Source: a virus
Lineage: Duplodnaviria > Heunggongvirae > Uroviricota > Caudoviricetes
Reading direction: 5' to 3' (one strand)
Length of the DNA: 64,000 bases
IMG/VR virus record: IMGVR_UViG_3300027985_001053
Shown here: piece after piece, positions 1-64,000 of the stretch
How positions within the stretch are numbered: the first letter of the stretch is position 1
Layout of the letters: the number at the start of each line of letters is the position of its first letter
Translations under genes and position numbers: made by a program
The notes under the pieces: model-generated
Seen by the model: the letters and a program-made list of their open reading frames with translations, nothing else
What the model was told of the DNA's origin: nothing
The model's database searches: none

Positions 1-71
1 GTAGTTACCCTTAAAGAGTGTAAGAAGACGTATTCAAGAGAATACGTATAGAAGAATTAACGACAGACGTA

Positions 72-106
72 AAAAAGGTAGCTTTTTATAATCTGCTACC
101 TTTTTC
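72..106. terminator. bidirectional hairpin terminator
   Basis: inverted repeat aaaaaggtagc/gctaccttttt with flanking A-run and T-run; downstream of the - strand gene ending at 224. Confidence 0.45.
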
Positions 107-223
107 GCTGTGTGCCGAAGATGGTTCATTTAAATAAAAAAGCCATACAATTAAGTAAAGCTTCTATTATGGCGAATAAACACACCAAAATTAACGATTA
201 GATTTAATAAGGTTAAATTTATT

Positions 224-466
224 CTAATCCTTAAAAATATAATAATCATGAGTGTAAAAACCATCATCATCTGAATCAAATCCACAACTAAACACGGTGT
301 CATAATCTATTGCTTTTAGATCCTCTGGATTAATTCCTATAACCCTAACACAGTGCCATTTATGGTTGTCACTATAACAAAAATCGGGGTTATACCTTCT
401 AAATACTGTCTCAGCAATATTTAATGGTTGTTTATCATGTAATTCTTTGCTTGTATATGTGTCCAT
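224..466 (-). CDS. hypothetical protein
   Basis: ORF of 80 aa; no recognisable motif. Confidence 0.35.
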   Translation of the reverse strand: MDTYTSKELHDKQPLNIAETVFRRYNPDFCYSDNHKWHCVRVIGINPEDLKAIDYDTVFSCGFDSDDDGFYTHDYYIFKD

Positions 467-559
467 TCTGATCTCCTTTAATATAAAAGCAAGCCAATAC
501 TAATATTGAGTACGTTGTATCAGATAGTTCCAAGGATATCTACTTGCTTATGTTTTAAC

Positions 560-841
560 CTACTTAATTAATACGTTTCCTTTTTCAAATGCCACAGCAG
601 GACTAAAGGACTTATATCCATCTTCATAAACTACATAATATCCACCTGCAATAGGGTTATGCTTTCTTAAGTATTCATGGCTTATTGATATTTTATCATA
701 GTTATCATCATGAAATGACATCCACATTGAACCATCACTCTCTTGCCCTACCCCTGTGAACTTTGGGTAAATCTCTTTAATCTTTAAAGCCCAAACCTTT
801 TTTATGCTTTGGTATTTCGGCATTTCTCTTTCGACACTCAT
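560..841 (-). CDS. hypothetical protein
   Basis: ORF of 93 aa; no recognisable motif. Confidence 0.35.
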   Translation of the reverse strand: MSVEREMPKYQSIKKVWALKIKEIYPKFTGVGQESDGSMWMSFHDDNYDKISISHEYLRKHNPIAGGYYVVYEDGYKSFSPAVAFEKGNVLIK

Positions 842-1032
842 TACATTCTCCTTTGGCTCACTTGCCTACAATCAATATAGCACTATATAAAAGATTATGC
901 AAGAAACTTTATGATAAAAACATATAAAAGTGTTGACTAAAGGATATTGATATAGTAAAGTATTGATATGGATAAATTAGTAAGACAAGAAAAAAAGAAG
1001 TAGTTACAGACACTTTAATTATTGCAAAAGGT

Positions 1033-1644
1033 GTGGGAAATCATCATAAAAATGTTATGGAGTTGTTAAATAATTACTCTCATACAAAAACGCTTTCCAC
1101 GTTTAAAACGGAGAAAGTCTCTAATGGTGGTAGACCGGTGGAATATGCAATATTAAATGAAAAGCAAGCAACATTCTTGATTACTCTAATGAGAAACAAC
1201 GATATTGTTGTAGATTTTAAAGAGAAGTTATCAAATGCTTTTGTGGAGCAAAGAGAATTAATCGTAAAATTGGTTAACCAACAATCAAACCCAACATGGT
1301 TAAATGTTCGTAAAAATGGAAAGCTGGTAGTTAAGCAGAAAACAGATATAATTAAAAACTTTATCGAGTACGCTATGAAACAGGGGAGCAAGTCAGCAGA
1401 AAGGTATTACACTAACTTTGCAAAAATGGAAAATCAAGCAATGTTTATCTTTGAGCAGAAATACCCAAATATGAGAGAAGTGTTAACCATTAAACAATTA
1501 ATGCAAGTTGCTACAGCTGATGATATTATCGAAAAAGCAATAAAAGAGTGTATGGAAAAGGGAATGTTTTACAAGGATATTTTCAAGGAAGCAAAGAAAA
1601 GAATTATTGGTAAAAGCCCTATACTAGGATTAGAAAACAAATAA
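1033..1644 (+). CDS. phage regulatory protein, Rha/antirepressor-like (tentative)
   Basis: 203 aa; N-terminal region resembles the Rha-family phage regulatory domain; first gene of the + strand early block. Confidence 0.35.
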   Translation: MGNHHKNVMELLNNYSHTKTLSTFKTEKVSNGGRPVEYAILNEKQATFLITLMRNNDIVVDFKEKLSNAFVEQRELIVKLVNQQSNPTWLNVRKNGKLVVKQKTDIIKNFIEYAMKQGSKSAERYYTNFAKMENQAMFIFEQKYPNMREVLTIKQLMQVATADDIIEKAIKECMEKGMFYKDIFKEAKKRIIGKSPILGLENK

Positions 1645-1656
1645 GGAGGATGAAAT

Positions 1657-1842
1657 ATGGGAGAAATAGTAGAAGCAATGCTTAATGGTGAGTTGTGTTA
1701 TGGTTGTGGTTGTTATATTGAAACAAAGCCAGAGCAACAAGGACAACCAATTTATTGCAGTTATGAATGTAGAGATTGGCATGATTTAGATGTTAAATAC
1801 CCTTATTTAGATAACGGTATTTTAATAGATCATGAATGCTAG
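1657..1842 (+). CDS. small Cys-rich (zinc-ribbon) protein
   Basis: CYGCGC...CSYEC motifs; RBS aaggagga upstream. Confidence 0.4.
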   Translation: MGEIVEAMLNGELCYGCGCYIETKPEQQGQPIYCSYECRDWHDLDVKYPYLDNGILIDHEC

Positions 1843-1909
1843 AAATGGAAAAAGAATATAATGATATAAAGAAGGTGTTAGAGCTTTTATTTAAAGTGAA
1901 GGAGATAAA

Positions 1910-2089
1910 ATGAGTGCAGATAATTATAGGGATTGCCCTAAATGTGGAAAAGAGAACGCAAGAGAAGATTATTGGATTTACAGTGAAAACGATGAGGTAA
2001 TAGTTTACTACTTAATAAACTGTAAAAAGTGTGGGTATAAATATAAGATTGAAGAAAGCAGACCATTATTAGTGTTGGAGGAAAAATGA
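1910..2089 (+). CDS. small zinc-ribbon protein (59 aa, not in ORF track)
   Basis: ATG preceded by aaggagat; CPKCGK...CKKCGY motifs; stop overlaps the next ATG (ATGA). Confidence 0.4.
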   Translation: MSADNYRDCPKCGKENAREDYWIYSENDEVIVYYLINCKKCGYKYKIEESRPLLVLEEK

Positions 2090-2271
2090 AACAAAATAAT
2101 CTTGGATGGTCACAAGAAACAGTGAATTGGGTTAGAAGTTTAAAAGGTAAGAATAAAATATACTTTGTAGTTGTTCTTTTAATAAGTTCTTTTATTATTG
2201 CCCCTTTAGTTGGTTGGAATCTTGGGAAAGGAATTGGTTTGCTGATGAATAGTATATTGGGTTTAAATTAA
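2086..2271 (+). CDS. small membrane protein
   Basis: 61 aa with one hydrophobic helix. Confidence 0.35.
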   Translation: MKQNNLGWSQETVNWVRSLKGKNKIYFVVVLLISSFIIAPLVGWNLGKGIGLLMNSILGLN

Positions 2272-2372
2272 AAACAATCATAGAGTTTAATAAAACCTAT
2301 GCTAGAAATGGAAAAAGAATATAATGATATAAAGACGGTATTAGAGCCGTTGTTTAAAACGAAGGAGATAAA

Positions 2373-2597
2373 ATGAGGAAATCATTTAAAAGTTATGCTA
2401 TGAGTGCAACGTTAATAAAAGATATTCCTGGTGGTATGAATATAATGTCAGATTTAAGAAAGATTAAAGCTAGAAACAAAAAAGAAGCTATTGGGGAATA
2501 TGTTCTACAGATAAATAAAGAGTTTAAAGAACATTATATTCATTGTAGACCGTTGATTATGGAAATAAAAGAAGCATTAGGATTGGAGGCAAAATGA
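2373..2597 (+). CDS. hypothetical protein
   Basis: 74 aa ORF with aaggagat RBS; its upstream 77 bp duplicates the region before 1910. Confidence 0.4.
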   Translation: MRKSFKSYAMSATLIKDIPGGMNIMSDLRKIKARNKKEAIGEYVLQINKEFKEHYIHCRPLIMEIKEALGLEAK

Positions 2598-2930
2598 TAA
2601 TAATAGAAAACTGTAGTGAATCTGATGCTATTAGTAAATTAAGAGCATATAGAGATAAAGAAGTAAAAATTGACATGGCTACAATAGCAAGGATAACTTC
2701 GGGAAAACAGATGGAAAGCGAGATAGCATTTATTAGTAAAAATAACAATCTAAAAATTAAGTTTTAGTTTAATCACCAAAACAAGGAGAGAGGGAATGAC
2801 ATATGCGAAGTGGATTTGGAAAATGGATTACTGTGAAAAAAAACAATTTACCTCCTGCTCAATCTTGGGCATGGAATGAAGCAGAGAAAGCTTTTCAGGT
2901 AAGAAATTTAGGAAATACAAGGGAGAAAGT

Positions 2931-3239
2931 ATGAATATAGAAGATAGATTACAAATAATATGGAATGGTACTCATTCTAGTGTGAGAAAAAGCCAAATAA
3001 AAGAGGTAAAAACTTATCTTGATAACTTACAACAAGAAAACACTCAATTAAAACAGAAGTTGAAAGAATTCGATTATTTATTATCAATAATATCAAAAGA
3101 AAACTGCATTGTGGATTATGATCTTGATTATCACAAAACAAAAGATAAAGAAGTTTGTGCTGGTAAAAATAACCGGAATTGTAAATCTTGTTGGAAAGAG
3201 GCGTTAAAAGCCGAGAAGTTTTTGGAGGGGAAGGGATGA
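2931..3239 (+). CDS. hypothetical coiled-coil/Cys-containing protein
   Basis: 102 aa ORF. Confidence 0.4.
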   Translation: MNIEDRLQIIWNGTHSSVRKSQIKEVKTYLDNLQQENTQLKQKLKEFDYLLSIISKENCIVDYDLDYHKTKDKEVCAGKNNRNCKSCWKEALKAEKFLEGKG

Positions 3240-3514
3240 TTGATAAATATGTTAATTGGGTTAGTTATTGGGATAATGAAATAGACTGTCAGATTCAAAG
3301 TTTAGAGGATTATGAGCCAACACTTATCAAAACAGATTGTTCCCATATTAGAATGTTAATGGATATTGATGATAAAGAGTTAATTATTAACGATTGCGAA
3401 ATCAGAGATGACGGCTGTTTAATTGTTTGGGAATTTGGTACTGATGAAGATGGTTTTTCTCTAACTTTTTTAATCGGGAAAGATGATTTAATTAAGCATG
3501 TAGAATTTTACTAA
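3236..3514 (+). CDS. hypothetical protein
   Basis: internal ATG of ORF 3188..3514 overlaps the upstream stop (ATGA); more plausible start. Confidence 0.35.
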   Translation: MIDKYVNWVSYWDNEIDCQIQSLEDYEPTLIKTDCSHIRMLMDIDDKELIINDCEIRDDGCLIVWEFGTDEDGFSLTFLIGKDDLIKHVEFY

Positions 3515-3524
3515 AGGATAACAA

Positions 3525-3776
3525 ATGAAAGATATAGATAAGTTAAGACTAGATTCAACAGGAGATTACTATAACGCAAATGATGTTGAAAAGTTAGTTG
3601 ACTCTCTCAATAAGAAGATAGAAGAGTTAGAGACTTGTAGAAAATGCTTAAGAGTTAAAAACTGTGAAGTGTGTACACATAATACGCTTAAAAGACAAGA
3701 CTGTTATTCAGATAATTTTGTGCTTGACAATGAAAAGTATAAGAATTATTTCACAAAGGAGAATAAGACAGAATGA
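3525..3776 (+). CDS. hypothetical Cys-containing protein
   Basis: 83 aa ORF. Confidence 0.4.
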   Translation: MKDIDKLRLDSTGDYYNANDVEKLVDSLNKKIEELETCRKCLRVKNCEVCTHNTLKRQDCYSDNFVLDNEKYKNYFTKENKTE

Positions 3777-4084
3777 AATGTAATAATACCAAATGTGTAG
3801 AGTATAACCACAAATACCCATTAAATTGTTCTTGTCATGTAGAAGATGAGAGATCAGTTTCAAGGTGTGATTGTTTTCAAAAGAATGAAATAATAGACAT
3901 CAAACAACTAACACTAGACCAATTAAGAGAGCAGTTTGAGATATTTTATATAAATCAAAACGGAACTATGAAAAAGGATTTATTAAGTAGATCAACAAAA
4001 GGTAATTACGGTTTTCATAAGGTTCAAATGATGTGGTTAGTATATAAAGAATGTGCCAGAGCCAACAATATAATTAAGGAGTAG
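3773..4084 (+). CDS. hypothetical protein, paralog of 8618..8923
   Basis: shares IKQLTLDQLREQFE...KECARANNII with IKQLTIEELRKQFE...KCCAKTNNLL. Confidence 0.45.
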   Translation: MKCNNTKCVEYNHKYPLNCSCHVEDERSVSRCDCFQKNEIIDIKQLTLDQLREQFEIFYINQNGTMKKDLLSRSTKGNYGFHKVQMMWLVYKECARANNIIKE

Positions 4085-4699
4085 ATATGAAGTGCCAAAG
4101 AAAACAATGTTTATCGTGCTGTCAATGTATCAGTATGATAAAGATAACATGGATAATATGACAGAGCTTGAATTGATAGAGGGCGTTGTATTACTTGATA
4201 AGCATATTTAAAAATTGTTTGGCTGAATCATTAGCCTGTTGTTTCCGTTTCTTCTCTAATAGTCTCCATCTTTTCATGGTGTCACCTTAATATCTTGGCT
4301 TATCTTTAGTGAATAAAGGTATAAATAGAAAATAAAATGTTGTCTTTACCCTGGGCAATCTCGCTTCTTTCCACATAATCATCTTGATAAACATGTTTTT
4401 TATCTCTTGGCTTAATATAATGTCTCTCTCTCTCTTGTTTTTATAGTAAACACTCTTCTCTCCTTCCTGTTATACGCTTAATCTTCATCTTTAGTAATAA
4501 GTGTTTCAATCACTCCACTCACAAATGTTACTATAATCACTTCGTATGTGATAAGTACCTGTTTAATAGTCATATAGCCCCACCTACAACAAACTTGCTA
4601 ATCAATGTGAACATCCCCACAAACAAACCCCATCTAAGTAAAGATATTATTGCTTTGTTCATCCTCTCTCCTTTATACCCTCCGTAGAGGGCTGTGACA

Positions 4700-5158
4700 C
4701 TAATCTTTGGTTATTGTAGTTTCTTTTTTAGATTTCTCAATAACTTCTGATAATTTCAAAGCTTCTTTTTTAAAACTATTCGCAACAAAGACGCCTAATA
4801 AAATATAGACAGCTAATGTATAGTGAAACGTAAGGGCAGCTAATATTAGAGTTAAAATTAAAATTATAAGCAATAAGTCTATTTTTGTATCAATTTTAGC
4901 ACCTTCTTTTAATACTTTGTTATCCATTTCAGAACCTTTGTTTGGGTCTTTAGTAATCATAGTGTTAAGTATTTTAAATAAAAATATACATAAGAAACAC
5001 AATATTGTTACCCCAGCAACATATACGGTAAATATAGTAGACCCAATTTCCATAAACCCTAATATACTTTGATGTACACTAAAAATCTCAAATTGATTTA
5101 AAGCTAATACGCTATAAATCCCTAATCCTAATAAACTAATAACTCTTCCCGATTTCAT
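4700..5158 (-). CDS. integral membrane protein (about 4 TM)
   Basis: 152 aa, several hydrophobic helices. Confidence 0.45.
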   Translation of the reverse strand: MKSGRVISLLGLGIYSVLALNQFEIFSVHQSILGFMEIGSTIFTVYVAGVTILCFLCIFLFKILNTMITKDPNKGSEMDNKVLKEGAKIDTKIDLLLIILILTLILAALTFHYTLAVYILLGVFVANSFKKEALKLSEVIEKSKKETTITKD

Positions 5159-5945
5159 ACTTTCTCCTTCAATCTATTCAATCCCTTTAACACTAAATAA
5201 TCTTTCATTGTTAAACCTTCTCTCTTTTCTAACCGTCTTAAATCTTCTTTGTTTTTCGGTTGTTTCTATTATTCTGTATTTCATGTTTTAAAATATATAA
5301 CATAATGTAAAACAAAGTCAAGTCAAGTAAATAAAAACTATTTAACAGATGAATAGACAAATAAACATATTCATGTTATATTAAACGAGTCAAAGGACTT
5401 ATCACTCTTGTTAATGACAACAGACCAGATGTACAATACAAAGAGTTTGATTTGTATTCTTTAATCGTTTTATAGCTGGGGCGGTGTTTGTGTGTGATAG
5501 CATAAAGAAAGGAGTACAAACTAAGCTCTTTCTTATACTTTGATGTGGTGTTTGATAAAGATTAGACCACGCCAAAACCTCAAATAAACGGGTAACTGTT
5601 AGACTATAAGCCTAGCAACGAGCGAACTTGATAGAAAATTATGCCATGACTTGAAAAGTCAATAAACTTATTCAGCCGTAAGGACTAAATTAAATAGTTC
5701 TTTAGTGGAATCCGCCTTGATGTGCTGGTTTTATCTGTATGATATAATTAAGAGTGTGAGTATCGCATATAGACTTAGTTTTATCAATCATGCCTATTTG
5801 CTGGTAGGGTTTGTAGTATCTTAAAAAAATAAAGGAGAACAAAGTGTTAATAATAAATAAAATCAAAGAGATTATGGTGTTGATATCAGGAACATCCAAA
5901 ACATGCGACCACAGTTATATCCAATAGGATCTTACATGTATAGGC

Positions 5946-6083
5946 ATGGATCATTACCCGAAATATGTCAAACACAAATGTACGAAATGTGGGGATGAGA
6001 TAGAAAGAAGAAATAAATATATGTCTTGCTGCGGTCGAGAAAAAAAGGTTTCAAGTAAATGCTTATATTGTGGAAAATTTTAG
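5946..6083 (+). CDS. small zinc-ribbon protein (45 aa, KCTKCG...CLYCGK)
   Basis: not in ORF track; paralog of 9327..9464. Confidence 0.35.
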   Translation: MDHYPKYVKHKCTKCGDEIERRNKYMSCCGREKKVSSKCLYCGKF

Positions 6084-6169
6084 ATTAGCAATAGAGTCTT
6101 ATCTATTAAAAGTTAACCAGTAGTCTTGACTAAGGGTATAGTGATAGGTTTAAGTTAAAAGGAGAGTAT

Positions 6170-6373
6170 ATGAAGAAAGCATGGATATTAGGTTTTGAAA
6201 AGACTGGATTTATTTACGTTGTACATATGGATACGTTTATAGATGGTGAAGTAGTCCTATGTCAACAAAGCAGATTTTACAATCTTGATTTAGTTGAAAA
6301 GAAATTAGTTACAGATTTGGGGACATTTGAAGTTGTGGAACAGTACATAGATTTTATAGAACTAAGCAATTAA
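6170..6373 (+). CDS. hypothetical protein
   Basis: 67 aa; RBS aaggagag. Confidence 0.4.
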   Translation: MKKAWILGFEKTGFIYVVHMDTFIDGEVVLCQQSRFYNLDLVEKKLVTDLGTFEVVEQYIDFIELSN

Positions 6374-6721
6374 TAACAGCTAAATAAGTAGTACAAAGGA
6401 GAATATATGAAGCAAATAAAGTTTAATTCATTTTACACAGGATTTATGTTTGGAATATTTTTTGAGTTCATAATAATATATGTTGTAATACTCTAGTAGA
6501 TAGGAGATAAGAAAAGATGAAAATGGATGATATAAGTTTCAATGTAAGTATAATAGATGATAATGGTATAGAAACAAAGCTAGGACATACTTTAGTATCA
6601 ACATTGAAAATGAACAAACCTGCTAAGATATACACTGTGTAAAATGTCATGGATATGACGGTAAACATCATTAAAATTGTATAACTTCAAAAGCAGAGAA
6701 ATACATAAAGGAGAATGAATA

Positions 6722-7129
6722 ATGGAAGATATAAAAAGATATATAATAGAAGGTGTCTACTCTTTGATAGAGTCAGACGAGATAGAGACAACATATCTTA
6801 AATATTCAGATCATACAGCAGTAGTAGAGAGTAAAGATAAAATGATAAGTAATTATCTGAAAAATCTTAAAGAAGATAATGAGAAGTTTAAAGAATTATA
6901 TTCTATTATTGAGGCAATGCAGAATATCGAGCGTGTTTTTTATTGTAGTGAATGTGATAATTTCTACAAGGGGCATCTAAAGCCAAACTCATATATGGAA
7001 TGTGATTGTGGAGAACATGCTAAAGAGTTATCGGCTGTAGATTTGTTGAAAGTTAATTTGACAATGCAGAAAAAGATAGATGAGTTAGAGAAATCTGTTA
7101 GAGACATCTTTAAATCAAATAGAAGATGA
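6722..7129 (+). CDS. hypothetical zinc-binding protein
   Basis: 135 aa; CSECDN...CDCGEH. Confidence 0.4.
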   Translation: MEDIKRYIIEGVYSLIESDEIETTYLKYSDHTAVVESKDKMISNYLKNLKEDNEKFKELYSIIEAMQNIERVFYCSECDNFYKGHLKPNSYMECDCGEHAKELSAVDLLKVNLTMQKKIDELEKSVRDIFKSNRR

Positions 7130-7391
7130 ATGTAAAAGCTATTTAAGATCTGGTGCAAAGAAGGTTAAATAGAGGAAGTGTGTGGATAAAGAGTGTAACA
7201 GAGTACGTGGCATTATTTGGGAGTGTTTGTTGTAAACCTATTATTGGTGTTGTTTGGTCTTTTCGCACCAGTGGGAGTAATGTTATTTATTTCAATGCAT
7301 GTAGGTGTTGCAGCAATAATTATTTTACCTATATTTATATGTTTAGGCATAGAATTACTTTGGTTGATAATAAAAATTATAGAGAGGTTAA

Positions 7392-7849
7392 TTGGTGAAT
7401 AAAAGTTTAATGTTTAGTAGTAAAGAAGAAAAATGGCAAACGCCAGATAATGTATTTAATGAATTAAATGAAGAGTTTAATTTTACATTGGATCCTTGTT
7501 GCCAGCATGATAGTGCAAAATGTGATAAATATTATACGCCTGTAGAAGATGGCTTAAGTCAATCATGGGCAAATGAAACGGTCTTTGTAAATCCTCCTTA
7601 TGGTAGAGAATTAAAAAGTGGGTTAAAAAATCACATAATGAAGCTATTTACAATAAAGCCACAGTGGTTATGCTAATACCAGCAAGGACAGATACAAGCT
7701 ATTTTCATGATTATATTTATAATAAGTTTGAAGTTCGATTTATTAGAGGTAGAATTAAGTTTGTAGATCCAGCTACAAAAAAGCAAGGGGATTCTGCTCT
7801 ATTCCCTACAATGATCGTAGTCATGAAGCATAACAGTAAAAGGGATTAA
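7392..7849 (+). pseudogene. dam: DNA N6-adenine methyltransferase (T1/P1-type phage Dam family), disrupted by a frameshift near 7640
   Basis: frame 1 gives WQTPDNVFNELNEEFNFTLDPCC...NPPYGRELK; the overlapping frame continues EAIYNKATVVMLIPARTDTSYFHDYIY...RFIRGRIKF...ALFPTMIVV. Base 7640 must be read twice to join them. Confidence 0.7.
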
Positions 7850-7891
7850 ATAGATGAAGTGTGTAAAGGTAAATTATTATAAGGATAACAA

Positions 7892-8311
7892 ATGGAAAAT
7901 ATAGAAACAGCAATAGACTTAGCTCTTGTGCCATCAACGCTAACAATATCACTTGAAGGCGAGAAACTTATTGAAATCCTACATGATGGCACCGTTAAAA
8001 CGTACAAAGAAGGTTGTGAACAAGAAGCAAGTAAGATATTTTATGAATCTTTACAATTTGAAGGCCAAACATTATATCAAAAAATAAGCTCCTTAAATAA
8101 GAAGATAGAAGAACTCGAGAAGCTAAAAGCAGAGTCTATAGTAAGGTTTAAGAATGACTGTGTTTCAATCTTTGTACATAAATATGGTTTGGACATAGAC
8201 GATATGAAAAAGCATATGAATTGTCTTACAGATGAAGAATATTTCGATTATATGGTTGGGGAAACTTCGACGGAAGATTATGTTGATGAAGATATTTTAA
8301 GCTGGGATTGA
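7892..8311 (+). CDS. hypothetical acidic protein
   Basis: 139 aa ORF. Confidence 0.4.
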   Translation: MENIETAIDLALVPSTLTISLEGEKLIEILHDGTVKTYKEGCEQEASKIFYESLQFEGQTLYQKISSLNKKIEELEKLKAESIVRFKNDCVSIFVHKYGLDIDDMKKHMNCLTDEEYFDYMVGETSTEDYVDEDILSWD

Positions 8312-8333
8312 TAGCAAAGGGGGGATTAAATAG

Positions 8334-8612
8334 ATGAAGTGTATAGAAATCAGACTAAAAGTATTGGGTTTAGATAATATGGCTAATATGGAGACAGAAT
8401 TAACTTTTCCTGACACTATAACGGAAGATCAAGCAATAAATCTTCTGAAAGCTTTTGTAGAGCCTGTCGAATCAATAAAAGAAGTATGTGCGTGGGATAA
8501 CTTGCCAAACGGAGAAAGTACTACGCAATGTGGTAATCTCAGTGTATTTATTGATGATGATTTTAGATATTGCCCTTACTGTGGTAAACCAATAAGGATT
8601 AAAGGAGAGTAG
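8334..8612 (+). CDS. zinc-ribbon protein, paralog of 8992..9249
   Basis: shared C-terminus YCPYCGKP(I/R)(R/K)I. Confidence 0.45.
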   Translation: MKCIEIRLKVLGLDNMANMETELTFPDTITEDQAINLLKAFVEPVESIKEVCAWDNLPNGESTTQCGNLSVFIDDDFRYCPYCGKPIRIKGE

Positions 8613-8617
8613 AGAAT

Positions 8618-8923
8618 ATGTTTAATAATATGAAAGTGGGGTCATGCTATTGCACAAGATGTGGAAGAGAAGTATATGATCATTATTGTAATAACTGTGA
8701 ACCTCATACAAATATCAAACAACTAACTATAGAAGAACTACGAAAACAATTTGAACGTGAAACGATAATTCCAAAAGAGATTTATTGGGATGGCGAAGAT
8801 TATATGTATTATGGACATGATAGAGATTTAAACATAATGTTAGATGAAATCAGGGTTAGATGGTACGGTTGGAAATGTTGTGCAAAAACCAACAATCTCT
8901 TAAATACTAATTATGAGGTATAA
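8618..8923 (+). CDS. Cys-rich protein, paralog of 3773..4084
   Basis: shared motifs, see 3773. Confidence 0.45.
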   Translation: MFNNMKVGSCYCTRCGREVYDHYCNNCEPHTNIKQLTIEELRKQFERETIIPKEIYWDGEDYMYYGHDRDLNIMLDEIRVRWYGWKCCAKTNNLLNTNYEV

Positions 8924-8991
8924 TAGAACTTCGATGAAATGGATTTTTAGTGTATTGCGGTAAGCTAGTAAAAGTTAAGTAAGGGAATGAG

Positions 8992-9249
8992 ATGAACGAA
9001 AGTAATTGTTTAGAATGTAAAACGTATATTGAATCGGAGCCATACAATGAGTGTAATAAATGTCTCAACAATAGTCATTTTATCAAGGATGTTGAACCGG
9101 TAGAAGAAGTTTGTGAGTATACCTATACGAATAAAAATCAGGTTGCATTAAAAGGATGTATCGATGTATGGGATGATACTTTTATTGTTCATCGTTGGAA
9201 GTATTGTCCTTATTGTGGTAAACCAAGGAAGATTAGAAATTGGGAATGA
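8992..9249 (+). CDS. zinc-ribbon protein, paralog of 8334..8612
   Basis: CLECK...CNKC...YCPYCGKPRKI. Confidence 0.45.
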   Translation: MNESNCLECKTYIESEPYNECNKCLNNSHFIKDVEPVEEVCEYTYTNKNQVALKGCIDVWDDTFIVHRWKYCPYCGKPRKIRNWE

Positions 9250-9326
9250 ATATTCTAAAAAAATTAAAAGAACTCCTATTTGTGTGCGACCATGACTATA
9301 GACAACAAGGATTAACCCGTATAGGT

Positions 9327-9464
9327 ATGGATATTTATCCAGAATATCTAGAGCATAAATGCTCTAAATGTGGGAACAAGGTAATGAAAAGAAATAAATA
9401 TATGCCCTGCTGAGGTAGAGAAAAGCCAGTAAATAGTGTGTGCAAATATTGTGGTAGGAAATAA
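9327..9464 (+). pseudogene. small zinc-ribbon ORF with in-frame TGA (paralog of 5946..6083)
   Basis: TGA at 9411..9413 aligns with a TGC (Cys) codon in the paralog. Confidence 0.35.
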
Positions 9465-9497
9465 AAAGAGTAAAACAATTATTGAGAGAGGTTTAAT

Positions 9498-10016
9498 ATG
9501 GCAATAGAATATGCTGCAAAATATAAAGATTTTTTAAAAAGCTTTTTAACAGATTTTAATACGCAAGAGTACTTGAAGTTTTTCAACGCTAGGTCTTATG
9601 CTTCAAGCTTTGAATTAGATAGTTCTTCGGACTGGAATACTATATCTGTAGTATCTACTACAGGTAATAAAGTAAACGCCTTATTTAGTGCGGATGTTAA
9701 TAGAGATTCTAATATAATAGCAGGTTTTCAAATTGTAGCGATCCGATATGGGGAAGTAACACCGAATATTAGTACCAGTGTTAAAGATTGTTTCGAGTTT
9801 ATAGATTTTTTACTTAATGTAAAAAAGTTTAGAAAAATATGTTTTGCGTGTTATGTAGGAAATCCTGCGGAAACTATTTATGATAGGATTATTAAAAAAT
9901 ATAATGGTCGAATTGTTGGAACTCAGTTACAGCATAACAAACTCTATGACGGTAAGTACTATGACTTAAAACTTTATGAAATATTTCCAGATAAGGAATA
10001 TTCAAAGCATATCTAA
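9498..10016 (+). CDS. hypothetical protein
   Basis: 172 aa; RBS gagagagg; followed by a terminator. Confidence 0.5.
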   Translation: MAIEYAAKYKDFLKSFLTDFNTQEYLKFFNARSYASSFELDSSSDWNTISVVSTTGNKVNALFSADVNRDSNIIAGFQIVAIRYGEVTPNISTSVKDCFEFIDFLLNVKKFRKICFACYVGNPAETIYDRIIKKYNGRIVGTQLQHNKLYDGKYYDLKLYEIFPDKEYSKHI

Positions 10017-10023
10017 GTAATAA

Positions 10024-10052
10024 AAAACCCTCTTAATCGAGGGTTTTATTTT
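10024..10052 (+). terminator. rho-independent terminator
   Basis: aaaccctc-ttaatc-gagggttt hairpin followed by tatttttaa. Confidence 0.7.
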
Positions 10053-10246
10053 TAATGTATAACTTTATTAAGGTCTTGCTGTTAATCCGTAATTATACTC
10101 AGCTAAGATTAAATCAATCTCTTTGTTAACTTCTTTAGGACCAATCTCAAGATGCCCTTTATCAACCAACCGTTTATAGGCAATTTTTCTTAAAGTTAGT
10201 AACAACTGTACGATATACATCGTAGCCTCCTTTCTAGTGTAATAAA

Positions 10247-10435
10247 TTAGTCTAACAATAATTTCAAACCAGCTACTAAACTTCCAGTTATAGCAATAGT
10301 TATTCCATACGCTAGTAAGGTGCTTTTTACCCCTGCTATTTTAACAAAATAATATGTTATGACATTAAACAATATTAGTAATATAATAACTCCAAACATC
10401 TTTTTCATTAATTTCTCCTTATTTACTCTTCCCAA
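10247..10435 (-). CDS. small membrane protein (2 TM)
   Basis: 62 aa, hydrophobic. Confidence 0.35.
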   Translation of the reverse strand: MGRVNKEKLMKKMFGVIILLILFNVITYYFVKIAGVKSTLLAYGITIAITGSLVAGLKLLLD

Positions 10436-10616
10436 TTATACCCAACAACATATTTAGGTATATCAAAATCATTAATCCTGATGTCTTCCACTCTTTTGGT
10501 ACCATAGCAGTCAACCATAACTTTTATTAACCACTGCCCATTAGGAAGTTCAAACGCATCCTCCAGGATTTCTACTATTGTAACTTTCACTTTATTCATA
10601 AATTTCTATGTCCTCT

Positions 10617-11027
10617 TTACATAATAAGTAAATCTAAAAAACTTTTAGCTGCTTTATTTGCTAATTTATGTAACTCTTCATACTTAATATTCAGCGTATT
10701 ATTATCAATAAAAGCCATCGCAATATTAGATTGCCATCCCATGTAATAATCAGCGTCTTCTTTTAAATGCTTCCGTAGCATATCTATACTCTTATGAAGA
10801 GGTGTTTTTACTTCATCATCCTCTAGCACTGGAGTAACGTTATCAAACGTTACTTGTATTGTTGAAGGTGCTGTGGGATTACAGTCTTTACAATGATTAA
10901 CTAATTCAAAATGTTTGTCCTCTTTGCAAATACGACAATCACATTGTACATCATAATAAAAATACGTTCTTTTTAAGCGTGCAGATTTACCGCAACAATC
11001 ACATTTACCATACATTACCTCGTCCAT
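10617..11027 (-). CDS. Cys-rich zinc-binding protein
   Basis: CDCCGK...CDCRIC...CKDC. Confidence 0.4.
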   Translation of the reverse strand: MDEVMYGKCDCCGKSARLKRTYFYYDVQCDCRICKEDKHFELVNHCKDCNPTAPSTIQVTFDNVTPVLEDDEVKTPLHKSIDMLRKHLKEDADYYMGWQSNIAMAFIDNNTLNIKYEELHKLANKAAKSFLDLLIM

Positions 11028-11038
11028 GAAAATCTCCT

Positions 11039-11479
11039 TTATTTAACCTTCCTATAAAATATTGTTATCCCGTTTAAATGATCGAACTCATGTTGGAATA
11101 CTTTAGCATCTAAACCTCTTAAACGATACAAGACATTCTCACCTTTACAGTTAGTAAAGCTTACTTGAATAGTAACAGGCCTCATAATGTTAACAAATCC
11201 ATAGGTAGCCGAAGGGTATGTTAAACATCCTTCTTTCATAGCTTTCTTTTGTTTGCTTGTAAAAACTATTGAAGGGTTATATACACTTATGACTTCACCT
11301 TGATATTTCATAATGAAAAACTTTTGGTTTATTCCTACCTGTGGGGCAGCTAACCCAATACCATCTTTCATAACTTCAATCATCTTAGGTATAATCTCTT
11401 TTTCAATTGTAGTTATCTCGCTATTAAGAACACTTCTGCATTCACAACCTTCTACGAATTCTTTATCAACTAATTTCAT
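11039..11479 (-). CDS. def: peptide deformylase
   Basis: motifs GIGLAAPQVG, EGCLTYPS and QHEFDHLNG; start placed at the internal ATG (MKLVDKE) because aaggagat lies 6 nt upstream. Confidence 0.85.
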   Translation of the reverse strand: MKLVDKEFVEGCECRSVLNSEITTIEKEIIPKMIEVMKDGIGLAAPQVGINQKFFIMKYQGEVISVYNPSIVFTSKQKKAMKEGCLTYPSATYGFVNIMRPVTIQVSFTNCKGENVLYRLRGLDAKVFQHEFDHLNGITIFYRKVK

Positions 11480-11790
11480 CGTAATCTCCTTGCTTAGATA
11501 CATTACCTTGAAATAGGCCATAAAGTCAACTAAGTTAAATTAAAAGCGTATTGTACTTTTAAAAATATTATGCTATCCTATCTAAATAAAGGAAATGATA
11601 CAATATGAAACATAAAGAGTCTGAAGGTCACAAACGTCAGGTAATAGGAAATAAAGTTTGGGTTTGTGATTACAGGTTTAAGAGACCTAGTATTTTCCCC
11701 TAGGACAAGATAGATATTGAAAAACTACAAAAAGAGCATAGTGAACAGAGAATATTAAATGACATTAGGTCTAAAAATTAAGGAGACAAT

Positions 11791-12018
11791 ATGTATAAGA
11801 CAGAAATTGATTTAGTAAACAGTGTTATGAGTGGTTCTGGAGTCTGGAGCCATAAGCAAACAGCCTGGTACAAACTAAAAGCTTTTATAGAAGAACATGC
11901 CAAAGATAACTTGGTAAAATTACCTACCCCTGAGCAATTATACGAAAAGGTTAGAACCAGAGTAACTTATGAAGATGTTGAGGTTATTCTTAAATTGCTT
12001 AAAACAGGTGATTTTTAG
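11791..12018 (+). CDS. hypothetical protein
   Basis: 75 aa; RBS aaggagac. Confidence 0.4.
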   Translation: MYKTEIDLVNSVMSGSGVWSHKQTAWYKLKAFIEEHAKDNLVKLPTPEQLYEKVRTRVTYEDVEVILKLLKTGDF

Positions 12019-12054
12019 ATACATGCTTAACTTTTAATTTCAAGCATGTATCTA
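12017..12054. terminator. bidirectional terminator hairpin between convergent genes
   Basis: perfect 13-bp inverted repeat tagatacatgctt / aagcatgtatcta. Confidence 0.55.
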
Positions 12055-12064
12055 AACGTAGATA

Positions 12065-13051
12065 TTAACAACGACTAGAAGAACTACTCCCTCCACAAGA
12101 ATTACGAGAGGGTATCCTATGTATTTCGCAACCAGAATATCCAGAGACATTACTAGATAAATTAGTATTGGATCTCTGCTCTATCATAGGTGAGCTGTAC
12201 TTCTTAAGAATAGCGTTTAACGTCTTCTCAGAAGGAGAGGATTTTATTGGACTCATAGGTCTCTTTCCAGTCCAATCAAGATAGCATATTCCATCCGGTT
12301 GAAACACAACTTCAAAGACCTCATCCGAAGGAATAATATCAGTAGGTTCTAGTAAAGAGCTCTTCCAGTATACCTTAGTACCAAGAATCCTCTGAAGAGT
12401 AGTTCGACATACCGGACAAGACCCCTCCCACAATACCCTATAATCATTGAAAGTTAGTTCTACTGGAGTTTTGTCAAGAGTACCATTCTCTTTACGAAAC
12501 CTTACTGCTTCAAAACCCATATTCCTAGCCCATGCGATATAAGCCTCTATAAACTCTCTAGAAGTCAAGTCAGTTATTACACAATTAACACTAATATCAA
12601 TACCTCGTTTTCCATACTCATCTATGATTACAGATAGCTTACTATCCGGTAAATCATAAGTACCTTTAAAAATGCTCTTGTTCTTTGATTCATCATAATG
12701 ATGTCTACTAATGTTAATATGGTCTACTGCTACAGAGACTTGATCTATCTTCTCAAGCAATCCTGTTCCATTTGTTGTTAATAGAATATTAGTATACTTA
12801 TCTCTAAAATCCGGTAGTATCTCAAATACCAAATCGAAGTAAGGTGAAAGCAAAGGCTCTCCTCCAGTTATAGATATTTGATAAAACTTCTTATCTAAAT
12901 TAGTTAAAGTTTCTATTAGATTAGAGATATAAGCCGTTTTTCTAAGTGTAGGAAACTCTACATCCTTAGTATTAAAACAAAAGTCACAGGAAGCATTACA
13001 GCCTCCTGGCATCACTATTGAAAAGTTTGGGTCATTATTCGTTGTCTTCAT
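12065..13051 (-). CDS. radical SAM enzyme (MoaA/viperin-like N-terminal CxxxCxxC class), function unknown
   Basis: GGCNASCDFCFNT cluster at residues 18-25, ITGGEPLL SAM motif, TTNG. aggagg RBS. Unusual Cys/Ser-rich C-terminal tail (GCEIHRIPSRNSCGGSSSSSRC). Confidence 0.75.
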   Translation of the reverse strand: MKTTNNDPNFSIVMPGGCNASCDFCFNTKDVEFPTLRKTAYISNLIETLTNLDKKFYQISITGGEPLLSPYFDLVFEILPDFRDKYTNILLTTNGTGLLEKIDQVSVAVDHINISRHHYDESKNKSIFKGTYDLPDSKLSVIIDEYGKRGIDISVNCVITDLTSREFIEAYIAWARNMGFEAVRFRKENGTLDKTPVELTFNDYRVLWEGSCPVCRTTLQRILGTKVYWKSSLLEPTDIIPSDEVFEVVFQPDGICYLDWTGKRPMSPIKSSPSEKTLNAILKKYSSPMIEQRSNTNLSSNVSGYSGCEIHRIPSRNSCGGSSSSSRC

Positions 13052-13074
13052 TTATTTAGGGCCTCCTAGCCTTA

Positions 13075-14202
13075 CTATGCTTTAAAATTATATAAAGGTC
13101 GTACTCTATAAAGTATCTCTACAGAATCTTCCATATACCTTTCTACTGAGAGATAATCTTTGTATGCAGCAGGAGCCTCATCAAGAGTAGACTCTGAAAT
13201 ACAACTAGAATACACACTTTCCATAGACTGTTTAAAAGTTTCTAAATCTAATAACTCTTTGGCCCTCGTCCGAGACATTGTTCTACCTGCACCATAAGGA
13301 GCTGAAAAGTTCCAGTCAGGATTACCTTTACCCCTTCCGATAATAAGACCATCTCTCATATTCCAAGGAATTACTACAAGCTCTCCCAAATTTGCTGATA
13401 TCGCACCCTTACGGATAATCCCAAAGTCAAAATCTATATAATTATGAATAGACTCTACGGTATCTAGAATATCACAATGTAAAAAACTAACAATCTTATC
13501 CATGATTATTCTCCGGTTTAACGATGCATACTCTTGAGCTACTTTCATATGACCTATATACCTATTAGCAGAATTACCTGTTAAGTATTCCATCCCTTTA
13601 GGAATTTCTTCCATAGAAAGCTTTTGTTCTAATTTAAAAGACTCTCTATCCTTTAAAGGTATATTGGTTAAATCTATCCTAGTAGTAGAACATAAGTTCT
13701 CAGCTTCTTTCTGATGATACGTCGCTACCTGTAAACCAAAATTACGAGAACCTGAATGTATCGTTAACCAAAGATTACTCTCCTCATCTTCACCTATCTC
13801 TATAAAGTGATTCCCTCCTCCTAAGGTACCTAGCGATAATAACACCCTCTCACTAGAAAGACTTATATCTGAACAGACTGATAACAACCTCTCTTTGAAA
13901 TCGTCAGGTATCTCAGGGCTACGAGTATTGACTTTAAACCCAGAAGGGATAAACTCTCTAACAAAAGTATCCAAAGACTCAAACCCTATCGCCTTCCTAT
14001 CAAGCTTACAGGATAACATCCCACAACCTATATCTACTCCTATTACAGACCCAGAACCTGCATGTATGTCTGGCATAAATCTCGTCTTACAACCTTCAAA
14101 AGCAGGGTGATTTAAAAATAGCTGTACCTGGTCTAAAGCACTAGAGGCAACATCCTCTGTAAATATCTTACAATCTGTATAAGCTCCTCTTAATTCTATC
14201 AT
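13075..14202 (-). CDS. rtcB: RtcB-family RNA ligase (3'-phosphate/5'-OH)
   Basis: MPDIHAGSGSVIGVDIGCGM, TLGGGNHFIEIG, HSGSRNFG, HNYID, APYGAGRTMSRTRAKEL and AYKD all align with E. coli RtcB. Confidence 0.85.
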   Translation of the reverse strand: MIELRGAYTDCKIFTEDVASSALDQVQLFLNHPAFEGCKTRFMPDIHAGSGSVIGVDIGCGMLSCKLDRKAIGFESLDTFVREFIPSGFKVNTRSPEIPDDFKERLLSVCSDISLSSERVLLSLGTLGGGNHFIEIGEDEESNLWLTIHSGSRNFGLQVATYHQKEAENLCSTTRIDLTNIPLKDRESFKLEQKLSMEEIPKGMEYLTGNSANRYIGHMKVAQEYASLNRRIIMDKIVSFLHCDILDTVESIHNYIDFDFGIIRKGAISANLGELVVIPWNMRDGLIIGRGKGNPDWNFSAPYGAGRTMSRTRAKELLDLETFKQSMESVYSSCISESTLDEAPAAYKDYLSVERYMEDSVEILYRVRPLYNFKA

Positions 14203-14295
14203 CTTTATCTCCTTATTTATTAGATAATAAGCATTATTGACTTAAAATAAAATAAAGTCAATTAAAATCAACTAAAAACCACGAAAATTCCACTT

Positions 14296-14336
14296 CAAAT
14301 TTTAGCCTTCAAAATTTTTAAAACCAGTTTTAAAAA
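14296..14336. repeat. about 40-bp direct repeat, left copy (aaattttagccttcaaaatttttaaaaccagtttt)
   Basis: near-identical copy at 14890..14930 flanks gene 14403..14870. Confidence 0.6.
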
Positions 14337-14402
14337 AAAGACCCCCACCCCCTCTTGCTACTTAACTCTAAGTTATGTATTCTTCTACATAAGGAGATTA
14401 AG

Positions 14403-14870
14403 ATGAATACAACCCTAAGAGAAATATACACACATAACCCATGTAAAGAAGGATTCGCAAGATTAAACTTCACTTTAACAGGTAATCAATGCTTTAACAG
14501 TAATAAACCAAGTACCATGACTAAACATTTCTTTGAATTAAATATTACTAAACAATTCGCACTTCTTCCAGAAGATATAAAAGATAAAGAAATTAGTATG
14601 CTACAAATCCTAGAATCAAATGGTATTAAAGATGCTATATGGGCTCTAAGAACACAACCTATACAACAGACTTCTCAGATCAGAGAAGAGTTACTTAAGC
14701 AGACTCTTACAGCTACAATAGCCTGTGAAAGAACTTCCCTACCTCCCGAGAAATACTCCTACCTTCTCTACCTACTAGAACGAGATCTTTTTATCTTCTC
14801 TGAAAAAGTATGTGAAGAAGAAAGAATCTCCTGGGAAGAGATTGAGAATATACTTAGAAAGCATCTTTAA
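14403..14870 (+). CDS. hypothetical protein
   Basis: ATG at 14403 preceded by aaggagatta; ORF-track start 14355 lacks an RBS. Confidence 0.45.
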   Translation: MNTTLREIYTHNPCKEGFARLNFTLTGNQCFNSNKPSTMTKHFFELNITKQFALLPEDIKDKEISMLQILESNGIKDAIWALRTQPIQQTSQIREELLKQTLTATIACERTSLPPEKYSYLLYLLERDLFIFSEKVCEEERISWEEIENILRKHL

Positions 14871-14889
14871 GAAAACCCTCAAAATATAT

Positions 14890-14930
14890 TCCAAATTTTA
14901 GCCCTCGAAATTTTTAAAACCAGTTTTTAA
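14890..14930. repeat. about 40-bp direct repeat, right copy
   Basis: see 14296..14336. Confidence 0.6.
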
Positions 14931-15213
14931 AACACTTAAAAAGTTTTAGCAATACAAATGTATCCCATGTAGCTAATAACAGATAAAGGACGAAGACTTT
15001 AAAAACCCATAGCAGTGTATAAAGTATATCTTCAAAGTAAGTATAACCTCTTAAGAGTAACAGGGTATGGAAGAGAAAAGATAAGAGTACTATCGGTTAT
15101 CGTCTCTAAGCTCTGGGGGAATACTTCTCGACAATAGCGTAACAGGGTATCGGGGTATCAGAGAGGCTTCGGGATACAAGTAATAATTACTTTTTGTGGA
15201 GTAGGTAGTCTTT

Positions 15214-15345
15214 GAGGGTATTTGGGTATTTTTGGTATTTGGGTATCTGGGTATTCGGGGGTGAGTAGAGAGACTTCTTCGAGAGTTCTAGAGAGCTAAG
15301 GGTATTGGATGCAGGGGATTGGGTATTTGGGTATTTTTGGTGCAG
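15214..15345. repeat. GGGTAT(T) heptad-like tandem repeats (two clusters), G-tract rich
   Basis: gagggtatttgggtatttttggtatttgggtatctgggtattcggggg and gggtattggatgcaggggattgggtatttgggtattttt. Confidence 0.7.
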
Positions 15346-15457
15346 GGCGTATGAGCGTAAGCTCTAAGTATCGAAATTTCGTTCTGGTTTCCAGCCTTCG
15401 ATAAGTCAAAAGGACTTTCCCTTGGGGCGGTGTTGCGTATATAGGGATGGGGGGGGG

Positions 15458-15790
15458 TTAGTGTTGCACAAAGTGAAATAACCCTGAACCAGGTTCTTAA
15501 GATTGCAATATCAGATCATTAGTGTTGCATAAAGTGAAACAACACTGATCCAGGTTTACCAGCTTGCAATACCAAATAATTAGTGTTGCACAAAGTGAAA
15601 TAACCTTGAACCAGGTTCTTAAGATCGCAATATCAGATCATTAGTGTTGCATAAAGTGAAATAACCCTGAACCAGGTTCTTAAGATTGCAATATCAAATA
15701 TCAAATAATTAGTGTTGCACAAAGTGAAATAACCCTGAACCAGGTTCTTAAGATTGCAATATCAAATAATTATTACTGCATAAATCGGGA
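15458..15790. repeat. five tandem 61-bp direct repeats, an iteron-like array, preceded by a G9 homopolymer
   Basis: unit ttagtgttgcaYaaagtgaaataaccctgaaccaggttcttaagattgcaatatcaRat repeated head-to-tail at 15458, 15519, 15580, 15641 and 15709. Confidence 0.85.
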
Positions 15791-15888
15791 TAACATTTTA
15801 TAGATATCAAAAAAATACCCCATCGCTCAAAATCGAGCTATAAAGCCACGTTATGTGAAAGTTATACATTTATATTACTTTTATATAT

Positions 15889-15932
15889 AAATCATTTCTA
15901 ATAGCTCGATTATAAGCTATTAGAAATGATTT
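15889..15932. promoter_or_regulatory. perfect 18-bp inverted repeat in the AT-rich region
   Basis: aaatcatttctaatagct-cgattata-agctattagaaatgattt. Confidence 0.6.
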
Positions 15933-16219
15933 TTGATTTATGAGTTACTACTCTATAACTATCTTTTTATATGCTTTATCAAATAAAAACCGTATAGGGA
16001 ATTTTCCTATACAAAATGAGTAAAATTCCCTATATATTTTTTAAATTTTTAGTTCTATTATTAACACATAGGGACGGGACGCACACATATATACAAGCAG
16101 TAAAAAAGCTTGTATATATATATAAATATATATATGTGCTTAAAAACTTTTAAAAAGTTTTAAAAAATGTTGGCAACTACTAAAAATGTTGTTAATATTA
16201 AAGAGTAGAGGAGTTAACG

Positions 16220-16411
16220 ATGGACGTGTTAGCAAAAGATGTTTGTTTTATAGAAAATGGGTTTGGCGATGGTATGCTCTATAATAAAGATGGATCTGCA
16301 TGTTGGCAACTGCCGGCGTGTATAAAAAAAGAGGATATCATTCAAGGTTTCCCTCACTACATCATTAAGAGAGAAGCCTTGGACAAAAACGAGATTAGAA
16401 AATGGTTCTAA
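16220..16411 (+). CDS. hypothetical protein
   Basis: 63 aa ORF. Confidence 0.35.
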   Translation: MDVLAKDVCFIENGFGDGMLYNKDGSACWQLPACIKKEDIIQGFPHYIIKREALDKNEIRKWF

Positions 16412-16432
16412 TCTAGAAAAAAGGAGAATAAT

Positions 16433-16618
16433 ATGAAAGACATTAAAATTGAAGAAGTTACAGAATTTGATAGTTATTTGTCAAGCTCCGCAAGTTTTGA
16501 AATGAATTTGCTTTTAGCAAATTCATCTTTTTTAAAAGGCGTTAAAAGTCATGAAGCAGAGAAACTAAATGTTTCTCTTATCGACCTACATTTCGGGCGT
16601 GACGTCCGGAATGCATAA
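16433..16618 (+). CDS. hypothetical protein
   Basis: 61 aa; RBS aaggagaa. Confidence 0.35.
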   Translation: MKDIKIEEVTEFDSYLSSSASFEMNLLLANSSFLKGVKSHEAEKLNVSLIDLHFGRDVRNA

Positions 16619-16630
16619 AAACTTTTTATC

Positions 16631-16666
16631 AAGTATATTGACACAAATTAATATACTCGATAATAT
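16631..16666 (+). promoter_or_regulatory. promoter family B copy 1: TTGACA, 17-bp spacer, TAATAT, with palindrome caagtatat/atatactcg
   Basis: sigma70-like spacing; same cassette at 18450 and 19216. Confidence 0.6.
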
Positions 16667-16671
16667 ATACA

Positions 16672-16716
16672 AGCTTGCAATGGTTTTTATAGTAGTTCGA
16701 ATCTACTAGCAAGCTA
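16672..16716 (+). ncRNA. tRNA-like minihelix leader, copy 1 (acceptor stem agcttgc/gcaagct, T-arm tagtag-TTCGAAT-ctacta, discriminator A)
   Basis: starts 6-7 nt after the -10 box, so it would be the 5' end of the transcript. Confidence 0.5.
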
Positions 16717-16742
16717 TAAATAAAAATTTTAAGGAGAATAAG

Positions 16743-17234
16743 ATGGAATTTACTTTAGAAGAAATCAATGAAATTATGGATAGAAATAATGGGGATCTAA
16801 TCCTCAAGGATACACTTATCAAAACATTACCAGAAGGGTTAAAGGTTCAAGGAAACTTGGATCTGACAGATACCGACATTCAAGAGTTACCAAACGGGTT
16901 AATAGTTGGAAAAAACTTAAACTTGTACTTTACAAAGGTAACGTCGTTACCTGAAAATTTAAAAGTTGGTGGATGGGTAGAGCTACAAGGGACTAAGATA
17001 GAGACGTTACCAAAAGGTTTAGAAGTAGGCTTATCCCTAGATGCAAGCTATACACCAATGACAACACTACCAAGAGATTTAAAAATTGGTGGTTACCTTA
17101 GTCTGAGAGGGACTAAGGTAATAACATTACCAAAAGGGTTAACCGTAGGAACCGTTTTAGATATAACGAATACAAAAGTTAAGTCTTTACCTAAAGACTT
17201 AAAAGTAGGAGGTAAAATCTACAGCGATCTATAA
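16743..17234 (+). CDS. LRR-family protein, short form (7 repeats, no C-terminal domain)
   Basis: MEFTLEEINEIM leader, then 20-residue repeats LxLxxTxIxxLPxxLxVGGx. Confidence 0.6.
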   Translation: MEFTLEEINEIMDRNNGDLILKDTLIKTLPEGLKVQGNLDLTDTDIQELPNGLIVGKNLNLYFTKVTSLPENLKVGGWVELQGTKIETLPKGLEVGLSLDASYTPMTTLPRDLKIGGYLSLRGTKVITLPKGLTVGTVLDITNTKVKSLPKDLKVGGKIYSDL

Positions 17235-17237
17235 GAT
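17232..17237 (+). promoter_or_regulatory. TAAGAT -10-like box preceding minihelix copy 2
   Basis: same spacing to the minihelix as in copy 1; weak -35. Confidence 0.3.
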
Positions 17238-17244
17238 TAATACA

Positions 17245-17290
17245 AGCTTGTAATGGTTTTATATAGTGGTTCAATTCCACTAGCAAGCTA
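17245..17290 (+). ncRNA. tRNA-like minihelix leader, copy 2 (agcttgt/gcaagct with a U-G pair; T-arm tagtgg-TTCAATT-ccacta)
   Basis: compensatory change in the T-stem relative to copy 1. Confidence 0.5.
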
Positions 17291-17314
17291 TAAACCAAAA
17301 TTTAGGAGTTTAAT

Positions 17315-17857
17315 ATGGAATTCGAATTTGTAATGGGATCTACAATCCATAATACAATTATTATTGCAGAAATAAATATCAGAAATCATTTTTCAATATC
17401 TTTTAATGAGGTTCTTCCGTTTGAAATGACAGAAGAAAGAGATCTAGAACAAAAAGAAAGCTTTCTTGAAAATTTTGAAGAAGAAGAAAGACAAGAAATA
17501 GAGGAACAGATCTATTATCTTGGTTATGAAGGATATTTTGATATATCTTTATATTCAAATAATTTTAATTTTCCAGAACTGGAAAATGATATCTATTTTG
17601 AATCTATAGGGTGTGGTCAGGGGGATCATAGAAAAGATCTTATATACTCTATTAACTCTATTGATAAAAATACAGATACAAAAGATATCAATACAAAGAT
17701 CTTTGACCTCTGGGATAGATTACATTTAAAGGAAATGGAGAGTTTATCAGAATCTGATAAACAAGAAATTAATAACTTAATTGAAAAAATCAAAACGTTT
17801 GATCTAGATGATCAAATGGAAATATTAGCAAGAAAATTGCTAATAGAGGATAAATAA
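17315..17857 (+). CDS. hypothetical acidic protein
   Basis: 180 aa ORF downstream of minihelix 2. Confidence 0.45.
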   Translation: MEFEFVMGSTIHNTIIIAEINIRNHFSISFNEVLPFEMTEERDLEQKESFLENFEEEERQEIEEQIYYLGYEGYFDISLYSNNFNFPELENDIYFESIGCGQGDHRKDLIYSINSIDKNTDTKDINTKIFDLWDRLHLKEMESLSESDKQEINNLIEKIKTFDLDDQMEILARKLLIEDK

Positions 17858-17858
17858 C

Positions 17859-18437
17859 ATGAAACCATATGATAGTATAAAAACGATGTATAAGTCAAAA
17901 AGTCTTATACATCGTAAAAAAGTTTGTTTAAACAATGATGTTGTTATTGTAACAACAGACGAGCAAGCTAATAAGTTAAGTCCATTGACTTTATATTCTT
18001 GGATAGGACGCCTAAACGTTAATCTAAGAATGTACAATAGCAGTAGTCAATTCGGTGATATGGTTTTTTCAAACAAAGAAGACGCTGTTATTGAAAAAAT
18101 CAGAGAATTGAAGTTTATACAAAAAAATGTTAATGACTGTATTAATGACTTAAAAGAAGAAATTTCTACTATACGACGTATTAGATCTATAGCTAAAAAG
18201 CTATATACTTTCTCTATGGAAAATTCATATTTAAGCAAACGAGATCTAGATCTTATTATATCTAGATATGAATTAAACTTAACCTTAAATGAGTTTAAAA
18301 ACTTAAGCTTAATTATGGGAATTCAATTTAAGAGTAATAATCTTGTTTCTATATGGTTAGGAAAAAAATCAAAACTTAAGATTGAAACAATTATTAAAAT
18401 AATAGAAAAATTGAGATATCAAATAAAAATAAATTAA
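17859..18437 (+). CDS. hypothetical protein
   Basis: 192 aa ORF. Confidence 0.45.
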   Translation: MKPYDSIKTMYKSKSLIHRKKVCLNNDVVIVTTDEQANKLSPLTLYSWIGRLNVNLRMYNSSSQFGDMVFSNKEDAVIEKIRELKFIQKNVNDCINDLKEEISTIRRIRSIAKKLYTFSMENSYLSKRDLDLIISRYELNLTLNEFKNLSLIMGIQFKSNNLVSIWLGKKSKLKIETIIKIIEKLRYQIKIN

Positions 18438-18449
18438 ATTATCTTTATC

Positions 18450-18485
18450 AAGTATATTGACAAAAATTAATATACTTGATAATAT
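18450..18485 (+). promoter_or_regulatory. promoter family B copy 2 (TTGACA 18457..18462, TAATAT 18480..18485)
   Basis: palindrome caagtatat/atatacttg flanks the -35 box and spacer. Confidence 0.6.
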
Positions 18486-18516
18486 GTAGAAAGATAAAAA
18501 CTTGAGGAGTTTGAAG

Positions 18517-19203
18517 ATGAATAATTTTGACATGAACAGTAAAGGAATAAATATCATAGCTAATATTTTTTATGATGAATGTCTTTCGCAAGACAACTTT
18601 GACCGAAATTGTAAACTTATAGATAAAAACAAAGATTTTTTTATATACACTGATTATGGTAACTTAAGCAGTGATTTCTATATATCTTTGAAAGAAGAGT
18701 CCAGAACAGATCTCGAAGATGTTATAGAACAAGAACAAATTTATTGCGGATGCTCTATAGATGAGCTTGATATTCAAGAGCTTCAAGCTCTTATAGAAAA
18801 TGAGTTATCATATATAGATTTATTTTTTATCTGTAAAAAATATCATCTTGAGATTGAACAAAATTATGAGTTATTAACGATTCGAGGATTCTCTCAAGGT
18901 GACATCTTAAAAATATTTGTAAATATTGAAGAGTTTGAAAAGGTGACAGGAGCTGTTTTTAACGATATCAAAGAATCTTTAAAAGAAGATTTAATTAATT
19001 ATTGTTATAAAACACCATTAACTGCACGAATAACAATAAACGACCAAGAGATCTATTTGGACGGAATTGACGGCAATTATATTTATTATGATGCAGATAC
19101 TAAAAAACAAATTATAGAAATTTGTTTAAAAAGTGTATCAGATATTGATCAAGATCTTTTAAAAGAAGAACTTGAGGAATTATTACCAGAAGAAATAAAT
19201 TAA
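18517..19203 (+). CDS. hypothetical acidic protein
   Basis: ATG at 18517 preceded by gaggag; ORF-track start 18502 is a TTG inside the RBS. Confidence 0.45.
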   Translation: MNNFDMNSKGINIIANIFYDECLSQDNFDRNCKLIDKNKDFFIYTDYGNLSSDFYISLKEESRTDLEDVIEQEQIYCGCSIDELDIQELQALIENELSYIDLFFICKKYHLEIEQNYELLTIRGFSQGDILKIFVNIEEFEKVTGAVFNDIKESLKEDLINYCYKTPLTARITINDQEIYLDGIDGNYIYYDADTKKQIIEICLKSVSDIDQDLLKEELEELLPEEIN

Positions 19204-19215
19204 ACTAATTTTATC

Positions 19216-19251
19216 AAGTATATTGACAAAAATTAATATACTTGATAATAT
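19216..19251 (+). promoter_or_regulatory. promoter family B copy 3 (TTGACA 19223..19228, TAATAT 19246..19251)
   Basis: identical cassette. Confidence 0.6.
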
Positions 19252-19282
19252 TTAGAAAGATAAAAACTTGAGGAGTTTAAAA

Positions 19283-19579
19283 ATGATAAAAATGATAGTC
19301 CAAGACACGTATACAAAGAGAGATATAAACGGAAACGTTTATCACGCAATTACAATTATCAACCTTGAAAATAGAGAATCCTTTACTACTAGTTCTCCCA
19401 ACTTAAGTAATGTTACCAGTATTTTGCAGAAAGCTGGTTTCGATTATAGTCAGATTTACACAATTGAAACTTGTACAGGATCGGCAAGGCATAGCTCTTT
19501 ACCAAAAAGTATATACCTTGATCCTTGCAGGTATACGGAAGAATGGAAAAAACAATTAATAGGAATTAATTGTTTATAG
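19283..19579 (+). CDS. hypothetical protein
   Basis: ATG at 19283 with gaggag RBS. Confidence 0.45.
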   Translation: MIKMIVQDTYTKRDINGNVYHAITIINLENRESFTTSSPNLSNVTSILQKAGFDYSQIYTIETCTGSARHSSLPKSIYLDPCRYTEEWKKQLIGINCL

Positions 19580-19582
19580 GAT

Positions 19583-19612
19583 GTTAAGAGGTATTCATAA
19601 ACCTCTTAATAT
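19583..19612 (+). terminator. hairpin aagaggt-attcataa-acctctt followed by aatattt
   Basis: inverted repeat after the stop of the 19283 gene. Confidence 0.4.
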
Positions 19613-19644
19613 TTAAAATTAAGATGACGACAAAAGAGGATAAT

Positions 19645-20484
19645 ATGGAATATACTTTAGAAGAACTGAATAAAATGATGGATGGAAACTATGGAAACTT
19701 AGATTTAAACTTCAATGATACTAAAGAAATATCATTACCGATATCGTTACCTAAAGGGTTAACTGCTCGAGGATGGTTAGATTTAGCTCATACGGAAATT
19801 GAATCATTACCTGAAGGGTTAACGGTTAGGGGTACCTTATATTTAAGATATACCCCAATTATAGAATTACCAGAAGGGTTAACTGTAGGAAGAACCTTAG
19901 ATTTAGAAGGTACTCCAATTAAATCTTTACCAAAAGGGTTAACCGTAGGAGGAGACTTAAATTTAAAATATACTAAAATTAAATCACTACCAAGAGATTT
20001 AAAAGTTGGTGGAAAAATCTACAGTGATTTACCTAAAAATGAACTAAATTACACAAAACTTCAACAAGGTGAGTATGTTGAAAATTCATACCTATATGCC
20101 GATGAAATATTCACTCTTGTTAAATCTAAAAAGTCTTTTGATAAATACACATATTTTATTGGAGAGTTTAAAGGTCAAAACGTACTTTATGATGGTACTT
20201 ATTACGCACATTGTGAAAACATCAAGAAAGGACTTAGGGATCTTAACTTCAAACATTCTCAAGATAGAAGAATTGAACAATACAAAAATTTAAAATTAAC
20301 AAGTAATCTATCTTTTGATGAATCAAAAACGATGTACAGAATTTTAACTGGAGCATGTAGGCAAGGTACTGAAAGTTTCATTAGTAACTTAAAAACAATA
20401 AAAGATCAGTATACAATACAGGAATTAATAGATCTAACTGTTAATCAATATGGGCATGAAGTTTTTAAGAAGTTTTTTAAATAA
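19645..20484 (+). CDS. LRR-family protein (5-6 repeats plus conserved C-terminal domain)
   Basis: MEYTLEELNKMM leader; RBS agaggataat identical to other family members; ORF-track start 19624 includes the RBS. Confidence 0.6.
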   Translation: MEYTLEELNKMMDGNYGNLDLNFNDTKEISLPISLPKGLTARGWLDLAHTEIESLPEGLTVRGTLYLRYTPIIELPEGLTVGRTLDLEGTPIKSLPKGLTVGGDLNLKYTKIKSLPRDLKVGGKIYSDLPKNELNYTKLQQGEYVENSYLYADEIFTLVKSKKSFDKYTYFIGEFKGQNVLYDGTYYAHCENIKKGLRDLNFKHSQDRRIEQYKNLKLTSNLSFDESKTMYRILTGACRQGTESFISNLKTIKDQYTIQELIDLTVNQYGHEVFKKFFK

Positions 20485-20498
20485 AAAGTTGTACTTTT

Positions 20499-20539
20499 CA
20501 CTTGTTTATGTTGACTAAAATATAAATAAGTGATAAGAT
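20499..20539 (+). promoter_or_regulatory. promoter family A copy 1 (TTGACT 20511..20516, 17 bp, TAAGAT 20534..20539) inside palindrome cacttgtttat/ataaataagtg
   Basis: five copies in total. Confidence 0.6.
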
Positions 20540-20546
20540 TATTATA

Positions 20547-20592
20547 AGCTTATAATGGTTTTATATAGTAGTTCGATGCTACTAACAAGGTA
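20547..20592 (+). ncRNA. tRNA-like minihelix leader, copy 3 (T-arm intact, acceptor 3' strand degenerate)
   Basis: tagtag-TTCGATG-ctacta; 5' strand agcttat lies within palindrome tataagcttata. Confidence 0.35.
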
Positions 20593-20603
20593 AGGAGATT
20601 TTT

Positions 20604-20924
20604 ATGATTATGGCATTTAAAAGATATCTAGAAATAAATGATTTTACGCTTATAGATTGTATTGCTTTAGAAAATAGCACCTATCAAATTTCTTATTATG
20701 ATAATAAGAGCAAGGCAATAAAAACAAAACTTGTACCAAAATATAAAAAGTCTTATACGCTAAGATATGTTAATAGAAATGAAGTTTTTTATGTAGATTT
20801 TAGTCCTATGACTTCAAAGGAAGCTAAAATTATTAAAAATAATTCTCTGTTTTATCCTAACCGAACAATAGATATTGTTCCATATGGTTTTTATCTTGAG
20901 TGGAAAAATGGGCAATTGCTATAA
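20604..20924 (+). CDS. hypothetical protein
   Basis: 106 aa; RBS aaggagat. Confidence 0.45.
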   Translation: MIMAFKRYLEINDFTLIDCIALENSTYQISYYDNKSKAIKTKLVPKYKKSYTLRYVNRNEVFYVDFSPMTSKEAKIIKNNSLFYPNRTIDIVPYGFYLEWKNGQLL

Positions 20925-20938
20925 AATAGCATATAACA

Positions 20939-20984
20939 AGCTTGTAATGGTTTTATATAGTAGTTCGATTCTACTAGCAAGCTA
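20939..20984 (+). ncRNA. tRNA-like minihelix leader, copy 4 (agcttgt/gcaagct; tagtag-TTCGATT-ctacta)
   Basis: same architecture, followed by RBS agaggag and an ATG. Confidence 0.5.
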
Positions 20985-21008
20985 TAAATCAAAATAGAGG
21001 AGTTAAAT

Positions 21009-21239
21009 ATGTTTACAAAAAGAAATAGAATTTCCAGTATCGAGAAAAAGTTAAATATCCGAACGGAATTAAAACTTAAAGATTATAGTGATAGTTTAAA
21101 TTCTACTTTTAAAGTATTTAGACTAATCGATGAGTATCCTACAAATACGACAGGAATCTATAAATCAACTGGTCAGAAATATGAATATGATGGTATTTTT
21201 ACTAAGCAACAATTGATTGACGAATGCAACAAACTATAA
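21009..21239 (+). CDS. hypothetical protein
   Basis: 76 aa ORF. Confidence 0.4.
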   Translation: MFTKRNRISSIEKKLNIRTELKLKDYSDSLNSTFKVFRLIDEYPTNTTGIYKSTGQKYEYDGIFTKQQLIDECNKL

Positions 21240-21264
21240 ATCAGATTTTTAGGAGTGATGAAAA

Positions 21265-21690
21265 ATGGATTATGAAACTTTAATAAATAACAAGATCGAA
21301 CAGCATAAAAAATTAAAACAAGAAAAAAAGGATAAAAGGACTTCTCAAGAAATAAGACTTGAGGAAGTAGCTAATCAAATTGAAAAGTTTTATGAAGCTA
21401 TAGACAAAAGTAACTTAAGATTTAACAAAAATAACTCTATAGAGAGTGTAACCTTTAAACAGCTATTTCATAAAAACAATATGCTACTCCGTAGATCTAC
21501 AGGTACCGAAATTAAGTTTAAAACACCTATTTTAAGATACGAACATCTTACACTAATGTTAAATAGCAATCTAGACTTGATATTTGTATTAAGTTCTATG
21601 TATGCTTCGAGTACACCAAATAAAATATTTAGAAATATTGACGATTTAATTGGTTTTATGACTACTAAAATTATTGATATGAGCATATAG
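21265..21690 (+). CDS. hypothetical protein
   Basis: 141 aa ORF. Confidence 0.4.
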   Translation: MDYETLINNKIEQHKKLKQEKKDKRTSQEIRLEEVANQIEKFYEAIDKSNLRFNKNNSIESVTFKQLFHKNNMLLRRSTGTEIKFKTPILRYEHLTLMLNSNLDLIFVLSSMYASSTPNKIFRNIDDLIGFMTTKIIDMSI

Positions 21691-21705
21691 AAAAAGGAGT
21701 TTAAG

Positions 21706-21999
21706 ATGAATATAGAACTAATTGTAAATAATGAACCATGTTGGTTACATGATGTAAGATTTAATGCAGAAGCGTTAAATGATTATTTAACATATGATGG
21801 TGATAATTACCATATATCAGAAACTGATTTTAATTGGTGGTCGGAATATAACAATAAATATAATAATGCCGATGATAAATTAAAAGAGCTGTTTGAGAAA
21901 AATGAAGAGTTAAAAGAGGAATTCTTCCATTTTATCATAGAGAAAGATTTTAATGATTACCCTGAGCAAATTCTTTATTTTATAGAGTTGAATAAATAA
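21706..21999 (+). CDS. hypothetical acidic protein
   Basis: 97 aa; RBS aaggag. Confidence 0.4.
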   Translation: MNIELIVNNEPCWLHDVRFNAEALNDYLTYDGDNYHISETDFNWWSEYNNKYNNADDKLKELFEKNEELKEEFFHFIIEKDFNDYPEQILYFIELNK

Positions 22000-22025
22000 G
22001 GTTTTTAGTTAAAATGTGTACTTTT

Positions 22026-22066
22026 CACTTATTTATGTTGACTAAAATATAAATAATTGGTAAGAT
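22026..22066 (+). promoter_or_regulatory. promoter family A copy 2 (TTGACT 22038..22043, TAAGAT 22061..22066)
   Basis: conserved cassette; right palindrome arm partly degenerate. Confidence 0.55.
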
Positions 22067-22096
22067 TATTACAAGATAAAGACAAGAGAGGATGTT

Positions 22097-22858
22097 ATGG
22101 AATATACTTTAGAAGAACTAAATAAAATGATGGAAGAGAATGATGGAAACTTAAGTTTATATAATACTCCGATTAAATCATTACCAGAAGGGTTAAAGGT
22201 TGGAGGTTGGTTAGATTTAAGAAATACCCCAATTAAATCGTTACCAGAAGGATTAACAGTTGGAGGATATTTAGATTTAGAAAATACTGAAATTGAATCT
22301 TTACCAGAAGGATTAACCGTTGGAGGATATTTAGCTTTAAGGTATGCTCCAATTACAACGCTACCAGAAGATTTAAAAGTTGGAGGTACCATATTTAGGG
22401 ATTTACCTGAAAATGAACTCAATTATACAAAACTTAAACAAGGTGATTATGTTAAAGATGAATATCTATATGCCGATGAAATCTTAACTCACATTAAAGC
22501 TAAAAAATCTTTTGATAAGTACACATATTTTATTGGTAAATTTAAAGATAAAAACGTACTTTATGATGGAACTTATTATGCTCACTGTAAAAACATCAAA
22601 CAAGGAATTAAGGATCTTAGCTTCAAACATGCTAAAGATAGAAGAATTGAACAATACAGAAATCTCAAGCTAACAAGTATTCTATCTTTTGAAGAATCAA
22701 AAACAATGTATCGAGTTTTAACTGGAGCATGTAGGCAAGGAACTGAAAGCTTTATTAGTAACTTAAAAACAATAAAAGATCAGTATACAGTACAGGAATT
22801 ACTAGATCTAACTGTTAATCAATATGGGCATGAAACTTTTAAGAAGTTTTTTAGTTAA
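22097..22858 (+). CDS. LRR-family protein (4 repeats plus C-terminal domain)
   Basis: MEYTLEELNKMM leader; C-terminal YTYFIGKFKDKNVLYDGTYYAHCKNIKQG...TGACRQGTESF. Confidence 0.6.
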   Translation: MEYTLEELNKMMEENDGNLSLYNTPIKSLPEGLKVGGWLDLRNTPIKSLPEGLTVGGYLDLENTEIESLPEGLTVGGYLALRYAPITTLPEDLKVGGTIFRDLPENELNYTKLKQGDYVKDEYLYADEILTHIKAKKSFDKYTYFIGKFKDKNVLYDGTYYAHCKNIKQGIKDLSFKHAKDRRIEQYRNLKLTSILSFEESKTMYRVLTGACRQGTESFISNLKTIKDQYTVQELLDLTVNQYGHETFKKFFS

Positions 22859-22872
22859 AAAGTTGTACTTTT

Positions 22873-22913
22873 CACGTATCTATGTTGACTAAAATATAGA
22901 TACGTGATAATAT
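22873..22913 (+). promoter_or_regulatory. promoter family A copy 3 (TTGACT 22885..22890, TAATAT 22908..22913); palindrome arms cacgtatctat/atagatacgtg
   Basis: both palindrome arms differ from other copies by matching changes. Confidence 0.6.
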
Positions 22914-22943
22914 TATTACAAGATAAAGAAAAGAGAGGATAAT

Positions 22944-23558
22944 ATGGAATATACTTTAGATGTGTTGAATAAAATGATGGAAGAGAATGATGGAGACTTA
23001 GATTTAAAACATACTGGGATTGAATCGTTACCAGAAGGGTTAACAGTTGGAGGATATTTAGATTTAAGCTATACTTCAATTACATCATTACCTAATGGGT
23101 TAACTGTTGGAGGATGGTTAGATTTAAGAAATACTCAAATTACAACACTACCAGAAGGGTTAACGGTTGGAGGTAGCGTATATTTAAGATATACTCAAAT
23201 TACATCGTTACCTAAAGGATTAACGGTTGGAGGAACCTTAGATTTAGAAGGTACTACAATTACATCGTTACCAAAAGGATTAACCGTTGAAGGAAGCTTA
23301 TATTTAGACTATTCTCGAATAACTTCATTACCAGAAGGGTTAACTGTTGGAGGTTGGTTAGATTTAAGTTATGCTCCAATTGAATCGTTACCAGAAGGGT
23401 TAACTGTTGGAGAAATCTTATATTTAGAAGGTACTAAAATAACATCGTTACCACAAGATTTAAAAGTTGGTGATAAAATCTACGGAGATTTACCAAAGAA
23501 GGAACTACACTGCACAAAACTCCAACAGGACGATTATATTGCATTTGAATACCTATAA
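22944..23558 (+). CDS. LRR-family protein (8 repeats), C-terminal domain deleted
   Basis: ends ...YIAFEYL*; the following 23559..23600 encodes a remnant LAPVKSKKFFS* of the family C-terminus. Confidence 0.55.
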   Translation: MEYTLDVLNKMMEENDGDLDLKHTGIESLPEGLTVGGYLDLSYTSITSLPNGLTVGGWLDLRNTQITTLPEGLTVGGSVYLRYTQITSLPKGLTVGGTLDLEGTTITSLPKGLTVEGSLYLDYSRITSLPEGLTVGGWLDLSYAPIESLPEGLTVGEILYLEGTKITSLPQDLKVGDKIYGDLPKKELHCTKLQQDDYIAFEYL

Positions 23559-23619
23559 GCGGAAGGAATCTTAGCTCCTGTTAAATCTAAGAAGTTTTTT
23601 AGTTAAAATGTGTACTTTT

Positions 23620-23660
23620 CACTTATTTATGTTGACTAAAATATAAATAAGTGATAAGAT
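23620..23660 (+). promoter_or_regulatory. promoter family A copy 4 (TTGACT 23632..23637, TAAGAT 23655..23660)
   Basis: palindrome cacttatttat/ataaataagtg. Confidence 0.6.
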
Positions 23661-23690
23661 TATTACAAGATAAAGAAAAGAGAGGATAAT

Positions 23691-24008
23691 ATGAAAAGTT
23701 TTAGAGAAATGAGTCCTAAGGAATGGAGTGAAGCAGTAGAGAAACTAGCTAGTGATTTATCAAATACAGACTTAAATGTATTCCGAGAAAGTACATTGAG
23801 AAGAATGTATGCTGATATGTATGGTGTAGATGATGATATAGAAAGAGCTTATTCCATAGAGGATATAAAGAACTGTTTATATGACGAGGATATTACTGAT
23901 GAACAAGCTGATAAAATATCCATCTGGCTAGAGACTAAAGGAGATAGTACTCTTACATTTTGGGAGAATATAACGAATGCTTATGATACATTAAAGGAGG
24001 AGTTCTAA
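23691..24008 (+). CDS. hypothetical acidic protein
   Basis: 105 aa, same 5'UTR as the LRR genes. Confidence 0.45.
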   Translation: MKSFREMSPKEWSEAVEKLASDLSNTDLNVFRESTLRRMYADMYGVDDDIERAYSIEDIKNCLYDEDITDEQADKISIWLETKGDSTLTFWENITNAYDTLKEEF

Positions 24009-24565
24009 TGGTATACATACTTTACAGCAATAAAATAAAATATCTGCATAGTCTGGAAGGAAAAGAGATTAACAAAAGTGATTTAGAATCTCTAGGTACT
24101 ACTTACATGCCAATAACTGATTTTACTGAGTTGTTTAATAATGATTATGATGCTATTAAAAGCATGAATCGTAACGGTCACATAACATATATTAACGTAA
24201 AAGAAAATAAGTCTGATACTCATAATGAAGTATTATATAAAGAAATAACAGCAAGCCGTCAAATATACTTAATAGACAATACTTATTTTGTATATAATCA
24301 TGAGTTTACATATTTCAATGTAGCTTTAGATGAAAAGAGTTGTTTGAACAGTAGTAATAGTTTAGGGTCTTTTGATACTGAAGAACTTGCTATGGAGTTT
24401 ATAGATAAACTTCAATCAGAAAATAAGTCTGATACTCCAGAAATCGTAAAAGACTTAAATACGATAAAAGAGTTTGTTTTAAGATTTGATACTCCTGATG
24501 ATTTAGATTTAGAAGTATCAAAATTACTAGATAAATATATTGCTAAATATTCGAGAGGAGAATAG
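24008..24565 (+). CDS. hypothetical protein
   Basis: 185 aa; start overlaps the previous stop. Confidence 0.45.
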   Translation: MVYILYSNKIKYLHSLEGKEINKSDLESLGTTYMPITDFTELFNNDYDAIKSMNRNGHITYINVKENKSDTHNEVLYKEITASRQIYLIDNTYFVYNHEFTYFNVALDEKSCLNSSNSLGSFDTEELAMEFIDKLQSENKSDTPEIVKDLNTIKEFVLRFDTPDDLDLEVSKLLDKYIAKYSRGE

Positions 24566-24566
24566 A

Positions 24567-24950
24567 ATGAGACATAGCATAAAAAATGAAATCGTGGCTG
24601 GTTTTAAAACAGCTTTATTATGGATACACCAAGAAGATTTTGAAGATATCGATACTTTTTCAGATTCTGCTGAATTGTTTATTGATAACTTAGTAAAGGA
24701 TTTTATCAAAGAGACTAATCTCTTTGACCTAATGGGAGCTTTTACACCTTTAAACGATGAATACTCTATAGGGGAACTTATAGGACATGATTTGTTTTTA
24801 TCGGTGGGAGGATTTGGAGCTGGTTTCTTGAGTAAACCTAATATCTATAATGGTTTCGAAAATAATCTTGATAACTTTGTAGAAAAAAAGGTTACATGGA
24901 TAAACGATATTTTCATAAATGATGAAAGTCATGTTATAGAGATAGAGTAA
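24567..24950 (+). CDS. hypothetical protein
   Basis: ATG at 24567 with gagaggag RBS (ORF-track start 24540 lacks one). Confidence 0.4.
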   Translation: MRHSIKNEIVAGFKTALLWIHQEDFEDIDTFSDSAELFIDNLVKDFIKETNLFDLMGAFTPLNDEYSIGELIGHDLFLSVGGFGAGFLSKPNIYNGFENNLDNFVEKKVTWINDIFINDESHVIEIE

Positions 24951-25037
24951 TAAATGTTGGTACTTTTTACTAGGGAAAAAGTAGTAGTTTTTAGATAAGA
25001 GTAGTAAATATTACAGTTTTAAGAGAGGATAAAGAAG

Positions 25038-25664
25038 ATGTTTAAAGAAAATGATTTAGTAAAATCTAAAGTAAGTAGTGAAATCTATACAGTTCAAAAG
25101 GTTTCAGATTATGTTGTACTAAGTAATGGTGGTAGATACTTAGAGGAAGAGCTTAGAGAAGCTACTAAAGAGGATCTATACCAAGAGTTGGAATCTAAAG
25201 TAAGAGTTTGGGTTAATAGAGAGTTTAACAGTATTCCTTTAAGATTAGTGGAAGCTCTGGTAGAAAATGAAGGACAGAATTTATCAGAGTTTATACATCC
25301 TTTAGACTGTTTAGACATTAAAGAATCTATTGAAAATATATCTTCCCAGCTTGAGGATGATGATTTTTCAGAAGAGGATAGAGAGTATTTAGAAGAGGAG
25401 TTGCAAACTCTTAATGAAAAGTTAGATAGCTTAAACGATGACAATTATCCTTTACATGGTACATTGTTTGAGTTGAACTCTACAGATGAAGATATTATAG
25501 AAGCAGCTAAGAAAATAGGACTAGGAGTTATATCTGGGAATGATTACTTTAACTCTATGTTATTTATGACAGAAACTGGAAGCAACTTCTATAGAAAGTT
25601 TTGGATACCTTTATTCTTGGAGCTATATCCTGATACTAGGTATGATGGTATAGAGATAGGTTAA
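25038..25664 (+). CDS. hypothetical highly acidic protein
   Basis: 208 aa, D/E-rich. Confidence 0.45.
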   Translation: MFKENDLVKSKVSSEIYTVQKVSDYVVLSNGGRYLEEELREATKEDLYQELESKVRVWVNREFNSIPLRLVEALVENEGQNLSEFIHPLDCLDIKESIENISSQLEDDDFSEEDREYLEEELQTLNEKLDSLNDDNYPLHGTLFELNSTDEDIIEAAKKIGLGVISGNDYFNSMLFMTETGSNFYRKFWIPLFLELYPDTRYDGIEIG

Positions 25665-25738
25665 AGAGAGTGTTATTATATCCTTCTACCGTTGGTGGAA
25701 GGTAGTATTACTAATATGAGTTATGGAGATAAATAGAT

Positions 25739-25957
25739 ATGGAAAATATACTAATTAAAGATGTGGTATTACTGAATACTGTAATAGATTTTACAATGGC
25801 ATTAAACAATGTATCTGTAAAGGATTTAAAAGATATGGAGCTATCTAAGGCTGTTGATTATGTTATAGGGTTAATTCCTGAAACTAAGAAAGATGAAATG
25901 GATATTGATAATTTGCATGAAGTAGTTGAATACTGCTTGATAAACAAATTAAGCTAA
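25739..25957 (+). CDS. hypothetical protein
   Basis: 72 aa ORF. Confidence 0.35.
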   Translation: MENILIKDVVLLNTVIDFTMALNNVSVKDLKDMELSKAVDYVIGLIPETKKDEMDIDNLHEVVEYCLINKLS

Positions 25958-26161
25958 TAGAATTATGGTTAAAGTAGGCTTTAATGTTTATTTTAACCAA
26001 TCAAAACTTTTCCTAGAGCGTAGACTGTACTTTTTACCTCTAGGAGTTGACTAAAAATCATTTTACTGTTTATTTTATAATTTATTTAATTGGTAAATTT
26101 CACCAATTGACTGGCGAGATTTACCAATCGAAAAAATTAAATAAAAATCATAGCTTTTTGA

Positions 26162-26190
26162 TTGACACAACAGTATATGTATGTTAATAT
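26162..26190 (+). promoter_or_regulatory. sigma70-like promoter TTGACA, 17 bp, TAATAT
   Basis: gattgacacaacagtatatgtatgttaatatt; inverted repeat ttggtaaat/atttaccaa upstream at 26088..26140. Confidence 0.5.
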
Positions 26191-26213
26191 TATTACATAA
26201 AGGAGATAATCAG

Positions 26214-26690
26214 ATGGATTTAAGAGCAATAGATACTTTAGTACTACCAATGACAGATAAGAGATATTTAGTATGTTCTTTTGATGGTAATGAGTTATCA
26301 TCTCTAAAGGATATATGTGATATGGAGACTAATACCTTGGATAAGGCTTTAAAACTTTGTGGAATATTATCTGAGAAGTATGAGGTATGTTTTGTATATG
26401 ATATATTACATGGAAGGGTATCGTATACAGGAGTGACAACACCTTCTGGATGTTTTGTTAAGAAGATACAGTATGATTTGATAGAGTCTTATTTTAGAAA
26501 TATTTATCATATAGAGGATCTTTATAGAGTAGGTTTTATAGGAGCTAAGGATATGCTTATAGATACTTTTCCTAAAGATACTTTATTTACGATGGTACCA
26601 GGTTTAAGTGTTGTTGTAGCGTATACTAGAGAGTTTAATGTAATATATGATAAGTTTGTTACTACTTATCAAGTAATAGGGACTATTTAA
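26214..26690 (+). CDS. hypothetical protein
   Basis: ATG at 26214 with aaggagata RBS. Confidence 0.45.
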   Translation: MDLRAIDTLVLPMTDKRYLVCSFDGNELSSLKDICDMETNTLDKALKLCGILSEKYEVCFVYDILHGRVSYTGVTTPSGCFVKKIQYDLIESYFRNIYHIEDLYRVGFIGAKDMLIDTFPKDTLFTMVPGLSVVVAYTREFNVIYDKFVTTYQVIGTI

Positions 26691-26695
26691 AGTCT

Positions 26696-26965
26696 TTGCT
26701 TTATGCTATGGTGGAGGTAAATACTATGCTAACAGGATATAGAAGATTTAAAACGATTGTTGATTTACTTAAGAGACAATCGGAGGCTTATACTAAGATT
26801 CATAGTGTGAATGCTTGGGTATATGATTATGGAACTTCTGAAGAGATTAAAGAGCATAATAAAGTAATTAGAGAAGGCTCTGAGGAATTAAGAGTTGTTG
26901 AGGAAGAACTTAAAGCTTTAGATGTTACCTTTGAAGAAGTAACACATGCTTATAGATGTTACTAG
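26696..26965 (+). CDS. hypothetical protein
   Basis: 89 aa ORF. Confidence 0.4.
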   Translation: MLYAMVEVNTMLTGYRRFKTIVDLLKRQSEAYTKIHSVNAWVYDYGTSEEIKEHNKVIREGSEELRVVEEELKALDVTFEEVTHAYRCY

Positions 26966-27067
26966 TCTAACTTTAAGATGTGTATTAGTGGTTTTAAAGT
27001 ATTTAATGCTTTAGAGTTTAATAAGAGTATATCTAAGTATACTACATTATATAGAGGAGTTGTTATA

Positions 27068-27309
27068 TGAAGAAAATAACACAATTAGCAAATAATCAAT
27101 TAACTTATACAGATGGAGATAAAAGAGTATTTCAAAGCTATAATACTATTATTGCAGTAATTGAGAATGGTAAAACATTCTTAGACGAAACCTCGTGAAA
27201 TTATTCAAAGACTACAGCCAAGTGGAGAAATATCTTTTTAAATATGACTACTGAGGAGACAAAGAAAGCTATCAAAGAAGGTGATACCACTCTTAAGGAT
27301 CTTAATTAG
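27068..27309 (+). pseudogene. small ORF interrupted by an in-frame TGA at 27196..27198
   Basis: MKKITQLANNQLTYTDGDKRVFQSYNTIIAVIENGKTFLDETS*NYSKTTAKWRNIFLNMTTEETKKAIKEGDTTLKDLN; RBS ggaggagt upstream. Confidence 0.35.
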
Positions 27310-27372
27310 CTAATGCAGAAATCAACCTACGATTACTTTTTAAGAAGTTTTTAATTAAAAAGTCGTAATTAT

Positions 27373-27413
27373 CACTTATTTATGTTGACTAAAGCATAAA
27401 TAAGAGATAATAT
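27373..27413 (+). promoter_or_regulatory. promoter family A copy 5 (TTGACT 27385..27390, TAATAT 27408..27413)
   Basis: conserved cassette with palindrome. Confidence 0.6.
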
Positions 27414-27443
27414 TATTACAAGATAAAGAAAAGAGAGGATACT

Positions 27444-29165
27444 ATGGAATATACTTTAGAAGAATTAAATAGAATGATGAAAGATAATGATGGAAACTTA
27501 GATTTAAGACATACTAAAATTACATCACTGCCTAAAGGATTAACAGTTGGAGGTAACTTATATTTAAGAAATACTCAAATTACCTCGTTACCAGGAGATT
27601 TAATTGTTGGAGGAGACTTAGATTTAAGTTATACTCCAATCACATCGTTACCAGGAGATTTAATTGTTGGAGGAGACTTAGATTTAAGTTATACTCCAAT
27701 CACATCGTTACCAGACGATTTAATTGTTGGAGGAGACTTAGATTTAAGTTATACTCCAATCACATCGTTACCAGACGATTTAATTGTTGGAGGTAGCTTA
27801 TATTTAAGCAATACTCAAATTAAATTATTACCAAAAGGATTGAAGGTTGGAGGTGGGGTAGATTTAAGATATGCTCCGATTAAATCATTACCAGAAGACT
27901 TATCTGTTGGAAGTAGCTTAGATTTAAGTCGTACTCAAATTAAATCATTACCAGAAGGGTTAAAGGTTGGAGGTTGGTTAGATTTAAGATATGCTCCAAT
28001 TAAATCGTTACCAGAAGAGTTAATGGTGAAAGGTAGTTTATATTTAGAAAATACTCAAGTTACCTCGTTACCAGAAGGGTTCATGGTTAGAGGTAGCTTA
28101 TATTTAAGTCATACTCAAATCACATCGTTACCAAAAGGGTTAACGGTTGGAGGAGACATAGATTTAAGATATGCTCCAATTACATCGTTACCAGAAGGGT
28201 TAACCGTTGGTGGTAATTTAGACTTAGAAGGTACTAAAATTACCTCGTTACCAGAAGGGTTAACTGTTGGAGGTTGGCTAGATTTAAGTCATACTCAAAT
28301 CACATCGTTACCAAAAGGGTTAACGGTTGGAGGAGACATAGATTTAAGCGTTACTCCGATTACAACACTACCAGAAAGGTTAACGGTTGGAAGAAATCTA
28401 GATTTTAGATATACTAAAATTACCTCGTTACCAGAAGGGTTAACTGTTGGAGGTTGGCTAGATTTAAGAAATACTCAAATTACATCATTGCCTAAAAGGT
28501 TAACTGTTGGAGGATATTTAGATTTAAGTTCTACTCAAATTACATCGTTACCTGAAGGATTAACCGTTGGAGGTAACTTATATTTAGAAGGTACTAAAAT
28601 CACATCGTTACCGAAAGGGTTAACGGTTGGAGGATATTTAGCTTTAAGTAATACTCCAATTAAATCGTTATCAATAGATTTAAAAGTTGGAGGTACCATA
28701 TTTAGCGATTTACCTAAAAATAAAGTCAAATATACAAAACTTCAACAAGGTGACTATAGTGAAGCTGACTATCTGTATGCAGATGGAATCTTAACTCATA
28801 TTAAAGCTAAAAAATATTTTGATAAATATACATATTTTATTGGAGAATTTAAAGATAAAAATGTACTTTATGATGGAACTTATTATGTTCACTGTAAAAA
28901 CATTAAGCAAGGAATTGAGGATCTTAACTTCAAACATGCTAAAGATAGAGGGTCTGATCACTACAAAAATCTAAAATTATCCAGTATTCTATCTTTTGAA
29001 GAATCTAAAACGATGTACAGGATTTTAACCGGTGCGTGTAGACAAGGTACTGAAAGTTTTATTGAAAATTTGAAAATAATAAAAGAACAGTATACCATCC
29101 AAGAATTAATAGATCTAACTGTTAATCAATACGGTTATGAAACTTTTAAGAAGTTTTTTAGTTAA
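27444..29165 (+). CDS. LRR-family protein, long form (20 consecutive 20-residue repeats plus C-terminal domain)
   Basis: repeat consensus LDLxxTxITSLPEGLTVGGx; C-terminal domain shared with the 19645 and 22097 genes. Confidence 0.65.
   Translation: MEYTLEELNRMMKDNDGNLDLRHTKITSLPKGLTVGGNLYLRNTQITSLPGDLIVGGDLDLSYTPITSLPGDLIVGGDLDLSYTPITSLPDDLIVGGDLDLSYTPITSLPDDLIVGGSLYLSNTQIKLLPKGLKVGGGVDLRYAPIKSLPEDLSVGSSLDLSRTQIKSLPEGLKVGGWLDLRYAPIKSLPEELMVKGSLYLENTQVTSLPEGFMVRGSLYLSHTQITSLPKGLTVGGDIDLRYAPITSLPEGLTVGGNLDLEGTKITSLPEGLTVGGWLDLSHTQITSLPKGLTVGGDIDLSVTPITTLPERLTVGRNLDFRYTKITSLPEGLTVGGWLDLRNTQITSLPKRLTVGGYLDLSSTQITSLPEGLTVGGNLYLEGTKITSLPKGLTVGGYLALSNTPIKSLSIDLKVGGTIFSDLPKNKVKYTKLQQGDYSEADYLYADGILTHIKAKKYFDKYTYFIGEFKDKNVLYDGTYYVHCKNIKQGIEDLNFKHAKDRGSDHYKNLKLSSILSFEESKTMYRILTGACRQGTESFIENLKIIKEQYTIQELIDLTVNQYGYETFKKFFS
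27591..27770 (+). repeat. three perfect or near-perfect tandem 60-bp DNA repeats inside the LRR gene
   Basis: ccaggagatttaattgttggaggagacttagatttaagttatactccaatcacatcgtta, three copies. Confidence 0.85.
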
Positions 29166-29200
29166 CCCTAGGAAGTTATATGCAATAAAGAGGAGAAAAC

Positions 29201-29503
29201 ATGAAAATATGTACACTGTGCGAGTATGAAATAGAGGAATCATCTGATAGCTGCCTAAAGAAAGGTAAATGTCCGGTGTGTGGATCTGAGGAACTTGTAG
29301 GTACAGAAGATTTATTCGATGTTAATAAAGGAATAAACTTTATCTGTTCAAAAGCAAGTAATAAAGATGATAGATTGCAGCTTATTAAAACTTTACTTAA
29401 AGGACTTTCTATCACTAAGAAAACGGAGATAGTTCAAGGAAATTGCTTTGAAGGGTTCACATCAATGTATGATAAACATATTATTTTAAAGGAATTTTGT
29501 TGA
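29201..29503 (+). CDS. zinc-ribbon protein
   Basis: CTLCEYE...CPVCGSEE. Confidence 0.4.
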   Translation: MKICTLCEYEIEESSDSCLKKGKCPVCGSEELVGTEDLFDVNKGINFICSKASNKDDRLQLIKTLLKGLSITKKTEIVQGNCFEGFTSMYDKHIILKEFC

Positions 29504-29549
29504 CACTAATACCTATTAATGGTAATATTTAATAGTTGAAGGAGAAAAT

Positions 29550-30236
29550 ATGGAAAAATTTTTAAACAAACATAATGTTGATGCAGATGTAGATTGTATA
29601 GCTGAAGGAGTTTACTCTGTTAGAGTAAATAATAAAGACCTGGACCTAGTAGATGTAGAAAATTGTTTGCGAGAGCAACCCGATAAAGTTTACTTAGACT
29701 ATTCATTGCTTGCAAAACAAGAGATTCAAAAAACTTATGCAAGAATAATTGAAAGAGTTCAAGATGTTGAGATAGGTAAAACTTTAGAGGTTGAAAAGTT
29801 CAGTATCTTTAAAAAAGATGATAATCTTTTTGAAATTAAAACTAAGAATATTAAAACCCCAAGACTGTCATCTATAAATAACTTACCTTATGCACTTCAC
29901 GAGCTTCATTTACAGGCTTTGAGAGATAAAATAGTTCTTTTCCCTGGAACCGAGGGAAATGATGTAGATAGAACAGCATTCGCTTTTAGCGAAGTATATG
30001 CTAATCTGAAAAAACTTGTAAGACATCATCTTAGAATAGGAACCAGCAATGCTGAGTATGACTTACTCTCTGATCTATTGTATGTTGCTACAGGTTATGA
30101 AGAAGAGGATGAAGCTCTAATGTTATTTAATCTATATTTGGACAGAATACTAAATGAAGCGGATGAGCTAATGTCACCTGTTTTGAAAACTGTTTTAGTA
30201 AAGTTTATTAATAAAATATTTAGGAGTGCTGAATGA
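29550..30236 (+). CDS. hypothetical protein
   Basis: 228 aa; RBS gaaggagaa. Confidence 0.45.
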   Translation: MEKFLNKHNVDADVDCIAEGVYSVRVNNKDLDLVDVENCLREQPDKVYLDYSLLAKQEIQKTYARIIERVQDVEIGKTLEVEKFSIFKKDDNLFEIKTKNIKTPRLSSINNLPYALHELHLQALRDKIVLFPGTEGNDVDRTAFAFSEVYANLKKLVRHHLRIGTSNAEYDLLSDLLYVATGYEEEDEALMLFNLYLDRILNEADELMSPVLKTVLVKFINKIFRSAE

Positions 30237-30601
30237 AAGTATATATTAACGAATATGGTCTAAGTTATTTACCTCTACATAGAGTATATGATGCTAAAGC
30301 TAAAAGACTTGTTCATGTAGATGAAAATCTTATAGATGATTTAATAAGTAGGTACGATATTCCAGCAAAAAAGAGATTTGGATTGTACCAGTTATCTAAA
30401 CAAGATTTTAATATTTGGGGTGCATTTTTTAATGGACTTCAACAGGTAGAGCTTATCAAAGCTGCCTTAGTATATCTTACAAAAGATGAAGAGGAAATTT
30501 TTAACGAAGCGTTTGACTGGGTAGATACTTTGGAAATACCTATGAGATGTTTAGAAAGATTGGAACAAATAAGAGGAGAAAGAAATGGAAAAATTAACTG
30601 A
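30233..30601 (+). CDS. hypothetical protein
   Basis: 122 aa, translationally coupled (ATGA). Confidence 0.45.
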   Translation: MKVYINEYGLSYLPLHRVYDAKAKRLVHVDENLIDDLISRYDIPAKKRFGLYQLSKQDFNIWGAFFNGLQQVELIKAALVYLTKDEEEIFNEAFDWVDTLEIPMRCLERLEQIRGERNGKIN

Positions 30602-31112
30602 AATAGAAAAAGTAAAGGATTTAGTATATCAAGGAAAATCTCAAAAAGAAATTGCTGAGATTTTAGGTAAAAGTCAAGTATTTATTGGAACATGTATATC
30701 AAGACTTAGAAAGTCTAAAAACTTTAATATACATTTTGCTCATGGCAGACATGTAAATAAAGGAAGACTAGAACTTGTAAGATTTTTTCACAAGTTTAAT
30801 ATGCTTCATGGATTTTTTCCTAAACAAGCTTGGGTGGCAAAACTTTGGGGAGTAAGTAGACAGGCTATTAACCAAGCGAACCCGAACAAAGGGGAGGAAA
30901 TAGGAAAGTTTGTTAGACTATCTGGGCCAGTATATATCTCAGACAGTTTTAATAAGTTTATACAAGATTACGCTGAGCTTTTTGGTTTTTCATGGGCAGA
31001 AGCTCTTAAAAGTTTTACACACAATGTAGATTTCTCAAAAATAAACTTTGAAGATTTAAAAAATTCTATGATTGAAAAAACTGAAAACGAGCTTGATCAA
31101 GATTTAAAATAA
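30585..31112 (+). CDS. HTH DNA-binding protein (sigma region-4-like helix-turn-helix)
   Basis: SQKEIAEILGKSQVFIGTCISRLRK. Confidence 0.4.
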   Translation: MEKLTEIEKVKDLVYQGKSQKEIAEILGKSQVFIGTCISRLRKSKNFNIHFAHGRHVNKGRLELVRFFHKFNMLHGFFPKQAWVAKLWGVSRQAINQANPNKGEEIGKFVRLSGPVYISDSFNKFIQDYAELFGFSWAEALKSFTHNVDFSKINFEDLKNSMIEKTENELDQDLK

Positions 31113-31132
31113 TTAGGGTATTCCCCCTAATT
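31111..31132. terminator. bidirectional hairpin aattaggg-tattc-ccctaatt between convergent genes
   Basis: 8-bp inverted repeat at the strand switch. Confidence 0.5.
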
Positions 31133-31135
31133 ATT

Positions 31136-31576
31136 TTAAAGATCACCTATAGCTGTTGTATTATTGATACTATCAATATTTTTAATAAACTTAATGGCAA
31201 AAGGTAAATCGTCTAAAGTATCAAGGAAATAAGTGTTATAGCATTTACTGGAGCCGTCTAACAAATCTTTTATAGCCTCAAAGCTTTTAATCTGATGCTT
31301 AGAAAATCCATCTAATTTAAAAAATATAATTGTGTTTTTAGGGGAATAAGCGGAATCAACTAATTCCGCTATTGAGTATACACCTGACATATCCTTTGTA
31401 ATAACAAAAAGATGCGTATCACACATTTCTTTTTCAATATCTTCTATGTTTTTAGCTTCTGGAGTCCAGTCATCTACTACTGGATTGAAAAAGTTAACTT
31501 TTTCTTTAATTAGTACAGGGATAACATCTTTACGATAATCATCCCCTGCTGTAGTTCCACCTAAAAATATTTTCAT
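31136..31576 (-). CDS. nucleoside 2-deoxyribosyltransferase-like protein (tentative)
   Basis: MKIFLGG... N-terminus and size typical of the phage NDT-like family. Confidence 0.35.
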   Translation of the reverse strand: MKIFLGGTTAGDDYRKDVIPVLIKEKVNFFNPVVDDWTPEAKNIEDIEKEMCDTHLFVITKDMSGVYSIAELVDSAYSPKNTIIFFKLDGFSKHQIKSFEAIKDLLDGSSKCYNTYFLDTLDDLPFAIKFIKNIDSINNTTAIGDL

Positions 31577-31750
31577 ACATGTCTCCTTAGATCCGAATTA
31601 GTGATTACAAAATCCGTAAAGGAACCATCATATGCCACAACTAATAGCTTATAGCTATTATTAGTTTCATCATAACTTTTTTCCTCTACAATATCTAGTA
31701 AAGGAAACATCTTCCTAATCTCAACTAAATTAAATCTCATGAAGATATAG

Positions 31751-33496
31751 TTATATTTTGAACTTATTTATTGTCTCATTTAAAGAAGAACTTACAGTAT
31801 TTAAATCCAATAAAGTATCTTCAATAACCTTTACCGAAGTAGTAATTTCATTAGTTCCTATAGCTACCTCTGTCATAGCATTAGCCACCTCTTCAGACTG
31901 AACAGTAGCTTTATCAATATCTTTTACAGAAGCATTTAAATTATCATTTAATGTTTGAATATTCTCGAGTAAAGTATATGACATATCTCTTAAATCTTTT
32001 ATAGCATTAGCTATCTCAGAAGTACTTGCGGAGGTTTCTTGTAAACCATTATCTATCATGTTAAAAGCCTTGGAAGAGTTCTCCGAGGATGTTCGTATTT
32101 CATGGAAAATCTTAGATGACGATTTCTCTGAGGATTCAATAGCATGGATATCGTTCACAATCGTTTTTAAGGTAACTCCTATTGTTTTAGAATTATCTTT
32201 AGAGAAATCTGCCAGCTTCCGTATCTCTTCAGCAACTACAGCAAATCCTTTACCAACATTACCTGCATGAGCCGCTTCTATAGCAGCATTCATAGCTAAT
32301 ATATTAGTTCTTTGCGAAAGTTTAAATAACGTATCTACTATGGAAAATATTGTATCGGCTTTAGCTACTACAGAAGATACTAACCTAGAGTTTTCTTGTA
32401 TCTGTTTTTCTCCCAGGATGACAAGCTCTTTAAGTTTAAGCATCTCTTTAGATTCTTTAGAAACAACTCCTGAAATATCCATAGTAGATGAAAGCATTTC
32501 TCTAGTATTCGCTGAAATCTCATCAATTGCTGAGGAGTTATCTGTAATTAGGTCTACAAGGTTTTTTAAGTTATCGACTACCCCTAAGATACTACTTCTA
32601 GAAGAAATATTTAGATCTTTTAAAGAATGCATTAAAGATTCAACGCCTTTCGCATTTTGAGAGATTTCATAAACTGTTGCAGAAGTTTCAACAGTATTAG
32701 CAGCTAAAACATCTTGGGATGAGATTACATCGTCTACAGAGGAAACAACTTGCTTTACCAATAATTGTAAAGTCTCTATAAACTTATTAACGATACCTAT
32801 CAAGCTTCCTAACTCATCTTTTTTAGAATAAGCTATTCTATGAGCTAAATTAGCATCTACTGATAAAATATTATAGGCTTCGTTAGAAGCTTGGGATAAA
32901 GACTTGGTTGTTTTTGTAGTACTGTATATTATTGTAACCGCTATTACTATAAATGAAATGATTAGTAATACTATTATCGGAAATATAACTGAGTATATTT
33001 CTTTATTACTTTCATCTCTATAGGTTGAATAAACTACATAAGCATCTAAAGGAGCGTAATATCTAAATACAGCATCCTTTATGAAGTAATCGTCGGCACC
33101 TCCTGGTTTAGTATAATAATATGAAAAACTACCTTCTGTCTGCCCAAGCATTAAGCTTAAAATGGACACTTTTTCAACAAGATCTTTAAATACTACATAT
33201 TGTCCTTCTTTAGTTCTATCAATATAAGCTAAAACTTTATGATCTGATGTTAATACAAATGGATAAGAAGAAGAGTCTGTTTCAAAAATAATATCACTAA
33301 AATCTTGTAACGATAGTTTACCTGCATCTACCTTTTTTAAACTTGCAACTACACTGGATAATGTCGATTCACTTATTAGCTTATTATGTTTTGTTAGTGT
33401 AGATTTTACAGAATTATACACAGCTCCTCCTAAGAGAAGGAATCCTAAAAAAATTACAGATAATGTGCTAACTAATAATTTATTTCTAATAGTCAT
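31751..33496 (-). CDS. methyl-accepting chemotaxis protein-like transmembrane chemoreceptor
   Basis: N-terminal TM, about 140-aa periplasmic domain, second TM ([20 protein letters not shown]), then MCP signalling tip [36 protein letters not shown]. Confidence 0.75.
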
Positions 33497-33505
33497 AATA
33501 ATCTC

Positions 33506-34369
33506 CTATATAGCCATGGGTGCTTTGATAGCTGGCCATGAATCATAGTTCCTTAAAGTAATATCGGTCATTTTAAAATCAAAGATATTAGTTATCTCTG
33601 GATTTAAAATTACTTGTGGACCAAGCTTAGATTCACGAGTTAATTGCTCCTTAACTTGATCAATATGATTAGAGTAGATATGAGCATCCCCTATCGTATG
33701 TATGAACTCATAAGGTGTATACCCAGTTACTTGAGCTACCATCATAAGAAGCAAAGAATATGATGCAATATTAAAAGGAATTCCTAAAAAGGCGTCTCCT
33801 GATCTTTGGTACAGTTGAAGAGAGAGCTTATTATTAGCTACATAGAATTGAAACATCGTGTGACAAGGAGGTAAAGCCATTGATTCTAGCTCTCCTACAT
33901 TCCAGGCACTAACAATATGTCTTCTGGAATCCGGTGAAGTCTTTATAGAATGGATAACTTGAGAAATCTGATCTATAAACTTATTTTTGGAGGATACCCA
34001 CTGTCTCCATTGTGCTCCATAAACATTACCTAAATTTTTAACAGTATCTGTATTTTCATAACCAAGAGATTTGCCTTGGTTATCAGCATTAGCCGTCCAA
34101 ATAGTAGACTTGCCTACTAAATCTTTTCTATCTTTTCCATAATATATTTCAGCAAGTCTCCGTTCATCGGTAGAACCTTCTAAAAACCAAAGAAGTTCTG
34201 ACACAATGGCCTTCATACCCAATTTTTTAGTAGTTACTAAAGGAAACCTTTTTTCAAGATTAAATCTCATTTGATAACCGAAAGTACTCAAAGTTCCTGT
34301 ACCGGTTCTATCTTCTTTTAATACACCATTATCTATGATGTGCTGCAATAACTCTAAATATTGTGTCAT
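33506..34369 (-). CDS. thyA: thymidylate synthase
   Basis: [35 protein letters not shown]. Confidence 0.9.
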
Positions 34370-34399
34370 TCTATCTCCTCTTTAATGATATTAAGTACA

Positions 34400-34861
34400 T
34401 TACGCATCTGGAAGGTATTTGTACCTATAAATCTGGTTATTAGCAATTGACTTAGCATAAAGTACTGTTACTAAAGGCATTTCTTCCAGAGGTTTATATG
34501 GTCCTGCATTGTATGCCATAGCTGCTCTTTCAACATCTCCGAACTTCCTAAGCAATGTACTAAAGTAAGCTACCCCTATTTGAATATTTATAAAAGGGTC
34601 TCTTGCATCAAAGTACTGCCTAGAATACCCTAATTCTTTTAATAAGTCTACATCGAAATAAGTAGTTTTAAAGAAATAGAAATATCTACTACTTAATTGC
34701 ATATAACCAATGTCTACATAACCTCTACCATAGTATCTGTCTGGTGAGAAATCATTAAATCCTTTGGCAGTACCCCATCCTGATTCTAAAGCAATCAAGC
34801 TAACTACATCTAAAAGAGGTACTTCATAATGTTTACAGATCGCTCTGGTAAAGTCTCGCAA
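34400..34861 (-). CDS. lytic transglycosylase (SLT domain)
   Basis: IALESGW (catalytic ES), GYMQL, AYNAGPY. Confidence 0.75.
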   Translation of the reverse strand: MRDFTRAICKHYEVPLLDVVSLIALESGWGTAKGFNDFSPDRYYGRGYVDIGYMQLSSRYFYFFKTTYFDVDLLKELGYSRQYFDARDPFINIQIGVAYFSTLLRKFGDVERAAMAYNAGPYKPLEEMPLVTVLYAKSIANNQIYRYKYLPDA

Positions 34862-35081
34862 TTCTAAAGATACCTTGAACTCATCGAAGAAAGAATCTTC
34901 TAAAGAAAGATACTTGAGTTGAGGTAAATCCTCTTTAAAAGTGATCTTAGATTCTTCTAGAATAAATATATCTTCTGTTGAAACGGGATTCTGATTGAAA
35001 GTGTTTAATAAATCATACTTTAAGTTTCTACTACTCGAGCTCAGTAAAATAACTGAAATGGCTCCTAGAGTAATTTTTGAA

Positions 35082-35732
35082 TTAATCTTGAAAATAATAC
35101 TTTAACTCCTTATTACTAGCGATTAAATTAAAAGCTCTTTTACGAATGGCATCCATCTGGTTCCAAACCTGTGCTCGACTAACTCCAGTACTACGCCCTA
35201 TTTCATCGTAAGTATAACCTTCTAAAACTTTAGATAAAATAGTTGATTGCTTCTGTGTAATAATACCATTAAGAAGATTATAAAGATTAGTTTCCATATA
35301 TTTCTTTTCATTATGTAGAATCTCTTCAACATGAGACATATAATGGCTGGGGATTTCACAAGCGGTATATTCAGATTCAGAATATACCTCTCTAGAGAAA
35401 AGTTCTTTGGTATGAGTAACTCTTTTAGCTCCTCGAGTTTTATTAAAAGACTCAGGACAATGATTGTAGGAAGTAAGTTCTTCCATCTTATAGGCAGATA
35501 AATGAAAAGAATAGCTGTACTCGTAAGACTTGTGACGTATATATCGTCGTAGAGCCTCATACAACGATCTTTTGCTGGAAGTAGTACCTTCTATATACTT
35601 ATGCTCTGAAATCAGTTCTATGAGCTTATTTACCCCATCCTGAAAGAGATCTTCTCGTACATCAGGGGATATAGTCTTGTACCTAGATAAAATCTTATAG
35701 ATATAAGGTACATATTTATCAAAAAGTGTCAT
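35082..35732 (-). CDS. sigma-70 family RNA polymerase sigma factor
   Basis: region 2 EDLFQDGVNKLIE; region 4 HTH LSKVLEGYTYDEIGRSTGVSRAQVWNQMDAIRKRAF. Confidence 0.6.
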   Translation of the reverse strand: MTLFDKYVPYIYKILSRYKTISPDVREDLFQDGVNKLIELISEHKYIEGTTSSKRSLYEALRRYIRHKSYEYSYSFHLSAYKMEELTSYNHCPESFNKTRGAKRVTHTKELFSREVYSESEYTACEIPSHYMSHVEEILHNEKKYMETNLYNLLNGIITQKQSTILSKVLEGYTYDEIGRSTGVSRAQVWNQMDAIRKRAFNLIASNKELKYYFQD

Positions 35733-35792
35733 GAAGGAATACTACTAAAAGTAGATATTAAAGTCAATTGAAATTTAAAAAGACCTAATTTC

Positions 35793-36110
35793 TTAGGTCT
35801 TGTACACATTACTATCAAACGGAATCTTTTTAAACTCGCTAGACGCTATCATCATTTTTAGCGTATAAACGGTTATAAACTCATCTCGCTGATTATCATA
35901 TAATAGAAAAAGGTCTTTATCTTGGTACTTTAAATACCACCAACTTTTTAGATTAGACTCTTTTCTAACAAACTGTCCTTTTAACTTGAACTCTTCAAGA
36001 AGATCTCGTAAGCCAAATCTATTTAACCGGATATTAAATCTCGCATTCAATCTCTTTTTAAAATGCTTACGAAGATCATAGAGCTTACTTTTAGAGTAGC
36101 CCTGTTTCAT
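35793..36110 (-). CDS. hypothetical basic protein
   Basis: 105 aa ORF. Confidence 0.4.
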   Translation of the reverse strand: MKQGYSKSKLYDLRKHFKKRLNARFNIRLNRFGLRDLLEEFKLKGQFVRKESNLKSWWYLKYQDKDLFLLYDNQRDEFITVYTLKMMIASSEFKKIPFDSNVYKT

Positions 36111-36112
36111 TT

Positions 36113-36517
36113 TTAGAAGGTTCCGTTTTTAAGTTTTTCTAAGGATACTCCTGATAAATAACTTGGGATAGGACGCCCATTAGGTAAGGTCTTCACTTCT
36201 GGAAGAGGTTTTTTCTCTCGTCCAGGCTTCCCTGAAAATCTAGTGACTCGTTTCGGTTCTTTATCTAAAGAAACTTTCTTCTCGTCCAACGGTTTTGGAG
36301 CTTCTACCTTTTCTGATTCAGGAGCTTCTTCTTTAGTAGAAGGTTGCTCTTGATTATCAGGTTCTACAGTAGATTGTTCAGGAACTTCTTTCTTGTCTGG
36401 TTTTGGAGCTTCTACCTTGTCTGGTGCAGGAGCGTCTTTCTTGTCTTTTGATACTTGAGGTTTATCAATTATTTCTTCTTTAGTATCCGCAGGTTTTGTA
36501 GTTTTTTCTTTAGCCAT
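36113..36517 (-). CDS. Lys/Glu/Pro-rich repeat protein
   Basis: repeated (K)VEAPKP units. Confidence 0.4.
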   Translation of the reverse strand: MAKEKTTKPADTKEEIIDKPQVSKDKKDAPAPDKVEAPKPDKKEVPEQSTVEPDNQEQPSTKEEAPESEKVEAPKPLDEKKVSLDKEPKRVTRFSGKPGREKKPLPEVKTLPNGRPIPSYLSGVSLEKLKNGTF

Positions 36518-36527
36518 ATTTCCTCTC

Positions 36528-36809
36528 TTATTTTTTAATACTATCTAAAATAGATATAACTTGTTTCTCTTTTGCTAGGACTACTTTTGTAGAAGTACCT
36601 ATCAATTCTATAATTTTCCTAAAAGCAACATGGATAAAATCATCTCTTGTCACATAGGGAAACTCTCCGGAAAAAGTTTCTTGTTTAGAAAGTCTATCAA
36701 CAATTAAAGTTGCATAAACTTTTCGTCCAATTTTCGCTTTATCAATTAATATCATATTAGGGTTAACTGTTATAGTAAACTCCTTATATGTGAATATTGC
36801 GTCTGCCAT
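36528..36809 (-). CDS. hypothetical protein (baseplate module)
   Basis: 93 aa ORF. Confidence 0.4.
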   Translation of the reverse strand: MADAIFTYKEFTITVNPNMILIDKAKIGRKVYATLIVDRLSKQETFSGEFPYVTRDDFIHVAFRKIIELIGTSTKVVLAKEKQVISILDSIKK

Positions 36810-36854
36810 TATTTACTCCTTACGATTATAGTTAAGGATAAAGTTAAGCTAAAC

Positions 36855-37625
36855 CTAGGGAATCTCAGGGGCAGGCAAATCGAATAAGTTTTGAAGTCTT
36901 AATAAAATTGCAGCCATAGATGCTACAGTTGCTGGGGAAGCAGCTTGAGCTGCCGCAGATCCTGTAGTCGTTAATCCTTGAATATCTTTTACAATTTGTG
37001 AGAGTATATCTGCTAAACTCTCCACAGTATTACTTAGTGTTACTAAACCCGTAGGAGATAGTATAAATTCAGAAGAAGAGTTTTCCATACTAACCTCCCC
37101 GTCGGAACCAAGTACTAAACTTCCTTTAGCGTTTGTAATTTTTACTTCTTTCTCAACTGTAGAAACTTCAATTTCCCCAGTACCTTTAAAATATACATAA
37201 GTTTTAGCATCTTTTAATAGAACACTATCACCGTTAGCTTTGTTACGGAACTCAATATCACCATTATCGTAAAGTTTAATAAATATAGAAGCTTTATCAA
37301 AATCCGATAAACCCGATACATTTGAAAGCTTATCTGTTAAAACATTAAGGTTAAAAGCTTCCGGTAAACTAAAGAAAGGAATGTAATAACATGGGTCAAA
37401 CCTACCATCGTCCTCATATAAAAGCCAAACCTTATCCCCTGGAACACAGGAGTCATAGGTTATATTAGTATCAGAAACATATCCCCCATGAAAAGGAATC
37501 GCAAAAGGTAGCATATCTTCAGATACATCAAAATGCTCTGTTATAGCTCTAATTTTTAACCGCCCCCAAGCTTCAGGGTCTTCTGCCGAAACTATAGTAG
37601 CAACAGTTATCTTTAAATCAATCAT
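36855..37625 (-). CDS. baseplate spike/hub protein (gpV/gp45-like, tentative)
   Basis: N-terminal ATIVSAEDPEAWGRLKIRA resembles the phage V spike OB domain. Confidence 0.4.
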   Translation of the reverse strand: MIDLKITVATIVSAEDPEAWGRLKIRAITEHFDVSEDMLPFAIPFHGGYVSDTNITYDSCVPGDKVWLLYEDDGRFDPCYYIPFFSLPEAFNLNVLTDKLSNVSGLSDFDKASIFIKLYDNGDIEFRNKANGDSVLLKDAKTYVYFKGTGEIEVSTVEKEVKITNAKGSLVLGSDGEVSMENSSSEFILSPTGLVTLSNTVESLADILSQIVKDIQGLTTTGSAAAQAASPATVASMAAILLRLQNLFDLPAPEIP

Positions 37626-38854
37626 TCATATCTTCCTAAGTATTCTAAAAGTCCATAGCTATCAGATAGAGAAGGTTCAAAAGAATCACTAGATATCACT
37701 AGAGTAGTTGTAACCATAGGATTTTCTTGTAAGCCAAGATGTCTATGATTAACACTATCTACTATCCAAACTCTTGAGGGAGTTTTAGACTCTGGAGATG
37801 TTTTTCCTGAAATCATAGGTGATAAAGACCCGTCCATCTTATAAGATTTCGATTGTAAAATAATCCTATGACCTACCTCAATATCTGTATTTAGATTGAT
37901 AGTTAGAACAAGTCGTTGCATTGCACAAAGTACTTTTTGAGAGTTAATTTGACTACCTTTTAAAATATATTCTTCAGCAGAATTCTTAGGAGCTTTTATT
38001 TTCTCTCTATTAGTTCCATAAGAAGATTTAAACATAGAGAGATGTCTTCTCGAAGGAGAAGGATTGTTATTTAAACATGTTCTTGAAAAATTAACAGGCT
38101 CCCCTGTTTTTAAATCAATTCTAGTATCAGATTTACTAAAGCTATCTCTTGATTGTTCCATTCTAGGAGTAAGTACCTCCAAGTTTATCACATGATTAAA
38201 TAATGATTTCTGTTTGTGTATGTTCTCAAGGAACAAAGTATGCAAAGGACTTTGTTCTAAAAGCTCTTTTCTATGTTTAATATTCAACTTATTATCAAAT
38301 CCAACCCAAACATAATAAGGAGTATCATTAGATACCCTGGAATATAGTTTGGATTTTAAGTCTTGTTCAATAAAATCTAAAGAAGATTTTCCTGCTTGAT
38401 AAAAAGTTAAAATACCGTCAGAAGGAAGCCCTACATTAGTAGCTGTAAACAAACCTTTAGAAACTTCTTGAATTATGTTACTGACAGCCCCTCGATAGGC
38501 TTTAGAAGAAGGCTCTTGTTTAACAAAAGCTGGATGTACTAAATCTATATCAAAAGTTCCTCTTATCACTCCGGAGCCATCATAGGAATTCATTGTTATC
38601 AATCCTGCAATAGCATCCAAACTAGCCGTATTCTTACAAGGTTCATTTTTAAAAGAACTTTTTACGCTTATTCCCTGAGTAAACTGTAACTTTTCATAAA
38701 CTACTCCGGTAACATCTTTAAAAGAAACACTTCCATAAGGTAATAAGTTATAAATACTGTTACTTATTGACATATTAAAAGATGTGGCACCTTCAGATGA
38801 AAACTGATTAGTTCCTGCCATACTTAGATTTAAATCATACGTTCTATACTTCAC
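37622..38854 (-). CDS. baseplate/tail structural protein
   Basis: 410 aa; overlaps its neighbour by 4 nt. Confidence 0.4.
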   Translation of the reverse strand: MKYRTYDLNLSMAGTNQFSSEGATSFNMSISNSIYNLLPYGSVSFKDVTGVVYEKLQFTQGISVKSSFKNEPCKNTASLDAIAGLITMNSYDGSGVIRGTFDIDLVHPAFVKQEPSSKAYRGAVSNIIQEVSKGLFTATNVGLPSDGILTFYQAGKSSLDFIEQDLKSKLYSRVSNDTPYYVWVGFDNKLNIKHRKELLEQSPLHTLFLENIHKQKSLFNHVINLEVLTPRMEQSRDSFSKSDTRIDLKTGEPVNFSRTCLNNNPSPSRRHLSMFKSSYGTNREKIKAPKNSAEEYILKGSQINSQKVLCAMQRLVLTINLNTDIEVGHRIILQSKSYKMDGSLSPMISGKTSPESKTPSRVWIVDSVNHRHLGLQENPMVTTTLVISSDSFEPSLSDSYGLLEYLGRYE

Positions 38855-38857
38855 AAG

Positions 38858-39169
38858 TTATCCTTTAATCGAGTTTAACTGAAAAAACTCATCCATATCA
38901 GAAGCCTCGTATAATCTTATAACTGTACCTACTTTCACCGCATGAATATCTATAATATTATTTATGAGTAGAATAAACGACTCATAATAGGTTGTACCAT
39001 AAGTATTATATATAAAAATATCAAAACGTCGAATATCCCTAGACGTTAAAGCATACTCACTTATAGTTTTTTTAGGATTAAATGTATTCCGATTAAATGA
39101 GTAAGGGTTAAAATAAGCTAATCCTTCTTTATTTAGTACCTCGGAGGCATCCAACATATTATATAACAT
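38858..39169 (-). CDS. hypothetical structural protein
   Basis: 103 aa ORF. Confidence 0.35.
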   Translation of the reverse strand: MLYNMLDASEVLNKEGLAYFNPYSFNRNTFNPKKTISEYALTSRDIRRFDIFIYNTYGTTYYESFILLINNIIDIHAVKVGTVIRLYEASDMDEFFQLNSIKG

Positions 39170-39177
39170 TTTAACTC

Positions 39178-40014
39178 CTACCTAGTAATCTGTTGTCTAA
39201 TTTCATTGACCTTATTAGGGCCACCTGTAAAAGCTATTTTTGCATTAGAAAAATCATCTATCATTTGTTTTGTACAGGCTGTTGTAGTCTGAATATCTAA
39301 TCTAACTTTAGACCAAATAGGCATACCATACTGATCCGAATCCCCACTAATAATAGGTTCCGCTCTAGTAACAATTACATCATCTAAATACAAGAACTTC
39401 CCTATGGATATCTTATAAGTTTCAAAAGTGGTTTTTTCTCTAATAGACGATGTAACCTCATTTATAGTTTTCAAATCGTATTCCTGCTCCTCTAAATAAG
39501 TTTTTACAGTATTCGCAAAAGTAAAAGATGCTGATGGTCCAGGAGGTAACAACAGACCATCTATTTCATTTGGAACTACTAACTTCATAAGTTCTTTAGT
39601 AGGGTTCATTACTTGTTTCTCTGCGTTAAAGTCCATATAGAGAGCTACCGTGATAGAGAAGGATAAAGGACTGGTATTTTCCCAAATCTGAAGACTTTGA
39701 GAAGCAAACTTTCCTTCTAGAGTCGTACCTGAGAAAGCTGTTCTAATAATATCTTTATTAATACCTGTTAGCTTATTAAGAGCTCCGGAAATAATACCTT
39801 GGGAAGGATTCATTAAAGAAGAGAACGTTGAGCTAACGTTCAAAACTAAATCTTCACCAAGAATAATCACATCCTCTGGAAGAACTAAAGCTGACTTCGA
39901 GATATCTCCGTCAGGTACTTTCCAAAGTTTAACTTGTTTACCTAAAGGTACTTTAGGTCTATTTACTTGAGCATACACACTTGGTGCTGTAGCTATATTT
40001 CGTATAAAATCCAT
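39178..40014 (-). CDS. tail/baseplate protein
   Basis: 278 aa, immediately downstream of the tape measure gene. Confidence 0.4.
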   Translation of the reverse strand: MDFIRNIATAPSVYAQVNRPKVPLGKQVKLWKVPDGDISKSALVLPEDVIILGEDLVLNVSSTFSSLMNPSQGIISGALNKLTGINKDIIRTAFSGTTLEGKFASQSLQIWENTSPLSFSITVALYMDFNAEKQVMNPTKELMKLVVPNEIDGLLLPPGPSASFTFANTVKTYLEEQEYDLKTINEVTSSIREKTTFETYKISIGKFLYLDDVIVTRAEPIISGDSDQYGMPIWSKVRLDIQTTTACTKQMIDDFSNAKIAFTGGPNKVNEIRQQITR

Positions 40015-40035
40015 TTAAAATCTCCTTACCTAGAG

Positions 40036-42810
40036 TTATTGAGGAATATGAGCATTCCGAACAGCCTCTGAATAGTTTGCTCCTTGAAAGTTGTTGATAG
40101 TCTGAATTACATTAACATCCTTAGCTGATTGCGAATCATCTCTTCCGGGAAGGGTCCCTGAGCTTTTAGAATCCATTACCTTTTTAGCATAATCAGCCAA
40201 CTTTCTCGATGTATCATAATCATCAGGATTCGCATATTGTATAGCAGTATTAAAACTCTCTCTATTTACATTTGCATATCTTCCTTGGAAAATGGCATAA
40301 GCCTGATCTGCAAGATTCCAAAAAGCAGTGTTGTTAAGATCTTGTAGCTGTGAAGAAAGCATAGTCTGCTCACGAATAACGGGGTCAGGTGTTTTCTTAC
40401 TGTTCGGGATAAACATATCTATCACAGCTTTTGTTTTTTCTCTGAAAGATAGGTTCTCATCTAAAGACCCAACCTTCTCAGAATACTCATCCCACGTTAA
40501 CTCTGGAAGATTTTTATTACGGTCTGATTGTCGTCTATACTCCAAAAAGCTTTCCATATTTGAAGCTATGTTAGAGTCCTCACTATCAAAGGCTTGTAAG
40601 AATCGGGCCTTTTCATCCTTATCCACTATATCTAAGCTTGAAGCTAATGTTTGACCCATAAAACCTTTATTGAACTCTTTAAAAGAATTCATTGTTGTTT
40701 CAAAAAAAGTTTTTATAGTATCTAATGTAAAATTACCTGTGGAGATATCATCAATTACATCAATAAGAGGTCCGAACAATTTATCTAAAACAGTTCTTGT
40801 AGCACGATTTATAGAACCAATTAAATTTCCAAATAAAGCTCCTATTTTATAATCAATAGATTCTTCCGATTTTAAGATGTCTCCAAAATCTAAAGTCTCT
40901 ACGAAAGCAACTCCTCCAGCAGTCACGGATTCAAATACGGTTTTAATAATGGAGTACCCTGCATCTCCTAAAATAGCGAAAAGACTAGTATCACCTTCCC
41001 CTGATGTCATTTGGCCCCAAACTGTACTCAAGCCCTCTTGCAAATTATCGAAAGATTTAGCAAAGTACTCACCTCCGAAGTATCCTACAACCGACCCGAA
41101 AGCAGCTCCTATAAGAGCACCTGCTATAGTACCTACTCCTGGAGCAATTTTAGACCCAAGCCCTGCTCCGGTCAAAGCCCATTTAACAGCTTGACTAGAC
41201 GATCCTTCAGAAGACCCGAACTCTCCTGTACCGGCTAAAGCACCTCCTACAGCAGCACTTATAGAGGAGGTACCCCATTCACCACTTTTGAAGAAACCCA
41301 TAACGCCATCATAGACTGTCCAAATAACCCCTGCAACAAGAGTTTTAGCACTTACCTTCTTAAGCAATCCTGTAACCGCACCTGTTTTACCAAGAAGACC
41401 TTGTTTACCAAGAAGACTTTTTAGCACTCCAGCACCTACAAGACCTGATAACACGCTTCCTTTAGAATCAGGAGATTTCTTACCTTCTGAAGATTTAATA
41501 CCGTTATTAAACAAGTCATATAACATGGTAAATCCAGCACCTATTAGACCCATACCTGAAACAGTATCTCTACTAGGAGTCACTCTTCCATTGTATAAGA
41601 CATCTATTGAGGTTTGCAGAGGAATATCATCTGTTAAGCCCCCTATTCTAGGAGCAGTAGCAATATCAACATCAAGATCTTTCATGAAGTTCCCTAGATA
41701 AGAGCTATCAAACAAAGTCTTATCAGGAGTATAAAAATCCCCTGTATCAAAAAAATCATTCATCTTAGGTATAGAAGGGTCTTCATAAAGCTTTTTTCTA
41801 ATAAGAGTAACTTCATCAAGAAGACTATTAGACACTGATGAGCTATCTTCTTCTGTAGGGAAGATAAGGTCATCTGGCTGTTTAAGATTAGCAACGTAAT
41901 CCTCTGGAAAATTAGCTCGTAGTACCTCCTCTTTGATATAATCGAAAAGAGAATCTGTAGAAGTAACAGTCATTTCTAATTCTTCTTCAACAATAGGAGG
42001 AAGATCTTTTAATTTTCGAGATTTTGTAGGATTCTTCAAGATATCTATTAAATCACGTAAAGGAACTGTAACAGAGTTAAAGATATCTTGAAGCTCTTTA
42101 GATGGAAACTCTCCCGAAGACTTTAACTGGCGTGTAAGATCTTTCGTTACACTTTTTAGCATATTTACTAGAGACCCTGTATCATCATCTTTTCGATAAG
42201 ATGAAATTAAAAGTTCAGAGTTTAGGTTGTCTAAAGAGGCTATAATTTTATTAAAACTTGGGTCTTTAGAAAGGTTAAGATTCCAAAGACTTGGAATCTC
42301 TGCATTTATAAAATCAAAAGCTTCAGAAGCCGAAGATGCTAAATTTTGTATAGCATCTACAGATTGACTTAAATGCTCTTTAACTTCATATTTCTTGTAT
42401 ACAGGGTCTTCTACAACACCATTAATCTTTTGAAGTTCTTTAAGAATATTATCCAGATAGATAAGGGATTCAACATTATCCTTAGCAAGCTGTTCAGAGG
42501 AAGCTTCTAACATATCCTTTGTACTTGACAATATGGCTTTATTGCTTTCCAGAACATCTTGAACGGCACTGATATTAGAAGCAACCAAATCCTGATATTC
42601 TATACTCTCTACTATATTTTTGTTAATAGTATTAGTAGTTAAACCTACGGAAGCTACTTTTAAATTAAGGGTTTGGAGGGTTTTAATAATACGTTCATCA
42701 TCTCTTTTTAAAGACTTTCTAAAAAGATCAAGGACTTCCTTTGGAAAAGCCCCTGATGGTTGTTTATCTGGTGTATTTATTAAGGGCTTTCCCTTGGATT
42801 CATCACTCAT
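40036..42810 (-). CDS. tail tape measure protein
   Basis: 924 aa; Gly-rich hydrophobic segments (GLIGAGFTMLYDLF, GLVGAGVLKSLLGKQGLLGKTGAVTGLL); between chaperone-like and baseplate genes. Confidence 0.6.
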   Translation of the reverse strand: MSDESKGKPLINTPDKQPSGAFPKEVLDLFRKSLKRDDERIIKTLQTLNLKVASVGLTTNTINKNIVESIEYQDLVASNISAVQDVLESNKAILSSTKDMLEASSEQLAKDNVESLIYLDNILKELQKINGVVEDPVYKKYEVKEHLSQSVDAIQNLASSASEAFDFINAEIPSLWNLNLSKDPSFNKIIASLDNLNSELLISSYRKDDDTGSLVNMLKSVTKDLTRQLKSSGEFPSKELQDIFNSVTVPLRDLIDILKNPTKSRKLKDLPPIVEEELEMTVTSTDSLFDYIKEEVLRANFPEDYVANLKQPDDLIFPTEEDSSSVSNSLLDEVTLIRKKLYEDPSIPKMNDFFDTGDFYTPDKTLFDSSYLGNFMKDLDVDIATAPRIGGLTDDIPLQTSIDVLYNGRVTPSRDTVSGMGLIGAGFTMLYDLFNNGIKSSEGKKSPDSKGSVLSGLVGAGVLKSLLGKQGLLGKTGAVTGLLKKVSAKTLVAGVIWTVYDGVMGFFKSGEWGTSSISAAVGGALAGTGEFGSSEGSSSQAVKWALTGAGLGSKIAPGVGTIAGALIGAAFGSVVGYFGGEYFAKSFDNLQEGLSTVWGQMTSGEGDTSLFAILGDAGYSIIKTVFESVTAGGVAFVETLDFGDILKSEESIDYKIGALFGNLIGSINRATRTVLDKLFGPLIDVIDDISTGNFTLDTIKTFFETTMNSFKEFNKGFMGQTLASSLDIVDKDEKARFLQAFDSEDSNIASNMESFLEYRRQSDRNKNLPELTWDEYSEKVGSLDENLSFREKTKAVIDMFIPNSKKTPDPVIREQTMLSSQLQDLNNTAFWNLADQAYAIFQGRYANVNRESFNTAIQYANPDDYDTSRKLADYAKKVMDSKSSGTLPGRDDSQSAKDVNVIQTINNFQGANYSEAVRNAHIPQ

Positions 42811-42829
42811 ACTAATATAGTTATTATCC

Positions 42830-43078
42830 TTATTTAACTAAAGGACATTTGTGTGAGTTTTTCAATTGCTCTAACTCATAGTTTAGACCATCTTTAAAAT
42901 ACTGCTGTGCTTTGTAAAATTGAAGGTTGTCAATCTCCTCGTCCGACCAATGATACAGCCTAGCTAAATTCGAACGATAGTCCCTTAAGGTCTTTGGAAG
43001 TAGTTGCCTTCGGGATAAGATAAGAGTCTCGAAAAGATATCCCCCTTTCAACTTTTTTTCCAAATAGAACTTCACCAT
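42830..43078 (-). CDS. ORF overlapping the 3' end of the upstream gene in another frame (possible frameshift extension)
   Basis: 119-nt overlap with 42960..43970 that contains GGAAAAAAAG. Confidence 0.3.
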   Translation of the reverse strand: MVKFYLEKKLKGGYLFETLILSRRQLLPKTLRDYRSNLARLYHWSDEEIDNLQFYKAQQYFKDGLNYELEQLKNSHKCPLVK

Positions 43079-43970
43079 CTTTGTAAAGTTCTACAAGTGC
43101 TGTTGAAGGCAATCCAAACTCAATTTTATCAAGATGCTCAGTCACTAAAGACCAAATCCTGAAAGGAACTTCTACAGCTAGTTTTGCTTCAATATCTTCA
43201 TCTTCAAAAGTTTGCTTAGACTCTCCTTGCTGAATACATACAAGCTGACAATTCCTTAACATCTCTAACCGAGCTAGTTCACGTTCTCTGTAATAGGACT
43301 CATAGGCTTCATACTCTAGAGGGTCTATATTATCCAAAAGCTTTGTTGTATCCGCTTGATAATTTTTAGCTATCATTTTAAGCTTTGAAAAACGTTGCTC
43401 TTGTTCTTCATAAATGCTGTCCAGATACTTATCTACAACTAATACATCTTTAACTTTAGATAGTCTAAAAGAATATTTTAAAGGGACATCATCATCTGTA
43501 GAAATTGTAAAAATACCATTCTTTATAGATTTAGGTAATCGAGTTATCTTCAAAGAGTCAATATCGACATCAACATCTAATAAGTTTTCAGATAAGTAAA
43601 GCTTATCTTGCGGTAACTCAGGATCAATAAATACTTTAACATCTCTTATGACTGGACCGTAAAACGCCCGTAACAACATTAACCTTGTATAAGTTAATTC
43701 TACAGGATGCATATTAGAACAATCAAAATCTTCGTATACTAAATCATTAAGTATACTAACAACTGTTTGAAACTTATCTTTTTTTGAAGATAGGTTACTG
43801 ATATCTTTAATCCTGTAATCTTTAAAATGTAAAAATTTAGGGGTGAACAACCTACCCTCACTTGGATACGTTATCTTAACATATCCAGGAGGTACTAAGG
43901 TTTTTGTATCGGATAAAGCAATCGCTTCTTGTAGCTTATCTTTATTTATAGATCTTATGGATTCTGACAT
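42960..43970 (-). CDS. tail assembly chaperone candidate
   Basis: lies between tube-like genes and the tape measure gene. Confidence 0.35.
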   Translation of the reverse strand: MSESIRSINKDKLQEAIALSDTKTLVPPGYVKITYPSEGRLFTPKFLHFKDYRIKDISNLSSKKDKFQTVVSILNDLVYEDFDCSNMHPVELTYTRLMLLRAFYGPVIRDVKVFIDPELPQDKLYLSENLLDVDVDIDSLKITRLPKSIKNGIFTISTDDDVPLKYSFRLSKVKDVLVVDKYLDSIYEEQEQRFSKLKMIAKNYQADTTKLLDNIDPLEYEAYESYYRERELARLEMLRNCQLVCIQQGESKQTFEDEDIEAKLAVEVPFRIWSLVTEHLDKIEFGLPSTALVELYKDGEVLFGKKVERGISFRDSYLIPKATTSKDLKGLSFEFS

Positions 43971-43993
43971 TAAAAATCTCCTTAAAGAGATAG

Positions 43994-44746
43994 TTAACTT
44001 ATTGTATTTATTAAACTAGCTATGGTTCCATAACTGGCAAAAGCAGCCGAAAACGTAGGGTTTAGTGATAATCCTACAGGTAGAATACTCTCTACTGCAA
44101 AAGTTAAAGTATACATTAGACAGTCTTCCCCATCGTAAACTACAGTTATAGGTTCAACACCTAAGTATTTAAGATTCGACATTTTGAGAGTAAGCCCTGT
44201 AACACCTAAAAGAGGAATTGGTTTACCGAATGTTAAAATTCCTTGACGGTAGATATGAGATGAATCATCATGAGATTTGAAAACATTGTTAATAGGATCA
44301 AATACCTGAAACATCCATTCATTAAAGTATCCTAAAGTTCTGAAGAAAATATCCTCTTCGATAACAACATTAACGAGCTCAGGATGATTAAAACCTATAA
44401 AAGGATTTGTGCCCCATCTCGTTTTTTGAGTTTCTAAAGTCAATTGAGGAAACGATACACTTCTAACACGATATTTTAAATCAGGAAGCTCCGAATTACC
44501 TGTATCCATACCAATAGCATTTAACCCGATGTTTTTAGCACTGTTGAAAAGATTATCAGCCAGATTACGAACTTCGCTATTATTACCGGAGATTAAACTT
44601 TTTCTCTCAATTGTAAATTCCCAATCAGTTTCCTTTTGACGAGGAGCTGCCAAAATAGCAGCCCCATCAATAAGGTTAGAAACAGAGTTTACAGCGTTAG
44701 AAATCGAAGACCCTAGGGTACTAAGGTCTTTTAAAAAATCGGACAA
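43994..44746 (-). CDS. tail structural protein
   Basis: 250 aa ORF. Confidence 0.35.
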   Translation of the reverse strand: MSDFLKDLSTLGSSISNAVNSVSNLIDGAAILAAPRQKETDWEFTIERKSLISGNNSEVRNLADNLFNSAKNIGLNAIGMDTGNSELPDLKYRVRSVSFPQLTLETQKTRWGTNPFIGFNHPELVNVVIEEDIFFRTLGYFNEWMFQVFDPINNVFKSHDDSSHIYRQGILTFGKPIPLLGVTGLTLKMSNLKYLGVEPITVVYDGEDCLMYTLTFAVESILPVGLSLNPTFSAAFASYGTIASLINTIS

Positions 44747-44748
44747 AT

Positions 44749-45282
44749 CTAAACAGTCGCTCCAGGCTCAAGACATTTTAAGAAAGTTCCTGTAACTTGA
44801 ACAGTTAAAGGCTCCCCTGAAGTCTGATCAAACGTTAAACCTGCTACATTTGTTGGATACCAGCCCTTTAATGCCCAAACACCATCAGCTATAGTATTTG
44901 TATCATTCTCATCAATAGGGTTAACACTAGCATCTACTCTGAAACCATCTTTACTGTCTGGATTTCTTTTAGAATTTTCGGCCCACTCTCTTAGAGCTAA
45001 ATAAAAAGTATAATTCTTCGCTACTCGTAAAGTAAAAGAATTAGTTTTAGGGTCTCCATTTAAACCACTAGGAGTAACTACTCTCTCCCCTTTGTACCAT
45101 TTATCATAAGTATTTACGATAACTTCTGGTAAACTAAAATTAGTTATTCTATACTTTATCGAATCCGTAATACCTGTTGGAACTTTAGTCACTGCACCTA
45201 TGGTGAACGAGATCTCGAACATATTAGCCAGGGCATCATTACCTTGTTCATAAAATGTATCTATAGGATTAGTTAATAACAT
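44749..45282 (-). CDS. tail tube protein (tentative)
   Basis: 177 aa, directly downstream of the sheath-like gene. Confidence 0.4.
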   Translation of the reverse strand: MLLTNPIDTFYEQGNDALANMFEISFTIGAVTKVPTGITDSIKYRITNFSLPEVIVNTYDKWYKGERVVTPSGLNGDPKTNSFTLRVAKNYTFYLALREWAENSKRNPDSKDGFRVDASVNPIDENDTNTIADGVWALKGWYPTNVAGLTFDQTSGEPLTVQVTGTFLKCLEPGATV

Positions 45283-45285
45283 CTG

Positions 45286-47142
45286 TTACCCTCCTATATA
45301 ATCAGTTACAGATGTTAACTGATCTACGTTTATTACATTTAAACGTATTCTTTGCGAATTAGGTGTAATTTGAATTACAACATCTACTACAAACTCATTA
45401 GCATTTCTAACTAATGCAGTATTATTAGATTCATCACATACGATAAGTGCATCATCTAAACCAGAGTTAATCATAGGAGCTAATAAAGTAACACCTTGAT
45501 TATATATTTTTAATCTGTGAGTTGCATCGTTTGGTTTATTAATCTGAGGAGGAAGAATTCTAGAAACCATTTGGTCTGTAATAAGATTTCTAATTCTTCG
45601 TCTACCTACATAAGAATAATCACCATTATCCGCAGCCCTAGTTCTATCACCTTGAATCATCAATCCATACAACAAATCTTCCCCAACATAATTGATATGT
45701 GCAGAATCTAATTGTAAAGCTACTGCTGCTCTATCTGTGAATAAAGCCTCGATAACTCCGGAGCCTATCTGACCCCCATGGTTATTTTCGTCAGTAAACG
45801 AAGGCGAACCACTATCAAAAATATCTACCATCTGAGCGTATTTCACCGCTATTCTACCTGTAAGATTTCTAACAATATTTCCTGTACCATAGGTGTTTGC
45901 CATAATATGCCAAGAGTCGTAACAAGCCATATCTGGATTAGAAATACCTTTAGCAGCCGTAGCAGGATCAGCTAAAATATCTTCTGCTGACAGTTTCTCT
46001 ACAGCATAGATTCCTGACTTATTTAATTGAGCTGTTGACAATATATCAGAAATCATTCCAGGAGTAGCTGTTTCAGAAGATGGGTCAAAAAAGATATCCG
46101 CTTTGTATCGAGCTTTATTCTTAAAATAATTCCAACCTACTGCATAAGAACCACCTGCCTCGGAAGTTGCTGGTAAAGCTGCTCCTCTAGAACTTCCTGT
46201 TAAAGCTTGAGCTACTAGAGTAGGAGCTACATAAGAAGTAATATCACCAAGAGTAAATATTCTAATAAAAGGGTCTGTATCCCCTACAACATTTTGATAG
46301 TAATTAGATCTACCATAGTCATCTAAAGAATTTTCATCTAAAGAGAATAGGTATCTCTTTTTAAAAGTTGTTACCCCTGCAACAGTTTCATAAGCACTTA
46401 TAGAAATCAAACCATTACTATCTGTAATATCTAAAGATACTGGAATATTAGTTGGAGTCGATGTAACAACAACAAGAGTTCCTTCTGCTGTTAAATCTGT
46501 AGCTTTATCTAAAGATACCCCAATCTTATCTATTAAACTAAATCCTGTAGTATTTGTTAAAGTAACAACTAAAACACCGGTAGCTAACGTCAATTCTGCT
46601 GAGGTGAATAAATCCCACTGAGCAGGAGTTGATAAAACGTATGTTTCTACACCAGCATTTGATACCACATCAAATACCAATTTAGTACCATCTTTTAGAT
46701 AAACAAAAAGAGATTCTGGAGTAAGTCCAGCTAATGGCACAGAATAAGTACCTTCAAGACCAGCAACAACTTCTGTTGACTTATAGTCAGTTGCTACATC
46801 TGTTAGAATGTTTGTAGCTAAATCAGAAGGAGTTAACCCCATAGGATATGCTATAGGAGCCGCTACTTTAGGTATAGCTATAGCACCATGTCTACCATCT
46901 TTTGACGGAGCAGAAACCCATAAATTACCAACCGTATTGAAGTCATAAGCTTCAGCTACATTAGGGTAAGCTACAGAAGGTGCACCTAAATAGTTTTTTA
47001 AAGTTGCACTGTTATTTGCTCCGAAGAAAAGAGGCTTCTCGAAACCTTTTTGAGAATGAACTACTGTAGCCCCTATCTCTGTGATGGTTGTTGTTCCAGA
47101 TCCACCTACGGACCTATTGGAAGTTATAATTCGATCACTCAT
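45286..47142 (-). CDS. tail sheath protein (tentative)
   Basis: 618 aa, Gly/Thr/Ser-rich; placed ahead of the tube and tape measure genes. Confidence 0.45.
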   Translation of the reverse strand: MSDRIITSNRSVGGSGTTTITEIGATVVHSQKGFEKPLFFGANNSATLKNYLGAPSVAYPNVAEAYDFNTVGNLWVSAPSKDGRHGAIAIPKVAAPIAYPMGLTPSDLATNILTDVATDYKSTEVVAGLEGTYSVPLAGLTPESLFVYLKDGTKLVFDVVSNAGVETYVLSTPAQWDLFTSAELTLATGVLVVTLTNTTGFSLIDKIGVSLDKATDLTAEGTLVVVTSTPTNIPVSLDITDSNGLISISAYETVAGVTTFKKRYLFSLDENSLDDYGRSNYYQNVVGDTDPFIRIFTLGDITSYVAPTLVAQALTGSSRGAALPATSEAGGSYAVGWNYFKNKARYKADIFFDPSSETATPGMISDILSTAQLNKSGIYAVEKLSAEDILADPATAAKGISNPDMACYDSWHIMANTYGTGNIVRNLTGRIAVKYAQMVDIFDSGSPSFTDENNHGGQIGSGVIEALFTDRAAVALQLDSAHINYVGEDLLYGLMIQGDRTRAADNGDYSYVGRRRIRNLITDQMVSRILPPQINKPNDATHRLKIYNQGVTLLAPMINSGLDDALIVCDESNNTALVRNANEFVVDVVIQITPNSQRIRLNVINVDQLTSVTDYIGG

Positions 47143-47186
47143 TTATTTCTCCGTATTAAATTTTTAAATTATATTCTTATAGTTAT

Positions 47187-47921
47187 TTACAAAGGTGTAA
47201 CTACGGGAGCTTCATCTTGTAAAATAATTTCGTATATATCAGATGTTTCCATATCTACAGTACTAATATTTCTTGTAGCAGCTAAACGTAATATAGCTTT
47301 TTCTGTAATACTTAACTCCATGTGTGTATCTGCATCTAGGAATAAAAATGTATCAAACTTAAAATCGAGTTGAATATTACGAATCTTATTAACCTGGAAG
47401 TAGTCATTATCGGCATAAAGATTATCAAACTGAGGATTGTATTCGAGTACAGCGATATTTGCTAATTGAAATTCAGAATCTTCTAAAGGTATAGCATACT
47501 TTAATCTTGTTTCGTAAGCATTATCTTGTAGAATTCGTCCCATACCTACAAAAGCATCTTCCATTCTTTGACCATAGAAAACATTCGCATCATATGATAC
47601 AGTAATAGGTAACGCTCTAACTTTTATACCTAATTCCGGTATAAAAACACCCCCTACAGTCATACTTTTATTATACCATGTTGGATAAGATTCTTGAGGG
47701 AGCATATTTGTTCTATAAATGTTCATGAAAGGAAGATTAAGCTCCCCATCAAACTTCTTTGCACGTTCTCGAAAACATCTTTCTGTTGACGAATAAGTAA
47801 TTCTAGAAAAGTCCCCTTTAAAAAGAAGATCTGCATAATGCTCAACTATAGCAGCATCCAAATTAAGCATCGTATTAATAATACTGAGATTTTCTGAGGT
47901 AGCACTATAGTATGTTTTCAA
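47187..47921 (-). CDS. structural protein
   Basis: 244 aa ORF. Confidence 0.35.
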   Translation of the reverse strand: MKTYYSATSENLSIINTMLNLDAAIVEHYADLLFKGDFSRITYSSTERCFRERAKKFDGELNLPFMNIYRTNMLPQESYPTWYNKSMTVGGVFIPELGIKVRALPITVSYDANVFYGQRMEDAFVGMGRILQDNAYETRLKYAIPLEDSEFQLANIAVLEYNPQFDNLYADNDYFQVNKIRNIQLDFKFDTFLFLDADTHMELSITEKAILRLAATRNISTVDMETSDIYEIILQDEAPVVTPL

Positions 47922-49439
47922 TTAAAGAATTCCTCGTTCTACGAGATTTTCTATTATCTTATTAGATGTTATATCCTGAATACCTACAGATTCAACCGAT
48001 TTAATAACTTCCTCTAACAACCCTTTCTGTGGTTTCATAGCACCTACATAAACAAGTTCCGTAAATAGTCTTCCACCTATAATTGTTTCAGGACTTTCCA
48101 CTACTTGTTGTTCTGTAAGCTTAATGGCCTCTAAAGTAATAGCTGTTTCTTCAAGGGATTTTTTACCTGCAACATACCTTGTAACTAAGATATTCTCTGT
48201 CATCTTTAAAGCAGACTTTAACTGATTAAGAGTCATCGCATCAGCATCTCTTTTAGCATTTTTAAGCTCCATCTGATATTGAGACAAAGGGTCATCTTCT
48301 AAGCCAAATTGCTTATCAATCTCTACAGCGATATTTACCATACCTTCACCTAATTTTTCTGCTGGCTTATCTTTTTCTAAAGGTTTAATCATTCTTTGGT
48401 CTAAAGATCCACTTTGAACTACCTCAGACTCGTCAATTTCCTTTTTTTCTATTTCCATTTGAACCTCTTCAATTAGTTTTTTATCTTTTAAACTTTTATT
48501 TAACATGCTAACCATAGGTTGCATAAAAAAAGTAATATATCTTAATAGTTGTTGCGTATGCTTACATGATAAAGAATGGTCTTGTATACCTTTCCACCCC
48601 TTACCTTTTGTACCGGTAGTTAAAGGAATATTTGTAGGATAGATGGAAGCATCTAATTGTGATAAGTTGTAATTAGTTCCTTGCCAATGAAACGCTGGAC
48701 AATTACAAAACATTTGAGCATCAACTTCCGATATAAGTTCTTTTAGCTCATCTCTTGTAACAATTCCAGAATCAGATGGTCGAGTATCTAACCATTTAAA
48801 AAAATTAGGAATTCGTATATAAATTTCATACGTTTTTGAGCTATTCTTTTTAAGATCGAACTTAGCTGAAGGGTCAGTTTCCTGTTTCAAATCCTCTAAA
48901 GGAGTTGCTTCTGTTAAAAAACCCCACTCAACATAATCATCGGTTCCTACCTTCTTTACAACGCAGTCAATTAGTTTTACGCTTTTATTCCCTTCACCAA
49001 CTAAAGATCTACGTTCATCATAAAAAACTTTAGTAAAATCTGACATAGACTCCGGATGTTTTAAATCCAGGAGAGTTACTTCCATAACTTTAGATTCCCT
49101 AATAAAATCTTCTGTATACATATGACGATCACGCAAAGCTCCTGCTAAATCAATAAGCATAAACATAGAAGTGTGTATATTCCCTGAAAACTTATCTAAA
49201 TCTACGAAAGGAGATAACGGAGTAGACCGTCCACTACTGAATAGAAAGTCTCTAGGAATGGCTCTTATTACGGAAGCTGTAGAAATAGGAAATGAAGGCC
49301 TTCTACTATCTAACACTACTAAGTAAAGACTATAGTTGACATTCATCACTTTTGATAATTTGACATTTTTAATTTTTTCTATATTAAAGTACTTTCTCAG
49401 AGTTTGAGCTTGAGGAGTACCATTCATAAACTCAGCCAT
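47922..49439 (-). CDS. structural protein
   Basis: 505 aa ORF. Confidence 0.35.
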   Translation of the reverse strand: MAEFMNGTPQAQTLRKYFNIEKIKNVKLSKVMNVNYSLYLVVLDSRRPSFPISTASVIRAIPRDFLFSSGRSTPLSPFVDLDKFSGNIHTSMFMLIDLAGALRDRHMYTEDFIRESKVMEVTLLDLKHPESMSDFTKVFYDERRSLVGEGNKSVKLIDCVVKKVGTDDYVEWGFLTEATPLEDLKQETDPSAKFDLKKNSSKTYEIYIRIPNFFKWLDTRPSDSGIVTRDELKELISEVDAQMFCNCPAFHWQGTNYNLSQLDASIYPTNIPLTTGTKGKGWKGIQDHSLSCKHTQQLLRYITFFMQPMVSMLNKSLKDKKLIEEVQMEIEKKEIDESEVVQSGSLDQRMIKPLEKDKPAEKLGEGMVNIAVEIDKQFGLEDDPLSQYQMELKNAKRDADAMTLNQLKSALKMTENILVTRYVAGKKSLEETAITLEAIKLTEQQVVESPETIIGGRLFTELVYVGAMKPQKGLLEEVIKSVESVGIQDITSNKIIENLVERGIL

Positions 49440-49449
49440 AGTCTAATAG

Positions 49450-50109
49450 TTAAGAAAACATACTCGGACTTATTGAAAATATTTCCTCAGAAGAGTATTC
49501 TATAATCCTCAAATAGTAGGACCCATAAAATCTACAACGAGCTCTTACTACAATATCCTTGTAAAGAGTCCCTATAAAATCCTTTTTACAGGATTCTGTA
49601 AAAACAACACCAACTAAATGAGTTCCTAACAATCTGGTTGATGCATTTTTAGTTGCTCCGCAGAATAAAACTTTAACTTGTTTACCTCTGGCTCTAAGAT
49701 AGATGCTATCCCCGGACAAAGTAATCTCTAATCTGTTAGAAAAAGGCATAGCTTTCAAGGTTTCTAAAAAAGAAAACTTGTACATATCTGCTTCGTGTTG
49801 ATCTTTAGTTAAAAACAAAGTAGAAAAGGGCATAAACGTACAAACCCTAGAAATACCATAAACGTCGGAAAACAATAAAAGTTGTTGTAAATAAATCATG
49901 GAGAGTATCTCGATTAAAGTGGTTCCACATCTATTTAACCCTCCAGGGAGCTGAAGAATACTTCTTGTGTTTTTTGTGTTCCAGTAGCTTCTCAAGACAT
50001 TCACTGTAGATTCTTTTAACTTACTACTAATATCAGTACCTAAATACTCAGGAGTTAAAAACTCGTCAATACTAGGCGGTAGTTTATTAATATTCTGATA
50101 ATTATTCAT
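49450..50109 (-). CDS. truncated paralog of the terminase large-subunit ATPase N-domain
   Basis: LPPSIDEFLTPEYLGTD and RSYW...LQLPGGLNRCGTTLIEILSMIY align with KPPTITEFMTPKYLGDT and FSYW...LSLFIGAGKSFVSTVSAMY of the 52002..54098 gene; P-loop degenerate. Confidence 0.5.
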   Translation of the reverse strand: MNNYQNINKLPPSIDEFLTPEYLGTDISSKLKESTVNVLRSYWNTKNTRSILQLPGGLNRCGTTLIEILSMIYLQQLLLFSDVYGISRVCTFMPFSTLFLTKDQHEADMYKFSFLETLKAMPFSNRLEITLSGDSIYLRARGKQVKVLFCGATKNASTRLLGTHLVGVVFTESCKKDFIGTLYKDIVVRARCRFYGSYYLRIIEYSSEEIFSISPSMFS

Positions 50110-50185
50110 ATAACCTCTTATATAGATAGTACTAGATTAACTTTTCTAAAAAGTATAAGCTTATCAAAGCTAGGAGGCTAAATAG

Positions 50186-50398
50186 ATGAAAACACTTGTA
50201 TTTGCAGTATACAAACTTTTAGTAAGCATTTTATTATTGTTTGGAACATGGTTTGCAATAGGTCCATGGTTATTAAATCAACAATCTAGTTTAATGTACT
50301 TATTGGGAATAATTATCAATATCTCTGTAATCATTCCTGTCGTAAAAATCCTACAAAGTGTAGGTAAAGATATAAAGAAAATAGGAGAAGAACAATGA
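50186..50398 (+). CDS. small 2-TM membrane protein
   Basis: hydrophobic; stop overlaps the next ATG (ATGA). Confidence 0.45.
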   Translation: MKTLVFAVYKLLVSILLLFGTWFAIGPWLLNQQSSLMYLLGIIINISVIIPVVKILQSVGKDIKKIGEEQ

Positions 50399-51273
50399 AA
50401 AAATTACTAATTTTACTAGTAGTTGTGTTAAGTTTTGTTTCTTGTGCGGATAGAGTTTCGCCAGGATATGTCGGTATCAGAACATACCAAAGAGGTGATA
50501 AAGCAGGTCAATCAGAAGTCTTAGGTGTAGGAAAACATTCTTTTGTATGGGCTACATCAACAGTAGTATTTCCTACTTTTAGACAAAACTATGTTTGGAC
50601 GCAAGATCCTACAGAAGGATCCAAACGAGATGAATCTATCAAGTTTGCTATAGAAGGAATGGAGATAGGTGTAGATATAGGTATAGAGTTCTCTGTTATA
50701 CCTGATTCTGTAGCAGTTGTTTATGCTGAATACCGTAAAACTCTCGATGAATTAACAGCAGGGCCTTTAAGAAATTATATTCGAGATGCTATAACGTTTG
50801 CAACTAAAGATTACAACTCTGTTGAAGAGTTTATTACAGGAAACCTATTAACAGTTATCGTATCAGATGCAGCTAAACAAGTTAAAGATCATTTTAGAAC
50901 AAAAGGTATAGATATCTCTAAAGTATATATTATTGGAAAACCACATTACCCACCTAAAATTGTTGCTGAAATTGAAAACAAAGTTATGAAGGTGCAACAA
51001 GCTGCTGCAAAAGAAAACGAGGTTAGAGAAGCCGAGGCTCAAGCAAAAATAAATGAAGCGAAAGCTACAGGAGAGGCAAGAGCTAAAGAGATTTCCGCTG
51101 AAACTAATGCAAGAATTGTAAAACTAAATGCGGATGCTGAGGCATATGCTAATGAGAAAATTAGTAGGTCATTAACACCTTTACTTCTCGAAGATAAGAA
51201 AATAAATAAGTGGAATGGTGTAGAATCTCTCTACAATGCTGACGGTTCTGGAAACATAATATCGATTAAATAA
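50395..51273 (+). CDS. SPFH/band-7 (stomatin/prohibitin-like) lipoprotein
   Basis: lipobox LSFVSC after the signal peptide; SPFH core; Ala/Glu-rich coiled coil AKENEVREAEAQAKINEAKATGEARAKEIS. Confidence 0.65.
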   Translation: MKKLLILLVVVLSFVSCADRVSPGYVGIRTYQRGDKAGQSEVLGVGKHSFVWATSTVVFPTFRQNYVWTQDPTEGSKRDESIKFAIEGMEIGVDIGIEFSVIPDSVAVVYAEYRKTLDELTAGPLRNYIRDAITFATKDYNSVEEFITGNLLTVIVSDAAKQVKDHFRTKGIDISKVYIIGKPHYPPKIVAEIENKVMKVQQAAAKENEVREAEAQAKINEAKATGEARAKEISAETNARIVKLNADAEAYANEKISRSLTPLLLEDKKINKWNGVESLYNADGSGNIISIK

Positions 51274-51303
51274 ATACTACCTTAAATATTTTATTACCAA
51301 TTA

Positions 51304-51379
<76 letters not shown>

Positions 51380-51383
51380 ATGA

Positions 51384-52001
51384 CTATTCACCATTATACC
51401 AACTACTGGTAACAATATGTCTTTCTTCTTGTATAGGCGTTACTATAAGGTCATCTGAAGTCTCAGGGATAGGAACCTCTTCACCTTCAACAGGTAAGTC
51501 TTCTTCCCTAAATTTTTCTATTAAATAGGTCATAGCTAATTGCATCTGATTATCTCCTCTAACACCTTCTAAGGTATTTACTGGAGCTATTAAAAACCGT
51601 TGTTGCTGTACAAAAGTTTTACTCTTTACAAGACGTTTCTTTACCTGGAAGAGCTGTAGAATAAAGTTTTCTTTATCTAACCAGATCTGTCTGAATATAA
51701 AGTCATCTTCAGATAGGATATTATCGAAAGATGTGTAAGCATATTTCGGCAAAACATCATAAATATTAATGCCTTCTGACCCATGGCCATCATTTCCATA
51801 AAGCTCAGTTTCCTGACCTGGAATATCTAAATAGCATTCTACGATTTTCATAGATTGAGGAAATACTCTTTTATCCCTGTAAAGATTTAATTCCTCTGTA
51901 GTAACCAGAACTACACCCGTCTTATTCCCTACTTTCTTGATCTTAGCATTGTAAAGTTTTCTACGTGCCCCGTAATGGGCTCTGTTTAGGTTTTCTTGCA
52001 T
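51384..52001 (-). CDS. hypothetical protein
   Basis: 205 aa ORF. Confidence 0.4.
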   Translation of the reverse strand: MQENLNRAHYGARRKLYNAKIKKVGNKTGVVLVTTEELNLYRDKRVFPQSMKIVECYLDIPGQETELYGNDGHGSEGINIYDVLPKYAYTSFDNILSEDDFIFRQIWLDKENFILQLFQVKKRLVKSKTFVQQQRFLIAPVNTLEGVRGDNQMQLAMTYLIEKFREEDLPVEGEEVPIPETSDDLIVTPIQEERHIVTSSWYNGE

Positions 52002-54098
52002 CTAAACTTCCTCCAAGTGTTTATCTTTTAATAATTTTTTCAAAAGCTGTTCTTTACGAACAGTTCTATCTACATCTGGATCCAAAATTCTAAGCTCATC
52101 TTCGTTATAGACATACCTAGGAGTGCTTTTCATATCAGTATGACAAATATAAACTGCTGCTGCCGTAGAGTCTGAAACGTCATTTTGATACATCCCTGCA
52201 TCTGACAACAACCAACTAGTATTTTCTTTAGATTTCAAAGCATTGGTTTTCCCTTGCATATGGTCAACTTTCAACCCTTTTTTAGTAGGTACTGTAATTA
52301 ATGATTTTAGGTTATTCTTAAAATAAATCTGTTTCCCTGCTTTAAGTCTATGAGTTGATAGCAAGTTTAATAAAAATAAGTAAGGAGCCATTGTAGTCTC
52401 AACTGATTGCTTTTTTACCTGAAAACCTCTACGTTCTAACCATTGAATAGTTCCTTTAGATTCAAACTGGTCAAAAGAGATTCCGGCAATTCTAATATTA
52501 CCGAGAGTCTTTAAATCTACAATAAACTCTCTTATTGCATCCAGGTTTATTTTAGCACCATTTGATAGAATAGGAAACTGAATATCTATTATATAGATTT
52601 CTCTACCCTCTTTATCCAGCTCTTTATGACACATGGTAAATCCCAAAGCATCTGTTTTCTCTGATTGGTCTACGGATATATAACGTTCTTCTAAAGGATT
52701 TCTCCAGAACTGGTACATCCCATTACCTCTAACAAAATAAGTGTTTACTACTTGATTCCATATAAGGTTTTCTGGCTCAAACATAGAGTCGGCTAGAATA
52801 GATGTCATTATAGACTTTAAACCACCCTGGAAACATTCTTCGATACAAGATCTATTAGTAATAAACTTCGCATCGGCTCCTGCCGGAACCCCTGCATAGT
52901 TTTTCAAGTTCCTAATTAAGTCTTCGTCAAATAAAGGTTTTAACTCTAAAGGAGGGTGTATAAGATCAATCTCCTCGTATCGGGATACCTCTGAGTCATT
53001 TAATATTTTAGGTTCTCTAGAAGCATCTCCTTTAAAAATAGAAAACTTAGCTTCTGGATTCTGAATCTCCCATGTTTTATATTCCCAATAGGCTCCGGTA
53101 ACTACTTTATTACGAAAATATCCTTCAGAATCAGCCTTTGCAGATTCCCCTGTATGAATCATTCTATCTATAGAACATTCCATAGTATTTGGGGAAGAGT
53201 CCATAGATGTTCTTGCCAACCAGTTATTACCAAAACGTGAATAAATCCGTCCTTTTAAATCATTATAACTCCTTAAAATATAATCATCACTAAAACCACG
53301 ATCTAAGAAAAACGTTAACTCTGATATAGTACCTCCTAAAATAGAAAGACCTAATAACTTAGCTGGGTCTGAAATATTCTTAATACCTAAACCATCCTTA
53401 CCATCCCATGTTGGAAAAGATAAATCCATAGTTTTACCAGCAGTAGTCCAACAAACTTTAGAAGCTCCATAATCTTTTTGAGTATTCCTCATTTGCTCGA
53501 TAGTACGGCATTTTTCGTACATTGGGGAAGTTTCTAAGATATTTATCATCGGGTCTACTAAAAGCTCTCTAGCCTTATCCTGAGTGAATGAGAAGGCTAC
53601 AGCACATACTAATGATGCAGGGGAGAGACCTAATTCTTTTTTAGGATTCCTTTTAAGAAAATAGAGATAGTTTTGATACATTGCAGAAACTGTAGATACA
53701 AAAGACTTTCCTGCTCCAATAAATAATGATAATATCAAATGCCTATAGTCATTACCAAACTCCCAGTAATCCGCCATAATATCTAACCAGTACGAGAATA
53801 TATTCTCACCAGTATCCCCTAAATACTTTGGAGTCATAAACTCTGTTATCGTTGGAGGTTTCGATACATAGCTAAACTTCCAGGGATTTTTCATAATATT
53901 TAATAAGTCTTTTTGAGGAAGGTTTGGATTATTAACTAAAAACTCTAAGGACTGTTGTATAAGCTTAATATCATATTTCTCATCTAAGTCTTTATATAAA
54001 GCATCATCTCCCTGAAAAAAGTCAAGAAGCATGTTTGCTGGATCTGAAATAGCAGGTTTATGAATAATAGGTGGCTTTATATTATCAGTAATATTCAT
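52002..54098 (-). CDS. terL: terminase large subunit
   Basis: Walker A-like LSLFIGAGKSFVS; nuclease motif YISVDQSEKTDALGFTMCHKELDKEGREIYIIDIQ patterned like T4 gp17 [21 protein letters not shown]. Confidence 0.65.
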   Translation of the reverse strand: MNITDNIKPPIIHKPAISDPANMLLDFFQGDDALYKDLDEKYDIKLIQQSLEFLVNNPNLPQKDLLNIMKNPWKFSYVSKPPTITEFMTPKYLGDTGENIFSYWLDIMADYWEFGNDYRHLILSLFIGAGKSFVSTVSAMYQNYLYFLKRNPKKELGLSPASLVCAVAFSFTQDKARELLVDPMINILETSPMYEKCRTIEQMRNTQKDYGASKVCWTTAGKTMDLSFPTWDGKDGLGIKNISDPAKLLGLSILGGTISELTFFLDRGFSDDYILRSYNDLKGRIYSRFGNNWLARTSMDSSPNTMECSIDRMIHTGESAKADSEGYFRNKVVTGAYWEYKTWEIQNPEAKFSIFKGDASREPKILNDSEVSRYEEIDLIHPPLELKPLFDEDLIRNLKNYAGVPAGADAKFITNRSCIEECFQGGLKSIMTSILADSMFEPENLIWNQVVNTYFVRGNGMYQFWRNPLEERYISVDQSEKTDALGFTMCHKELDKEGREIYIIDIQFPILSNGAKINLDAIREFIVDLKTLGNIRIAGISFDQFESKGTIQWLERRGFQVKKQSVETTMAPYLFLLNLLSTHRLKAGKQIYFKNNLKSLITVPTKKGLKVDHMQGKTNALKSKENTSWLLSDAGMYQNDVSDSTAAAVYICHTDMKSTPRYVYNEDELRILDPDVDRTVRKEQLLKKLLKDKHLEEV

Positions 54099-54171
54099 TG
54101 TAATCTCCTTAAATAAAAAAAGAGGAGCCGAAACCCCTCTTATTAGTTAATTAAGGAGTTTCCTCCTATTA

Positions 54172-55668
54172 TTACATTACGTCTGTATTTAGAAGTAATA
54201 TACTATTAATATACTTATCTTGAAGTACTGCTTGGTCCTCATAAGTAACCAAACCACTTTCAGTATAGAACTCTGCTGGATGAGTTAGTTTACCCTCGAA
54301 TCTTCCAATAGGTAGGAAAACTCCGAAACTTAAAGAAGCATCATTTGCATCCTCTTCACCATTCTTGTAAACAGTGATAATTTCATCCGGTGCTACACCT
54401 GTAGAACCTGCGGCAGCAGACGCACCTGCATCGATACCACCAGAAACATCTACATATACTGGAAGACCTTCATAAGTACCAGCCTTGTAAACACCTACAG
54501 CGTTAGGTTTAGATTCTCTCACATAACCATCAACCTTAGTTAAATACTCTTGAGCAACAGCACCACAAATTAAATGTGAAATACCACCGTGACCAATTGC
54601 ATTTTGAGTTCTATGAGCAGCTTTATCAATATACTGTTTTAAATCTTGAGCTCTCATGCTAGAAGACGCAGCTCCTAGAGTTACCCAGTCAGCATCAAAA
54701 GTTATTTGAGTTGCCCAAGAAGAAACAGATTTAGCTGTTCTAATTGCTCTAAAACCTTGAGCTTTTACCATTTCTCTAGATGCTCCTGAGATAAGAGTTC
54801 TTTCAGCCCCCATCTTAAGCTGGTCATCCATCATTAAAGATGTCATGTGTGACCATTTTACTGCTAAAGGTTGTGGTTTAGCTTGGAAATCGTAAGCTCT
54901 TAGGTTAATATCCACAGTCTTTATTTGATTATACTGAGAAGGATCTTCTGTATTAACCCCATATTCAACAGTCATTGTTGCACCTGCTAAAGTAGCAGAA
55001 GCTAAAGTACCGCTTATTTCACCTGTTTTTAGGTTTACCCAAGATAGCGAAGCTAACGAAATACCAGGACCTACAATTCTTGCTTTATCAGCACTACCAC
55101 CTGTACCTGCTACACCATTATCATAACCTACTGGTTGACCATTTAAATAAATAGTAACAGATGTTGCTCTTACAACTTTATTAACGGCTGCTAAAGTAAA
55201 CGCATCTGTAGTAGCTACGTGCGTTAAAGCTGCTGTAACAATTTCTGTAGGATAATCGAAGTTAGCAAGAGTATTTCTCATAATCTCGCCTTTGTAAGGA
55301 CCTTCTGCGTAAGCTGTTTGAACTCTATAAATAGAATCCTTCATTCCGGACATCGCCCAAACGTTAAAGATATCGGATCTAATATCATTAACTGCTGTTA
55401 AGTTAATAACCTTTACAATTGTTTGTGGAGTAACTTGGAAAGTATCCGAAATCTGAGTTTCCGTCATCTTTGATAACATTTTCTCAGTATTTTCTAGTAA
55501 TCTAGCAATATTTCTAGCTTTTCTAAAGTTCTTAGTTGCTAAAGAATCTAAAGCACCCTCTTTAAACAAACCTCTCTCAGCACCCCATCTATTAATAAGA
55601 TTTCGGTCTTCTCGTAAAATTCTTTCTTCGTGAATTTTCTTAGATTCTACCATTTTATTGTTTATCAT
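54172..55668 (-). CDS. major capsid protein (T4 gp23-like, tentative)
   Basis: 498 aa; segmental resemblance to gp23; placed after scaffold/protease. Confidence 0.5.
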   Translation of the reverse strand: MINNKMVESKKIHEERILREDRNLINRWGAERGLFKEGALDSLATKNFRKARNIARLLENTEKMLSKMTETQISDTFQVTPQTIVKVINLTAVNDIRSDIFNVWAMSGMKDSIYRVQTAYAEGPYKGEIMRNTLANFDYPTEIVTAALTHVATTDAFTLAAVNKVVRATSVTIYLNGQPVGYDNGVAGTGGSADKARIVGPGISLASLSWVNLKTGEISGTLASATLAGATMTVEYGVNTEDPSQYNQIKTVDINLRAYDFQAKPQPLAVKWSHMTSLMMDDQLKMGAERTLISGASREMVKAQGFRAIRTAKSVSSWATQITFDADWVTLGAASSSMRAQDLKQYIDKAAHRTQNAIGHGGISHLICGAVAQEYLTKVDGYVRESKPNAVGVYKAGTYEGLPVYVDVSGGIDAGASAAAGSTGVAPDEIITVYKNGEEDANDASLSFGVFLPIGRFEGKLTHPAEFYTESGLVTYEDQAVLQDKYINSILLLNTDVM

Positions 55669-55902
55669 TCTTTAATTTCCTTTTTTAATAATTACATCTA
55701 ATTTGTTTTGTTTTTAAATAACTTAAATATCCTAAGTGTCTTCCGGATCAATATCAAATCCTTCGTAACTACCTAGGTATATGTTTAAGGTAGTTTTATG
55801 TTAATACAAATTTTTAAATATAACTTTTTTAAATATTTTTATTTAATGTTTTATTAAATACTCAAGAGCATTTTCACACTCTTGATATTATAGTTACTTT
55901 AT

Positions 55903-57966
55903 TTAAGCTAAGTCACCTAACGCTGTTCCGTCATCATTACCGTAAGAATAGCTTGGTTTAAAGTTACTAAAACTTTCTTTAAAAGATGAATTATCTAAAG
56001 CTTCTCTTTTAATAATTCCGTTTAATTTAAAAATAGTATGTTGTAACTGATCATAAGTAGTACACTCTACTAAAGAACTCTTGTAAGTTGCTAAAGCAGG
56101 GTCTTTTGTAAGAATTTCTTCAACAGCTTCTCTAATTGTCTGAACATTAGCTGTAGATACTTTCTCATCAAAATGATTCATACTTTTGTTATCTAGTATA
56201 TTAGATGTTACGTTTACAGATTCTTTTACAGAATTTTTAGCTTTTTCTGCATCAGTCATATCAGAATCATCCTCTGAACCATCATTAGATTCTTTAATAA
56301 CATTAGGATCTTCAACAGCACCTGTTACAGCTCCAGTTTGTACCGGTAATTCAGGGTCAATTATACCTTCAGCACCTTCTTTAATAACTGTAGGATCTTC
56401 AACAGCACCTGTTACAGCTCCATTTTGTTCTGGTAAAGCAGGATCAATTATACCTTCAGCACCTTCTTGAACAGATTCTTTCTGCTTCTCTAATTGAGAA
56501 CGTAGCAACTTGTTTTGTTCTTTCTCTTTCTTTAATGCTGCTTGAAGAGTAGCTATCTCATTATCTTTAAGATTGTCACCTTCTTTAAACTCTACAGAAG
56601 TTTCTGGAATATTCTCTAATATAACCTTTGCTTCTACTAACTCTATCTTAAGGATTTTTGCATTATCTATTATAACTTCCTCAAGAACCTTACATTTATG
56701 ACCTGAAAATAGTCCTTCTTTCACTTTATTCTCCTCTGATGTAGTACCTGGGGTTACATTAGTTATAGGGTCTGCTACATTGTAATCAACGAGAGATAAA
56801 TCTGCGTTATTATTAGCATCTACTATAGTGTCATGATTTACATCTGCTTTATTGGTTTCAAGGCTTTCTTTAACCTCGGTGTTATCTTTATCGTAAAGCT
56901 TTTGTTTGCCATCACAGCCTTCCTCTACAACATCTTTGTCAGTTTTAGGGTCTGCTACAGCTTTTAGTATTTCTTGTTGTTTTATGTTTGTCTCTTTAAG
57001 AGCTTTAGATAACACTTCCATGGATTCTATAACTTTGTTTTTAGAATCTAATTCCTCTCGAAGCACTTTTATTTCTTCTTCAAGATTTTTTGAAACTTCT
57101 GCTGATTCTTGAAGCTTATTTTTAATCTCCAGAGATTCATTCTCTTTTATCTTCAATAAGTTTTCTTGTTCGGTTTTTATTACATCATAAGCTTCTTTTA
57201 TAGAAGCAACTACAATAGGCAATCTTGCTCTATCTTCGTCTTCGATATAACTCTCAATCACTTTTAGCTTTGCTTTTCGTTCATCTAAATTAACAATAGA
57301 TTTTGCACTCTCTATTAACTTACCGAACTCTAAGTTAAGCTCTGTTAAATTGCTTTTCACTGAATTCTCCTTAGATTCTATAATTGGTTTATTTAAATTC
57401 GATTCTTTTAGAACTTCGCCAGTAGGAGTTACTCTAGGGCTAGAAGGGGTAATATAAACTTCATAAGAAGGTACCATAACTAAATCACACCATCTGTCTA
57501 GTTCTAAATCAAAAACGTATCCTGCATCATCGATGTCACCATCAAAAACAGAAGAAACTCCTAAACTAGCTCCTAAAAATAAAGCTTTCTCTAATTTTAA
57601 ACTGAAAGCCTCATCGATTATATATACGTCAATATATAGGATATCCCCAAGTACTTGTGGATTTTTAGCTACAGCCCCTATATCTTTTGTTGAAGGTTTA
57701 CCTTCATCGTGGTCAAATAAAGCAAAAGTAGCATTCTTCCCGTATTTAGCAGCAACTCGAAGACCCTCTTTTTTTGAATAAATACGATTATTCAAATTAC
57801 GTTGGTCTAGTCTCCAAAGAGGAACCCTATACCCTATCAAATCTTGATAGGTTTGTACTCCCTCTTTTAATTTAATATCTATTTTAGATTCTGTTAACTT
57901 CTCTAAAGGAAGTAACTGCTCATTCCAGTCTCTGTAAAAATTATCTATTAGTTTCTTTTTAGCCAA
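55903..57966 (-). CDS. prohead protease/scaffold-like protein with coiled coil and an internal 30-aa duplication
   Basis: long E/K-rich coiled coil; duplicated VIKEGAEGIIDP(A/E)LP(E/V)Q(N/T)GAVTGAVEDP. Confidence 0.4.
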   Translation of the reverse strand: MAKKKLIDNFYRDWNEQLLPLEKLTESKIDIKLKEGVQTYQDLIGYRVPLWRLDQRNLNNRIYSKKEGLRVAAKYGKNATFALFDHDEGKPSTKDIGAVAKNPQVLGDILYIDVYIIDEAFSLKLEKALFLGASLGVSSVFDGDIDDAGYVFDLELDRWCDLVMVPSYEVYITPSSPRVTPTGEVLKESNLNKPIIESKENSVKSNLTELNLEFGKLIESAKSIVNLDERKAKLKVIESYIEDEDRARLPIVVASIKEAYDVIKTEQENLLKIKENESLEIKNKLQESAEVSKNLEEEIKVLREELDSKNKVIESMEVLSKALKETNIKQQEILKAVADPKTDKDVVEEGCDGKQKLYDKDNTEVKESLETNKADVNHDTIVDANNNADLSLVDYNVADPITNVTPGTTSEENKVKEGLFSGHKCKVLEEVIIDNAKILKIELVEAKVILENIPETSVEFKEGDNLKDNEIATLQAALKKEKEQNKLLRSQLEKQKESVQEGAEGIIDPALPEQNGAVTGAVEDPTVIKEGAEGIIDPELPVQTGAVTGAVEDPNVIKESNDGSEDDSDMTDAEKAKNSVKESVNVTSNILDNKSMNHFDEKVSTANVQTIREAVEEILTKDPALATYKSSLVECTTYDQLQHTIFKLNGIIKREALDNSSFKESFSNFKPSYSYGNDDGTALGDLA

Positions 57967-57994
57967 TTTAGATTCCTTAATCTAATAGTAATAA

Positions 57995-59893
57995 TTATTT
58001 TTCAGACTCTTGCTTTTTAGCAATCTCTGAAAAATCAGCAGTTACTCCATACAAAGTTTTTCTTAAAGTATTTACTACTTCAGTCGTTTTCTTTGCTTCC
58101 TCTAAGCTCTCTTTAAGCCTAGAGGTCTCTTTAAGCTTAATAGTAGATATTGTTGCTTTCATTGATTCTAAGAACCTCTTATCTAAGCTACTTGTGGAAG
58201 AGGACGCCATAAAATGTCTAGAATCCTCAACACCCTCATATCTACAAGATTCTTGTCGTGTTTTCATGATAGCTTCCCTCATTAAATCTGGAGTTAAAAC
58301 TTCTCGTATTTTAATAAAATGCTCTTGTAATATTGGATCAGAATCCTCTACGTTAATAGTCTCTTCAGTACCATTAGCAATCTCAGACACCCACATATCT
58401 AAATCTTCTTTTGGAGCTACGGACAAGGATGATAAGATACTTCTTATAGTATCCTGAGGAAGTTTTGCAGTCGCTGTAAACCCTAAAAGATCTCTAATAG
58501 TTTCAGCAGTATCCTTGGCAAGTCTGAGCCTTTCTTGATAAAGTCTAACTAACTCTGGGTCATCATCTACTGTTGGTAAAGGCATACTTAATTCAAAGTA
58601 ATCTTTATCTGGGTCATATTCCCCTGTAAGAGTCATTTGGATTTTAACTTGAGTAACTAATTGTTCAAGGATGGCAGACTGTATACTATATACAGCTTTT
58701 GCAAAGACTTTAGATTGGGCTACTAAAGTTTTATTTGAATCTCCAAAACCTTTTTCCTTACCTTGGATTAAATAAGCAATAGGTACATCTAACGCTGATA
58801 TTACGTTTTCTTCATCAGCATCAAGATCGCCTATAGAACTTAAATCCATGGAAGTAGATTTTAAGTCATACTTAAAAACACCATCTATTGTAAAAATCTT
58901 CTGGCCAACTCCGGTAGCATCCTGAGCCGAATAATCAGAAAGATTTTCTTCTATTTCTTTTAATTCCTGTAGCCTTTGAAACATCATATCAATAGGAGTA
59001 GATTCAGCATTCATTAGTGTAACTACTTCTTTTGGAAATGATGCTATTCTAGCTAAAGCTATTAGTTCTTTTGTAGCTTTCCAGGTCATGTAAGGAGCCA
59101 AAGCTGAAAGTAATAATGGTTTTCCGTAGGGAGCAAACTCATGTCTTGAAGAAGGCATTCTAAAATGAGCTACTTGCCAAGGAGCAAATACAAAGTCATC
59201 TATTCTATAACCTATTAAAGTAGATTTAAAATACTCTGAAGTTGCCATATCAGGGTCGTCTATAGCTTTTAGAAGTTGTTGCATTCTGGAATCAGTTTGA
59301 CTAAGTTTATCGTAACCGTAGTAGCCACCTTCTACTTGATGCTTAATTCTAACCGGATTAAACTCGATTCGCTCTTGTAGAGAAAAAGGATCTGCTAAAG
59401 TAGTCTCTGCTATTCCTTCTGTTGGTGTTAAAGAGTTTATAGCTATTGAATTTCCTAATGTAACAAGGTCTTCGACTATAGCTTCTAAATTAGCCTTGGT
59501 ATATCCAGCTTTTTGTAGAAATGTCTTAATCCATCTCTCTTGTTTACGTGTTCTTGCTTTCACTTGAATAGTATCATGAGATATCTTAGAACCTATAGTC
59601 TCATTCTTATAAAGTTTTACTGTTTTAGATACAGGTCCATTATTATGAGCCATCTGGTCTAATATTTGCCAAAGCTGTATTCTTTGATGAAGATTAGGTT
59701 TATCTATAGTGTAACTGTTCCTCCAATGATTTAGAGCTTTTTCTAAATCACTTGGAAGGGTTATGCCTTTATCGGCAAAAGTTCTAGGTAAAACTTCTTT
59801 ACCGCCTAAACTTTTTGAAGTTGTTTGGATAGTAATCCCGAACTCTTTTTTTAAATAATCTAAAGATGCTTTATCAAAACTTGAGGTATTCAT
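57995..59893 (-). CDS. portal protein (tentative)
   Basis: 632 aa, no NTPase motif, immediately upstream of scaffold and capsid genes. Confidence 0.4.
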   Translation of the reverse strand: MNTSSFDKASLDYLKKEFGITIQTTSKSLGGKEVLPRTFADKGITLPSDLEKALNHWRNSYTIDKPNLHQRIQLWQILDQMAHNNGPVSKTVKLYKNETIGSKISHDTIQVKARTRKQERWIKTFLQKAGYTKANLEAIVEDLVTLGNSIAINSLTPTEGIAETTLADPFSLQERIEFNPVRIKHQVEGGYYGYDKLSQTDSRMQQLLKAIDDPDMATSEYFKSTLIGYRIDDFVFAPWQVAHFRMPSSRHEFAPYGKPLLLSALAPYMTWKATKELIALARIASFPKEVVTLMNAESTPIDMMFQRLQELKEIEENLSDYSAQDATGVGQKIFTIDGVFKYDLKSTSMDLSSIGDLDADEENVISALDVPIAYLIQGKEKGFGDSNKTLVAQSKVFAKAVYSIQSAILEQLVTQVKIQMTLTGEYDPDKDYFELSMPLPTVDDDPELVRLYQERLRLAKDTAETIRDLLGFTATAKLPQDTIRSILSSLSVAPKEDLDMWVSEIANGTEETINVEDSDPILQEHFIKIREVLTPDLMREAIMKTRQESCRYEGVEDSRHFMASSSTSSLDKRFLESMKATISTIKLKETSRLKESLEEAKKTTEVVNTLRKTLYGVTADFSEIAKKQESEK

Positions 59894-59901
59894 CTATACT
59901 C

Positions 59902-60669
59902 CTATGCAGTTGTTATTTGTGGGAATTTAGCCCACTTTTCTTCAATTTTGGTTTCCAGAGCTTTACCATCATCAATCATTGCTTGGCCATCAACATCTAC
60001 AGGTAAATCCCCAACATCTTCTTTCTCGATTAGATTACCTAACCATTTTAAAAGATGAGCTGAAGCCAAAGAAATAACATCATCCCTATGTGAGAACGGA
60101 ACCTCTTCCCAAACGGTAATATTCTTTATCCAAGTTATACGAAGATCTCCTCCCATATTTGAATAACCATTTAGAACTCGTCCTACGATATCATTATCTA
60201 TAACTAATGTTTTAGAAGCATCTCTTAATCCTTGGGTTCGAGCTTTATTTAAAAGATAATTAGAAGTATCCATGCCAAAATTATACGGAGTTCCAAAAGC
60301 ATTACCTCCGGAACCTGCCATCATAGCTGAATTAGTCATCATATTTAAATTAGAAAAAGTATTTGGAACTTGATTAGGCCCTAAGACTCCTCGACCTTTT
60401 ATGGTTATAATTCTAGTATTAACTACACCATAACAATTTTCAGGATAATCTATAGAGAACTCACCATTTACGGGTTGTGTTGTTTTTTTGATTGGAGGGT
60501 TTACTATGTTGTATTGTCGAATAGCTTTATCAATATACCTTTGAATCATATCAATAGACTGAGTATATTGAGGAAGAAGTTCGTTGAAATCTTCTTCTGT
60601 TAAAAAAGGATACCCAAGAGGAAACAAAACTTCTTCCCGGACATCCTGCGGAACATTTACTGTTATCAC
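59902..60669 (-). CDS. hypothetical protein
   Basis: 255 aa ORF. Confidence 0.4.
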   Translation of the reverse strand: MITVNVPQDVREEVLFPLGYPFLTEEDFNELLPQYTQSIDMIQRYIDKAIRQYNIVNPPIKKTTQPVNGEFSIDYPENCYGVVNTRIITIKGRGVLGPNQVPNTFSNLNMMTNSAMMAGSGGNAFGTPYNFGMDTSNYLLNKARTQGLRDASKTLVIDNDIVGRVLNGYSNMGGDLRITWIKNITVWEEVPFSHRDDVISLASAHLLKWLGNLIEKEDVGDLPVDVDGQAMIDDGKALETKIEEKWAKFPQITTA

Positions 60670-60710
60670 TAGATCACCTCTACTTCTATAGTAGAAATAA
60701 TCCTATTTAA

Positions 60711-61250
60711 CTATTTAAGTCCTGTAGAACCCATTTTCCCAGAGCCTCTTGAGGTCTCAAGGAGTTCATCCTTCTCTACCACCTCACAGATAGGTGTTAG
60801 CATAGGTATTAGTTGAGTCAACTTTTCGTCTTTGGAAACCTTAATAGGTTTATCCGTCTGATTACGAATAATAATTACAATTTCCCCTGTATATTGTTTA
60901 TCAACAATTCCTGCAGAGATCTCTAAACCAATTCCAGCTCGACCAGATTTATCTCTAATTTGAATCCATGGTCTAAATTGAGTTTGAAACATATAGTCTA
61001 TCATAGATTTACATACATTAACAATCTGAGGATTTCTAAAGTTATGCTTTTCTAGCATAAATCCAGCCTGATCAAAACCTTTATACTCTAGCTGAGTTGC
61101 TAACCCTGAATGAATTACATTCTTCCCTGGGACTAACACCAAGTCTTCTTTTGCAAAGATATCAAATCCTGCATCCTCATTTTCTACCTTTTGACTAAGA
61201 AGCTTAACCTCTTTATCAAGTCTTTTAACATTTAAGTTAAATAAATTCAT
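60711..61250 (-). CDS. dut: dUTP diphosphatase
   Basis: DAGFDIFA, RDKSGRAGIGL, GIVDKQYTGEIVIII. Confidence 0.75.
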   Translation of the reverse strand: MNLFNLNVKRLDKEVKLLSQKVENEDAGFDIFAKEDLVLVPGKNVIHSGLATQLEYKGFDQAGFMLEKHNFRNPQIVNVCKSMIDYMFQTQFRPWIQIRDKSGRAGIGLEISAGIVDKQYTGEIVIIIRNQTDKPIKVSKDEKLTQLIPMLTPICEVVEKDELLETSRGSGKMGSTGLK

Positions 61251-61252
61251 TA

Positions 61253-61705
61253 CTACTCCTCTAAGCGTAAAATATCTTTTAAAAACAATCCTTGTTCTAG
61301 GACACTATGAATACAACCTACTTGTGTAACTAATTCTTCTTGAAACTTTCCCCAATTAACATCCATCATCTTTATAAACTCAGGAGAACTCCCTCTAGTT
61401 AAATACCTAATGAGGTATTCTTGCTTAATAGCTTTGGTATCTTTAGGATAAACTAAATTAAAAAATAATCCTGCAGCAACTAAAGCATTCCTAACGTCCT
61501 TATGAGTACTCACTAGGATAATATCTGCTTTGGATAGATTATCCTTGATATGCTTGATATAATTTTCTGGAAAATCCGGATTCCGAACTCCTTTAGAAAT
61601 CCAAGAAAAAATACTACTGTCCGAATCTAGCACTCTATACTTGCTATTGTTTTGGAACCAGCTTTTCCCAATTCCTGGAAATCCTGCGACAATTATTGCT
61701 TCCAT
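61253..61705 (-). CDS. P-loop nucleotide kinase-like protein
   Basis: Walker A IIVAGFPGIGKSW; 150 aa. Confidence 0.45.
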   Translation of the reverse strand: MEAIIVAGFPGIGKSWFQNNSKYRVLDSDSSIFSWISKGVRNPDFPENYIKHIKDNLSKADIILVSTHKDVRNALVAAGLFFNLVYPKDTKAIKQEYLIRYLTRGSSPEFIKMMDVNWGKFQEELVTQVGCIHSVLEQGLFLKDILRLEE

Positions 61706-61748
61706 TTACCATCCTTTATTATCTTAAATCTTTAAAAAATCACTTACT

Positions 61749-61964
61749 TTATTGAGAAGTATCGTCAATATTTAAATAACCTACTACAGCTCCTAGTCCT
61801 GTTAAAGCACTAGCAGTATAAATTATCTCAGCTCGATAAGGAGCCTCCCAATCGCACTTAATGGCTTTGGCTATACACTTTATTTCCCCTACTAATAAAA
61901 TCGCTGCGAAGATATAAGGTGAGAAAATAAGAAGACACCCTAAAAATCCTGAAAAGTTTTTCAT
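61749..61964 (-). CDS. small 2-TM membrane protein (holin-like?)
   Basis: 71 aa with two hydrophobic helices. Confidence 0.3.
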   Translation of the reverse strand: MKNFSGFLGCLLIFSPYIFAAILLVGEIKCIAKAIKCDWEAPYRAEIIYTASALTGLGAVVGYLNIDDTSQ

Positions 61965-62053
61965 TATAAACCTCCTATGGTTTTATAGATATTAGTCTAT
62001 AGAATACATCGAACAAAGTCTACACTCTACTATTTTAAGAATAGCCTGGAGTT

Positions 62054-63061
62054 CTATTTTGAGAGATAATCCTTTAGAAAAAGCTCTTTTTCCTCTAATG
62101 TCCAGTTACACTTATTTAAAAGTTCTAATACTCTATTCAAAGATTTTTCTTTTAGATATTTTTGCTGATACTCTACGGGAAAGTTTAACCAATAAAACAA
62201 TCTGAACTGATTATTAGAGGATATTTTCCTATAAAGGAAATCTAAGGTCTCTTTATTAAACTTTAGCATATTTTCACAGATAAAATGTTTGATACTATCT
62301 ACTAGTAGAGAGTCTTGATTTAATAAAGTTGTTCCCATAATAGAAATCATTTCGTCCGAGATATTTGCATACTGAGGTATAGTATAAAGATACAGGTAAT
62401 CGCCTCGGTGCGTATTTAAAGTAGTTATGATTTCTTTAAATACCTCGTCGTCCAGAATATACTTATTAGCCTGTAGTAAATCGTGAGGAACGTTCCCTTT
62501 AGAGCTTTCCATATAATAAATTGACAACCCATAGTTTTCTCCATTAGTACAGTAATGAGGATTTTTTACATAGGTTAATATTTCATCTCTTGTAAAATCT
62601 TCCGGCATCCTAAAAGAGTCTATAAGGTCTATAGGAATATCTTGCCCTGTTATAAGTAACAAAGTCTTCAAGTTTTCCTTATTATGATAAAAATTAATAG
62701 CAAGATGCTTCCACAAATATCCTCGACCTAAGTACCCATTGAACTCTTCCTTTACACCAAAAAGTAGGTTCATAGCATCTCTTAAAAAAGCATACCGTAT
62801 TTGGTCTATAGCAACTCTCTTATTCTCATAAGAGCTAACCTGTAAAGATTGCCATGAATCTCGTAAGGCTTCTATAAGAAACAGGCTATTCTTATATAAA
62901 GAATTCTTCTCATATAATTCTAGCTCTAGGTTTTTTATACTAGAAGCTTGTTCTCTAGTACATTTCTGAAGTCGAGATATAGTTTCCTCGAAGTTTGTTA
63001 TTTTTTCACGAATATCCTTCGTTATAAGCTCGTTCAAATCAATTTCTATGTAGTTTTCCAT
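62054..63061 (-). CDS. hypothetical protein
   Basis: 335 aa ORF. Confidence 0.4.
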   Translation of the reverse strand: MENYIEIDLNELITKDIREKITNFEETISRLQKCTREQASSIKNLELELYEKNSLYKNSLFLIEALRDSWQSLQVSSYENKRVAIDQIRYAFLRDAMNLLFGVKEEFNGYLGRGYLWKHLAINFYHNKENLKTLLLITGQDIPIDLIDSFRMPEDFTRDEILTYVKNPHYCTNGENYGLSIYYMESSKGNVPHDLLQANKYILDDEVFKEIITTLNTHRGDYLYLYTIPQYANISDEMISIMGTTLLNQDSLLVDSIKHFICENMLKFNKETLDFLYRKISSNNQFRLFYWLNFPVEYQQKYLKEKSLNRVLELLNKCNWTLEEKELFLKDYLSK

Positions 63062-63161
63062 CTTATTATCTCCTACGCTAAGTTCCGGATAAGTTTTAAA
63101 CCGGAACGAATCCTAGTATAACATAAACAATAAGGCTTTTAAAGTATATTTCTACATAAAC

Positions 63162-63968
63162 TTAATAATTTGTGAAAAGGACTTCTTGATAACCATTTTC
63201 AAGATTTTTCCTAACTTTAGAATAATCCATATCTAAAATAGTTTTCTTCCAACCTCGTGCCTCTAAGCCAAGTAATAAAGGAGAGTTCTCTTTCTTATCA
63301 AACAAAACTCCAGAAACCGCAACAGATGCTACTGTAGATAAACATTTTTCCAAAAGATGATTCTCTTCTACTTTACTCCAAAAGACGTTGTAACCTGCTT
63401 CTGTATTAAAATAAGGCGGGTCTAAATAAACCATGTCTTCTTTAAACCATTTTATTGCTTGGAACCGGTCTTTTCTAGTAATGATAGGAATTTCTTTTTC
63501 TCGAAATTCGGATACCCTGCACAAATAATCTCTTACTTTTTGCTCAGTACTCTCGTTATAGGTTCTCTTTCCAAAAGTTTGATTAAATTCACCCTTCTTA
63601 TTGAACCTCATCATATTCGAGTTACAGCATAAAATTAAAGCCATCAACATTGCAGGATTAAAAGAAGCATTATATCTCTTTCGTAATTCTAAATATCCCT
63701 TAGAATCATCTTTCTTCACACAATATCTCTTTACTTCTGAAATAAAATTGTACCTATTCTCAATAAAAGCTTTATGAATATCTGTGGATATTATATCATT
63801 CATAACTACAGAGTCAAAATTTAACCCGAGATTAAGGGCAACTGACCCACCTCCTGTAAAAACATCAATGAAAGACTTTTTAGAATAGTCTAACAGAGGT
63901 TCAAGCTGGGGTAGTAACTTATATTTACTACCCATATAGTTTAGCGGAGGATTTATATATTTTATCAT
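63162..63968 (-). CDS. dam: D12-class N6-adenine DNA methyltransferase (Dam-like)
   Basis: NYMGSKYKLLPQL, VFTGGGSVALN, VYLDPPYF. Confidence 0.8.
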   Translation of the reverse strand: MIKYINPPLNYMGSKYKLLPQLEPLLDYSKKSFIDVFTGGGSVALNLGLNFDSVVMNDIISTDIHKAFIENRYNFISEVKRYCVKKDDSKGYLELRKRYNASFNPAMLMALILCCNSNMMRFNKKGEFNQTFGKRTYNESTEQKVRDYLCRVSEFREKEIPIITRKDRFQAIKWFKEDMVYLDPPYFNTEAGYNVFWSKVEENHLLEKCLSTVASVAVSGVLFDKKENSPLLLGLEARGWKKTILDMDYSKVRKNLENGYQEVLFTNY

Positions 63969-64000
63969 TAAGATTATTTCTCCTACAAATAAATAAATAA

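What the first reader, a model, noticed from the sequence alone, without database searches (positions are those of the whole stretch)
16743..29165. Multigene family of phage-encoded leucine-rich-repeat proteins with variable repeat number
Five paralogs (16743, 19645, 22097, 22944, 27444) share a near-identical N-terminus MEYTLEELNKMMEENDGNLDL. This is followed by 4 to 20 tandem 20-residue units with LRR core LxLxxTxIxxLP (consensus LDLRNTPIKSLPEGLTVGGW). Three paralogs (19645, 22097, 27444) also share an uncharacterised C-terminal domain of about 150 aa (KIYSDLPKNELNYTKLQQG...YTYFIGEFK..YDGTYYAHC.NIK...TGACRQGTESF...). Copy number, repeat number and domain loss all vary, which suggests rapid diversification. 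LRR proteins with 20-residue repeats are typical of secreted bacterial effectors (YopM/IpaH type) and are not standard phage cargo. A role as injected or anti-defence proteins or as host-interaction determinants is plausible. I do not recognise the C-terminal domain.
Basis: seen in the sequence. Interest (0 to 1): 0.85.

Follow-up and report, generated by a model that had tools for sequence, protein, structure and literature searches.

The report
Phage early LRR proteins, unknown C-domain
A large phage carries five copies here (probably eight in the genome) of a widespread but unstudied phage protein: a variable-length leucine-rich-repeat binding rod fused to a conserved 150-residue domain with no known relative, most likely made early in infection to act on host proteins.

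Summary
Five + strand paralogs have an exact 20-residue repeat period, with 4, 5, 7, 8 and 20 repeats. Three carry an intact ~149-aa C-terminal domain (C-dom). One (22944) has lost it through a stop codon plus a deletion. One (16743) ends exactly at the domain boundary.

The repeats form a genuine LRR solenoid. They match the solved Vibrio flagellar LRR protein FlrP (E 4.8e-40), and the AlphaFold2 model (pLDDT 92) resembles FlrP, SspH1, IpaH and YopM. The shared "leader" is the solenoid's N-terminal capping helix, not a secretion signal.

In 141 prophage and viral loci the gene is usually single-copy. It lies downstream of the integrase and repressor, upstream of and co-oriented with the SSB, RecT, YqaJ and DnaB genes. 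Here the paralogs sit among small ORFans, three behind a repeated sigma-70-type promoter module.

Best reading (inferred, not shown): an early cytoplasmic host-directed protein in which a hypervariable LRR selects the target and a conserved C-dom acts as effector. The function is untested.

The parts
16743..17234 (+). Paralog A: N-cap helix plus 7 LRR units and a terminal half-unit. It stops at the LRR/C-dom boundary (KIYSDL*), so it is an LRR-only protein. It is the most divergent copy.
   Evidence: Its nearest database relatives are small 134-221-aa LRR-only proteins. A TTGACA-17-TAATAT site lies at 16638-16666.
19645..20484 (+). Paralog B: N-cap, 5 LRR units (the first is irregular) and an intact C-dom (residues 131-279). 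The ORF could also start at 19624.
   Evidence: It corresponds to P0008 (279 aa, 69% identical to paralog C).
22097..22858 (+). Paralog C: N-cap (helix 5-14), 4 LRR units and an intact C-dom (residues 105-253). This is the protein that was modelled.
   Evidence: AlphaFold2 pLDDT 92.4, pTM 0.77. Identical to P0003.
22944..23645 (+). Paralog D: the ORF 22944-23558 (204 aa) has 8 LRR units. C-dom is destroyed: a stop codon replaces the Tyr of YADGIL, and most of the domain is deleted, leaving the remnant AEGILAPVKSKKFFS* up to about 23645.
27444..29165 (+). Paralog E: N-cap, 20 LRR units (a 60-nt tandem array at 27495-28695) and an intact C-dom (residues 425-573). Units 3-5 are near-identical, which indicates recent duplication.
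   Evidence: Pfam LRR_4, LRR_1 and LRR_8 score above threshold.
21995..22096 (+). Intergenic promoter module upstream of C: TTGACT-17-TAAGAT with TG, then a Shine-Dalgarno sequence. It is one of five copies that are 88-93% identical.
22840..22943 (+). The same module between C and D. It contains the palindrome 22872-22907 centred on the -35 hexamer.
27338..27445 (+). The same module upstream of E. It begins with a decayed 'FKKF' C-dom 3' end.
20467..20548 (+). The same module immediately after the stop of B. Here it precedes the unrelated ORF 20604-20924.
23588..23692 (+). The same module after the D remnant. Here it precedes the unrelated ORF 23691-24008.

Best explanation
These are paralogs of a widespread two-module phage protein family that acts early, inside the infected bacterium.

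Module 1 is a cytoplasmic leucine-rich-repeat solenoid. It has an N-terminal capping helix and 4-20 units of 20 residues with the core LxLxxTxIxxLPxxLxVGG. Its length and four exposed positions per unit vary freely, and it serves as the target-recognition surface.

Module 2 is a conserved, basic C-terminal domain of about 149 residues with an unassigned fold. It carries a constellation of conserved polar residues (D, H, D, K, R, Y, Y, R, T, C, E, T). It is the constant effector part: most likely an enzyme or ligand/nucleic-acid-binding site that acts on whatever the LRR holds.

The logic resembles the IpaH/SspH family (variable LRR, constant C-terminal catalytic domain, several paralogs per genome), but the target is the bacterial host rather than a eukaryote.

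Each copy is probably transcribed by host RNA polymerase from its own sigma-70-type promoter at the start of infection. The expansion to 5 copies here (8 in the genome), with different LRR lengths and surfaces, would let one phage address several host targets or variants, such as defence or takeover targets.

Shown:
- the anatomy of the genes and repeats;
- the predicted solenoid;
- the distribution of the family;
- the early-operon position;
- the pattern of selection.

Inferred:
- the time of expression;
- the cytoplasmic location;
- target binding by the LRR;
- any activity of C-dom;
- the host-directed role.
For: Solenoid:
- The repeats match the solved LRR of FlrP (8z5u) at E 4.8e-40 (paper 10.64898/2025.12.04.692373).
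- The AlphaFold2 model has pLDDT 92.4, with one short strand per 20 residues and an N-terminal helix at 5-14.
- The best Foldseek matches are FlrP, SspH1, IpaH and YopM LRRs.

Binding surface:
- Across 39 repeat units, positions 8, 12, 13 and 15, which flank the LxL strand, have 2.3-2.9 bits of entropy.
- Seven of the eight framework positions (L3, V5, L11, T14, I16, L19, P20) fall in <=4 residue types, and L9 likewise (0-0.72 bits); pN exceeds pS at positions 12, 13 and 15.

Constant module:
- C-dom dN/dS is 0.17-0.28 between paralogs.
- There are 1175 clusters at 50% identity (E<=1e-3), and in the 150 best hits listed the domain lies at or near the C-terminus in all but two.
- Twelve polar residues are conserved at 82-98% over 127 representatives.
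- Nine representatives have lost 5-8 of these residues together, as expected if they form one functional site.
- C-dom is basic (pI 8.8-9.1), whereas the LRR is mildly acidic.
- C-dom is also found behind other solenoid repeat types, which shows it is the invariant partner.

Early and intracellular:
- In 141 loci the gene lies downstream of the integrase and the S24/XRE repressor. It lies upstream of, and co-oriented with, SSB (63 loci), RecT, YqaJ, DnaB and DNA methylase genes.
- The arrangement is the same in the isolated phages Edno5 and TJE1.
- In the window the paralogs sit in a + strand block of small ORFans, opposite the structural genes.
- C, D and E each follow a conserved TTGACT-17-TAAGAT/TAATAT module, and A follows TTGACA-17-TAATAT.
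- No hydrophobic signal peptide is visible: the N-terminus is an acidic helix.
Against: - I could not obtain model coordinates, so I did not test whether the conserved D, H and C residues lie together.
- The 'YAHC' cysteine is Gly in distant members. Only the 'TGAC' cysteine is general, at 91%.
- Promoter matches in a 30% G+C region are no more frequent than in shuffled sequence. Only the conservation of the module supports them, and the time of expression is not measured.
- Two of the five copies (A and D) lack C-dom yet keep open LRR ORFs. This would also fit a binder-only mode of action.
- The host is unknown, so no target can be proposed.
Confidence: 0.45

Rival explanations
1. Binder-only inhibitors or decoys. 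The LRR solenoid itself is the active part and stoichiometrically masks a host protein such as a defence sensor or nuclease. C-dom would be only a stabilising, oligomerising or localising (for example nucleic-acid-binding) module with no catalysis.
For: - Paralogs A and D keep intact LRR ORFs without C-dom.
- Small LRR-only proteins with the same repeat type are common.
- Edno5_0047 has the same LRR with an unrelated 70-aa tail.
- The solved relative FlrP is a pure binder.
- C-dom is basic.
Against: - C-dom is far more conserved than the LRR and carries 12 conserved polar residues that are lost together in a minority of members. This is more typical of an active or ligand site than of a scaffold.
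- C-dom persists behind quite different repeat types.
Confidence: 0.25
2. Phage- or prophage-encoded defence or superinfection-exclusion proteins. The LRR senses a protein of a competing phage, as LRR and TPR sensors do in NLR-like/Avs systems. C-dom would be a toxic effector.
For: - The architecture of a variable repeat sensor plus a conserved effector domain is typical of immune sensors.
- Prophages carry many defence genes near their repressor and integrase (established knowledge).
- The hypervariable LRR surface fits an arms race.
Against: - There is no PADLOC match and no NTPase or oligomerisation module.
- The gene is co-oriented with, and upstream of, the lytic replication and recombination genes rather than in the lysogeny-expressed int/cI side.
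- Eight copies occur in a large, apparently lytic myophage.
Confidence: 0.1
3. Virion-associated host-recognition proteins. C-dom anchors the protein to the particle and the variable LRR binds the cell surface, as proposed for the DUF7941 paralogs with LRR/beta-helix domains of phage Goslar.
For: - 'Conserved anchor plus variable binding domain, in several paralogs' is the usual design of receptor-binding proteins.
- LRR/beta-helix domains are proposed in the Goslar fibre cloud (10.64898/2026.04.21.720040).
Against: - In 141 loci the gene lies in the early replication/recombination operon, not among tail genes.
- In the window it lies on the opposite strand from the sheath and capsid genes, among ORFans.
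- Proteins as short as about 180-250 aa with no trimerisation module.
- There is no PHROG tail annotation.
Confidence: 0.07
4. Lysogenic-conversion effectors of the YopM/IpaH type, secreted by the bacterium into a eukaryotic host.
For: - The LRR is structurally closest to FlrP, then SspH1, IpaH and YopM.
- There are weak NCBIfam hits to XopAC and SspH2 LRRs.
- The speculation appears in PMC6372524.
Against: - There is no NEL domain. C-dom matches neither Pfam nor PDB.
- Scores for the effector families are far below their cut-offs: 37.6 against 450 and 26.9 against 1243.
- There is no secretion signal.
- Carriers are mostly gut Clostridia, Bacteroidota and environmental MAGs, not organisms known for type III secretion (established knowledge).
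- The gene sits in the early-operon position.
Confidence: 0.03

Closest known systems
FlrP, the LRR protein bound to the rod of the Vibrio polar flagellar motor (PDB 8Z5U/8Z5W/8Z60)
   Same: It has the same 20-residue repeat family (LPxGLxVxGxLxLxxTxIxx), with phmmer E 4.8e-40 over three stretches. It is the best Foldseek match of the model, and a beta-solenoid is shown by cryo-EM.
   Different: FlrP has a Sec signal peptide and is periplasmic. It is LRR-only (199 aa), positively charged, and a structural spacer of the flagellar motor. The phage proteins have an acidic helical N-cap, no signal peptide, a mildly acidic LRR and, mostly, C-dom.
IpaH/SspH (NEL) and YopM type III effectors
   Same: They share the 20-residue 'bacterial' LRR class with a helical N-cap. 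In IpaH/SspH a variable LRR precedes a conserved C-terminal domain, with several paralogs per genome that differ mainly in the LRR. They are structural neighbours in Foldseek.
   Different: There is no NEL domain or CxD motif. C-dom is about 149 aa, mixed beta/alpha, and unrelated by sequence or fold. The LRR core has Thr where these effectors have Asn. There is no type III context, and the gene lies in phage early operons.
Edwardsiella phage Edno5 gene 47, published as a putative 'LRR ligase'
   Same: It has the same LRR type (55% identity over 90 residues) and the same position between the cI repressor and the exo/recT genes.
   Different: Its 70-aa C-terminal tail is unrelated to C-dom (hhalign probability 0.1). 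The published function is speculation from LRR similarity only (PMC6372524).
DUF7941 paralog family of chimalliviruses (Goslar gp86, gp92, gp161)
   Same: It is a phage multigene family in which a conserved module is joined to variable LRR/beta-helix or carbohydrate-binding domains.
   Different: There the conserved module is N-terminal, the proteins are found in virions and the family is restricted to chimalliviruses. Here the conserved module is C-terminal and the genes are in early or accessory regions.

Membership tests
Leucine-rich repeat superfamily (bacterial 20-residue class) | Tandem units of 20-29 residues with the core LxxLxLxx(N/C/T)xL | tested here: met
   The period is exactly 20 residues. 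The core is LxLxxTxIxxLP, with Thr (33 of 39 units) at the Asn position. Pfam LRR_1, LRR_4 and LRR_8 score above threshold for paralogs D and E.
Leucine-rich repeat superfamily (bacterial 20-residue class) | Solenoid fold with one short beta strand per repeat and a capping element | tested here: met
   This rests on prediction only. The AlphaFold2 model has pLDDT 92.4, a strand every 20 residues and an N-terminal helix at 5-14. Foldseek top hits are FlrP, SspH1, IpaH and YopM. Sequence homology to the solved FlrP solenoid is strong.
IpaH/SspH NEL E3 ubiquitin ligases | C-terminal NEL domain with a catalytic CxD cysteine | tested here: not met
   There is no NEL hit in Pfam or NCBIfam. The SspH2 model scores 26.9 bits against a cut-off of 1243, on the LRR only. 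C-dom has no PDB sequence or fold match.
IpaH/SspH/YopM type III effectors | Type III secretion and delivery into eukaryotic cells | not testable with these tools
   No secretion signal can be scored here. Carriers are mainly gut Clostridia MAGs and phages, which argues against it.
FlrP flagellar rod-associated LRR protein | Sec signal peptide and periplasmic location | tested here: not met
   The N-terminus MEYTLEELNKMMEENDGNL is acidic and predicted helical, with no hydrophobic segment. FlrP has a signal peptide at M1-A19.
FlrP flagellar rod-associated LRR protein | Same repeat family by sequence | tested here: met
   phmmer E 4.8e-40, with three overlapping stretches.
Phage tail fibre / receptor-binding protein | Gene located in the tail/baseplate module; match to tail-fibre families | tested here: not met
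   The gene lies in the early operon in 141 loci. In the window it is on the opposite strand from the sheath and capsid genes. The PHROG hits have unknown function.
Known anti-phage defence system proteins (PADLOC-DB) | Match to a defence-system protein model | tested here: not met
   No PADLOC family matches at E<=0.1 for C, E or Edno5_0047.
Known anti-defence protein families (Ocr, ArdA/B/C, Acr, Tad, Gad, Acb and others) | Sequence or fold similarity to a characterised anti-defence protein | tested here: inconclusive

The most novel reading that the evidence does not exclude
C-dom is a new enzyme fold, with a D/H/C-containing site. Phages would use it, steered by an exchangeable and rapidly evolving LRR (or other solenoid) adaptor, to modify or destroy chosen host proteins in the first minutes of infection. 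This would be a bacterial-cytoplasm counterpart of the IpaH-type 'variable LRR + constant catalytic domain' effectors. The eight-copy expansion in this phage would be an arsenal aimed at several host defence or takeover targets.
Probability: 0.25. Interest if true: 0.85.

Novelty: new variant of a known kind. Interest (0 to 1): 0.6.

Why it matters
If the reading is right, this is an abundant and so far unnamed class of phage early proteins, with more than a thousand sequence clusters across Bacillota, Bacteroidota, Proteobacteria, Actinomycetota and others. Its design is modular: a programmable binding rod plus a constant domain of unknown chemistry.

Such proteins are candidates for host-takeover or anti-defence functions, and for a new protein fold or activity. 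They could also supply natural LRR binders against bacterial proteins.

The eight-copy expansion in one phage offers a natural series for finding targets: same C-dom, different LRRs, plus two natural C-dom-less variants.

There is also a practical point. The 60-nt repeats break short-read assemblies at this gene, so the family and its repeat numbers are systematically under-represented and truncated in metagenomic catalogues.

Tried and rejected
- Close relatives of the phage. Megablast of 16-30 kb against 50,697 phage genomes found nothing. The tail sheath protein has only one weak hit. No related genome was available for a copy-number comparison.
- Exact-protein look-ups of P0001 and P0003 to place the three extra paralogs on the contig returned 'not on record'. 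Their location is therefore unknown, and I infer that they belong to the same contig only from the contig length.
- Function of C-dom by homology. Pfam was searched on single sequences and on all 25 alignment members at E<=10. PHROGs, NCBIfam, PADLOC and a PDB profile search were also tried. All were negative.
- Ideas considered and dropped for lack of support:
  - A protein tyrosine phosphatase P-loop. The motif CxxGTExF lacks the Arg, and the PTP Foldseek hits have probability <=0.1.
  - An H-Y-E ADP-ribosyltransferase. The strand order is wrong and there is no hit.
  - A DNA mimic. The LRR net charge is only -2 to -15.
  - A classical helix-turn-helix. The pattern fits poorly.
- Homology between the Edno5 C-terminal tail and C-dom, suggested by 'IAAGCFFGSxxxF' against 'ITGACxxGTxxF', was rejected by hhalign (probability 0.1).
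- Literature searches for phage LRR proteins found no functional study. They returned only the Edno5 speculation and the Goslar virion LRR domains.
- Host identification from the phage's chemotaxis receptor gave only matches of <=30% identity, mostly Spirochaetota. This is too weak to name a host.

Full report
**1. What is in the window**

The window comes from a phage. ORF 45286-47142 (-) matches the tail sheath family and 54172-55668 (-) matches the major head protein family. G+C content is about 30%. The window's own proteins are recorded on a JGI contig of 129,693 bp.

No isolated phage is related at the DNA level. The sheath protein has only one weak hit.

The structural genes lie on the - strand from about 33.5 kb onward. 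From about 14 to 31 kb there is a + strand block of small ORFs. Ten of these were scanned and none matched Pfam above its curated score cut-off. The five paralogs lie within this block.

**2.

| Paralog | Coordinates (+) | Length | LRR units | C-dom |
|---|---|---|---|---|
| A | 16743-17234 | 163 aa | 7 | absent |
| B | 19645-20484 | 279 aa | 5 | intact |
| C | 22097-22858 | 253 aa | 4 | intact |
| D | 22944-23558 | 204 aa | 8 | destroyed |
| E | 27444-29165 | 573 aa | 20 | intact |

- These are the only places in the window that match the family.
- Parsing at the LP anchors gives an exact 20-residue period with no indels. Each array ends in a half-unit KVGGxI(Y/F)xDLP.
- Tandem Repeats Finder reports 60-nt arrays with 74-79% matches. 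The array in E has recently duplicated units near its 5' end.
- B, C and E carry an intact 149-aa C-terminal domain (C-dom).
- D is a decayed copy. A stop codon replaces the Tyr of YADGIL. The following frame reads AEGILAPVKSKKFFS*, which means an internal deletion of most of C-dom.
- A ends exactly at the LRR/C-dom junction.
- Three more paralogs of 353-413 aa, with an estimated 8-11 repeats, are recorded on a contig of the same length. I infer at least eight copies in the genome. Their position could not be retrieved.

**3. The repeat region is a real LRR solenoid and the 'leader' is its cap**

- The repeats match the solved Vibrio LRR protein FlrP (PDB 8Z5U) at E 4.8e-40. FlrP is a beta-solenoid seen by cryo-EM on the flagellar rod.
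- An AlphaFold2 model of the 253-aa paralog, built from 61 homologues, has pLDDT 92.4. It shows a helix at residues 5-14 and one short strand per 20 residues.
- Its best PDB neighbours are FlrP, then the SspH1, IpaH and YopM LRRs.
- The motif MxxTLExLxxMMxxNGGxLDL is conserved across the whole family and coincides with the predicted capping helix. It is acidic and has no hydrophobic segment, so it is not a signal peptide.
- Over 39 repeat units the framework positions (L3, V5, L9, L11, T14, I16, L19, P20) are nearly fixed. Positions 8, 12, 13 and 15, which flank the LxL strand, carry 2.3-2.9 bits of entropy. pN exceeds pS at positions 12, 13 and 15. This is the usual signature of an LRR ligand-binding face.

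**4. The C-terminal domain is conserved, large as a family, and unassigned**

- Between paralogs its dN/dS is 0.17-0.28.
- It has no match in Pfam, including all 25 alignment members scanned at E<=10. It also has no match in PHROGs, NCBIfam, PADLOC or PDB sequences.
- A separate model (pLDDT 93) has six beta strands followed by six helices.
- A profile search of 1.84 billion representatives finds 1175 proteins (750 at E<=1e-10). In the 150 best hits listed the domain lies at or near the C-terminus in all but two.
- Over 127 near-full-length representatives, twelve polar residues are 82-98% conserved: D, H, D, K, R, Y, Y, R, T, C, E, T. They include the motifs YaDgIL, YAH and YRxITGACxxGTxxF.
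- The Cys of 'YAHC' is Gly in distant members. The 'TGAC' Cys is general and sits between two predicted helices.
- Deviations from these twelve residues are bimodal. Ninety-seven proteins have 0-1 changes, and nine have 5-8 changes at once. This suggests that the residues form one functional site which a minority of members has abandoned.
- C-dom is basic (pI about 9) and the LRR is mildly acidic.
- The N-terminal partner is not always the same repeat. BspA-like 23-residue LRRs, 18-21-residue 'VGGxLxI' units and 8-10-residue repeats also precede C-dom. C-dom is therefore the invariant module and the solenoid is the exchangeable one.

**5. Where the family lives**

- It is not unusual phage cargo. 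There are 490 close hits, many on contigs of about 40 kb.
- There are 207 IMG/VR matches, and the 80 loci kept all come from different contigs.
- There are 71 loci in species-representative genomes. Most are gut Clostridia MAGs. Others come from Bacteroidota, Alphaproteobacteria, Elusimicrobiota, Melainabacteria, Saccharibacteria and one archaeal MAG.
- Isolated phages of Tetrasphaera and Riemerella, and a lemur-gut virus (Dulem virus 31), match in C-dom; the Edwardsiella phage Edno5 matches in the LRR only.
- ORFs from 151 loci were clustered, and 141 of these loci have a member ORF that serves as the reference point. The conserved neighbourhood is as follows (with Pfam confirmation).

| Position relative to the family gene | Strand | Genes |
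|---|---|---|
| about -4 to -5 kb | opposite | tyrosine or serine recombinase |
| about -2 to -3 kb | mostly opposite | S24 or XRE repressor |
| +1 to +8 kb | same | SSB (63 loci), RecT, YqaJ exonuclease, DnaB helicase, N6/N4 DNA methylase |

  Further same-strand clusters were recognised by eye only: ERF-like, DnaD-like, RusA-like and VRR-NUC-like.
- Edno5 and TJE1 show the same arrangement.
- The family gene therefore sits at the head of the early lytic (recombination/replication) operon of temperate phages. It is almost always single-copy.

**6. Regulation in this phage**

- A module of about 100 nt occurs five times at 88-93% identity.
- The module comprises the last codons of C-dom, a palindrome centred on the -35 hexamer, TTGACT-17-TAAGAT/TAATAT with an upstream TG, and a Shine-Dalgarno sequence.
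- It precedes C, D and E. It also follows B and the D remnant, where it precedes unrelated ORFs.
- A has a separate TTGACA-17-TAATAT site.
- The generic promoter scan is not enriched over shuffles in this AT-rich region. The argument therefore rests on conservation of the module, not on the consensus match.
- The layout indicates spread by duplication of 'promoter + gene' units. It is compatible with transcription by host RNA polymerase, meaning early expression. That timing is inferred.

**7. Most likely mechanism**

The family is best read as an early, cytoplasmic, host-directed two-module protein. The LRR, with its variable length and hypervariable concave positions, selects a target. The conserved basic C-dom performs the constant step, either catalysis or ligand/nucleic-acid binding.

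The closest functional analogy is the IpaH/SspH design. Membership of that family is excluded because there is no NEL domain.

The expansion to eight copies with different LRRs, including two natural C-dom-less versions, would broaden the target range. I give this reading a confidence of 0.45.

Rival explanations:

| Rival | Confidence | Main point |
|---|---|---|
| Binder-only inhibitors | 0.25 | Favoured by A, D, Edno5_0047 and FlrP |
| Phage-borne defence sensors | 0.10 | No PADLOC hit; wrong operon side |
| Virion host-recognition proteins | 0.07 | By analogy with Goslar DUF7941 paralogs; contradicted by gene position |
| Eukaryote-directed effectors | 0.03 | The published speculation for Edno5 |

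**8. Novelty and score**

- LRR solenoids are well known, and this repeat type now has a solved representative.
- Sequences of this family are already in databases as 'hypothetical' or 'leucine-rich repeat protein'.
- Three things are new. First, C-dom defines a large, unnamed and structurally unassigned phage family. Second, the family has a fixed early-operon position. Third, one large phage has amplified it eight-fold with graded repeat numbers.
- No function is shown. I rate it a new variant of a known kind, with interest 0.6.

Noticed in passing
window 20467-20548, 21995-22096, 22840-22943, 23588-23692, 27338-27445 (+): A module of about 100 nt occurs five times at 88-93% identity. It has a palindrome (for example 22872-22907) centred on the -35 hexamer of a TTGACT-17-TAAGAT/TAATAT promoter. 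Two copies precede unrelated ORFs (20604-20924 and 23691-24008). The palindrome could be an operator or a terminator for the upstream gene.
   Followed up: partly
window 31751-33496 (-): The phage encodes a 581-aa methyl-accepting chemotaxis protein (PF00015). Its nearest named homologues, at <=30% identity, are mostly from Spirochaetota. This is unusual phage cargo and a weak hint to the host.
   Followed up: partly
window 1033-1644 (+), 11039-14202 (-), 31136-31576 (-), 33506-34369 (-): Other auxiliary genes are present: a Rha regulator, peptide deformylase, a radical SAM protein, RtcB RNA ligase, a nucleoside 2-deoxyribosyltransferase-like protein and thymidylate synthase.
   Followed up: no
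IMG/VR loci L075-L153 and many genome loci: In 49 of 80 viral loci the contig ends within about 600 nt upstream of C-dom, which is inside the 60-nt repeat array. Short-read assemblies apparently break at this gene. Many database members are therefore N-terminally truncated and repeat numbers are underestimated.
   Followed up: partly
L001:3938-4675 (+) = Tetrasphaera phage TJE1 HQ225832, about 39130-39867: There is an unannotated family member (GTG start, 3 repeats plus C-dom). It overlaps the annotated orf50 (- strand) and orf51, so the GenBank annotation there is probably wrong.
   Followed up: partly
P0253, P0199, P0243, P0267, P0133, P0215, P0202, P0227: C-dom also follows quite different N-terminal repeats: BspA-like 23-residue LRRs, 18-21-residue 'VGGxLxI' units, and 8-10-residue repeats such as GNSTAELW or KQASSGDYS.
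   Followed up: partly
L002:4803-5546 (+) = Edwardsiella phage Edno5 gene 47: This gene has the same LRR type and the same early-operon position, but an unrelated 70-aa C-terminal tail (hhalign probability 0.1). It was published as a putative 'LRR ligase' on LRR similarity alone.
   Followed up: yes
L032 (Ruminococcus sp. LCP21S3_E8): 6828-8435 and 14781-16423 (+): This cultured isolate has two LRR proteins with the family's N-cap motif on one contig; C-dom was detected in the first (6828-8435), while the second ORF runs to the end of the locus. By eye only, they lie near genes that look like a beta-clamp and an ArdC-type protein. It is a possible experimental system.
   Followed up: no
P0269-P0374: Paralog A's nearest relatives are a separate set of small (134-221 aa) LRR-only proteins. 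They have the same repeat type but different N- and C-terminal flanks (for example ...REMIKPGFIKG...), and some are on contigs above 100 kb.
   Followed up: no

Follow-up and report, generated by a model that had tools for sequence, protein, structure and literature searches.

Eight reiterated cassettes, in each of which a promoter and a long palindrome are built into one another, lie at 16.6-27.4 kb of the analysed stretch of phage DNA (the window, 64,000 nucleotides in total), clustered among ORFan and accessory genes. The preferred explanation, held with about even confidence, is that they are PeSL-like composite cassettes, each a sigma-A-type early promoter inside a stem-loop that would act on read-through transcripts. 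PeSLs are sigma-70 early promoters with stem-loops between or overlapping the -35 and -10 boxes (PMC2839356; PMC4122927), described in the T4-like myoviruses RB49/phi1, PST/T4 and nt-1/KVP40 (Arbiol et al. 2010, PMC2839356; Comeau et al. 2014, PMC4122927). The carrier here differs, being an orphan, AT-rich lineage (32% GC) with Firmicute-type signals and probably no T4-like virus, whereas the PeSL carriers are T4-like and infect Gram-negative hosts. Its terminase shares 22-27% identity with any cultured phage, none of the 12 matches listed being T4-like. The portal reaches 21.5 bits against PF07230 (Portal_T4), below the 22.9-bit cut-off, and the sheath and head proteins have PHROG matches only. 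Searches for related genomes in which the cassettes could be compared found no relatives of the phage.

All eight cassettes belong to one class with a near-consensus sigma-70-type promoter (-35 box, about 17 bp, -10 box), and two sequence families can be distinguished. Family A, TTGACT-N17-TAAKAT, has five matches as against 0.15 expected, a number reached by none of 100 shuffles. The sequence-only reading had placed its plus-strand -35 boxes (TTGACT) at 20511, 22038, 22885, 23632 and 27385, each 17 bp from TAAGAT or TAATAT, and the motif matches agree exactly. The pattern TTGACA-N17-TAATAT likewise has five matches, three of which are palindromic and constitute family B. The earlier positions for this family (16631, 18450 and 19216) proved to be palindrome coordinates displaced by 1 nt, 'caagtatat' starting at 16630, 18449 and 19215; the cassettes themselves exist, with TTGACA at 16638, 18457 and 19223. 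The other two matches, a TG-extended promoter at 26162-26190 and one at 29500-29528 overlapping the end of gene 29201-29503, both on the plus strand, are devoid of a palindrome. Additionally, a degenerate plus-strand copy of family A at 26026-26056 (TGTACTTTTTAC..GTTGACTAAAA; repeat family D12) has neither the enclosing palindrome nor a good -10 box. TGn precedes the -10 box in six of the eight cassettes (five by the consensus scan, the rest read from the sequence). Since all copies are of one promoter class, a co-regulated block is plausible.

The palindromes are larger than was first proposed. The 11-bp arms cacttatttat/ataaataagtg are present, as are the two mirrored changes that turn them into cacgtatctat/atagatacgtg in the 22873 copy, and the inverted repeats are real; with G·T pairs and one mismatch allowed, the arms span 16-20 positions around a 6-nt loop. 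The loop reads GACTAA in family A and CAAAAA or CACAAA in family B, and the palindromes overlap the -10 hexamer by its first 3-4 bases. Each of the eight copies folds into a single dominant hairpin (RNA dG -11 to -20 kcal/mol, z -3.2 to -7.0). Folded as DNA, the cassettes give dG values of -5 to -11 and z down to -6.8, and the non-palindromic promoters give z near 0 (-0.09 at 26162, -0.35 at 29500). The window holds 26 distinct long palindromes, 15 of them within 16-28 kb, versus 1-8 in shuffled sequence.

All cassettes lie on the plus strand. In family B, B1 (16624-16666) has a stem of 16624-16641 and 16648-16665 around CACAAA, a -35 box TTGACA at 16638-16643 and a -10 box TAATAT at 16661-16666; its hairpin (RNA dG -11.8, z -6.1) contains one A·C mismatch, and a tRNA-like element and then the leucine-rich-repeat (LRR) gene 16743-17234 follow. 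B2 (18445-18485) has a perfect 16-position stem, 18445-18460 and 18467-18482 around CAAAAA (RNA dG -16.0, z -5.5), with the -35 box at 18457-18462, a TG-extended -10 box at 18480-18485 and a UTR leading to the ATG at 18517. B3 (19207-19252) shares this loop between arms 19207-19226 and 19233-19252 (RNA dG -17.7, z -7.0), its boxes lying at 19223-19228 and 19246-19251 and its UTR running to the ATG at 19283.

The five family-A stems all enclose GACTAA. A1 (20494-20539; arms 20494-20512 and 20519-20537) carries TTGACT at 20511-20516 and TAAGAT at 20534-20539, and shows an A-to-G change in the left arm that retains a G·U pair; a degenerate tRNA-like element comes next, and then gene 20604-20924. 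A2 (22021-22066; arms 22021-22039 and 22046-22064; boxes 22038-22043 and 22061-22066) forms the weakest hairpin (dG -11.1), with one C·U break and one U·G pair, and leads through a UTR at 22067-22096 into the LRR gene 22097-22858. A3 (22869-22913; arms 22869-22886 and 22893-22910) has its boxes at 22885-22890 and 22908-22913 (TAATAT), and its two mirrored changes are compensatory, U-A to G-C and U-A to C-G; a UTR at 22914-22943 and the LRR gene 22944-23558 lie downstream. A4 (23615-23660; arms 23615-23633 and 23640-23658; boxes 23632-23637 and 23655-23660) precedes a UTR at 23661-23690 and an ORFan at 23691-24008. Finally, A5 (27368-27413; arms 27368-27386 and 27393-27411; boxes 27385-27390 and 27408-27413, the latter TAATAT) differs in its arms by an outermost C-G to A-U, T·T to A-U and G·U to G-C, has one A·A break, and is followed by a UTR at 27414-27443 and a 573-aa LRR gene at 27444-29165.

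Each cassette occupies an intergenic gap, bounded by a stop codon on one side and the following Shine-Dalgarno/ATG on the other, and is preceded by an AT-rich stretch. The distance from the preceding stop codon to the stem is 3-10 nt in five of the copies and 21 nt in A2; it is 56-57 nt in A4 and A5, both of which have an LRR remnant in between. Upstream of A4 this is a C-terminal domain remnant with a '..KKFF*' tail (23559-23606, plus strand); upstream of A5 it is a 22-nt 3'-end remnant (TTTTAAGAAGTTTTTAATTAAA; 27338-27359, plus strand) that follows an unrelated DUF8033 gene. The flanking genes are either LRR paralogs or without Pfam or PHROG function. As had been suggested, the cassettes precede LRR paralogs (B1, A2, A3, A5) and other accessory genes, here ORFans lacking detectable relatives (B2, B3, A1, A4). 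The almost identical 5'UTR attributed to every cassette is confined to A2-A5; a different UTR is common to B2 and B3, and after A1 and B1 there is instead a 45-nt tRNA-like element.

The repeat structure reaches beyond the cassette. In the D8 and D16 repeats (D16 copies at 22837, 27338 and 29144) the cassette unit takes in the LRR 3' end, and the family-A repeat unit runs from the LRR 3' tail through the cassette and its UTR to the LRR 5' start. It is on this account that the family-A copies are taken to have arisen with duplication and recombination of LRR genes, and their reiteration is largely a by-product of LRR-gene duplication, a point absent from the sequence-only reading. On a rival reading, which we regard as very improbable, the symmetry has no function: the promoters were merely copied together with the LRR genes, and template-switch mutation within the quasi-palindromes maintains their perfect pairing. 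Common descent does explain the reiteration. Moreover, template switching within a quasi-palindrome can yield mirrored changes in a single event without selection, which also weakens the PeSL-like explanation and could account for the A3 changes if the palindromes were protein-binding sites. Nevertheless, the same architecture occurs in two families of different sequence, and in two more palindromes TTGACT lies within the loop or beside it (17883-17915, minus strand; 26089-26128). Long palindromes outnumber those of shuffled sequence 3-10 times, with a concentration in the cassette block. Furthermore, one-sided changes preferentially keep wobble pairs, which template switching does not predict.

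Base pairing, not arm sequence, is conserved. In an alignment of the five family-A stems, pairing is present in 92.6% of cells; three pairs have undergone compensatory changes on both sides, and four one-sided changes keep a wobble pair. Random substitutions retain as much pairing with P = 0.0003-0.004. Against the PeSL-like explanation, the A copies share ancestry, so that the counts are not independent, and the observed covariation was reached by 12 of 500 shuffles. Between B2 and A4, nine pairs are identical, five are doubly changed and compensated, two retain their pairing after a one-sided change, and none is broken.

These data bear on a further reading, which we judge unlikely, in which the palindromes are operators for one or more dimeric phage or host proteins that occlude the -35 box, spacer and -10 box and jointly shut off the early promoters. 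An inverted repeat over the promoter core is the classic operator layout, and candidate regulators are encoded in the window, namely the HTH protein 30585-31112 (PHROG transcriptional regulator, E 4e-4) and the Rha-family protein 1033-1644. In addition, both families place the palindrome at a nearly fixed position with respect to the -35 and -10 boxes; as their sequences differ, this could mean, against the PeSL-like explanation, that the symmetry matters for promoter DNA and not for RNA. Against operators, complementarity runs over 15-19 consecutive positions per arm, far beyond a protein half-site, and the half-site sequence is not constant, the arms of A, A3 and B differing at 2-7 positions while each remains self-complementary. 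Half-site spacing is not fixed either: the palindrome spans 42 nt in family A and 38 nt in family B, its centre being shifted by 2 nt relative to the -35 box, and with this 4-bp difference the operator reading needs at least two proteins. Mismatches are biased to G·T on the coding strand, which is meaningless for duplex DNA, and a search across the window found no isolated half-sites of the arm motifs outside the cassettes. The cassettes do resemble operators of the lambda/P22 type (repressor, Cro or Arc) and those of phi29 p4 at A2b/A2c/A3 (PMC3100819) in having an inverted repeat on the promoter core at several promoters; they differ in keeping complementarity but not arm sequence or spacing, and in arms 2-3 times longer than half-sites.

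The strands are not equivalent. The plus-strand RNA hairpin is more stable than its minus-strand counterpart in seven of the eight copies, by 2.2-10.8 kcal/mol (in A4, -18.3 versus -11.8), because the G·U pairs lie on the coding strand. Taken with the conserved pairing and the span difference, this favours a hairpin over one dimeric protein binding all the sites; of the two options originally offered, dimeric operator or hairpin, the latter is supported and a single operator is disfavoured. A structure formed by the DNA itself, a cruciform or hairpin arising under negative supercoiling or behind polymerase and serving as a promoter switch or as a hotspot of LRR/ORFan recombination, appears quite improbable to us. 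The long, AT-rich, nearly perfect arms with their 6-nt loop, the strongly negative DNA-fold scores and the exact enclosure of the promoter by the palindrome are in its favour. Regulation of an engineered E. coli promoter by cruciform extrusion was reportedly achieved by Horwitz and Loeb in 1988. A4 and A5 each have an LRR remnant at their left edge, which places cassettes at rearrangement junctions, and PeSLs have been shown to recombine and form mini-circles (PMC2839356). A cruciform is strand-symmetric, yet the imperfections are biased to G·T on one strand. No direct trace of recombination products is found in the window, and the sole second sample of the phage matches it at 100% identity across 3.8 kb.

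Hairpins between convergent genes (12014-12056, 31103-31140 and 51302-51343), in contrast to those of the cassettes, are strand-symmetric to within 3 kcal/mol. They too have AT-rich stems, perfect over 15-17 bp, and one of the three has no U-tract, for which reason long AT-rich stems appear to be the usual 3'-end signal of this phage. The cassette hairpins resemble them, and resemble intrinsic terminators in standing directly past a stop codon, in the 6-nt loop and in being more stable on the transcribed strand. They depart from intrinsic terminators in having few G-C pairs (2-4 per stem) and no clear U-tract, and this counts against the PeSL-like explanation. No canonical U-tract was found after any of the eight stems, whose tails read ATTATTAC in family A and UAUGUAGA, UAUUUAGA or UAUAUACA in family B. 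A consensus terminator scan of 14000-31500 returned seven terminator-like sites, and A3 (four G-C pairs, tail TAATATTATT) was the only cassette among them and the sole promoter-embedded site; in the remaining cassettes the stem contains 2-3 G-C pairs, and 3-4 of the first eight tail bases are U.

Other known hairpin systems fit less of the architecture. The early promoters of phage N4, DNA hairpins read by the virion RNA polymerase (PMC4496689), also join a promoter to a hairpin-forming inverted repeat. They have 5-7-bp stems, 3-nt loops and no -35/-10 boxes, and need the virion RNA polymerase. Stems of 16-20 positions, a 6-nt loop and a full sigma-70-type promoter set the cassettes apart from N4-type hairpin promoters; no RNA polymerase was seen among the scanned phage proteins. 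Reiterated, conserved RNase III hairpins of about 20 bp lie between the early cistrons of T7 and Bacillus phage SP82, and the cassettes are similar to them as reiterated hairpins between early cistrons on the coding strand. Those sites are not known to be built around the promoter of the next gene.

PeSLs occupy the space from a stop codon to the following Shine-Dalgarno/ATG and cluster among ORFans, and lacZ fusions showed that they have promoter and terminator activity (PMC2839356; PMC4122927). The cassettes share with them the near-consensus sigma-70-type promoter with its 17-bp spacer and AT-rich upstream stretch, the stem-loop overlapping the -35 and/or -10 box, the G·T pairs in the stems, the position between stop codon and next start, and the reiteration in clusters within sets of ORFans and accessory genes, probably also the location at sites where genes were gained or lost. 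The published stems are short (G_n/C_n, A3-4G3/C3T3-4 or AGNA/TCNT, with G·T pairs accepted; PMC2839356; PMC4122927), whereas those described here are AT-rich, comprise 16-20 positions and enclose the whole -35 box and spacer. This described class of promoter/terminator cassettes already covers the architecture, a relation that the sequence-only reading did not recognise. Under the PeSL-like explanation, a strong host sigma-A/sigma-70-type early promoter (consensus -35 box, 17-bp spacer, mostly TG-extended -10 box) would be embedded in an AT-rich stem-loop. Transcripts initiated at the cassette would start downstream of the hairpin and hence lack it, and read-through from the upstream gene would carry it on the coding-strand transcript, where it may terminate or attenuate transcription, undergo processing or stabilise the 3' end. 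The strand asymmetry and the likeness to the convergent-gene hairpins lend indirect support to a terminating or attenuating role. Every small unit of accessory genes would thereby be expressed mainly from its own promoter.

Promoter-palindrome cassettes are reiterated in the early block of small genes on the plus strand (~16.2–31.1 kb), and this reiteration is real and non-random. The pattern TTGACT-N17-TAAKAT occurs five times in the window (20511, 22038, 22885, 23632 and 27385) against 0.15 expected, a count reached in none of the shuffles, and thereby recovers all five family A promoters (A1–A5) listed in the sequence-only reading. TTGACA-N17-TAATAT is also found five times, against 0.05 expected. 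Three of these sites are the family B promoters B1–B3 (16638, 18457 and 19223), which match the promoter pattern, with palindrome-start coordinates that had been off by 1 nt; the other two, at 26162 and 29500, lack a palindrome, and their folding does not surpass that of shuffled sequence. That reading was exact on the 11-bp arms and on the two mirrored changes in the 22873 copy, and the palindromes reach beyond these arms to 16–20 positions on each side, with G·T pairs and one mismatch allowed. The nearly identical 5′UTR ascribed to every cassette holds for A2–A5 only, since B2 and B3 have a common UTR of their own and a tRNA-like element comes next in A1 and B1. The loop is 6 nt long, GACTAA in family A and CAAAAA or CACAAA in family B, and the stem extends two to four bases into the -35 hexamer. 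TGATAA closes the right arm and is made up of the TG that extends the -10 box and the start of the hexamer itself. Resemblances to a Fur box and to N4 hairpins were weighed and dropped, the outer TGATAA being simply the TG-extended -10 box.

Leucine-rich-repeat (LRR) genes follow four of the cassettes (B1, A2, A3 and A5). The upstream stop codon lies 3–10 nt from the stem in five copies and 21 nt from it in A2, and the distance grows to 56–57 nt in A4 and A5 because the remnant of an LRR 3′ end intervenes. In family A the repeat unit of ~108 nt consists of an LRR tail (..KKFF and stop), the cassette, the UTR and an LRR start; as the unit takes in LRR tail and start, the copies are largely the product of LRR-gene duplication and recombination. 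Five paralogous LRR genes (16743–17234, 19645–20484, 22097–22858, 22944–23558 and 27444–29165) are built of 60-nt (20-aa) repeats, from 4 to more than 20 units, and most of them have a conserved C-terminal domain of ~150 aa, which 22944–23558 lost by deletion. At least three further paralogs (P0001, P0002 and P0004) are located on the same 129.7-kb source contig, in the 65 kb outside the window. Homologues are widespread (490 hits) as early genes in unrelated, mostly temperate gut Clostridia phages. In six contigs with such homologues (L002–L004 and L010–L012), which belong to unrelated and mostly temperate phages, the LRR gene is without such a cassette or lies within an early operon.

The symmetry of the palindromes had been attributed to either a dimeric operator or a hairpin. 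Five observations on pairing, spacing and strand favour the hairpin and disfavour recognition of a specific sequence by a single dimeric protein. First, complementarity between the arms is unbroken over 15–19 positions. Moreover, comparison of the five A copies reveals three pairs altered on both sides with pairing kept: two in A3, where U-A became G-C in one and C-G in the other, and the outermost pair of A5, where C-G became A-U. Four other pairs have a one-sided change that made or removed a wobble, and three cells are broken. Equal pairing under random substitution at the same numbers of sites has P = 0.0003–0.004, and 12 of 500 shuffles matched the observed covariation, figures that reflect few events because the A copies are paralogs. 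Mirrored changes can also be generated by quasi-palindrome template switching in the absence of selection. That the palindromes have no function beyond duplication and template switching is judged very unlikely. Between families, B2 and A4 aligned from their outer ends differ at 7 of 16 pairs; five of these carry compensatory changes on both sides, two have a one-sided change yet still pair, and none is broken. Additionally, the palindrome spans 42 nt in family A versus 38 nt in family B, and the half-site spacing is thus 4 bp apart. That the palindromes serve as operators for one or several repressors is unlikely, even though symmetry had suggested it; isolated half-sites with the arm motifs are absent elsewhere in the window. 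Finally, where the stems are imperfect the coding strand mostly has G·T, which gives the plus-strand RNA hairpin an advantage in stability of 2.2–10.8 kcal/mol over its complement in seven of the eight copies, while hairpins between convergent genes of the phage (12014–12056, 31103–31140 and 51302–51343) are strand-symmetric within 3 kcal/mol. Arms so complementary might also act at the DNA level, as a cruciform switch or recombination site, which is distinctly improbable beside this strand bias.

Cassettes of comparable design are known as promoter-early stem-loops (PeSLs). In the T4-like phages RB49 and phi1, these are small reiterated cassettes reaching from a stop codon to the next Shine-Dalgarno/ATG, in which an AT-rich stretch precedes a near-consensus sigma-70 promoter and a stem-loop falls between or overlaps the -35 and -10 boxes (PMC2839356). 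They are located in hyperplastic regions rich in ORFans (genes without detectable relatives), and a part in gene shuffling and in the formation of mini-circles has been ascribed to them (PMC2839356). In lacZ fusions the PeSL promoter was strongly active, and termination by the stem-loop was roughly on a par with that by rrnB T1 (PMC2839356). PST/T4 and nt-1/KVP40 also have PeSLs, with differing short stems (PMC4122927), and all described cassettes of this type come from T4-like phages with Gram-negative hosts (PMC2839356, PMC4122927). The putative cassettes of the window agree with PeSLs in every structural feature compared. However, their stems differ in length and composition, their hairpins enclose the entire -35 box and spacer, and the carrier is an orphan, low-GC phage. 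A PeSL-like promoter-in-hairpin, with a stem-loop that would act on read-through transcripts, is the leading reading, with about even chances of being right.

Similar stems occur elsewhere in the phage. There are 26 long palindromes in the window, 15 of them within 16–28 kb, compared with 1–8 in shuffled sequence. The three convergent-gene hairpins are perfect AT-rich stems of 15–17 bp and, as one of them is without a T-tract, long AT-rich stems look like the ordinary 3′-end signals of this phage. A consensus terminator scan of 14000–31500 returned seven sites, with A3 as the sole promoter-embedded hairpin; the others of that kind have 2–3 G-C pairs and, among the first eight bases of the tail, only 3–4 U, and Rfam gave no meaningful match for the cassette hairpins. 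TTGACT also lies in or beside the loop of two further palindromes. One (17883–17915) falls within the start of gene 17859–18437 and has a promoter-like TTGACT-N18-TATCAT on the minus strand; the other (26089–26128) has no -10 box. A (TCTA)n microsatellite (51344–51368) directly follows the hairpin at 51302–51343.

By sequence comparison the phage is an orphan, with no relative in any collection searched (INPHARED, IMG/VR, JGI metagenomes and genome contigs). The window has a G+C of 32% and a myovirus-like late block on the minus strand, comprising tail sheath (45286–47142), a weakly matched terminase (52002–54098), head protein (54172–55668) and portal (57995–59893; PF07230, slightly under cut-off); a phage sigma factor is encoded at 35082–35732. 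Neither megablast with 20000–28000 nor tblastn with the portal found a match in INPHARED, and terminase identity to cultured phages was only 22–27% among the matches listed. In IMG/VR, an arm-agnostic promoter pattern and a pattern for the tRNA-like element had no hits, and scans seeded with phage proteins found no relative. The JGI metagenome scan yielded two short LRR contigs and nothing else, and the pattern scan of genome contigs three unrelated Clostridia promoters, all without palindrome. A search of 5.8 billion proteins with the early HTH protein (30585–31112) returned only that protein itself. A Logan contig (L001, SRR7216773; 3.8 kb) is 100% identical to 23664–27435 and therefore adds no variation.

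The window harbors further elements. Four copies of a 45-nt tRNA-like "top-half" minihelix lie in 5′UTRs and intergenic gaps, three of them intact (16672–16716, 17245–17289 and 20939–20983) and one degenerate (20548–20590). The acceptor-like stem is 7 bp long and the linker, which contains GG, 12 nt; the T-arm-like stem, of 6 bp, adjoins the acceptor 3′ strand, as in tRNA, and its UUCRAUN loop fits the tRNA T-loop consensus. The copies include one compensatory pair (A-U to G-C), and the fold has an ensemble frequency of 0.73–0.77 in three of them; ARAGORN made no call, nor did Rfam yield a meaningful match. In B1, transcription is predicted to start (~16673) right at the 5′ end of the acceptor stem, and the element looks like an insertion at ACAAG of the family A UTR. 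Its possible roles are a signal for processing by RNase P or RNase Z, stabilisation of the 5′ end, or action as a tRNA decoy. Genes for an RtcB RNA ligase (13075–14202; PF01139, E 1e-48), a radical-SAM protein (12065–13051) and a peptide deformylase (11039–11521) lie on the minus strand; with such repeated elements close by, RtcB may point to repair of tRNAs or to a decoy that counters anticodon nucleases. Directly upstream of the early block, a 1.3-kb non-coding stretch (14870–16200) contains five ~61-nt tandem repeats (15458–15829), iteron-like GGGTATTTGGGTATTTTTGGT repeats (15216–15341) and three long palindromes (15887–15934, 15993–16034 and 16085–16121), and may be a replication origin or genome terminus. 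In the DUF8033 gene (27067–27309, plus strand), codon 44 is an in-frame TGA, the only one in the gene; the gene caller read through it on the Logan contig and predicted a product of 80 aa. A pseudogene and a read-through site are both conceivable. Genome-wide stop-codon recoding was rejected because no other real gene of the window has an internal TGA. Furthermore, a 581-aa methyl-accepting chemotaxis signalling protein (31751–33496, minus strand; PF00015, E 3e-24) with a weak Cache sensor domain is unusual phage cargo.

A bolder proposal, that the hairpin is a structural switch coupled to the enclosed promoter and the cassettes are portable recombination modules enlarging the LRR array, is a long shot. 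The AT-rich arms could be extruded by read-through transcription or supercoiling, inactivating or exposing the -35 and -10 boxes, and the LRR array could have expanded via portable cassettes in a Firmicute-infecting lineage unrelated to T4. The eight copies form a compact natural series of perfect, wobble-containing, broken and doubly compensated stems, which could tell RNA-level from DNA-level action of a promoter-wrapping hairpin. A PeSL-type design provides each accessory gene with one 45-nt module holding its own promoter and an insulating hairpin. If the cassettes are functionally equivalent to PeSLs, their presence, without sequence relationship, in a low-GC orphan phage of the gut would point to repeated evolution of this design, which would be a convergent solution for the expression and shuffling of accessory genes.

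Follow-up and report, generated by a model that had tools for sequence, protein, structure and literature searches.

No bacterial signalling pathway is better understood than chemotaxis, and chemoreceptor-like genes have been recognized on mobile DNA. TcpI and AcfB, encoded in the Vibrio cholerae pathogenicity island, presumably retune the taxis of their host. They belong to a genomic island of a cultured pathogen and differ in receptor class and host from the receptor described here, which is carried by a virulent-looking phage. Genes of full-length methyl-accepting chemotaxis proteins (MCPs) are also present in other large phage genomes. These include PHROG family 8572, the cultured jumbo phage Vibrio phage vB_VmeM-Yong XC31 with a dCache-HAMP-MCP receptor (QAX96201.1), the IMG/VR contigs L087 and L088 (198-329 kb, 48H receptors), the lineage L002/L005 and the phage L168. 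In the regions seen, no che genes lie alongside these MCP genes, and the annotations call the proteins hypothetical or assign them no function. Their genomic positions, heptad classes and sensors (dCache_1, sCache_3, Fe-hydrogenase-like) differ. The searchable literature yielded no functional studies of virus-encoded chemoreceptors, only gene-table listings and an unnamed PHROG family. Phage-borne chemoreceptors are an already known but functionally unstudied kind of gene, and the present receptor is a further member. Such genes turned out to be less exceptional than the first-pass annotation of this DNA had implied, since PHROG 8572 and several phage lineages have them. We do not count Microcystis phage MaAM05 as a precedent, as the neighbours of its MCP gene look bacterial.

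Among cellular proteins, the 48-heptad (48H) receptors of spirochaete F2 systems (Treponema, Brachyspira, Spirochaetia) have the same C-arm of 169 residues and the same distance of 186 residues from the DExG motif to the hairpin tip as the phage receptor. They also share with it the tip [25 protein letters not shown], the C-terminal end ...FK[VTI] and a Cache-type periplasmic sensor. Unlike them, the present receptor is phage-encoded, its HAMP is diverged and its Glu/Gln pairs are few; its sensor is a compact single Cache, whereas many 48H relatives have a double Cache. The closest solved structure by sequence is the signalling domain of Thermotoga maritima TM1143 (PDB 2CH7, 3JA6; E=1e-17, residues 274-563), a homologous antiparallel coiled-coil hairpin. 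TM1143 is of the 44H class, and the arms of the phage receptor are two heptads longer per side.

The receptor gene in its phage

The gene is located in a 64-kb window (the whole stretch of 64,000 nucleotides analysed), about half of a genome of ~130 kb. It belongs to a unit of ~4.7 kb with the order sigma factor-SLT-thyA-MCP-orf55-ndt and a hairpin at each boundary:

35780..35801, minus strand: terminator-like hairpin with a U-tract (dG -10.9 kcal/mol, z=-2.9), at the boundary between the structural genes and the sigma-to-ndt unit
35082..35732, minus strand: gene of a sigma-70/ECF-like phage factor, first in the unit (phrog_1740, phrog_351; TIGR02937 score 43.4, cut-off 42.9)
34400..34861, minus strand: SLT lytic transglycosylase-domain gene (Pfam SLT, E=2e-9)
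33506..34369, minus strand: thyA, thymidylate synthase, directly upstream of the MCP gene (Pfam E=3e-108; NCBIfam equivalog)
33502..33506, minus strand: Shine-Dalgarno sequence GGAGA, 5 nt before the MCP ATG, overlapping the thyA stop codon
31751..33496, minus strand: chemoreceptor (MCP) gene, ATG start, 581 aa, intact and uninterrupted open reading frame
31573..31740, minus strand: open reading frame of 55 aa (orf55), between the MCP gene and ndt, also called in the independent assembly
31136..31576, minus strand: ndt, nucleoside 2-deoxyribosyltransferase-like, last in the unit (Pfam Nuc_deoxyri_tr2, E=2e-9)
31101..31144, no strand assigned: bidirectional hairpin of 16-18 bp between convergent gene blocks

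The MCP gene had been described as lying between thyA and a deoxyribosyltransferase-like gene. Both are there on the same strand, but the 55-aa frame had not been mentioned. Searches of Pfam and PADLOC gave no family match for orf55; as to defence systems, PADLOC returned nothing meaningful for the MCP or for the genes around it. The MCP gene shares its strand with the genes for the tail sheath, a tail-tube-like protein, the major head protein, the terminase and a T4-like portal, in agreement with the first-pass annotation. Its placement of the gene inside the structural and late module was right about the orientation, but the gene is part of a separate hairpin-bounded unit. The overlap of the Shine-Dalgarno sequence with the thyA stop codon indicates that the MCP is translationally coupled to thyA. 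The hairpin at 31101..31144 folds at dG -17.4 and -18.5 kcal/mol on the two strands (z=-5.1 and -4.5) and is probably the end of the MCP transcript. A scan for sigma-70 promoters and terminators performed no better than on shuffled sequence. Only the two hairpins were retained, after folding controls, and no promoter is claimed. The product of the SLT gene has a weak NCBIfam match to Borrelia BB0259 and is 31% identical to its counterpart in L168.

In an independent Logan assembly (SRR7216773), a 22-kb contig that reaches across both MCP junctions matches the window at 100% identity over 14,451 bp. The MCP gene has a GC content of 0.313 and a GC3 of 0.201, and among 53 genes it ranks 6th in the closeness of its codon usage to the genome pool. 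Its flanks are syntenic with those of a sister phage (L168/L169), which we located through ThyA. A chimeric or mis-assembled window and a disrupted reading frame had been named as possible objections to the gene; the second assembly, the phage-typical composition and the uninterrupted frame speak against both. The gene is carried by a genuine large myovirus-like phage with a lytic look, one that had not been sampled before. The ameliorated codons, the identity of at most 31% to any relative and the Shine-Dalgarno sequence overlapping the thyA stop argue for a long residence of the gene in the phage.

The other genes of the window include those for RtcB, dUTPase, Dam and peptide deformylase; no tRNAs were found in it. 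Megablast of positions 29000-37000 against 50,697 phage records gave no match, and tblastn against phage records gave only remote signalling-domain matches, many of them in contaminated records. Pattern scans of IMG/VR with single proteins, namely the MCP and the capsid protein, returned no match, and alignment-based scans of IMG/VR and of JGI metagenome contigs found no further relatives of the phage lineage. A homology search with the baseplate-region protein encoded at 37622-38854 returned only the protein itself.

Sensor, linker and signalling hairpin

The 581-aa protein matches the MCPsignal family (Pfam PF00015) at residues 362-504 with 86.1 bits (cut-off 34.6, E=3e-24). In a PHROGs profile search, phrog_8572 matches residues 157-543 (E=5e-28); NCBIfam MCP equivalogs matched only far below threshold. 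A full-length AF2 model with a pLDDT of 77 has the canonical receptor topology. The architecture is complete, with a first transmembrane segment, a single-Cache sensor, a second transmembrane segment, a linker of HAMP length and a 48-heptad hairpin:

33416..33484, minus strand: TM1, residues ~5-27 (Kyte-Doolittle 19-residue windows >1.6; model helix 3-57)
33002..33415, minus strand: periplasmic single-Cache sensor, sCache_2-like, residues ~28-165 (~138-140 aa)
32921..33001, minus strand: TM2, residues ~166-192 (hydropathy peak 3.18; model helix 160-211)
32765..32920, minus strand: diverged HAMP-like linker, residues 193-244
31754..32764, minus strand: 48-heptad signalling hairpin (N-arm 245-412, U-turn 410-414, C-arm 413-581)
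32210..32302, minus strand: hairpin-tip motif [31 protein letters not shown], residues 399-429, the CheA/CheW docking region

The initial reading of this gene as a full-length transmembrane MCP-like protein, with two transmembrane helices around a periplasmic domain of about 140 aa and a canonical tip, was borne out in all these parts.

The sCache_2 profile (PF17200) scores 23.0 bits at residues 73-170 of the receptor, under the Pfam cut-off of 25.0 (E=8.6e-5). In the AF2 model the sensor (pLDDT 86.2) consists of a long helix followed by a five-stranded sheet, placed between the two transmembrane helices. The best Foldseek matches were TlpB (3UB7), 5G4Y and 4K08, with a probability of 1.0 and E~1e-5. 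The fold is thus common to the phage sensor and to the sCache_2 sensors of Helicobacter pylori TlpB (3UB6-9), the carboxylate-sensing 5G4Y and Adeh_3718 (4K08). The sequence identity to these is just 12-19%, and the comparison covered the fold. A search of viral folds in BFVD gave weak Cache/PAS matches only. Relatives of the sensor are few, 26 among 1.84e9 representatives. The closest compact relative, P0242, carries a precomputed sCache_2 match. We rejected the idea that the compact single Cache is a phage-specific reduction, since P0242 is equally compact and appears bacterial. A distal sensor module is absent from all three phage receptors that were compared.

The linker has no Pfam HAMP match (PF00672) at E<=0.01, whereas the homologues do have one. 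Its length and ungapped register are nevertheless those of family HAMPs. The DELG motif is kept at position 227, and its distance of 186 residues to the tip is identical in nearly all homologues. Five conserved HAMP positions are replaced (P199S, G213V, D216N, T218A, F236V). The AF2 model of the linker has a helix at 160-211, a connector at 212-227 and a second helix from 228 onward.

The hairpin is conserved in length and in its tip. Its C-arm of 169 residues corresponds to 24 heptads, and an N-arm of 168 residues with a 52-residue HAMP fits exactly. Across 389 residues there are no indels relative to the homologues, and the arm lengths are the same. The model places the hairpin helices at 228-409 and 415-576, with the U-turn at 410-414. 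Among the 38 columns that are conserved at 90% or more in the family, the phage receptor keeps 35, and the other three are I/L swaps. The invariant tip columns in the alignment (A1) include N403-G412, G415 and G417-A422, and the kinase-docking tip is identical to the family consensus. The signalling domain contains no prolines, G362 is kept, and both the tip and the methylation helices retain the a/d hydrophobic pattern. In the flexible bundle of the C-arm the a/d hydrophobicity is 0.50, versus 0.68 +/- 0.07 in the family. Divergence is even along the signalling domain (each region lies at 0.64-0.87 of the family norm), which speaks against decay.

Methylation motifs are scarce. With the strict consensus defined as [ASTG]2-x2-[EQ]2-x2-[ASTG]2, the phage receptor has no strict site, one relaxed site (QETSAS at 486) and four E/Q pairs, versus family medians of one, two and nine. 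Strict sites are also missing from 24 of the 117 bacterial homologues. The Glu+Gln content is 10.3%, versus a family minimum of 11.3%.

Receptor class and host signals

Heptad classes follow the scheme of Alexander and Zhulin, as used in MiST. Class-specific HMMs exist in MiST (PMC6943060); the 48H class was assigned here from arm lengths and register. Among the best 80 GTDB matches of at least 600 candidates, all 30 receptors with an AAHAG tip and a C-arm of at least 169 residues come from Spirochaetota. The non-spirochaete receptors among the same 80 have an AARAG tip and arms of 134-168 residues, with one exception of 241. The cytoplasmic domain of the phage receptor is 23-31% identical to its relatives, and at most 31% to any. 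Identity within the family averages 32.5%, and the bacterial relatives of other viral copies reach 51-57%. Judged by these alignments, the receptor appears to be a long-branch member of the spirochaete-type 48H class.

Receptors of the mcp.48H class co-evolve with CheB/CheR of class F2 (10.1101/2022.05.07.491037). The F2 chemosensory class is essentially confined to Spirochaetota (PMC7666581, where the ACF classes are also listed), and receptors of different length classes form separate arrays (PMC6759762). A 48H receptor with an AAHAG tip implies that the host has F2-type arrays as in spirochaetes; the most plausible candidate is a low-GC Brachyspira-like spirochaete. ThyA is 64-70% identical to ThyA of Arcobacteraceae and 70% identical to that of the sister phage. 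The host signals conflict, with the MCP pointing to Spirochaetota and ThyA to Arcobacteraceae. The search for the closest bacterial MCP as a clue to the host, proposed at the outset, thus gave the class (spirochaete-type 48H, 26-31% identity), but its result disagrees with the Arcobacteraceae-like ThyA. The one Arcobacteraceae MCP that we examined is of the 36H class, so the phage receptor might mismatch the arrays of such a host. Tetranucleotide usage was indecisive between the candidate hosts, with 0.64 for a Brachyspira fragment, 0.46 for Arcobacteraceae and ~0 for Treponema. For uncultured phages, host prediction could draw on the heptad class and the tip signature of a phage-borne receptor.

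Possible role of the receptor in infected cells

We propose that the protein is a working transmembrane receptor that docks on host CheA/CheW and biases the swimming of the infected cell, and we give this reading a probability of roughly 0.55. During infection the receptor would enter the host inner membrane and dimerise, and its tip would bind the CheA/CheW baseplate of the host. No CheA-, CheW-, CheY-like or other che gene was found in the 64-kb window, about half of the genome, so the receptor would need host partners. A chemical input chosen by the phage, a small ligand at the Cache module, could then be passed to the control of the flagellar motor, and the infected cell might be steered to, or held at, sites better for phage yield or onward transmission. 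As methylation motifs are few and the HAMP is diverged, the bias may adapt poorly and last longer than that of host receptors.

The same features would also suit a dominant-negative decoy, whose tip docks on CheA/CheW without normal signalling or adaptation. The array would then be jammed or locked, with a constant run or reversal bias or a loss of taxis, or CheW/CheA would be titrated, and the cell would be immobilised or de-tuned. The HAMP with its five replaced positions and no Pfam match, the lack of strict methylation sites, the lowest Glu+Gln content in the family and the lowered hydrophobicity of the C-arm bundle are in line with this. If the host were Arcobacteraceae-like, a 48H receptor would in addition mismatch its 36H arrays. 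We nevertheless consider a decoy unlikely. It could do without a ligand-binding Cache that folds confidently and without the exact 48H register, and both are retained; strict methylation motifs are missing from a part of the bacterial homologues too; and in the phage-borne receptors P0003, L087, L088 and that of the Vibrio phage, the HAMP and sensor domains are canonical. The first-pass annotation had raised two roles, reprogrammed chemotaxis or motility and a decoy. Conservation, namely the invariant tip, the lack of indels over 389 aa and the confident Cache fold predicted by the model, appears to favour a receptor that works over one that is purely a decoy.

It is quite improbable that the gene serves lysogenic conversion or a carrier state, in which a resident phage or prophage would equip the host with a new kind of taxis to the benefit of both. 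The open reading frames of at least ~135 aa in the window yielded no integrase, repressor or attachment features, although a Rha-like regulator is encoded at 1033-1644. Such morons are common in temperate phages, and many MCP matches in IMG/VR are on prophage-derived UViGs, but many of those at prophage edges resemble flanking host DNA. The coupling to thyA and the position downstream of the phage sigma factor gene are typical of a lytic-cycle unit, and RtcB, dUTPase, Dam and peptide deformylase are gene content as in a large virulent myovirus. MCP-like proteins can feed non-motility ('ACF') pathways, as is generally known, and the MCP gene shares its transcription unit with the phage sigma factor gene. 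A Cache cue might then be relayed to a phage partner in lysis timing or sigma factor control, while host chemotaxis stays untouched. We assign very little probability to such an internal decision, because the window contains no CheA/CheW/CheY-like gene and the tip matches the host-family consensus, with no co-divergence with a private partner. Bacterial MCPs do contaminate public phage records, such as Salmonella WGS contigs in INPHARED; in MaAM05, thiL, ispD and ruvA adjoin the MCP gene. For the present gene, an artefact of chimeric assembly or host contamination, or a functionless passenger, is largely refuted and hardly credible. Over 14.4 kb the two assemblies do not differ, the composition is phage-typical and the flanks are syntenic with the sister phage; the Shine-Dalgarno sequence overlaps the thyA stop, the frame is intact, and functional positions are conserved despite ~70% divergence.

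The sister phage L168/L169 has a different, non-orthologous soluble MCP, Fe-hydrogenase-like and of ~36H class. The viral receptors do not cluster together in the cytoplasmic domain, and we rejected a single viral clade; phage MCPs were acquired independently. The recurrence of receptors across phage lineages argues for selection, and since several other phages also have them, phages may guide how infected cells swim. Tentatively, and with more doubt than confidence, we suggest that large phages infecting motile bacteria carry chemoreceptors as a strategy that recurs and is under selection. The tip and length would match the host array, while the sensor would be chosen by the phage. Sister phages would swap receptors (Cache here, cytoplasmic Fe-hydrogenase-like in L168), and the virus would navigate the infected cell by hijacking chemotaxis, rather than just switching motility off.

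Judging by this locus, the sister phage and unrelated lineages, large phages repeatedly capture and keep intact receptors, and whether phages steer infected cells is now a concrete, testable question. If they do, infection would change where bacteria go, besides whether they survive. This would bear on phage spread, on spirochaete ecology in sediments and guts, and on models of virocell behaviour. The unannotated receptor of the cultured Vibrio phage vB_VmeM-Yong XC31 is a readily tractable experimental system. In the unrelated lineage L002/L005, a syntenic 48H Cache MCP is kept and is 57% identical between two samples. The L005/L006 sample is from a South China Sea cold seep.

The receptor gene and its genomic setting

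The first-pass annotation placed a full-length transmembrane chemoreceptor gene (MCP) between thyA and a nucleoside-2-deoxyribosyltransferase-like gene (ndt). The reading frame is as described, and both neighbors were found, with an additional small ORF (orf55) on the ndt side. The Pfam domain MCPsignal covers MCP residues 362-504 (86.1 bits against a cut-off of 34.6, E=3e-24).

31101-31144: very stable hairpin of 16-18 bp (dG about -18 kcal/mol; z=-5.1 on one strand and -4.5 on the other)
31136-31576, minus: ndt, downstream of the MCP gene
31573-31740, minus: orf55, 55 aa, between the MCP gene and ndt
31751-33496, minus: MCP, ATG start, 581 aa
33506-34369, minus: thyA, directly upstream of the MCP gene
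35780-35801: terminator-like hairpin with U-tract, z=-2.9, dividing the baseplate/tail genes from the phage sigma-factor gene

GGAGA, the ribosome-binding site of the MCP, shares bases with the thyA stop codon and lies 5 nt 5' of the ATG. The hairpin at 31101-31144 is located exactly between convergent plus- and minus-strand gene blocks, overlaps both stop codons and is probably a bidirectional terminator. The genes for sigma, the lytic transglycosylase domain (SLT) protein, thyA, MCP, orf55 and ndt thus form a unit of about 4.7 kb with a hairpin at each end, outside the structural operon. The receptor had been assigned to the structural and late module; it shares the strand of the structural genes but belongs to this separate unit. 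A generic promoter scan gave a result no better than chance.

The gp19-like tail tube, a tape-measure-like protein (924 aa) and a T4-like portal are encoded on the same strand as the MCP, as are the first three genes below; the others are accessory genes of the window.

45286-47142, minus: tail sheath
52002-54098, minus: large terminase
54172-55668, minus: major head protein
1033-1644: Rha-like regulator
11039-11521: peptide deformylase
12065-13051: radical-SAM enzyme
13075-14202: RtcB RNA ligase
50395-51273: SPFH/Band-7 protein
60711-61250: dUTPase
63162-63968: Dam methylase

Identity to cultured phages is about 22% for the capsid and 27% for the terminase, and megablast of 29000-37000 against 50,697 phage records gave no match; by these comparisons, this phage stands far from every cultured one. 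The plus strand carries five leucine-rich repeat (LRR) paralogues (16743-17234, 19624-20484, 22097-22858, 22944-23558 and 27444-29165), 44-73% identical, variable in repeat number and up to 573 aa long. Three of the five have a common non-LRR C-terminal domain of ~150 aa, with 3' ends of ~86% DNA identity. The paralogues have the look of a family that is diversifying and acts in host interaction or as effectors.

One 129.7-kb contig is the only recorded source of the exact MCP protein. Over 14,451 bp (29046-43496), a stretch that includes both junctions of the MCP gene, the window matches an independent Logan assembly (run SRR7216773) at 100% identity. GC of the gene is 0.313 (GC3 0.201) versus a genome gene mean of 0.326 +/- 0.031, and its codon usage ranks 6 of 53 genes in closeness to the genome pool. 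Because the second assembly agrees, the composition is phage-typical and the ribosome-binding site overlaps the thyA stop, we reject a chimera or misassembly, the objection named in the first-pass annotation.

Class and anatomy of the receptor

Receptors of class 48H (24 heptads per hairpin arm) are linked to CheB/CheR of class F2 (10.1101/2022.05.07.491037). F2 systems are almost exclusive to Spirochaetota, and Brachyspirae combine F7 and F2 (PMC7666581). The named close homologues of the phage MCP are overwhelmingly from Spirochaetota. In a GTDB scan with one genome per species, the best match was an uncultured Brachyspira MAG, in an ordinary chromosomal context. Among the best 80 matches, all receptors with an AAHAG tip (30/30) come from Spirochaetota and have C-arms of at least 169 residues; the non-spirochaete receptors have AARAG tips and arms of 134-168 residues, with one exception of 241. 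Taken together, the class literature, the named homologues and the tips and arm lengths identify the phage MCP as a spirochaete-type receptor. Its cytoplasmic identity to any relative is at most 30.6% (family internal mean 32.5%), while for the other viral copies bacterial relatives reach 51-57%. By this measure, it is a long-branch member of the family.

Hydropathy places the transmembrane (TM) segments at about residues 5-27 and 166-192, separated by a periplasmic stretch of ~138-140 residues, and the tip motif is at residues 399-429, in agreement with the initial description. The tip residue was set at N413, which corresponds to E391 of E. coli Tsr (tip motif RAGEQGRGF). This gives a C-arm of 24 heptads (169 residues); a matching N-arm would begin at 245, and residues 193-244 remain for a HAMP-sized linker. 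Nearly all homologues examined likewise have a C-arm of 169-171 residues, a HAMP 'DExG' 186 residues before the tip and a C-terminus ...FK[VTI]. When the cytoplasmic part (389 residues) is compared without gaps, 35 of the 38 positions conserved at 90% or more are retained in the phage protein, and the other three are I/L swaps. In the full-length AlphaFold2 model (pLDDT 77), TM2 runs on into AS1, which ends at residue 211; a connector (212-227) is followed by a single helix (228-409), a turn (410-414) and a second single helix (415-576).

The HAMP has the expected length and register in the ungapped comparison; it was not recognised in the Pfam search, and five conserved positions are replaced (P199S, G213V, D216N, T218A, F236V). 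No strict methylation site was found, one site is relaxed (Q486/E487), and there are four E/Q pairs versus a family median of 9. Glu+Gln make up 10.3%, under the family minimum of 11.3%. Strict sites are also absent from 24 of 117 homologues. Divergence is uniform: each subregion lies at 0.64-0.87 of the family norm. Prolines are absent, the tip and the methylation helices keep their a/d hydrophobic pattern, and G362 (G340 in Tsr) is retained. These are the marks of a receptor that evolves fast under constraint rather than one in decay.

The sensor scored 23.0 bits with Pfam sCache_2, just under the 25-bit threshold. A confident model of residues 1-200 (pLDDT 86.2) combines a sheet of five strands with a long helix at the N-terminus. 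In fold, it resembles the single-Cache chemoreceptor sensors H. pylori TlpB, carboxylate-sensing 5G4Y and Adeh_3718, its top structural matches (prob 1.0, E~1e-5); in double-Cache relatives, the membrane-proximal module aligns with it. An exhaustive HMMER search with the sensor alone yielded only 26 matches among 1.84 billion representatives. The best, P0242 (598 aa), has the same compact architecture and is 29% identical end to end (E=2e-72). Since the gene adjoining P0242 looks bacterial, the compact sensor is by this evidence rare but not phage-specific.

Chemoreceptors in other phages

The ThyA closest to that of the window (69-70% identical) belongs to a sister phage (contigs L168 and L169), syntenic from the tape-measure gene to thyA, with 27-57% protein identity over eight further genes. 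About 5 kb downstream of thyA, it carries a non-orthologous MCP. This protein is soluble (no TM segments), with an N-terminal 4Fe-4S and Fe-hydrogenase-like sensor, a tip ...ESAHAG... and a C-arm of ~128 residues; it may sense redox state or H2. Ballor et al. 2012 reportedly described hydrogenase-like H2 sensors in fusion with MCP domains from treponemes of termite guts.

L168:15247-17292, plus, and L169:9463-11508: sister phage MCP, 681 aa
L002:8001-9812 and L005:3426-5267: 48H sCache_2 MCPs of an unrelated phage lineage
L166:2687-4519 (MK308674.1 207397-209229): QAX96201.1, receptor of Vibrio jumbo phage vB_VmeM-Yong XC31

The unrelated lineage is represented by syntenic contigs of separate samples, of which one comes from a cold seep in the South China Sea. 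Its receptors P0003 and P0008 rank 2 and 7 by E-value among full-length homologues of the window MCP, are 57% identical and adjoin the major head protein gene (phrog_138, E~1e-32) in conserved synteny. Our search of IMG/VR turned up about 350 MCP relatives, among them 48H/AAHAG receptors inside two jumbo-sized, low-GC viral contigs, IMGVR_UViG_3300010167_000010 (L087, 329 kb) and IMGVR_UViG_3300006226_001702 (L088, 198 kb); many of the others look like prophage-edge host DNA. The receptors of L087 and L088 have sCache_3 or dCache-like sensors, are 53% identical in the cytoplasmic domain and are surrounded by genes mostly without Pfam domains. QAX96201.1 is a complete dCache_1-HAMP-MCPsignal protein annotated only as hypothetical, and its cultured phage is a tractable model for phage-borne chemoreceptors. 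The viral receptors form no joint cluster, which implies independent captures. Several INPHARED 'phage' matches are plainly bacterial WGS contigs (e.g., AGRM01000003.1, AFYI01000003.1). The MCP-like gene of Microcystis phage MaAM05 was set aside; its neighbors thiL, ispD and ruvA suggest bacterial sequence in that record (region MW495066.1 16461-23015).

Phage-encoded MCPs are already recorded as annotations: phrog_8572 (function unknown) gathers such proteins, and a preprint about phages that infect ammonia oxidisers lists one in a table. Our literature search found no functional or systematic study of them. To these known proteins the window MCP is, by its sequence, a highly divergent new addition; its added interest lies in the sister phage's different receptor and in the class-level host signal.

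Host and mode of action

The closest bacterial MCP had been expected to identify the host. It gave the spirochaete-type class, with the Brachyspira MAG on top, but did not fix the host, as ThyA points to Arcobacteraceae. All named members of its 287-aa family are from Arcobacteraceae; the phage ThyA is 64-70% identical to them, and they are 78-99% identical to each other. The two adjacent genes appear to have different donors. An Arcobacteraceae chromosome fragment (GC 0.273) encodes a 36H receptor ending ...DWESF. Tetranucleotide usage of the window (Brachyspira fragment 0.64, Arcobacteraceae 0.46, Treponema ~0) is indecisive for the host. We give the MCP more weight because a receptor must fit the host CheA/CheW lattice, whereas ThyA works in any cell; a low-GC spirochaete is the favoured candidate host against the Arcobacteraceae-like ThyA. 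The ~36H receptor of the sister phage would likewise fit a host from Brachyspirae. In NCBIfam, the SLT protein (34400-34861, minus) is closest to the family of the flagellar-assembly lytic transglycosylase BB0259 from Borrelia, with a score far under the cut-off (E=9e-8), which gives a second, faint pointer toward spirochaetes.

A search of window ORFs of about 135 aa or more found neither an integrase nor any further chemotaxis or motility gene, so the receptor would need host CheA, CheW and CheY. It would join or form host-type signalling complexes and add phage-selected input to motor control of infected cells, possibly with weak adaptation. A functional receptor of this kind is the best-supported reading; the general hypothesis, that phages steer the cells they infect, would be highly interesting if borne out. 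The chief alternative to a functional receptor is one that is dominant-negative or a decoy, a reading favoured by the diverged HAMP and the scarcity of methylation motifs. A mismatched host would also favour a decoy, because receptors sort into separate arrays by length (PMC6759762). Against a decoy stand the preserved Cache fold and the exact helical register.

Follow-up and report, generated by a model that had tools for sequence, protein, structure and literature searches.

Gene content of the locus

The window, by which we mean the whole 64,000-nt stretch of Caudoviricetes DNA analyzed here (IMG/VR record IMGVR_UViG_3300027985_001053), is a low-GC (~32%) myovirus segment. Its late module, encoded on the minus strand, comprises the genes for the major capsid protein (54172..55668), the large terminase subunit TerL (52002..54098) and a 205-aa product (gp205; 51384..52001) and, further on, those for a 505-aa product (gp505; 47922..49439), a 244-aa product and the tail sheath. 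The 698-aa terL product, hereafter the resident TerL, is a genuine large terminase with an intact GAGKS Walker A, a Walker B and a nuclease part: in tblastn it matches annotated TerLs from phages of Vibrio, Maribacter, Yersinia and Rhizobium (22-27% identity, E down to 1e-23), and it has a weak TerL match in PHROG. gp205 is a conserved gene, in synteny by tblastn with the related loci L001, L005, L006 and L013.

An additional open reading frame, ORF219 (49450..50109, minus strand), lies between gp205 and gp505. It is an intact frame of 219 codons in AT-rich DNA, which starts with ATG and is preceded, 4 nt ahead of this codon, by the Shine-Dalgarno (SD) sequence AAGAGG (50114..50119, minus strand); most genes of the window use AAGGAG-type SD sites. 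The ORF list, homology searches and AF2/Foldseek modeling identify its product as a stand-alone protein derived from the TerL ATPase core. The stop codon of ORF219 is followed after 10 nt by the start codon of gp505, a conserved gene that has no SD sequence; its homologues in relatives are also without a clear SD, though they start 26-54 nt past the preceding stop codon. gp505 is not TerL-like, is kept in the relatives and has no match in Pfam or PHROG. It carries a SWIM-like CxC...CxH motif (FCNCPAFHWQG...SLSCKHTQ) that is conserved in L001 (10942-12519). Elsewhere in the window, an identical 22-nt leader, GATAAAGAAAAGAGAGGATAAT (or ...ACT), stands before the ATG of plus-strand ORFs at 22944, 23691 and 27444, with variants at 22097 and 25038 on the same strand, and resembles a repeated regulatory or translation-initiation cassette of the early region.

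Between gp205 and ORF219, on the plus strand, lies a two-gene accessory cassette (50186..51273) in which a 70-aa membrane protein with two transmembrane segments overlaps a 292-aa SPFH/Band-7 lipoprotein; the latter was identified in both Pfam (Band_7, E = 1.9e-14) and PHROG (200, E = 1.7e-56). The initial annotation had put ORF219 three genes downstream of terL and found this position unusual. The place is indeed odd, and is explained by the insertion described below, but the count needs amending: ORF219 is the fourth ORF, with gp205 and the two opposite-strand genes in between.

Homology of ORF219 to the TerL ATPase core

The similarity that had been proposed between residues of about 10-70 of ORF219 and 80-150 of the resident TerL was recovered by BLASTP, which paired aa 11-80 of ORF219 with aa 81-147 of the resident TerL at 33% identity (alignment of 72 aa, E = 5e-6); the Smith-Waterman score of the two proteins stands 8.8 SD above those of 500 shuffles. 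The significant similarity proved to be wider than this. Among the 22 TerLs of the family recovered from the protein database, P0015, a distant member that is 36% identical to the resident TerL, aligns through its aa 87-310 with aa 11-215 of ORF219 (24% identity, E = 4e-14), an alignment that begins at the pre-Walker-A motif and reaches as far as the C-motif. An HMM of the TerL family matches ORF219 with E = 7e-11, plus a second, colinear segment that spans Walker B to the C-motif, and a screen of 1347 six-frame ORFs, taken from the window and from nine loci, yielded no match to the family besides the TerLs and ORF219. When the 22 TerLs were compared with the whole insertion by tblastn, the homologous DNA extended over 49465..50094 (minus strand) and followed the ORF219 reading frame throughout; the other frames and the rest of the insertion contained no TerL remnant, no compensated frameshift was found, and all length differences between ORF219 and the TerLs are in frame. 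Judged by sequence, ORF219 is thus over its whole length a descendant of the ATPase core of a large terminase that, like the resident enzyme, belongs to this TerL family.

ORF219 has no match in Pfam, PHROGs or PADLOC. No homologue other than ORF219 itself was found by tblastn in 50,697 phage records (INPHARED), by pattern scans of IMG/VR, by a search of 5.8 billion clusters or by exhaustive HMMER on 1.84 billion representatives, which amount to ~15 billion proteins in all. ORF219 is hence a singleton, seen in one genome only, and no conservation backs a function for it. The contig itself turned up in a JGI metagenome and in Logan run SRR7216773.

The family alignment shows which parts of the ATPase core have been kept. 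In the family, the Walker A motif reads I-G/R-x-G-K-S, with GIRCGKS in P0015 and GAGKS in the resident TerL. The corresponding stretch of ORF219, GGLNRCGTT (G56-T64; 49918..49944, minus strand), contains one inserted residue and a threonine in place of the P-loop lysine (K63T), a column that is Lys in 20/20 TerLs; the degeneration of GAGKS to GGLNRCGTT, recognized from the start, is thereby upheld. A Walker B-like strand, LVGVVFTE (49594..49617, minus strand), follows the family pattern hhhh[ST]E and retains the catalytic glutamate, E172, which together with L161 and G162 belongs to the invariant columns common to ORF219 and all 20 TerLs. The C-motif is reduced to YSS (49489..49497, minus strand) versus DSS-PN in the family, with S206 and S207 kept and D205, P208 and N209 lost, and ORF219 ends 12 residues past these serines. 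Also kept are the N-terminal motif K-PP-I-EFLTP-YLG, the motif LLG, and R189 and R193 in the helix after Walker B; the MRNPKK, CWTTA and FF motifs are lost, the last by deletion. In all, ORF219 retains 13/30 near-invariant columns of the family and has lost 17/30, and the losses are unevenly spread, given that 0/10 such columns are kept in aa 81-155 versus 13/20 in the flanks (Fisher P = 0.001).

The initial annotation described a truncated protein, which holds, but for both ends: the equivalent of TerL aa 1-75 is missing, as well as everything past the C-motif, including the lid and the nuclease. From the end of ORF219, the family alignment runs on for ~160 aa before it reaches the nuclease motif SVDQS. 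In agreement with the length of about 219 aa without a nuclease domain noted at the outset, ORF219 has no C-terminal RNase H-like domain, no TerL similarity was found downstream or in other frames, and the following gene is not TerL-like. Neither does ORF219 contain a complete ATPase domain with lid/subdomain II, as seen from the family alignment and from the partial coverage in Foldseek, in which only part of the 250-aa ATPase domain of P74-26 is covered (target-normalised TM-score 0.49).

AF2, when provided with the TerL alignment, predicted an alpha/beta ASCE fold (pLDDT 83.9, pTM 0.84), and the top PDB matches of this model in Foldseek are the ATPase domains of the TerLs of D6E (5oee), T4 (gp17, 2o0h), P74-26 (7ks4) and HK97 (6z6d). 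The single-sequence prediction reached a pLDDT of 35, which indicates that the high confidence of the model depends on the TerL alignment and that the model does not constitute independent evidence of folding. ORF219 resembles the N-terminal ATPase domains of known TerLs (T4 gp17, 2o0h/3cpe; P74-26, 4zni/7ks4; D6E, 5oee; HK97, 6z6d) in its predicted ASCE fold and Walker B glutamate, and differs from them by the absence of the Walker A lysine, the lid, the nuclease and the N-terminal 75 aa. A protein that has lost the P-loop lysine and is missing its lid, nuclease and N-terminal region cannot be a working terminase, and normal ATP hydrolysis, DNA translocation and DNA cutting are predicted to be precluded.

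The insertion and the origin of ORF219

Presence of ORF219 in related phages had been suggested as a check, and the result was negative. In L001/L002 and L005/L006 (three related contigs, two phage lineages), whose TerLs are 73-75% identical to that of the window and whose gene order is the same, the homologues of gp205 and gp505 are directly joined, with a gap of 26-54 nt. The window carries ~1.9 kb of extra DNA at this point, consisting, in minus-strand order, of a (GATA)n microsatellite, a palindrome, the SPFH gene and the 70-aa gene on the opposite strand, a 76-bp divergent spacer and ORF219. TerL identities place the window together with P0003 and leave P0004 outside this pair, so that the parsimonious scenario is one gain, in the lineage of the window. 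The left edge of the insertion (51302..51379) is formed by the palindrome, with 21-nt arms (51302-51343), located between convergent genes, and by a perfect (TATC)9.5 microsatellite (51342-51379) that abuts the gp205 stop codon. At the right junction, the 20 nt leading up to the start of gp505, TTCTTAACTATTAGACTATG (49437..49456, minus strand), match the L005 spacer TTCTTAACTATAAGTGTATG (P = 0.0005 versus shuffles) and represent the native spacer upstream of gp505. This spacer holds the stop codon of ORF219 (TAA, 49450-49452), and TerL homology extends to within a few codons of it, which shows the 3′ end of ORF219 to be a recombination junction rather than an evolved domain boundary.

Similarity between the ORF219 leader and the L001 spacer did not reach significance (P = 0.10), and a candidate late-promoter motif upstream of ORF219, CTATATAAG, is not enriched in the window (48 found vs 46 expected). 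In L013, whose TerL is 69% identical to that of the window, an unrelated inserted ORF of 332 aa (3673-4671), with no significant Pfam match, separates TerL from the gp205 homologue, which makes this neighbourhood an insertion hot spot; tetranucleotide repeats may mark it. A (CTAA)n-like run is seen just upstream of the gp205 homologue of L013 (~4665-4690). In the window, an 11-nt sequence just upstream of the ORF219 start, TATATAGATAG (50119-50129), is an inverted match, at 10/11 positions, to the microsatellite at 51342-51379, so that the SPFH cassette is bracketed by short inverted GATA-type repeats; such a match could arise by chance in AT-rich DNA. L005 (1280-2728) and L006 (49-1497) each contain an IS200/IS605-type pair (Y1 transposase and OrfB/TnpB-like) upstream of the structural module.

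The SPFH cassette belongs to the same lineage-specific insertion as ORF219 and lies midway through the late operon, in reverse orientation to the late genes. Such cassettes are common and travel among phages: 374 phage records contain one, including those of Stx2 phages, BcepF1, the N4-like phage Pokken and roseophages; BcepF1 has an identical two-gene layout, as does L014, which carries the closest cassette (73% aa identity). We considered co-transfer of ORF219 with the cassette and found it unsupported: no TerL-like gene adjoins the cassettes of L014, L015, BcepF1, DSS3_MAL1 and Pokken, and the DNA similarity between the window and L014 ends at the coding borders of the cassette. Conversely, no SPFH gene or TerL fragment was found near P0015, P0013 or P0017, the TerLs with the longest alignments to ORF219. 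The two need not have arrived together.

The initial annotation regarded ORF219 as a paralogue of the resident TerL. ORF219 is equally distant from all TerLs of the family, with 19-24% identity to every one of them, including TerLs that are themselves only 30-40% identical to the resident TerL, and 21.5% to the latter; a foreign origin is therefore more likely than a recent duplication. Its best score is with P0015 (195, vs 140 with the resident TerL and at most 148 with any other), and the two have the residues RCG of the P-loop in common. Moreover, ORF219 is identical to the resident TerL at 13/30 invariant versus 30/170 variable columns (Fisher P = 0.003; binomial P = 2e-4 against 0.30), an inequality that contradicts uniform decay from the resident copy. 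Taken together, the sequence comparisons favour ORF219 as a xenologue acquired from an unsampled, distant member of the family, an argument that assumes uniform drift. Use of a strong SD was also considered as a marker of foreign origin and was rejected, since strong SDs occur in most native genes too.

For ORF219 to be a recent in-genome paralogue, a segment that starts at about TerL codon 75 and includes gp205 would have been duplicated in tandem. Loss of everything between the C-motif and the end of the second gp205 would then have left TerL'(75-315) before gp505; this remnant would have diverged fast, and the SPFH cassette would have been inserted later. This scheme accounts well for a site 1.9 kb from terL, between gp205 and gp505, with the native right-junction spacer retained, and the best-conserved stretch of ORF219 does show 33% identity to the resident TerL. 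It agrees poorly with an overall identity to the resident TerL that does not exceed the identity to TerLs from distant clades, with the higher score of P0015, with the RCG of the P-loop, which P0015 shares, and with variable columns so much less conserved than invariant ones. We thus keep the description of ORF219 as a truncated derivative of a TerL ATPase and consider a recent duplication within this genome unlikely; as a claim about origin, it would fit either of the two main functional readings discussed below.

The open frame and possible roles of ORF219

To what extent the ORF219 frame could have stayed open by itself was estimated by simulating the neutral decay of the ATPase segment of the resident TerL or of P0015 (2000 runs). 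The probability that no stop codon appeared was 0.018 at 0.1 substitutions per site and 0.05-0.25% at 0.2, and no run out of 2000 remained open at 0.3 or more (<5e-4). Given that the loss of 57% of the invariant residues implies ~0.3-0.4 substitutions per site, these values show that the frame was held open by selection after catalysis was lost. A regulatory or decoy role, as first proposed, is possible, and an open frame in spite of heavy divergence is the sole positive evidence for a use of ORF219. The simulation also bears on whether ORF219 might be an untranslated, dead pseudogene that is still open by luck, or a chance ORF, as would fit its truncation at both ends, its lost catalytic residues, its poor codon usage and its lack of homologues. 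A dead pseudogene is difficult to reconcile with the simulated decay, the strong SD, the ATG start and the absence of frameshifts, and a chance ORF with a rough estimate of ~1e-7 for an open frame of 219 codons at 33% GC; the highly significant homology to TerL argues against both. We regard this explanation as very improbable.

Other observations argue against a protein in use. The codon-usage score of ORF219 (0.035) is the lowest of 51 genes in the window, lies in the range of spurious ORFs and falls below the minimum of the 50 reference genes (0.065). For a foreign ancestor, the hydrophobic pattern is conserved no more than expected from drift in which only stop codons are avoided (d = 0.3-0.4, P = 0.1-0.5); for the resident TerL as ancestor, its conservation exceeds that expectation (P = 0.003 at d = 0.7) and would point to structural constraint. 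Together with the lack of any homologue, the low codon score and, for a foreign ancestor, the drift-like hydrophobic pattern count against a used protein, and so does the junction-set 3′ end, which cuts the ATPase domain short of the lid.

ORF219 might accordingly be a translated relic without a function of its own, a foreign TerL fragment trapped at the insertion, in which only openness is selected and the amino acid sequence drifts. It would then be the first cistron of a late transcript that restarts after the opposite-strand cassette, and ribosomes would have to travel to its stop codon, 10 nt before the SD-less and essential gp505, in a form of translational coupling that avoids polarity. 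The position of this stop inside the native spacer and the missing SD of gp505 fit such a role, as do the palindromic terminator and opposite-strand cassette that cut gp505 off from the upstream late genes; the worst codon usage of the window, the lost catalytic residues, the hydrophobic pattern expected from stop-avoiding drift at d = 0.3-0.4 and the absence of ORF219 from relatives, as a singleton, fit as well. What it leaves unexplained is the length of 219 codons, since a short ORF would suffice for coupling and useless DNA is quickly deleted from phage genomes. Uniform drift does not predict the uneven loss of invariant columns (P = 0.001), and strict coupling may be unneeded, as gp505 homologues in relatives have no clear SD at a distance of 26-54 nt. 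We consider a relic of this kind, the main alternative, possible with considerable reservations.

At the other extreme, ORF219 could be an active, unconventional ATPase or a second packaging enzyme. The Walker B glutamate and the outline of a G-x4-G-T-T P-loop with an arginine inside the loop are compatible with activity. However, the Walker A lysine present in 20/20 TerLs is missing, 17/30 invariant residues are lost, FF is deleted, the protein has no lid, nuclease or N-terminal domain, and an intact resident TerL is at hand, so that we consider this possibility extremely remote.

The reading that we tentatively put first, without holding it to be established as probable, is that ORF219 encodes a translated, non-catalytic mimic of the TerL core that is kept as a protein. 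ORF219 either arrived with, or was created within, the lineage-specific insertion of ~1.9 kb between two conserved late genes, and a recombination junction fixed its 3′ end. The disarmed product would bind a putative partner of the TerL core, either neighbouring TerL subunits, TerS or portal, or a host sensor, and binding without ATP turnover would modulate or poison packaging motors instead of powering them. Inactive subunits can poison ring ATPases. In addition, the ATPase domain of TerL is by itself sufficient for recognition by Avs2 and Upx, so that a disarmed copy of this domain could matter in immunity or in competition between phages. A more specific version, which we think improbable, has ORF219 used in conflict, either as a dominant-negative subunit that stalls the pentameric motors of co-infecting relatives or as a ligand that occupies Avs1-3/Upx sensors, and forming with the SPFH cassette a small island of competition or exclusion within the structural module; as a decoy, ORF219 would fill Avs1-3/Upx receptors without offering the ATP-bound surface needed for activation.

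Non-catalytic copies of RecA/ASCE ATPases that persist as proteins (pseudoenzymes) are exemplified by the RAD51 paralogues. ORF219 is similar to them in concept, as a copy of an ATPase core that has lost catalytic residues, and differs by the lack of conservation across species. It equally resembles moron or cassette-junction fragments, being lineage-specific, adjacent to a travelling SPFH cassette and terminated by a junction; such fragments are usually short-lived and disrupted, whereas ORF219 has 219 intact codons and an SD despite deep divergence.

A closer parallel is T4 vs.8 (NP_049732), a stand-alone protein of 219 aa reported in 2026 as homologous to the ATPase domain of gp17, with intact Walker motifs, an uncharacterised function and toxicity in combination with EcAvs2 (PMC13601566). 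Like ORF219, it is encoded by a myovirus, resembles only the ATPase core of the TerL type of its own phage, is without a nuclease and is taxonomically restricted. In contrast to ORF219, in which the Walker A lysine is absent and only Walker B is kept, vs.8 retains both Walker A (GRQSGKS) and Walker B (IIDE); it belongs to a family in T4-like phages and lies in the early-gene region, whereas ORF219 is a singleton located in an insertion of the late structural module. By BLASTP, the best match of ORF219 to vs.8 has E = 4, so that ORF219 is not a sequence member of the vs.8 family, and no direct similarity of ORF219 to T4 gp17 was found. From this lack of similarity we conclude that the two have independent origins, with ORF219 a degenerate analogue rather than a family member. 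The similarity of vs.8 to gp17 is itself weak in plain BLASTP, and their relationship rests on the published analysis (PMC13601566).

Stand-alone copies of the terminase motor domain are barely described, vs.8 having been noted only in 2026. If ORF219 is an independent copy with a dead P-loop, phages would have turned the TerL ATPase core to non-motor purposes more than once, with a bearing on research into packaging motors, through poisoned rings, and into bacterial immunity, in which Avs1-3 and Upx recognise the ATPase domain. Should ORF219 be no more than a trapped fragment, it would offer a clean example of how a cassette inserted into a late operon makes new ORFs from essential genes, and of an ORF held open without sequence conservation.

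The TerL family also hosts inteins. In P0009 (1042 aa), an intein with a LAGLIDADG domain (PF14528) is inserted right after the GAGK of Walker A, and P0022 starts with the C-terminal end of an intein just ahead of the SDDYI helix that follows Walker B.
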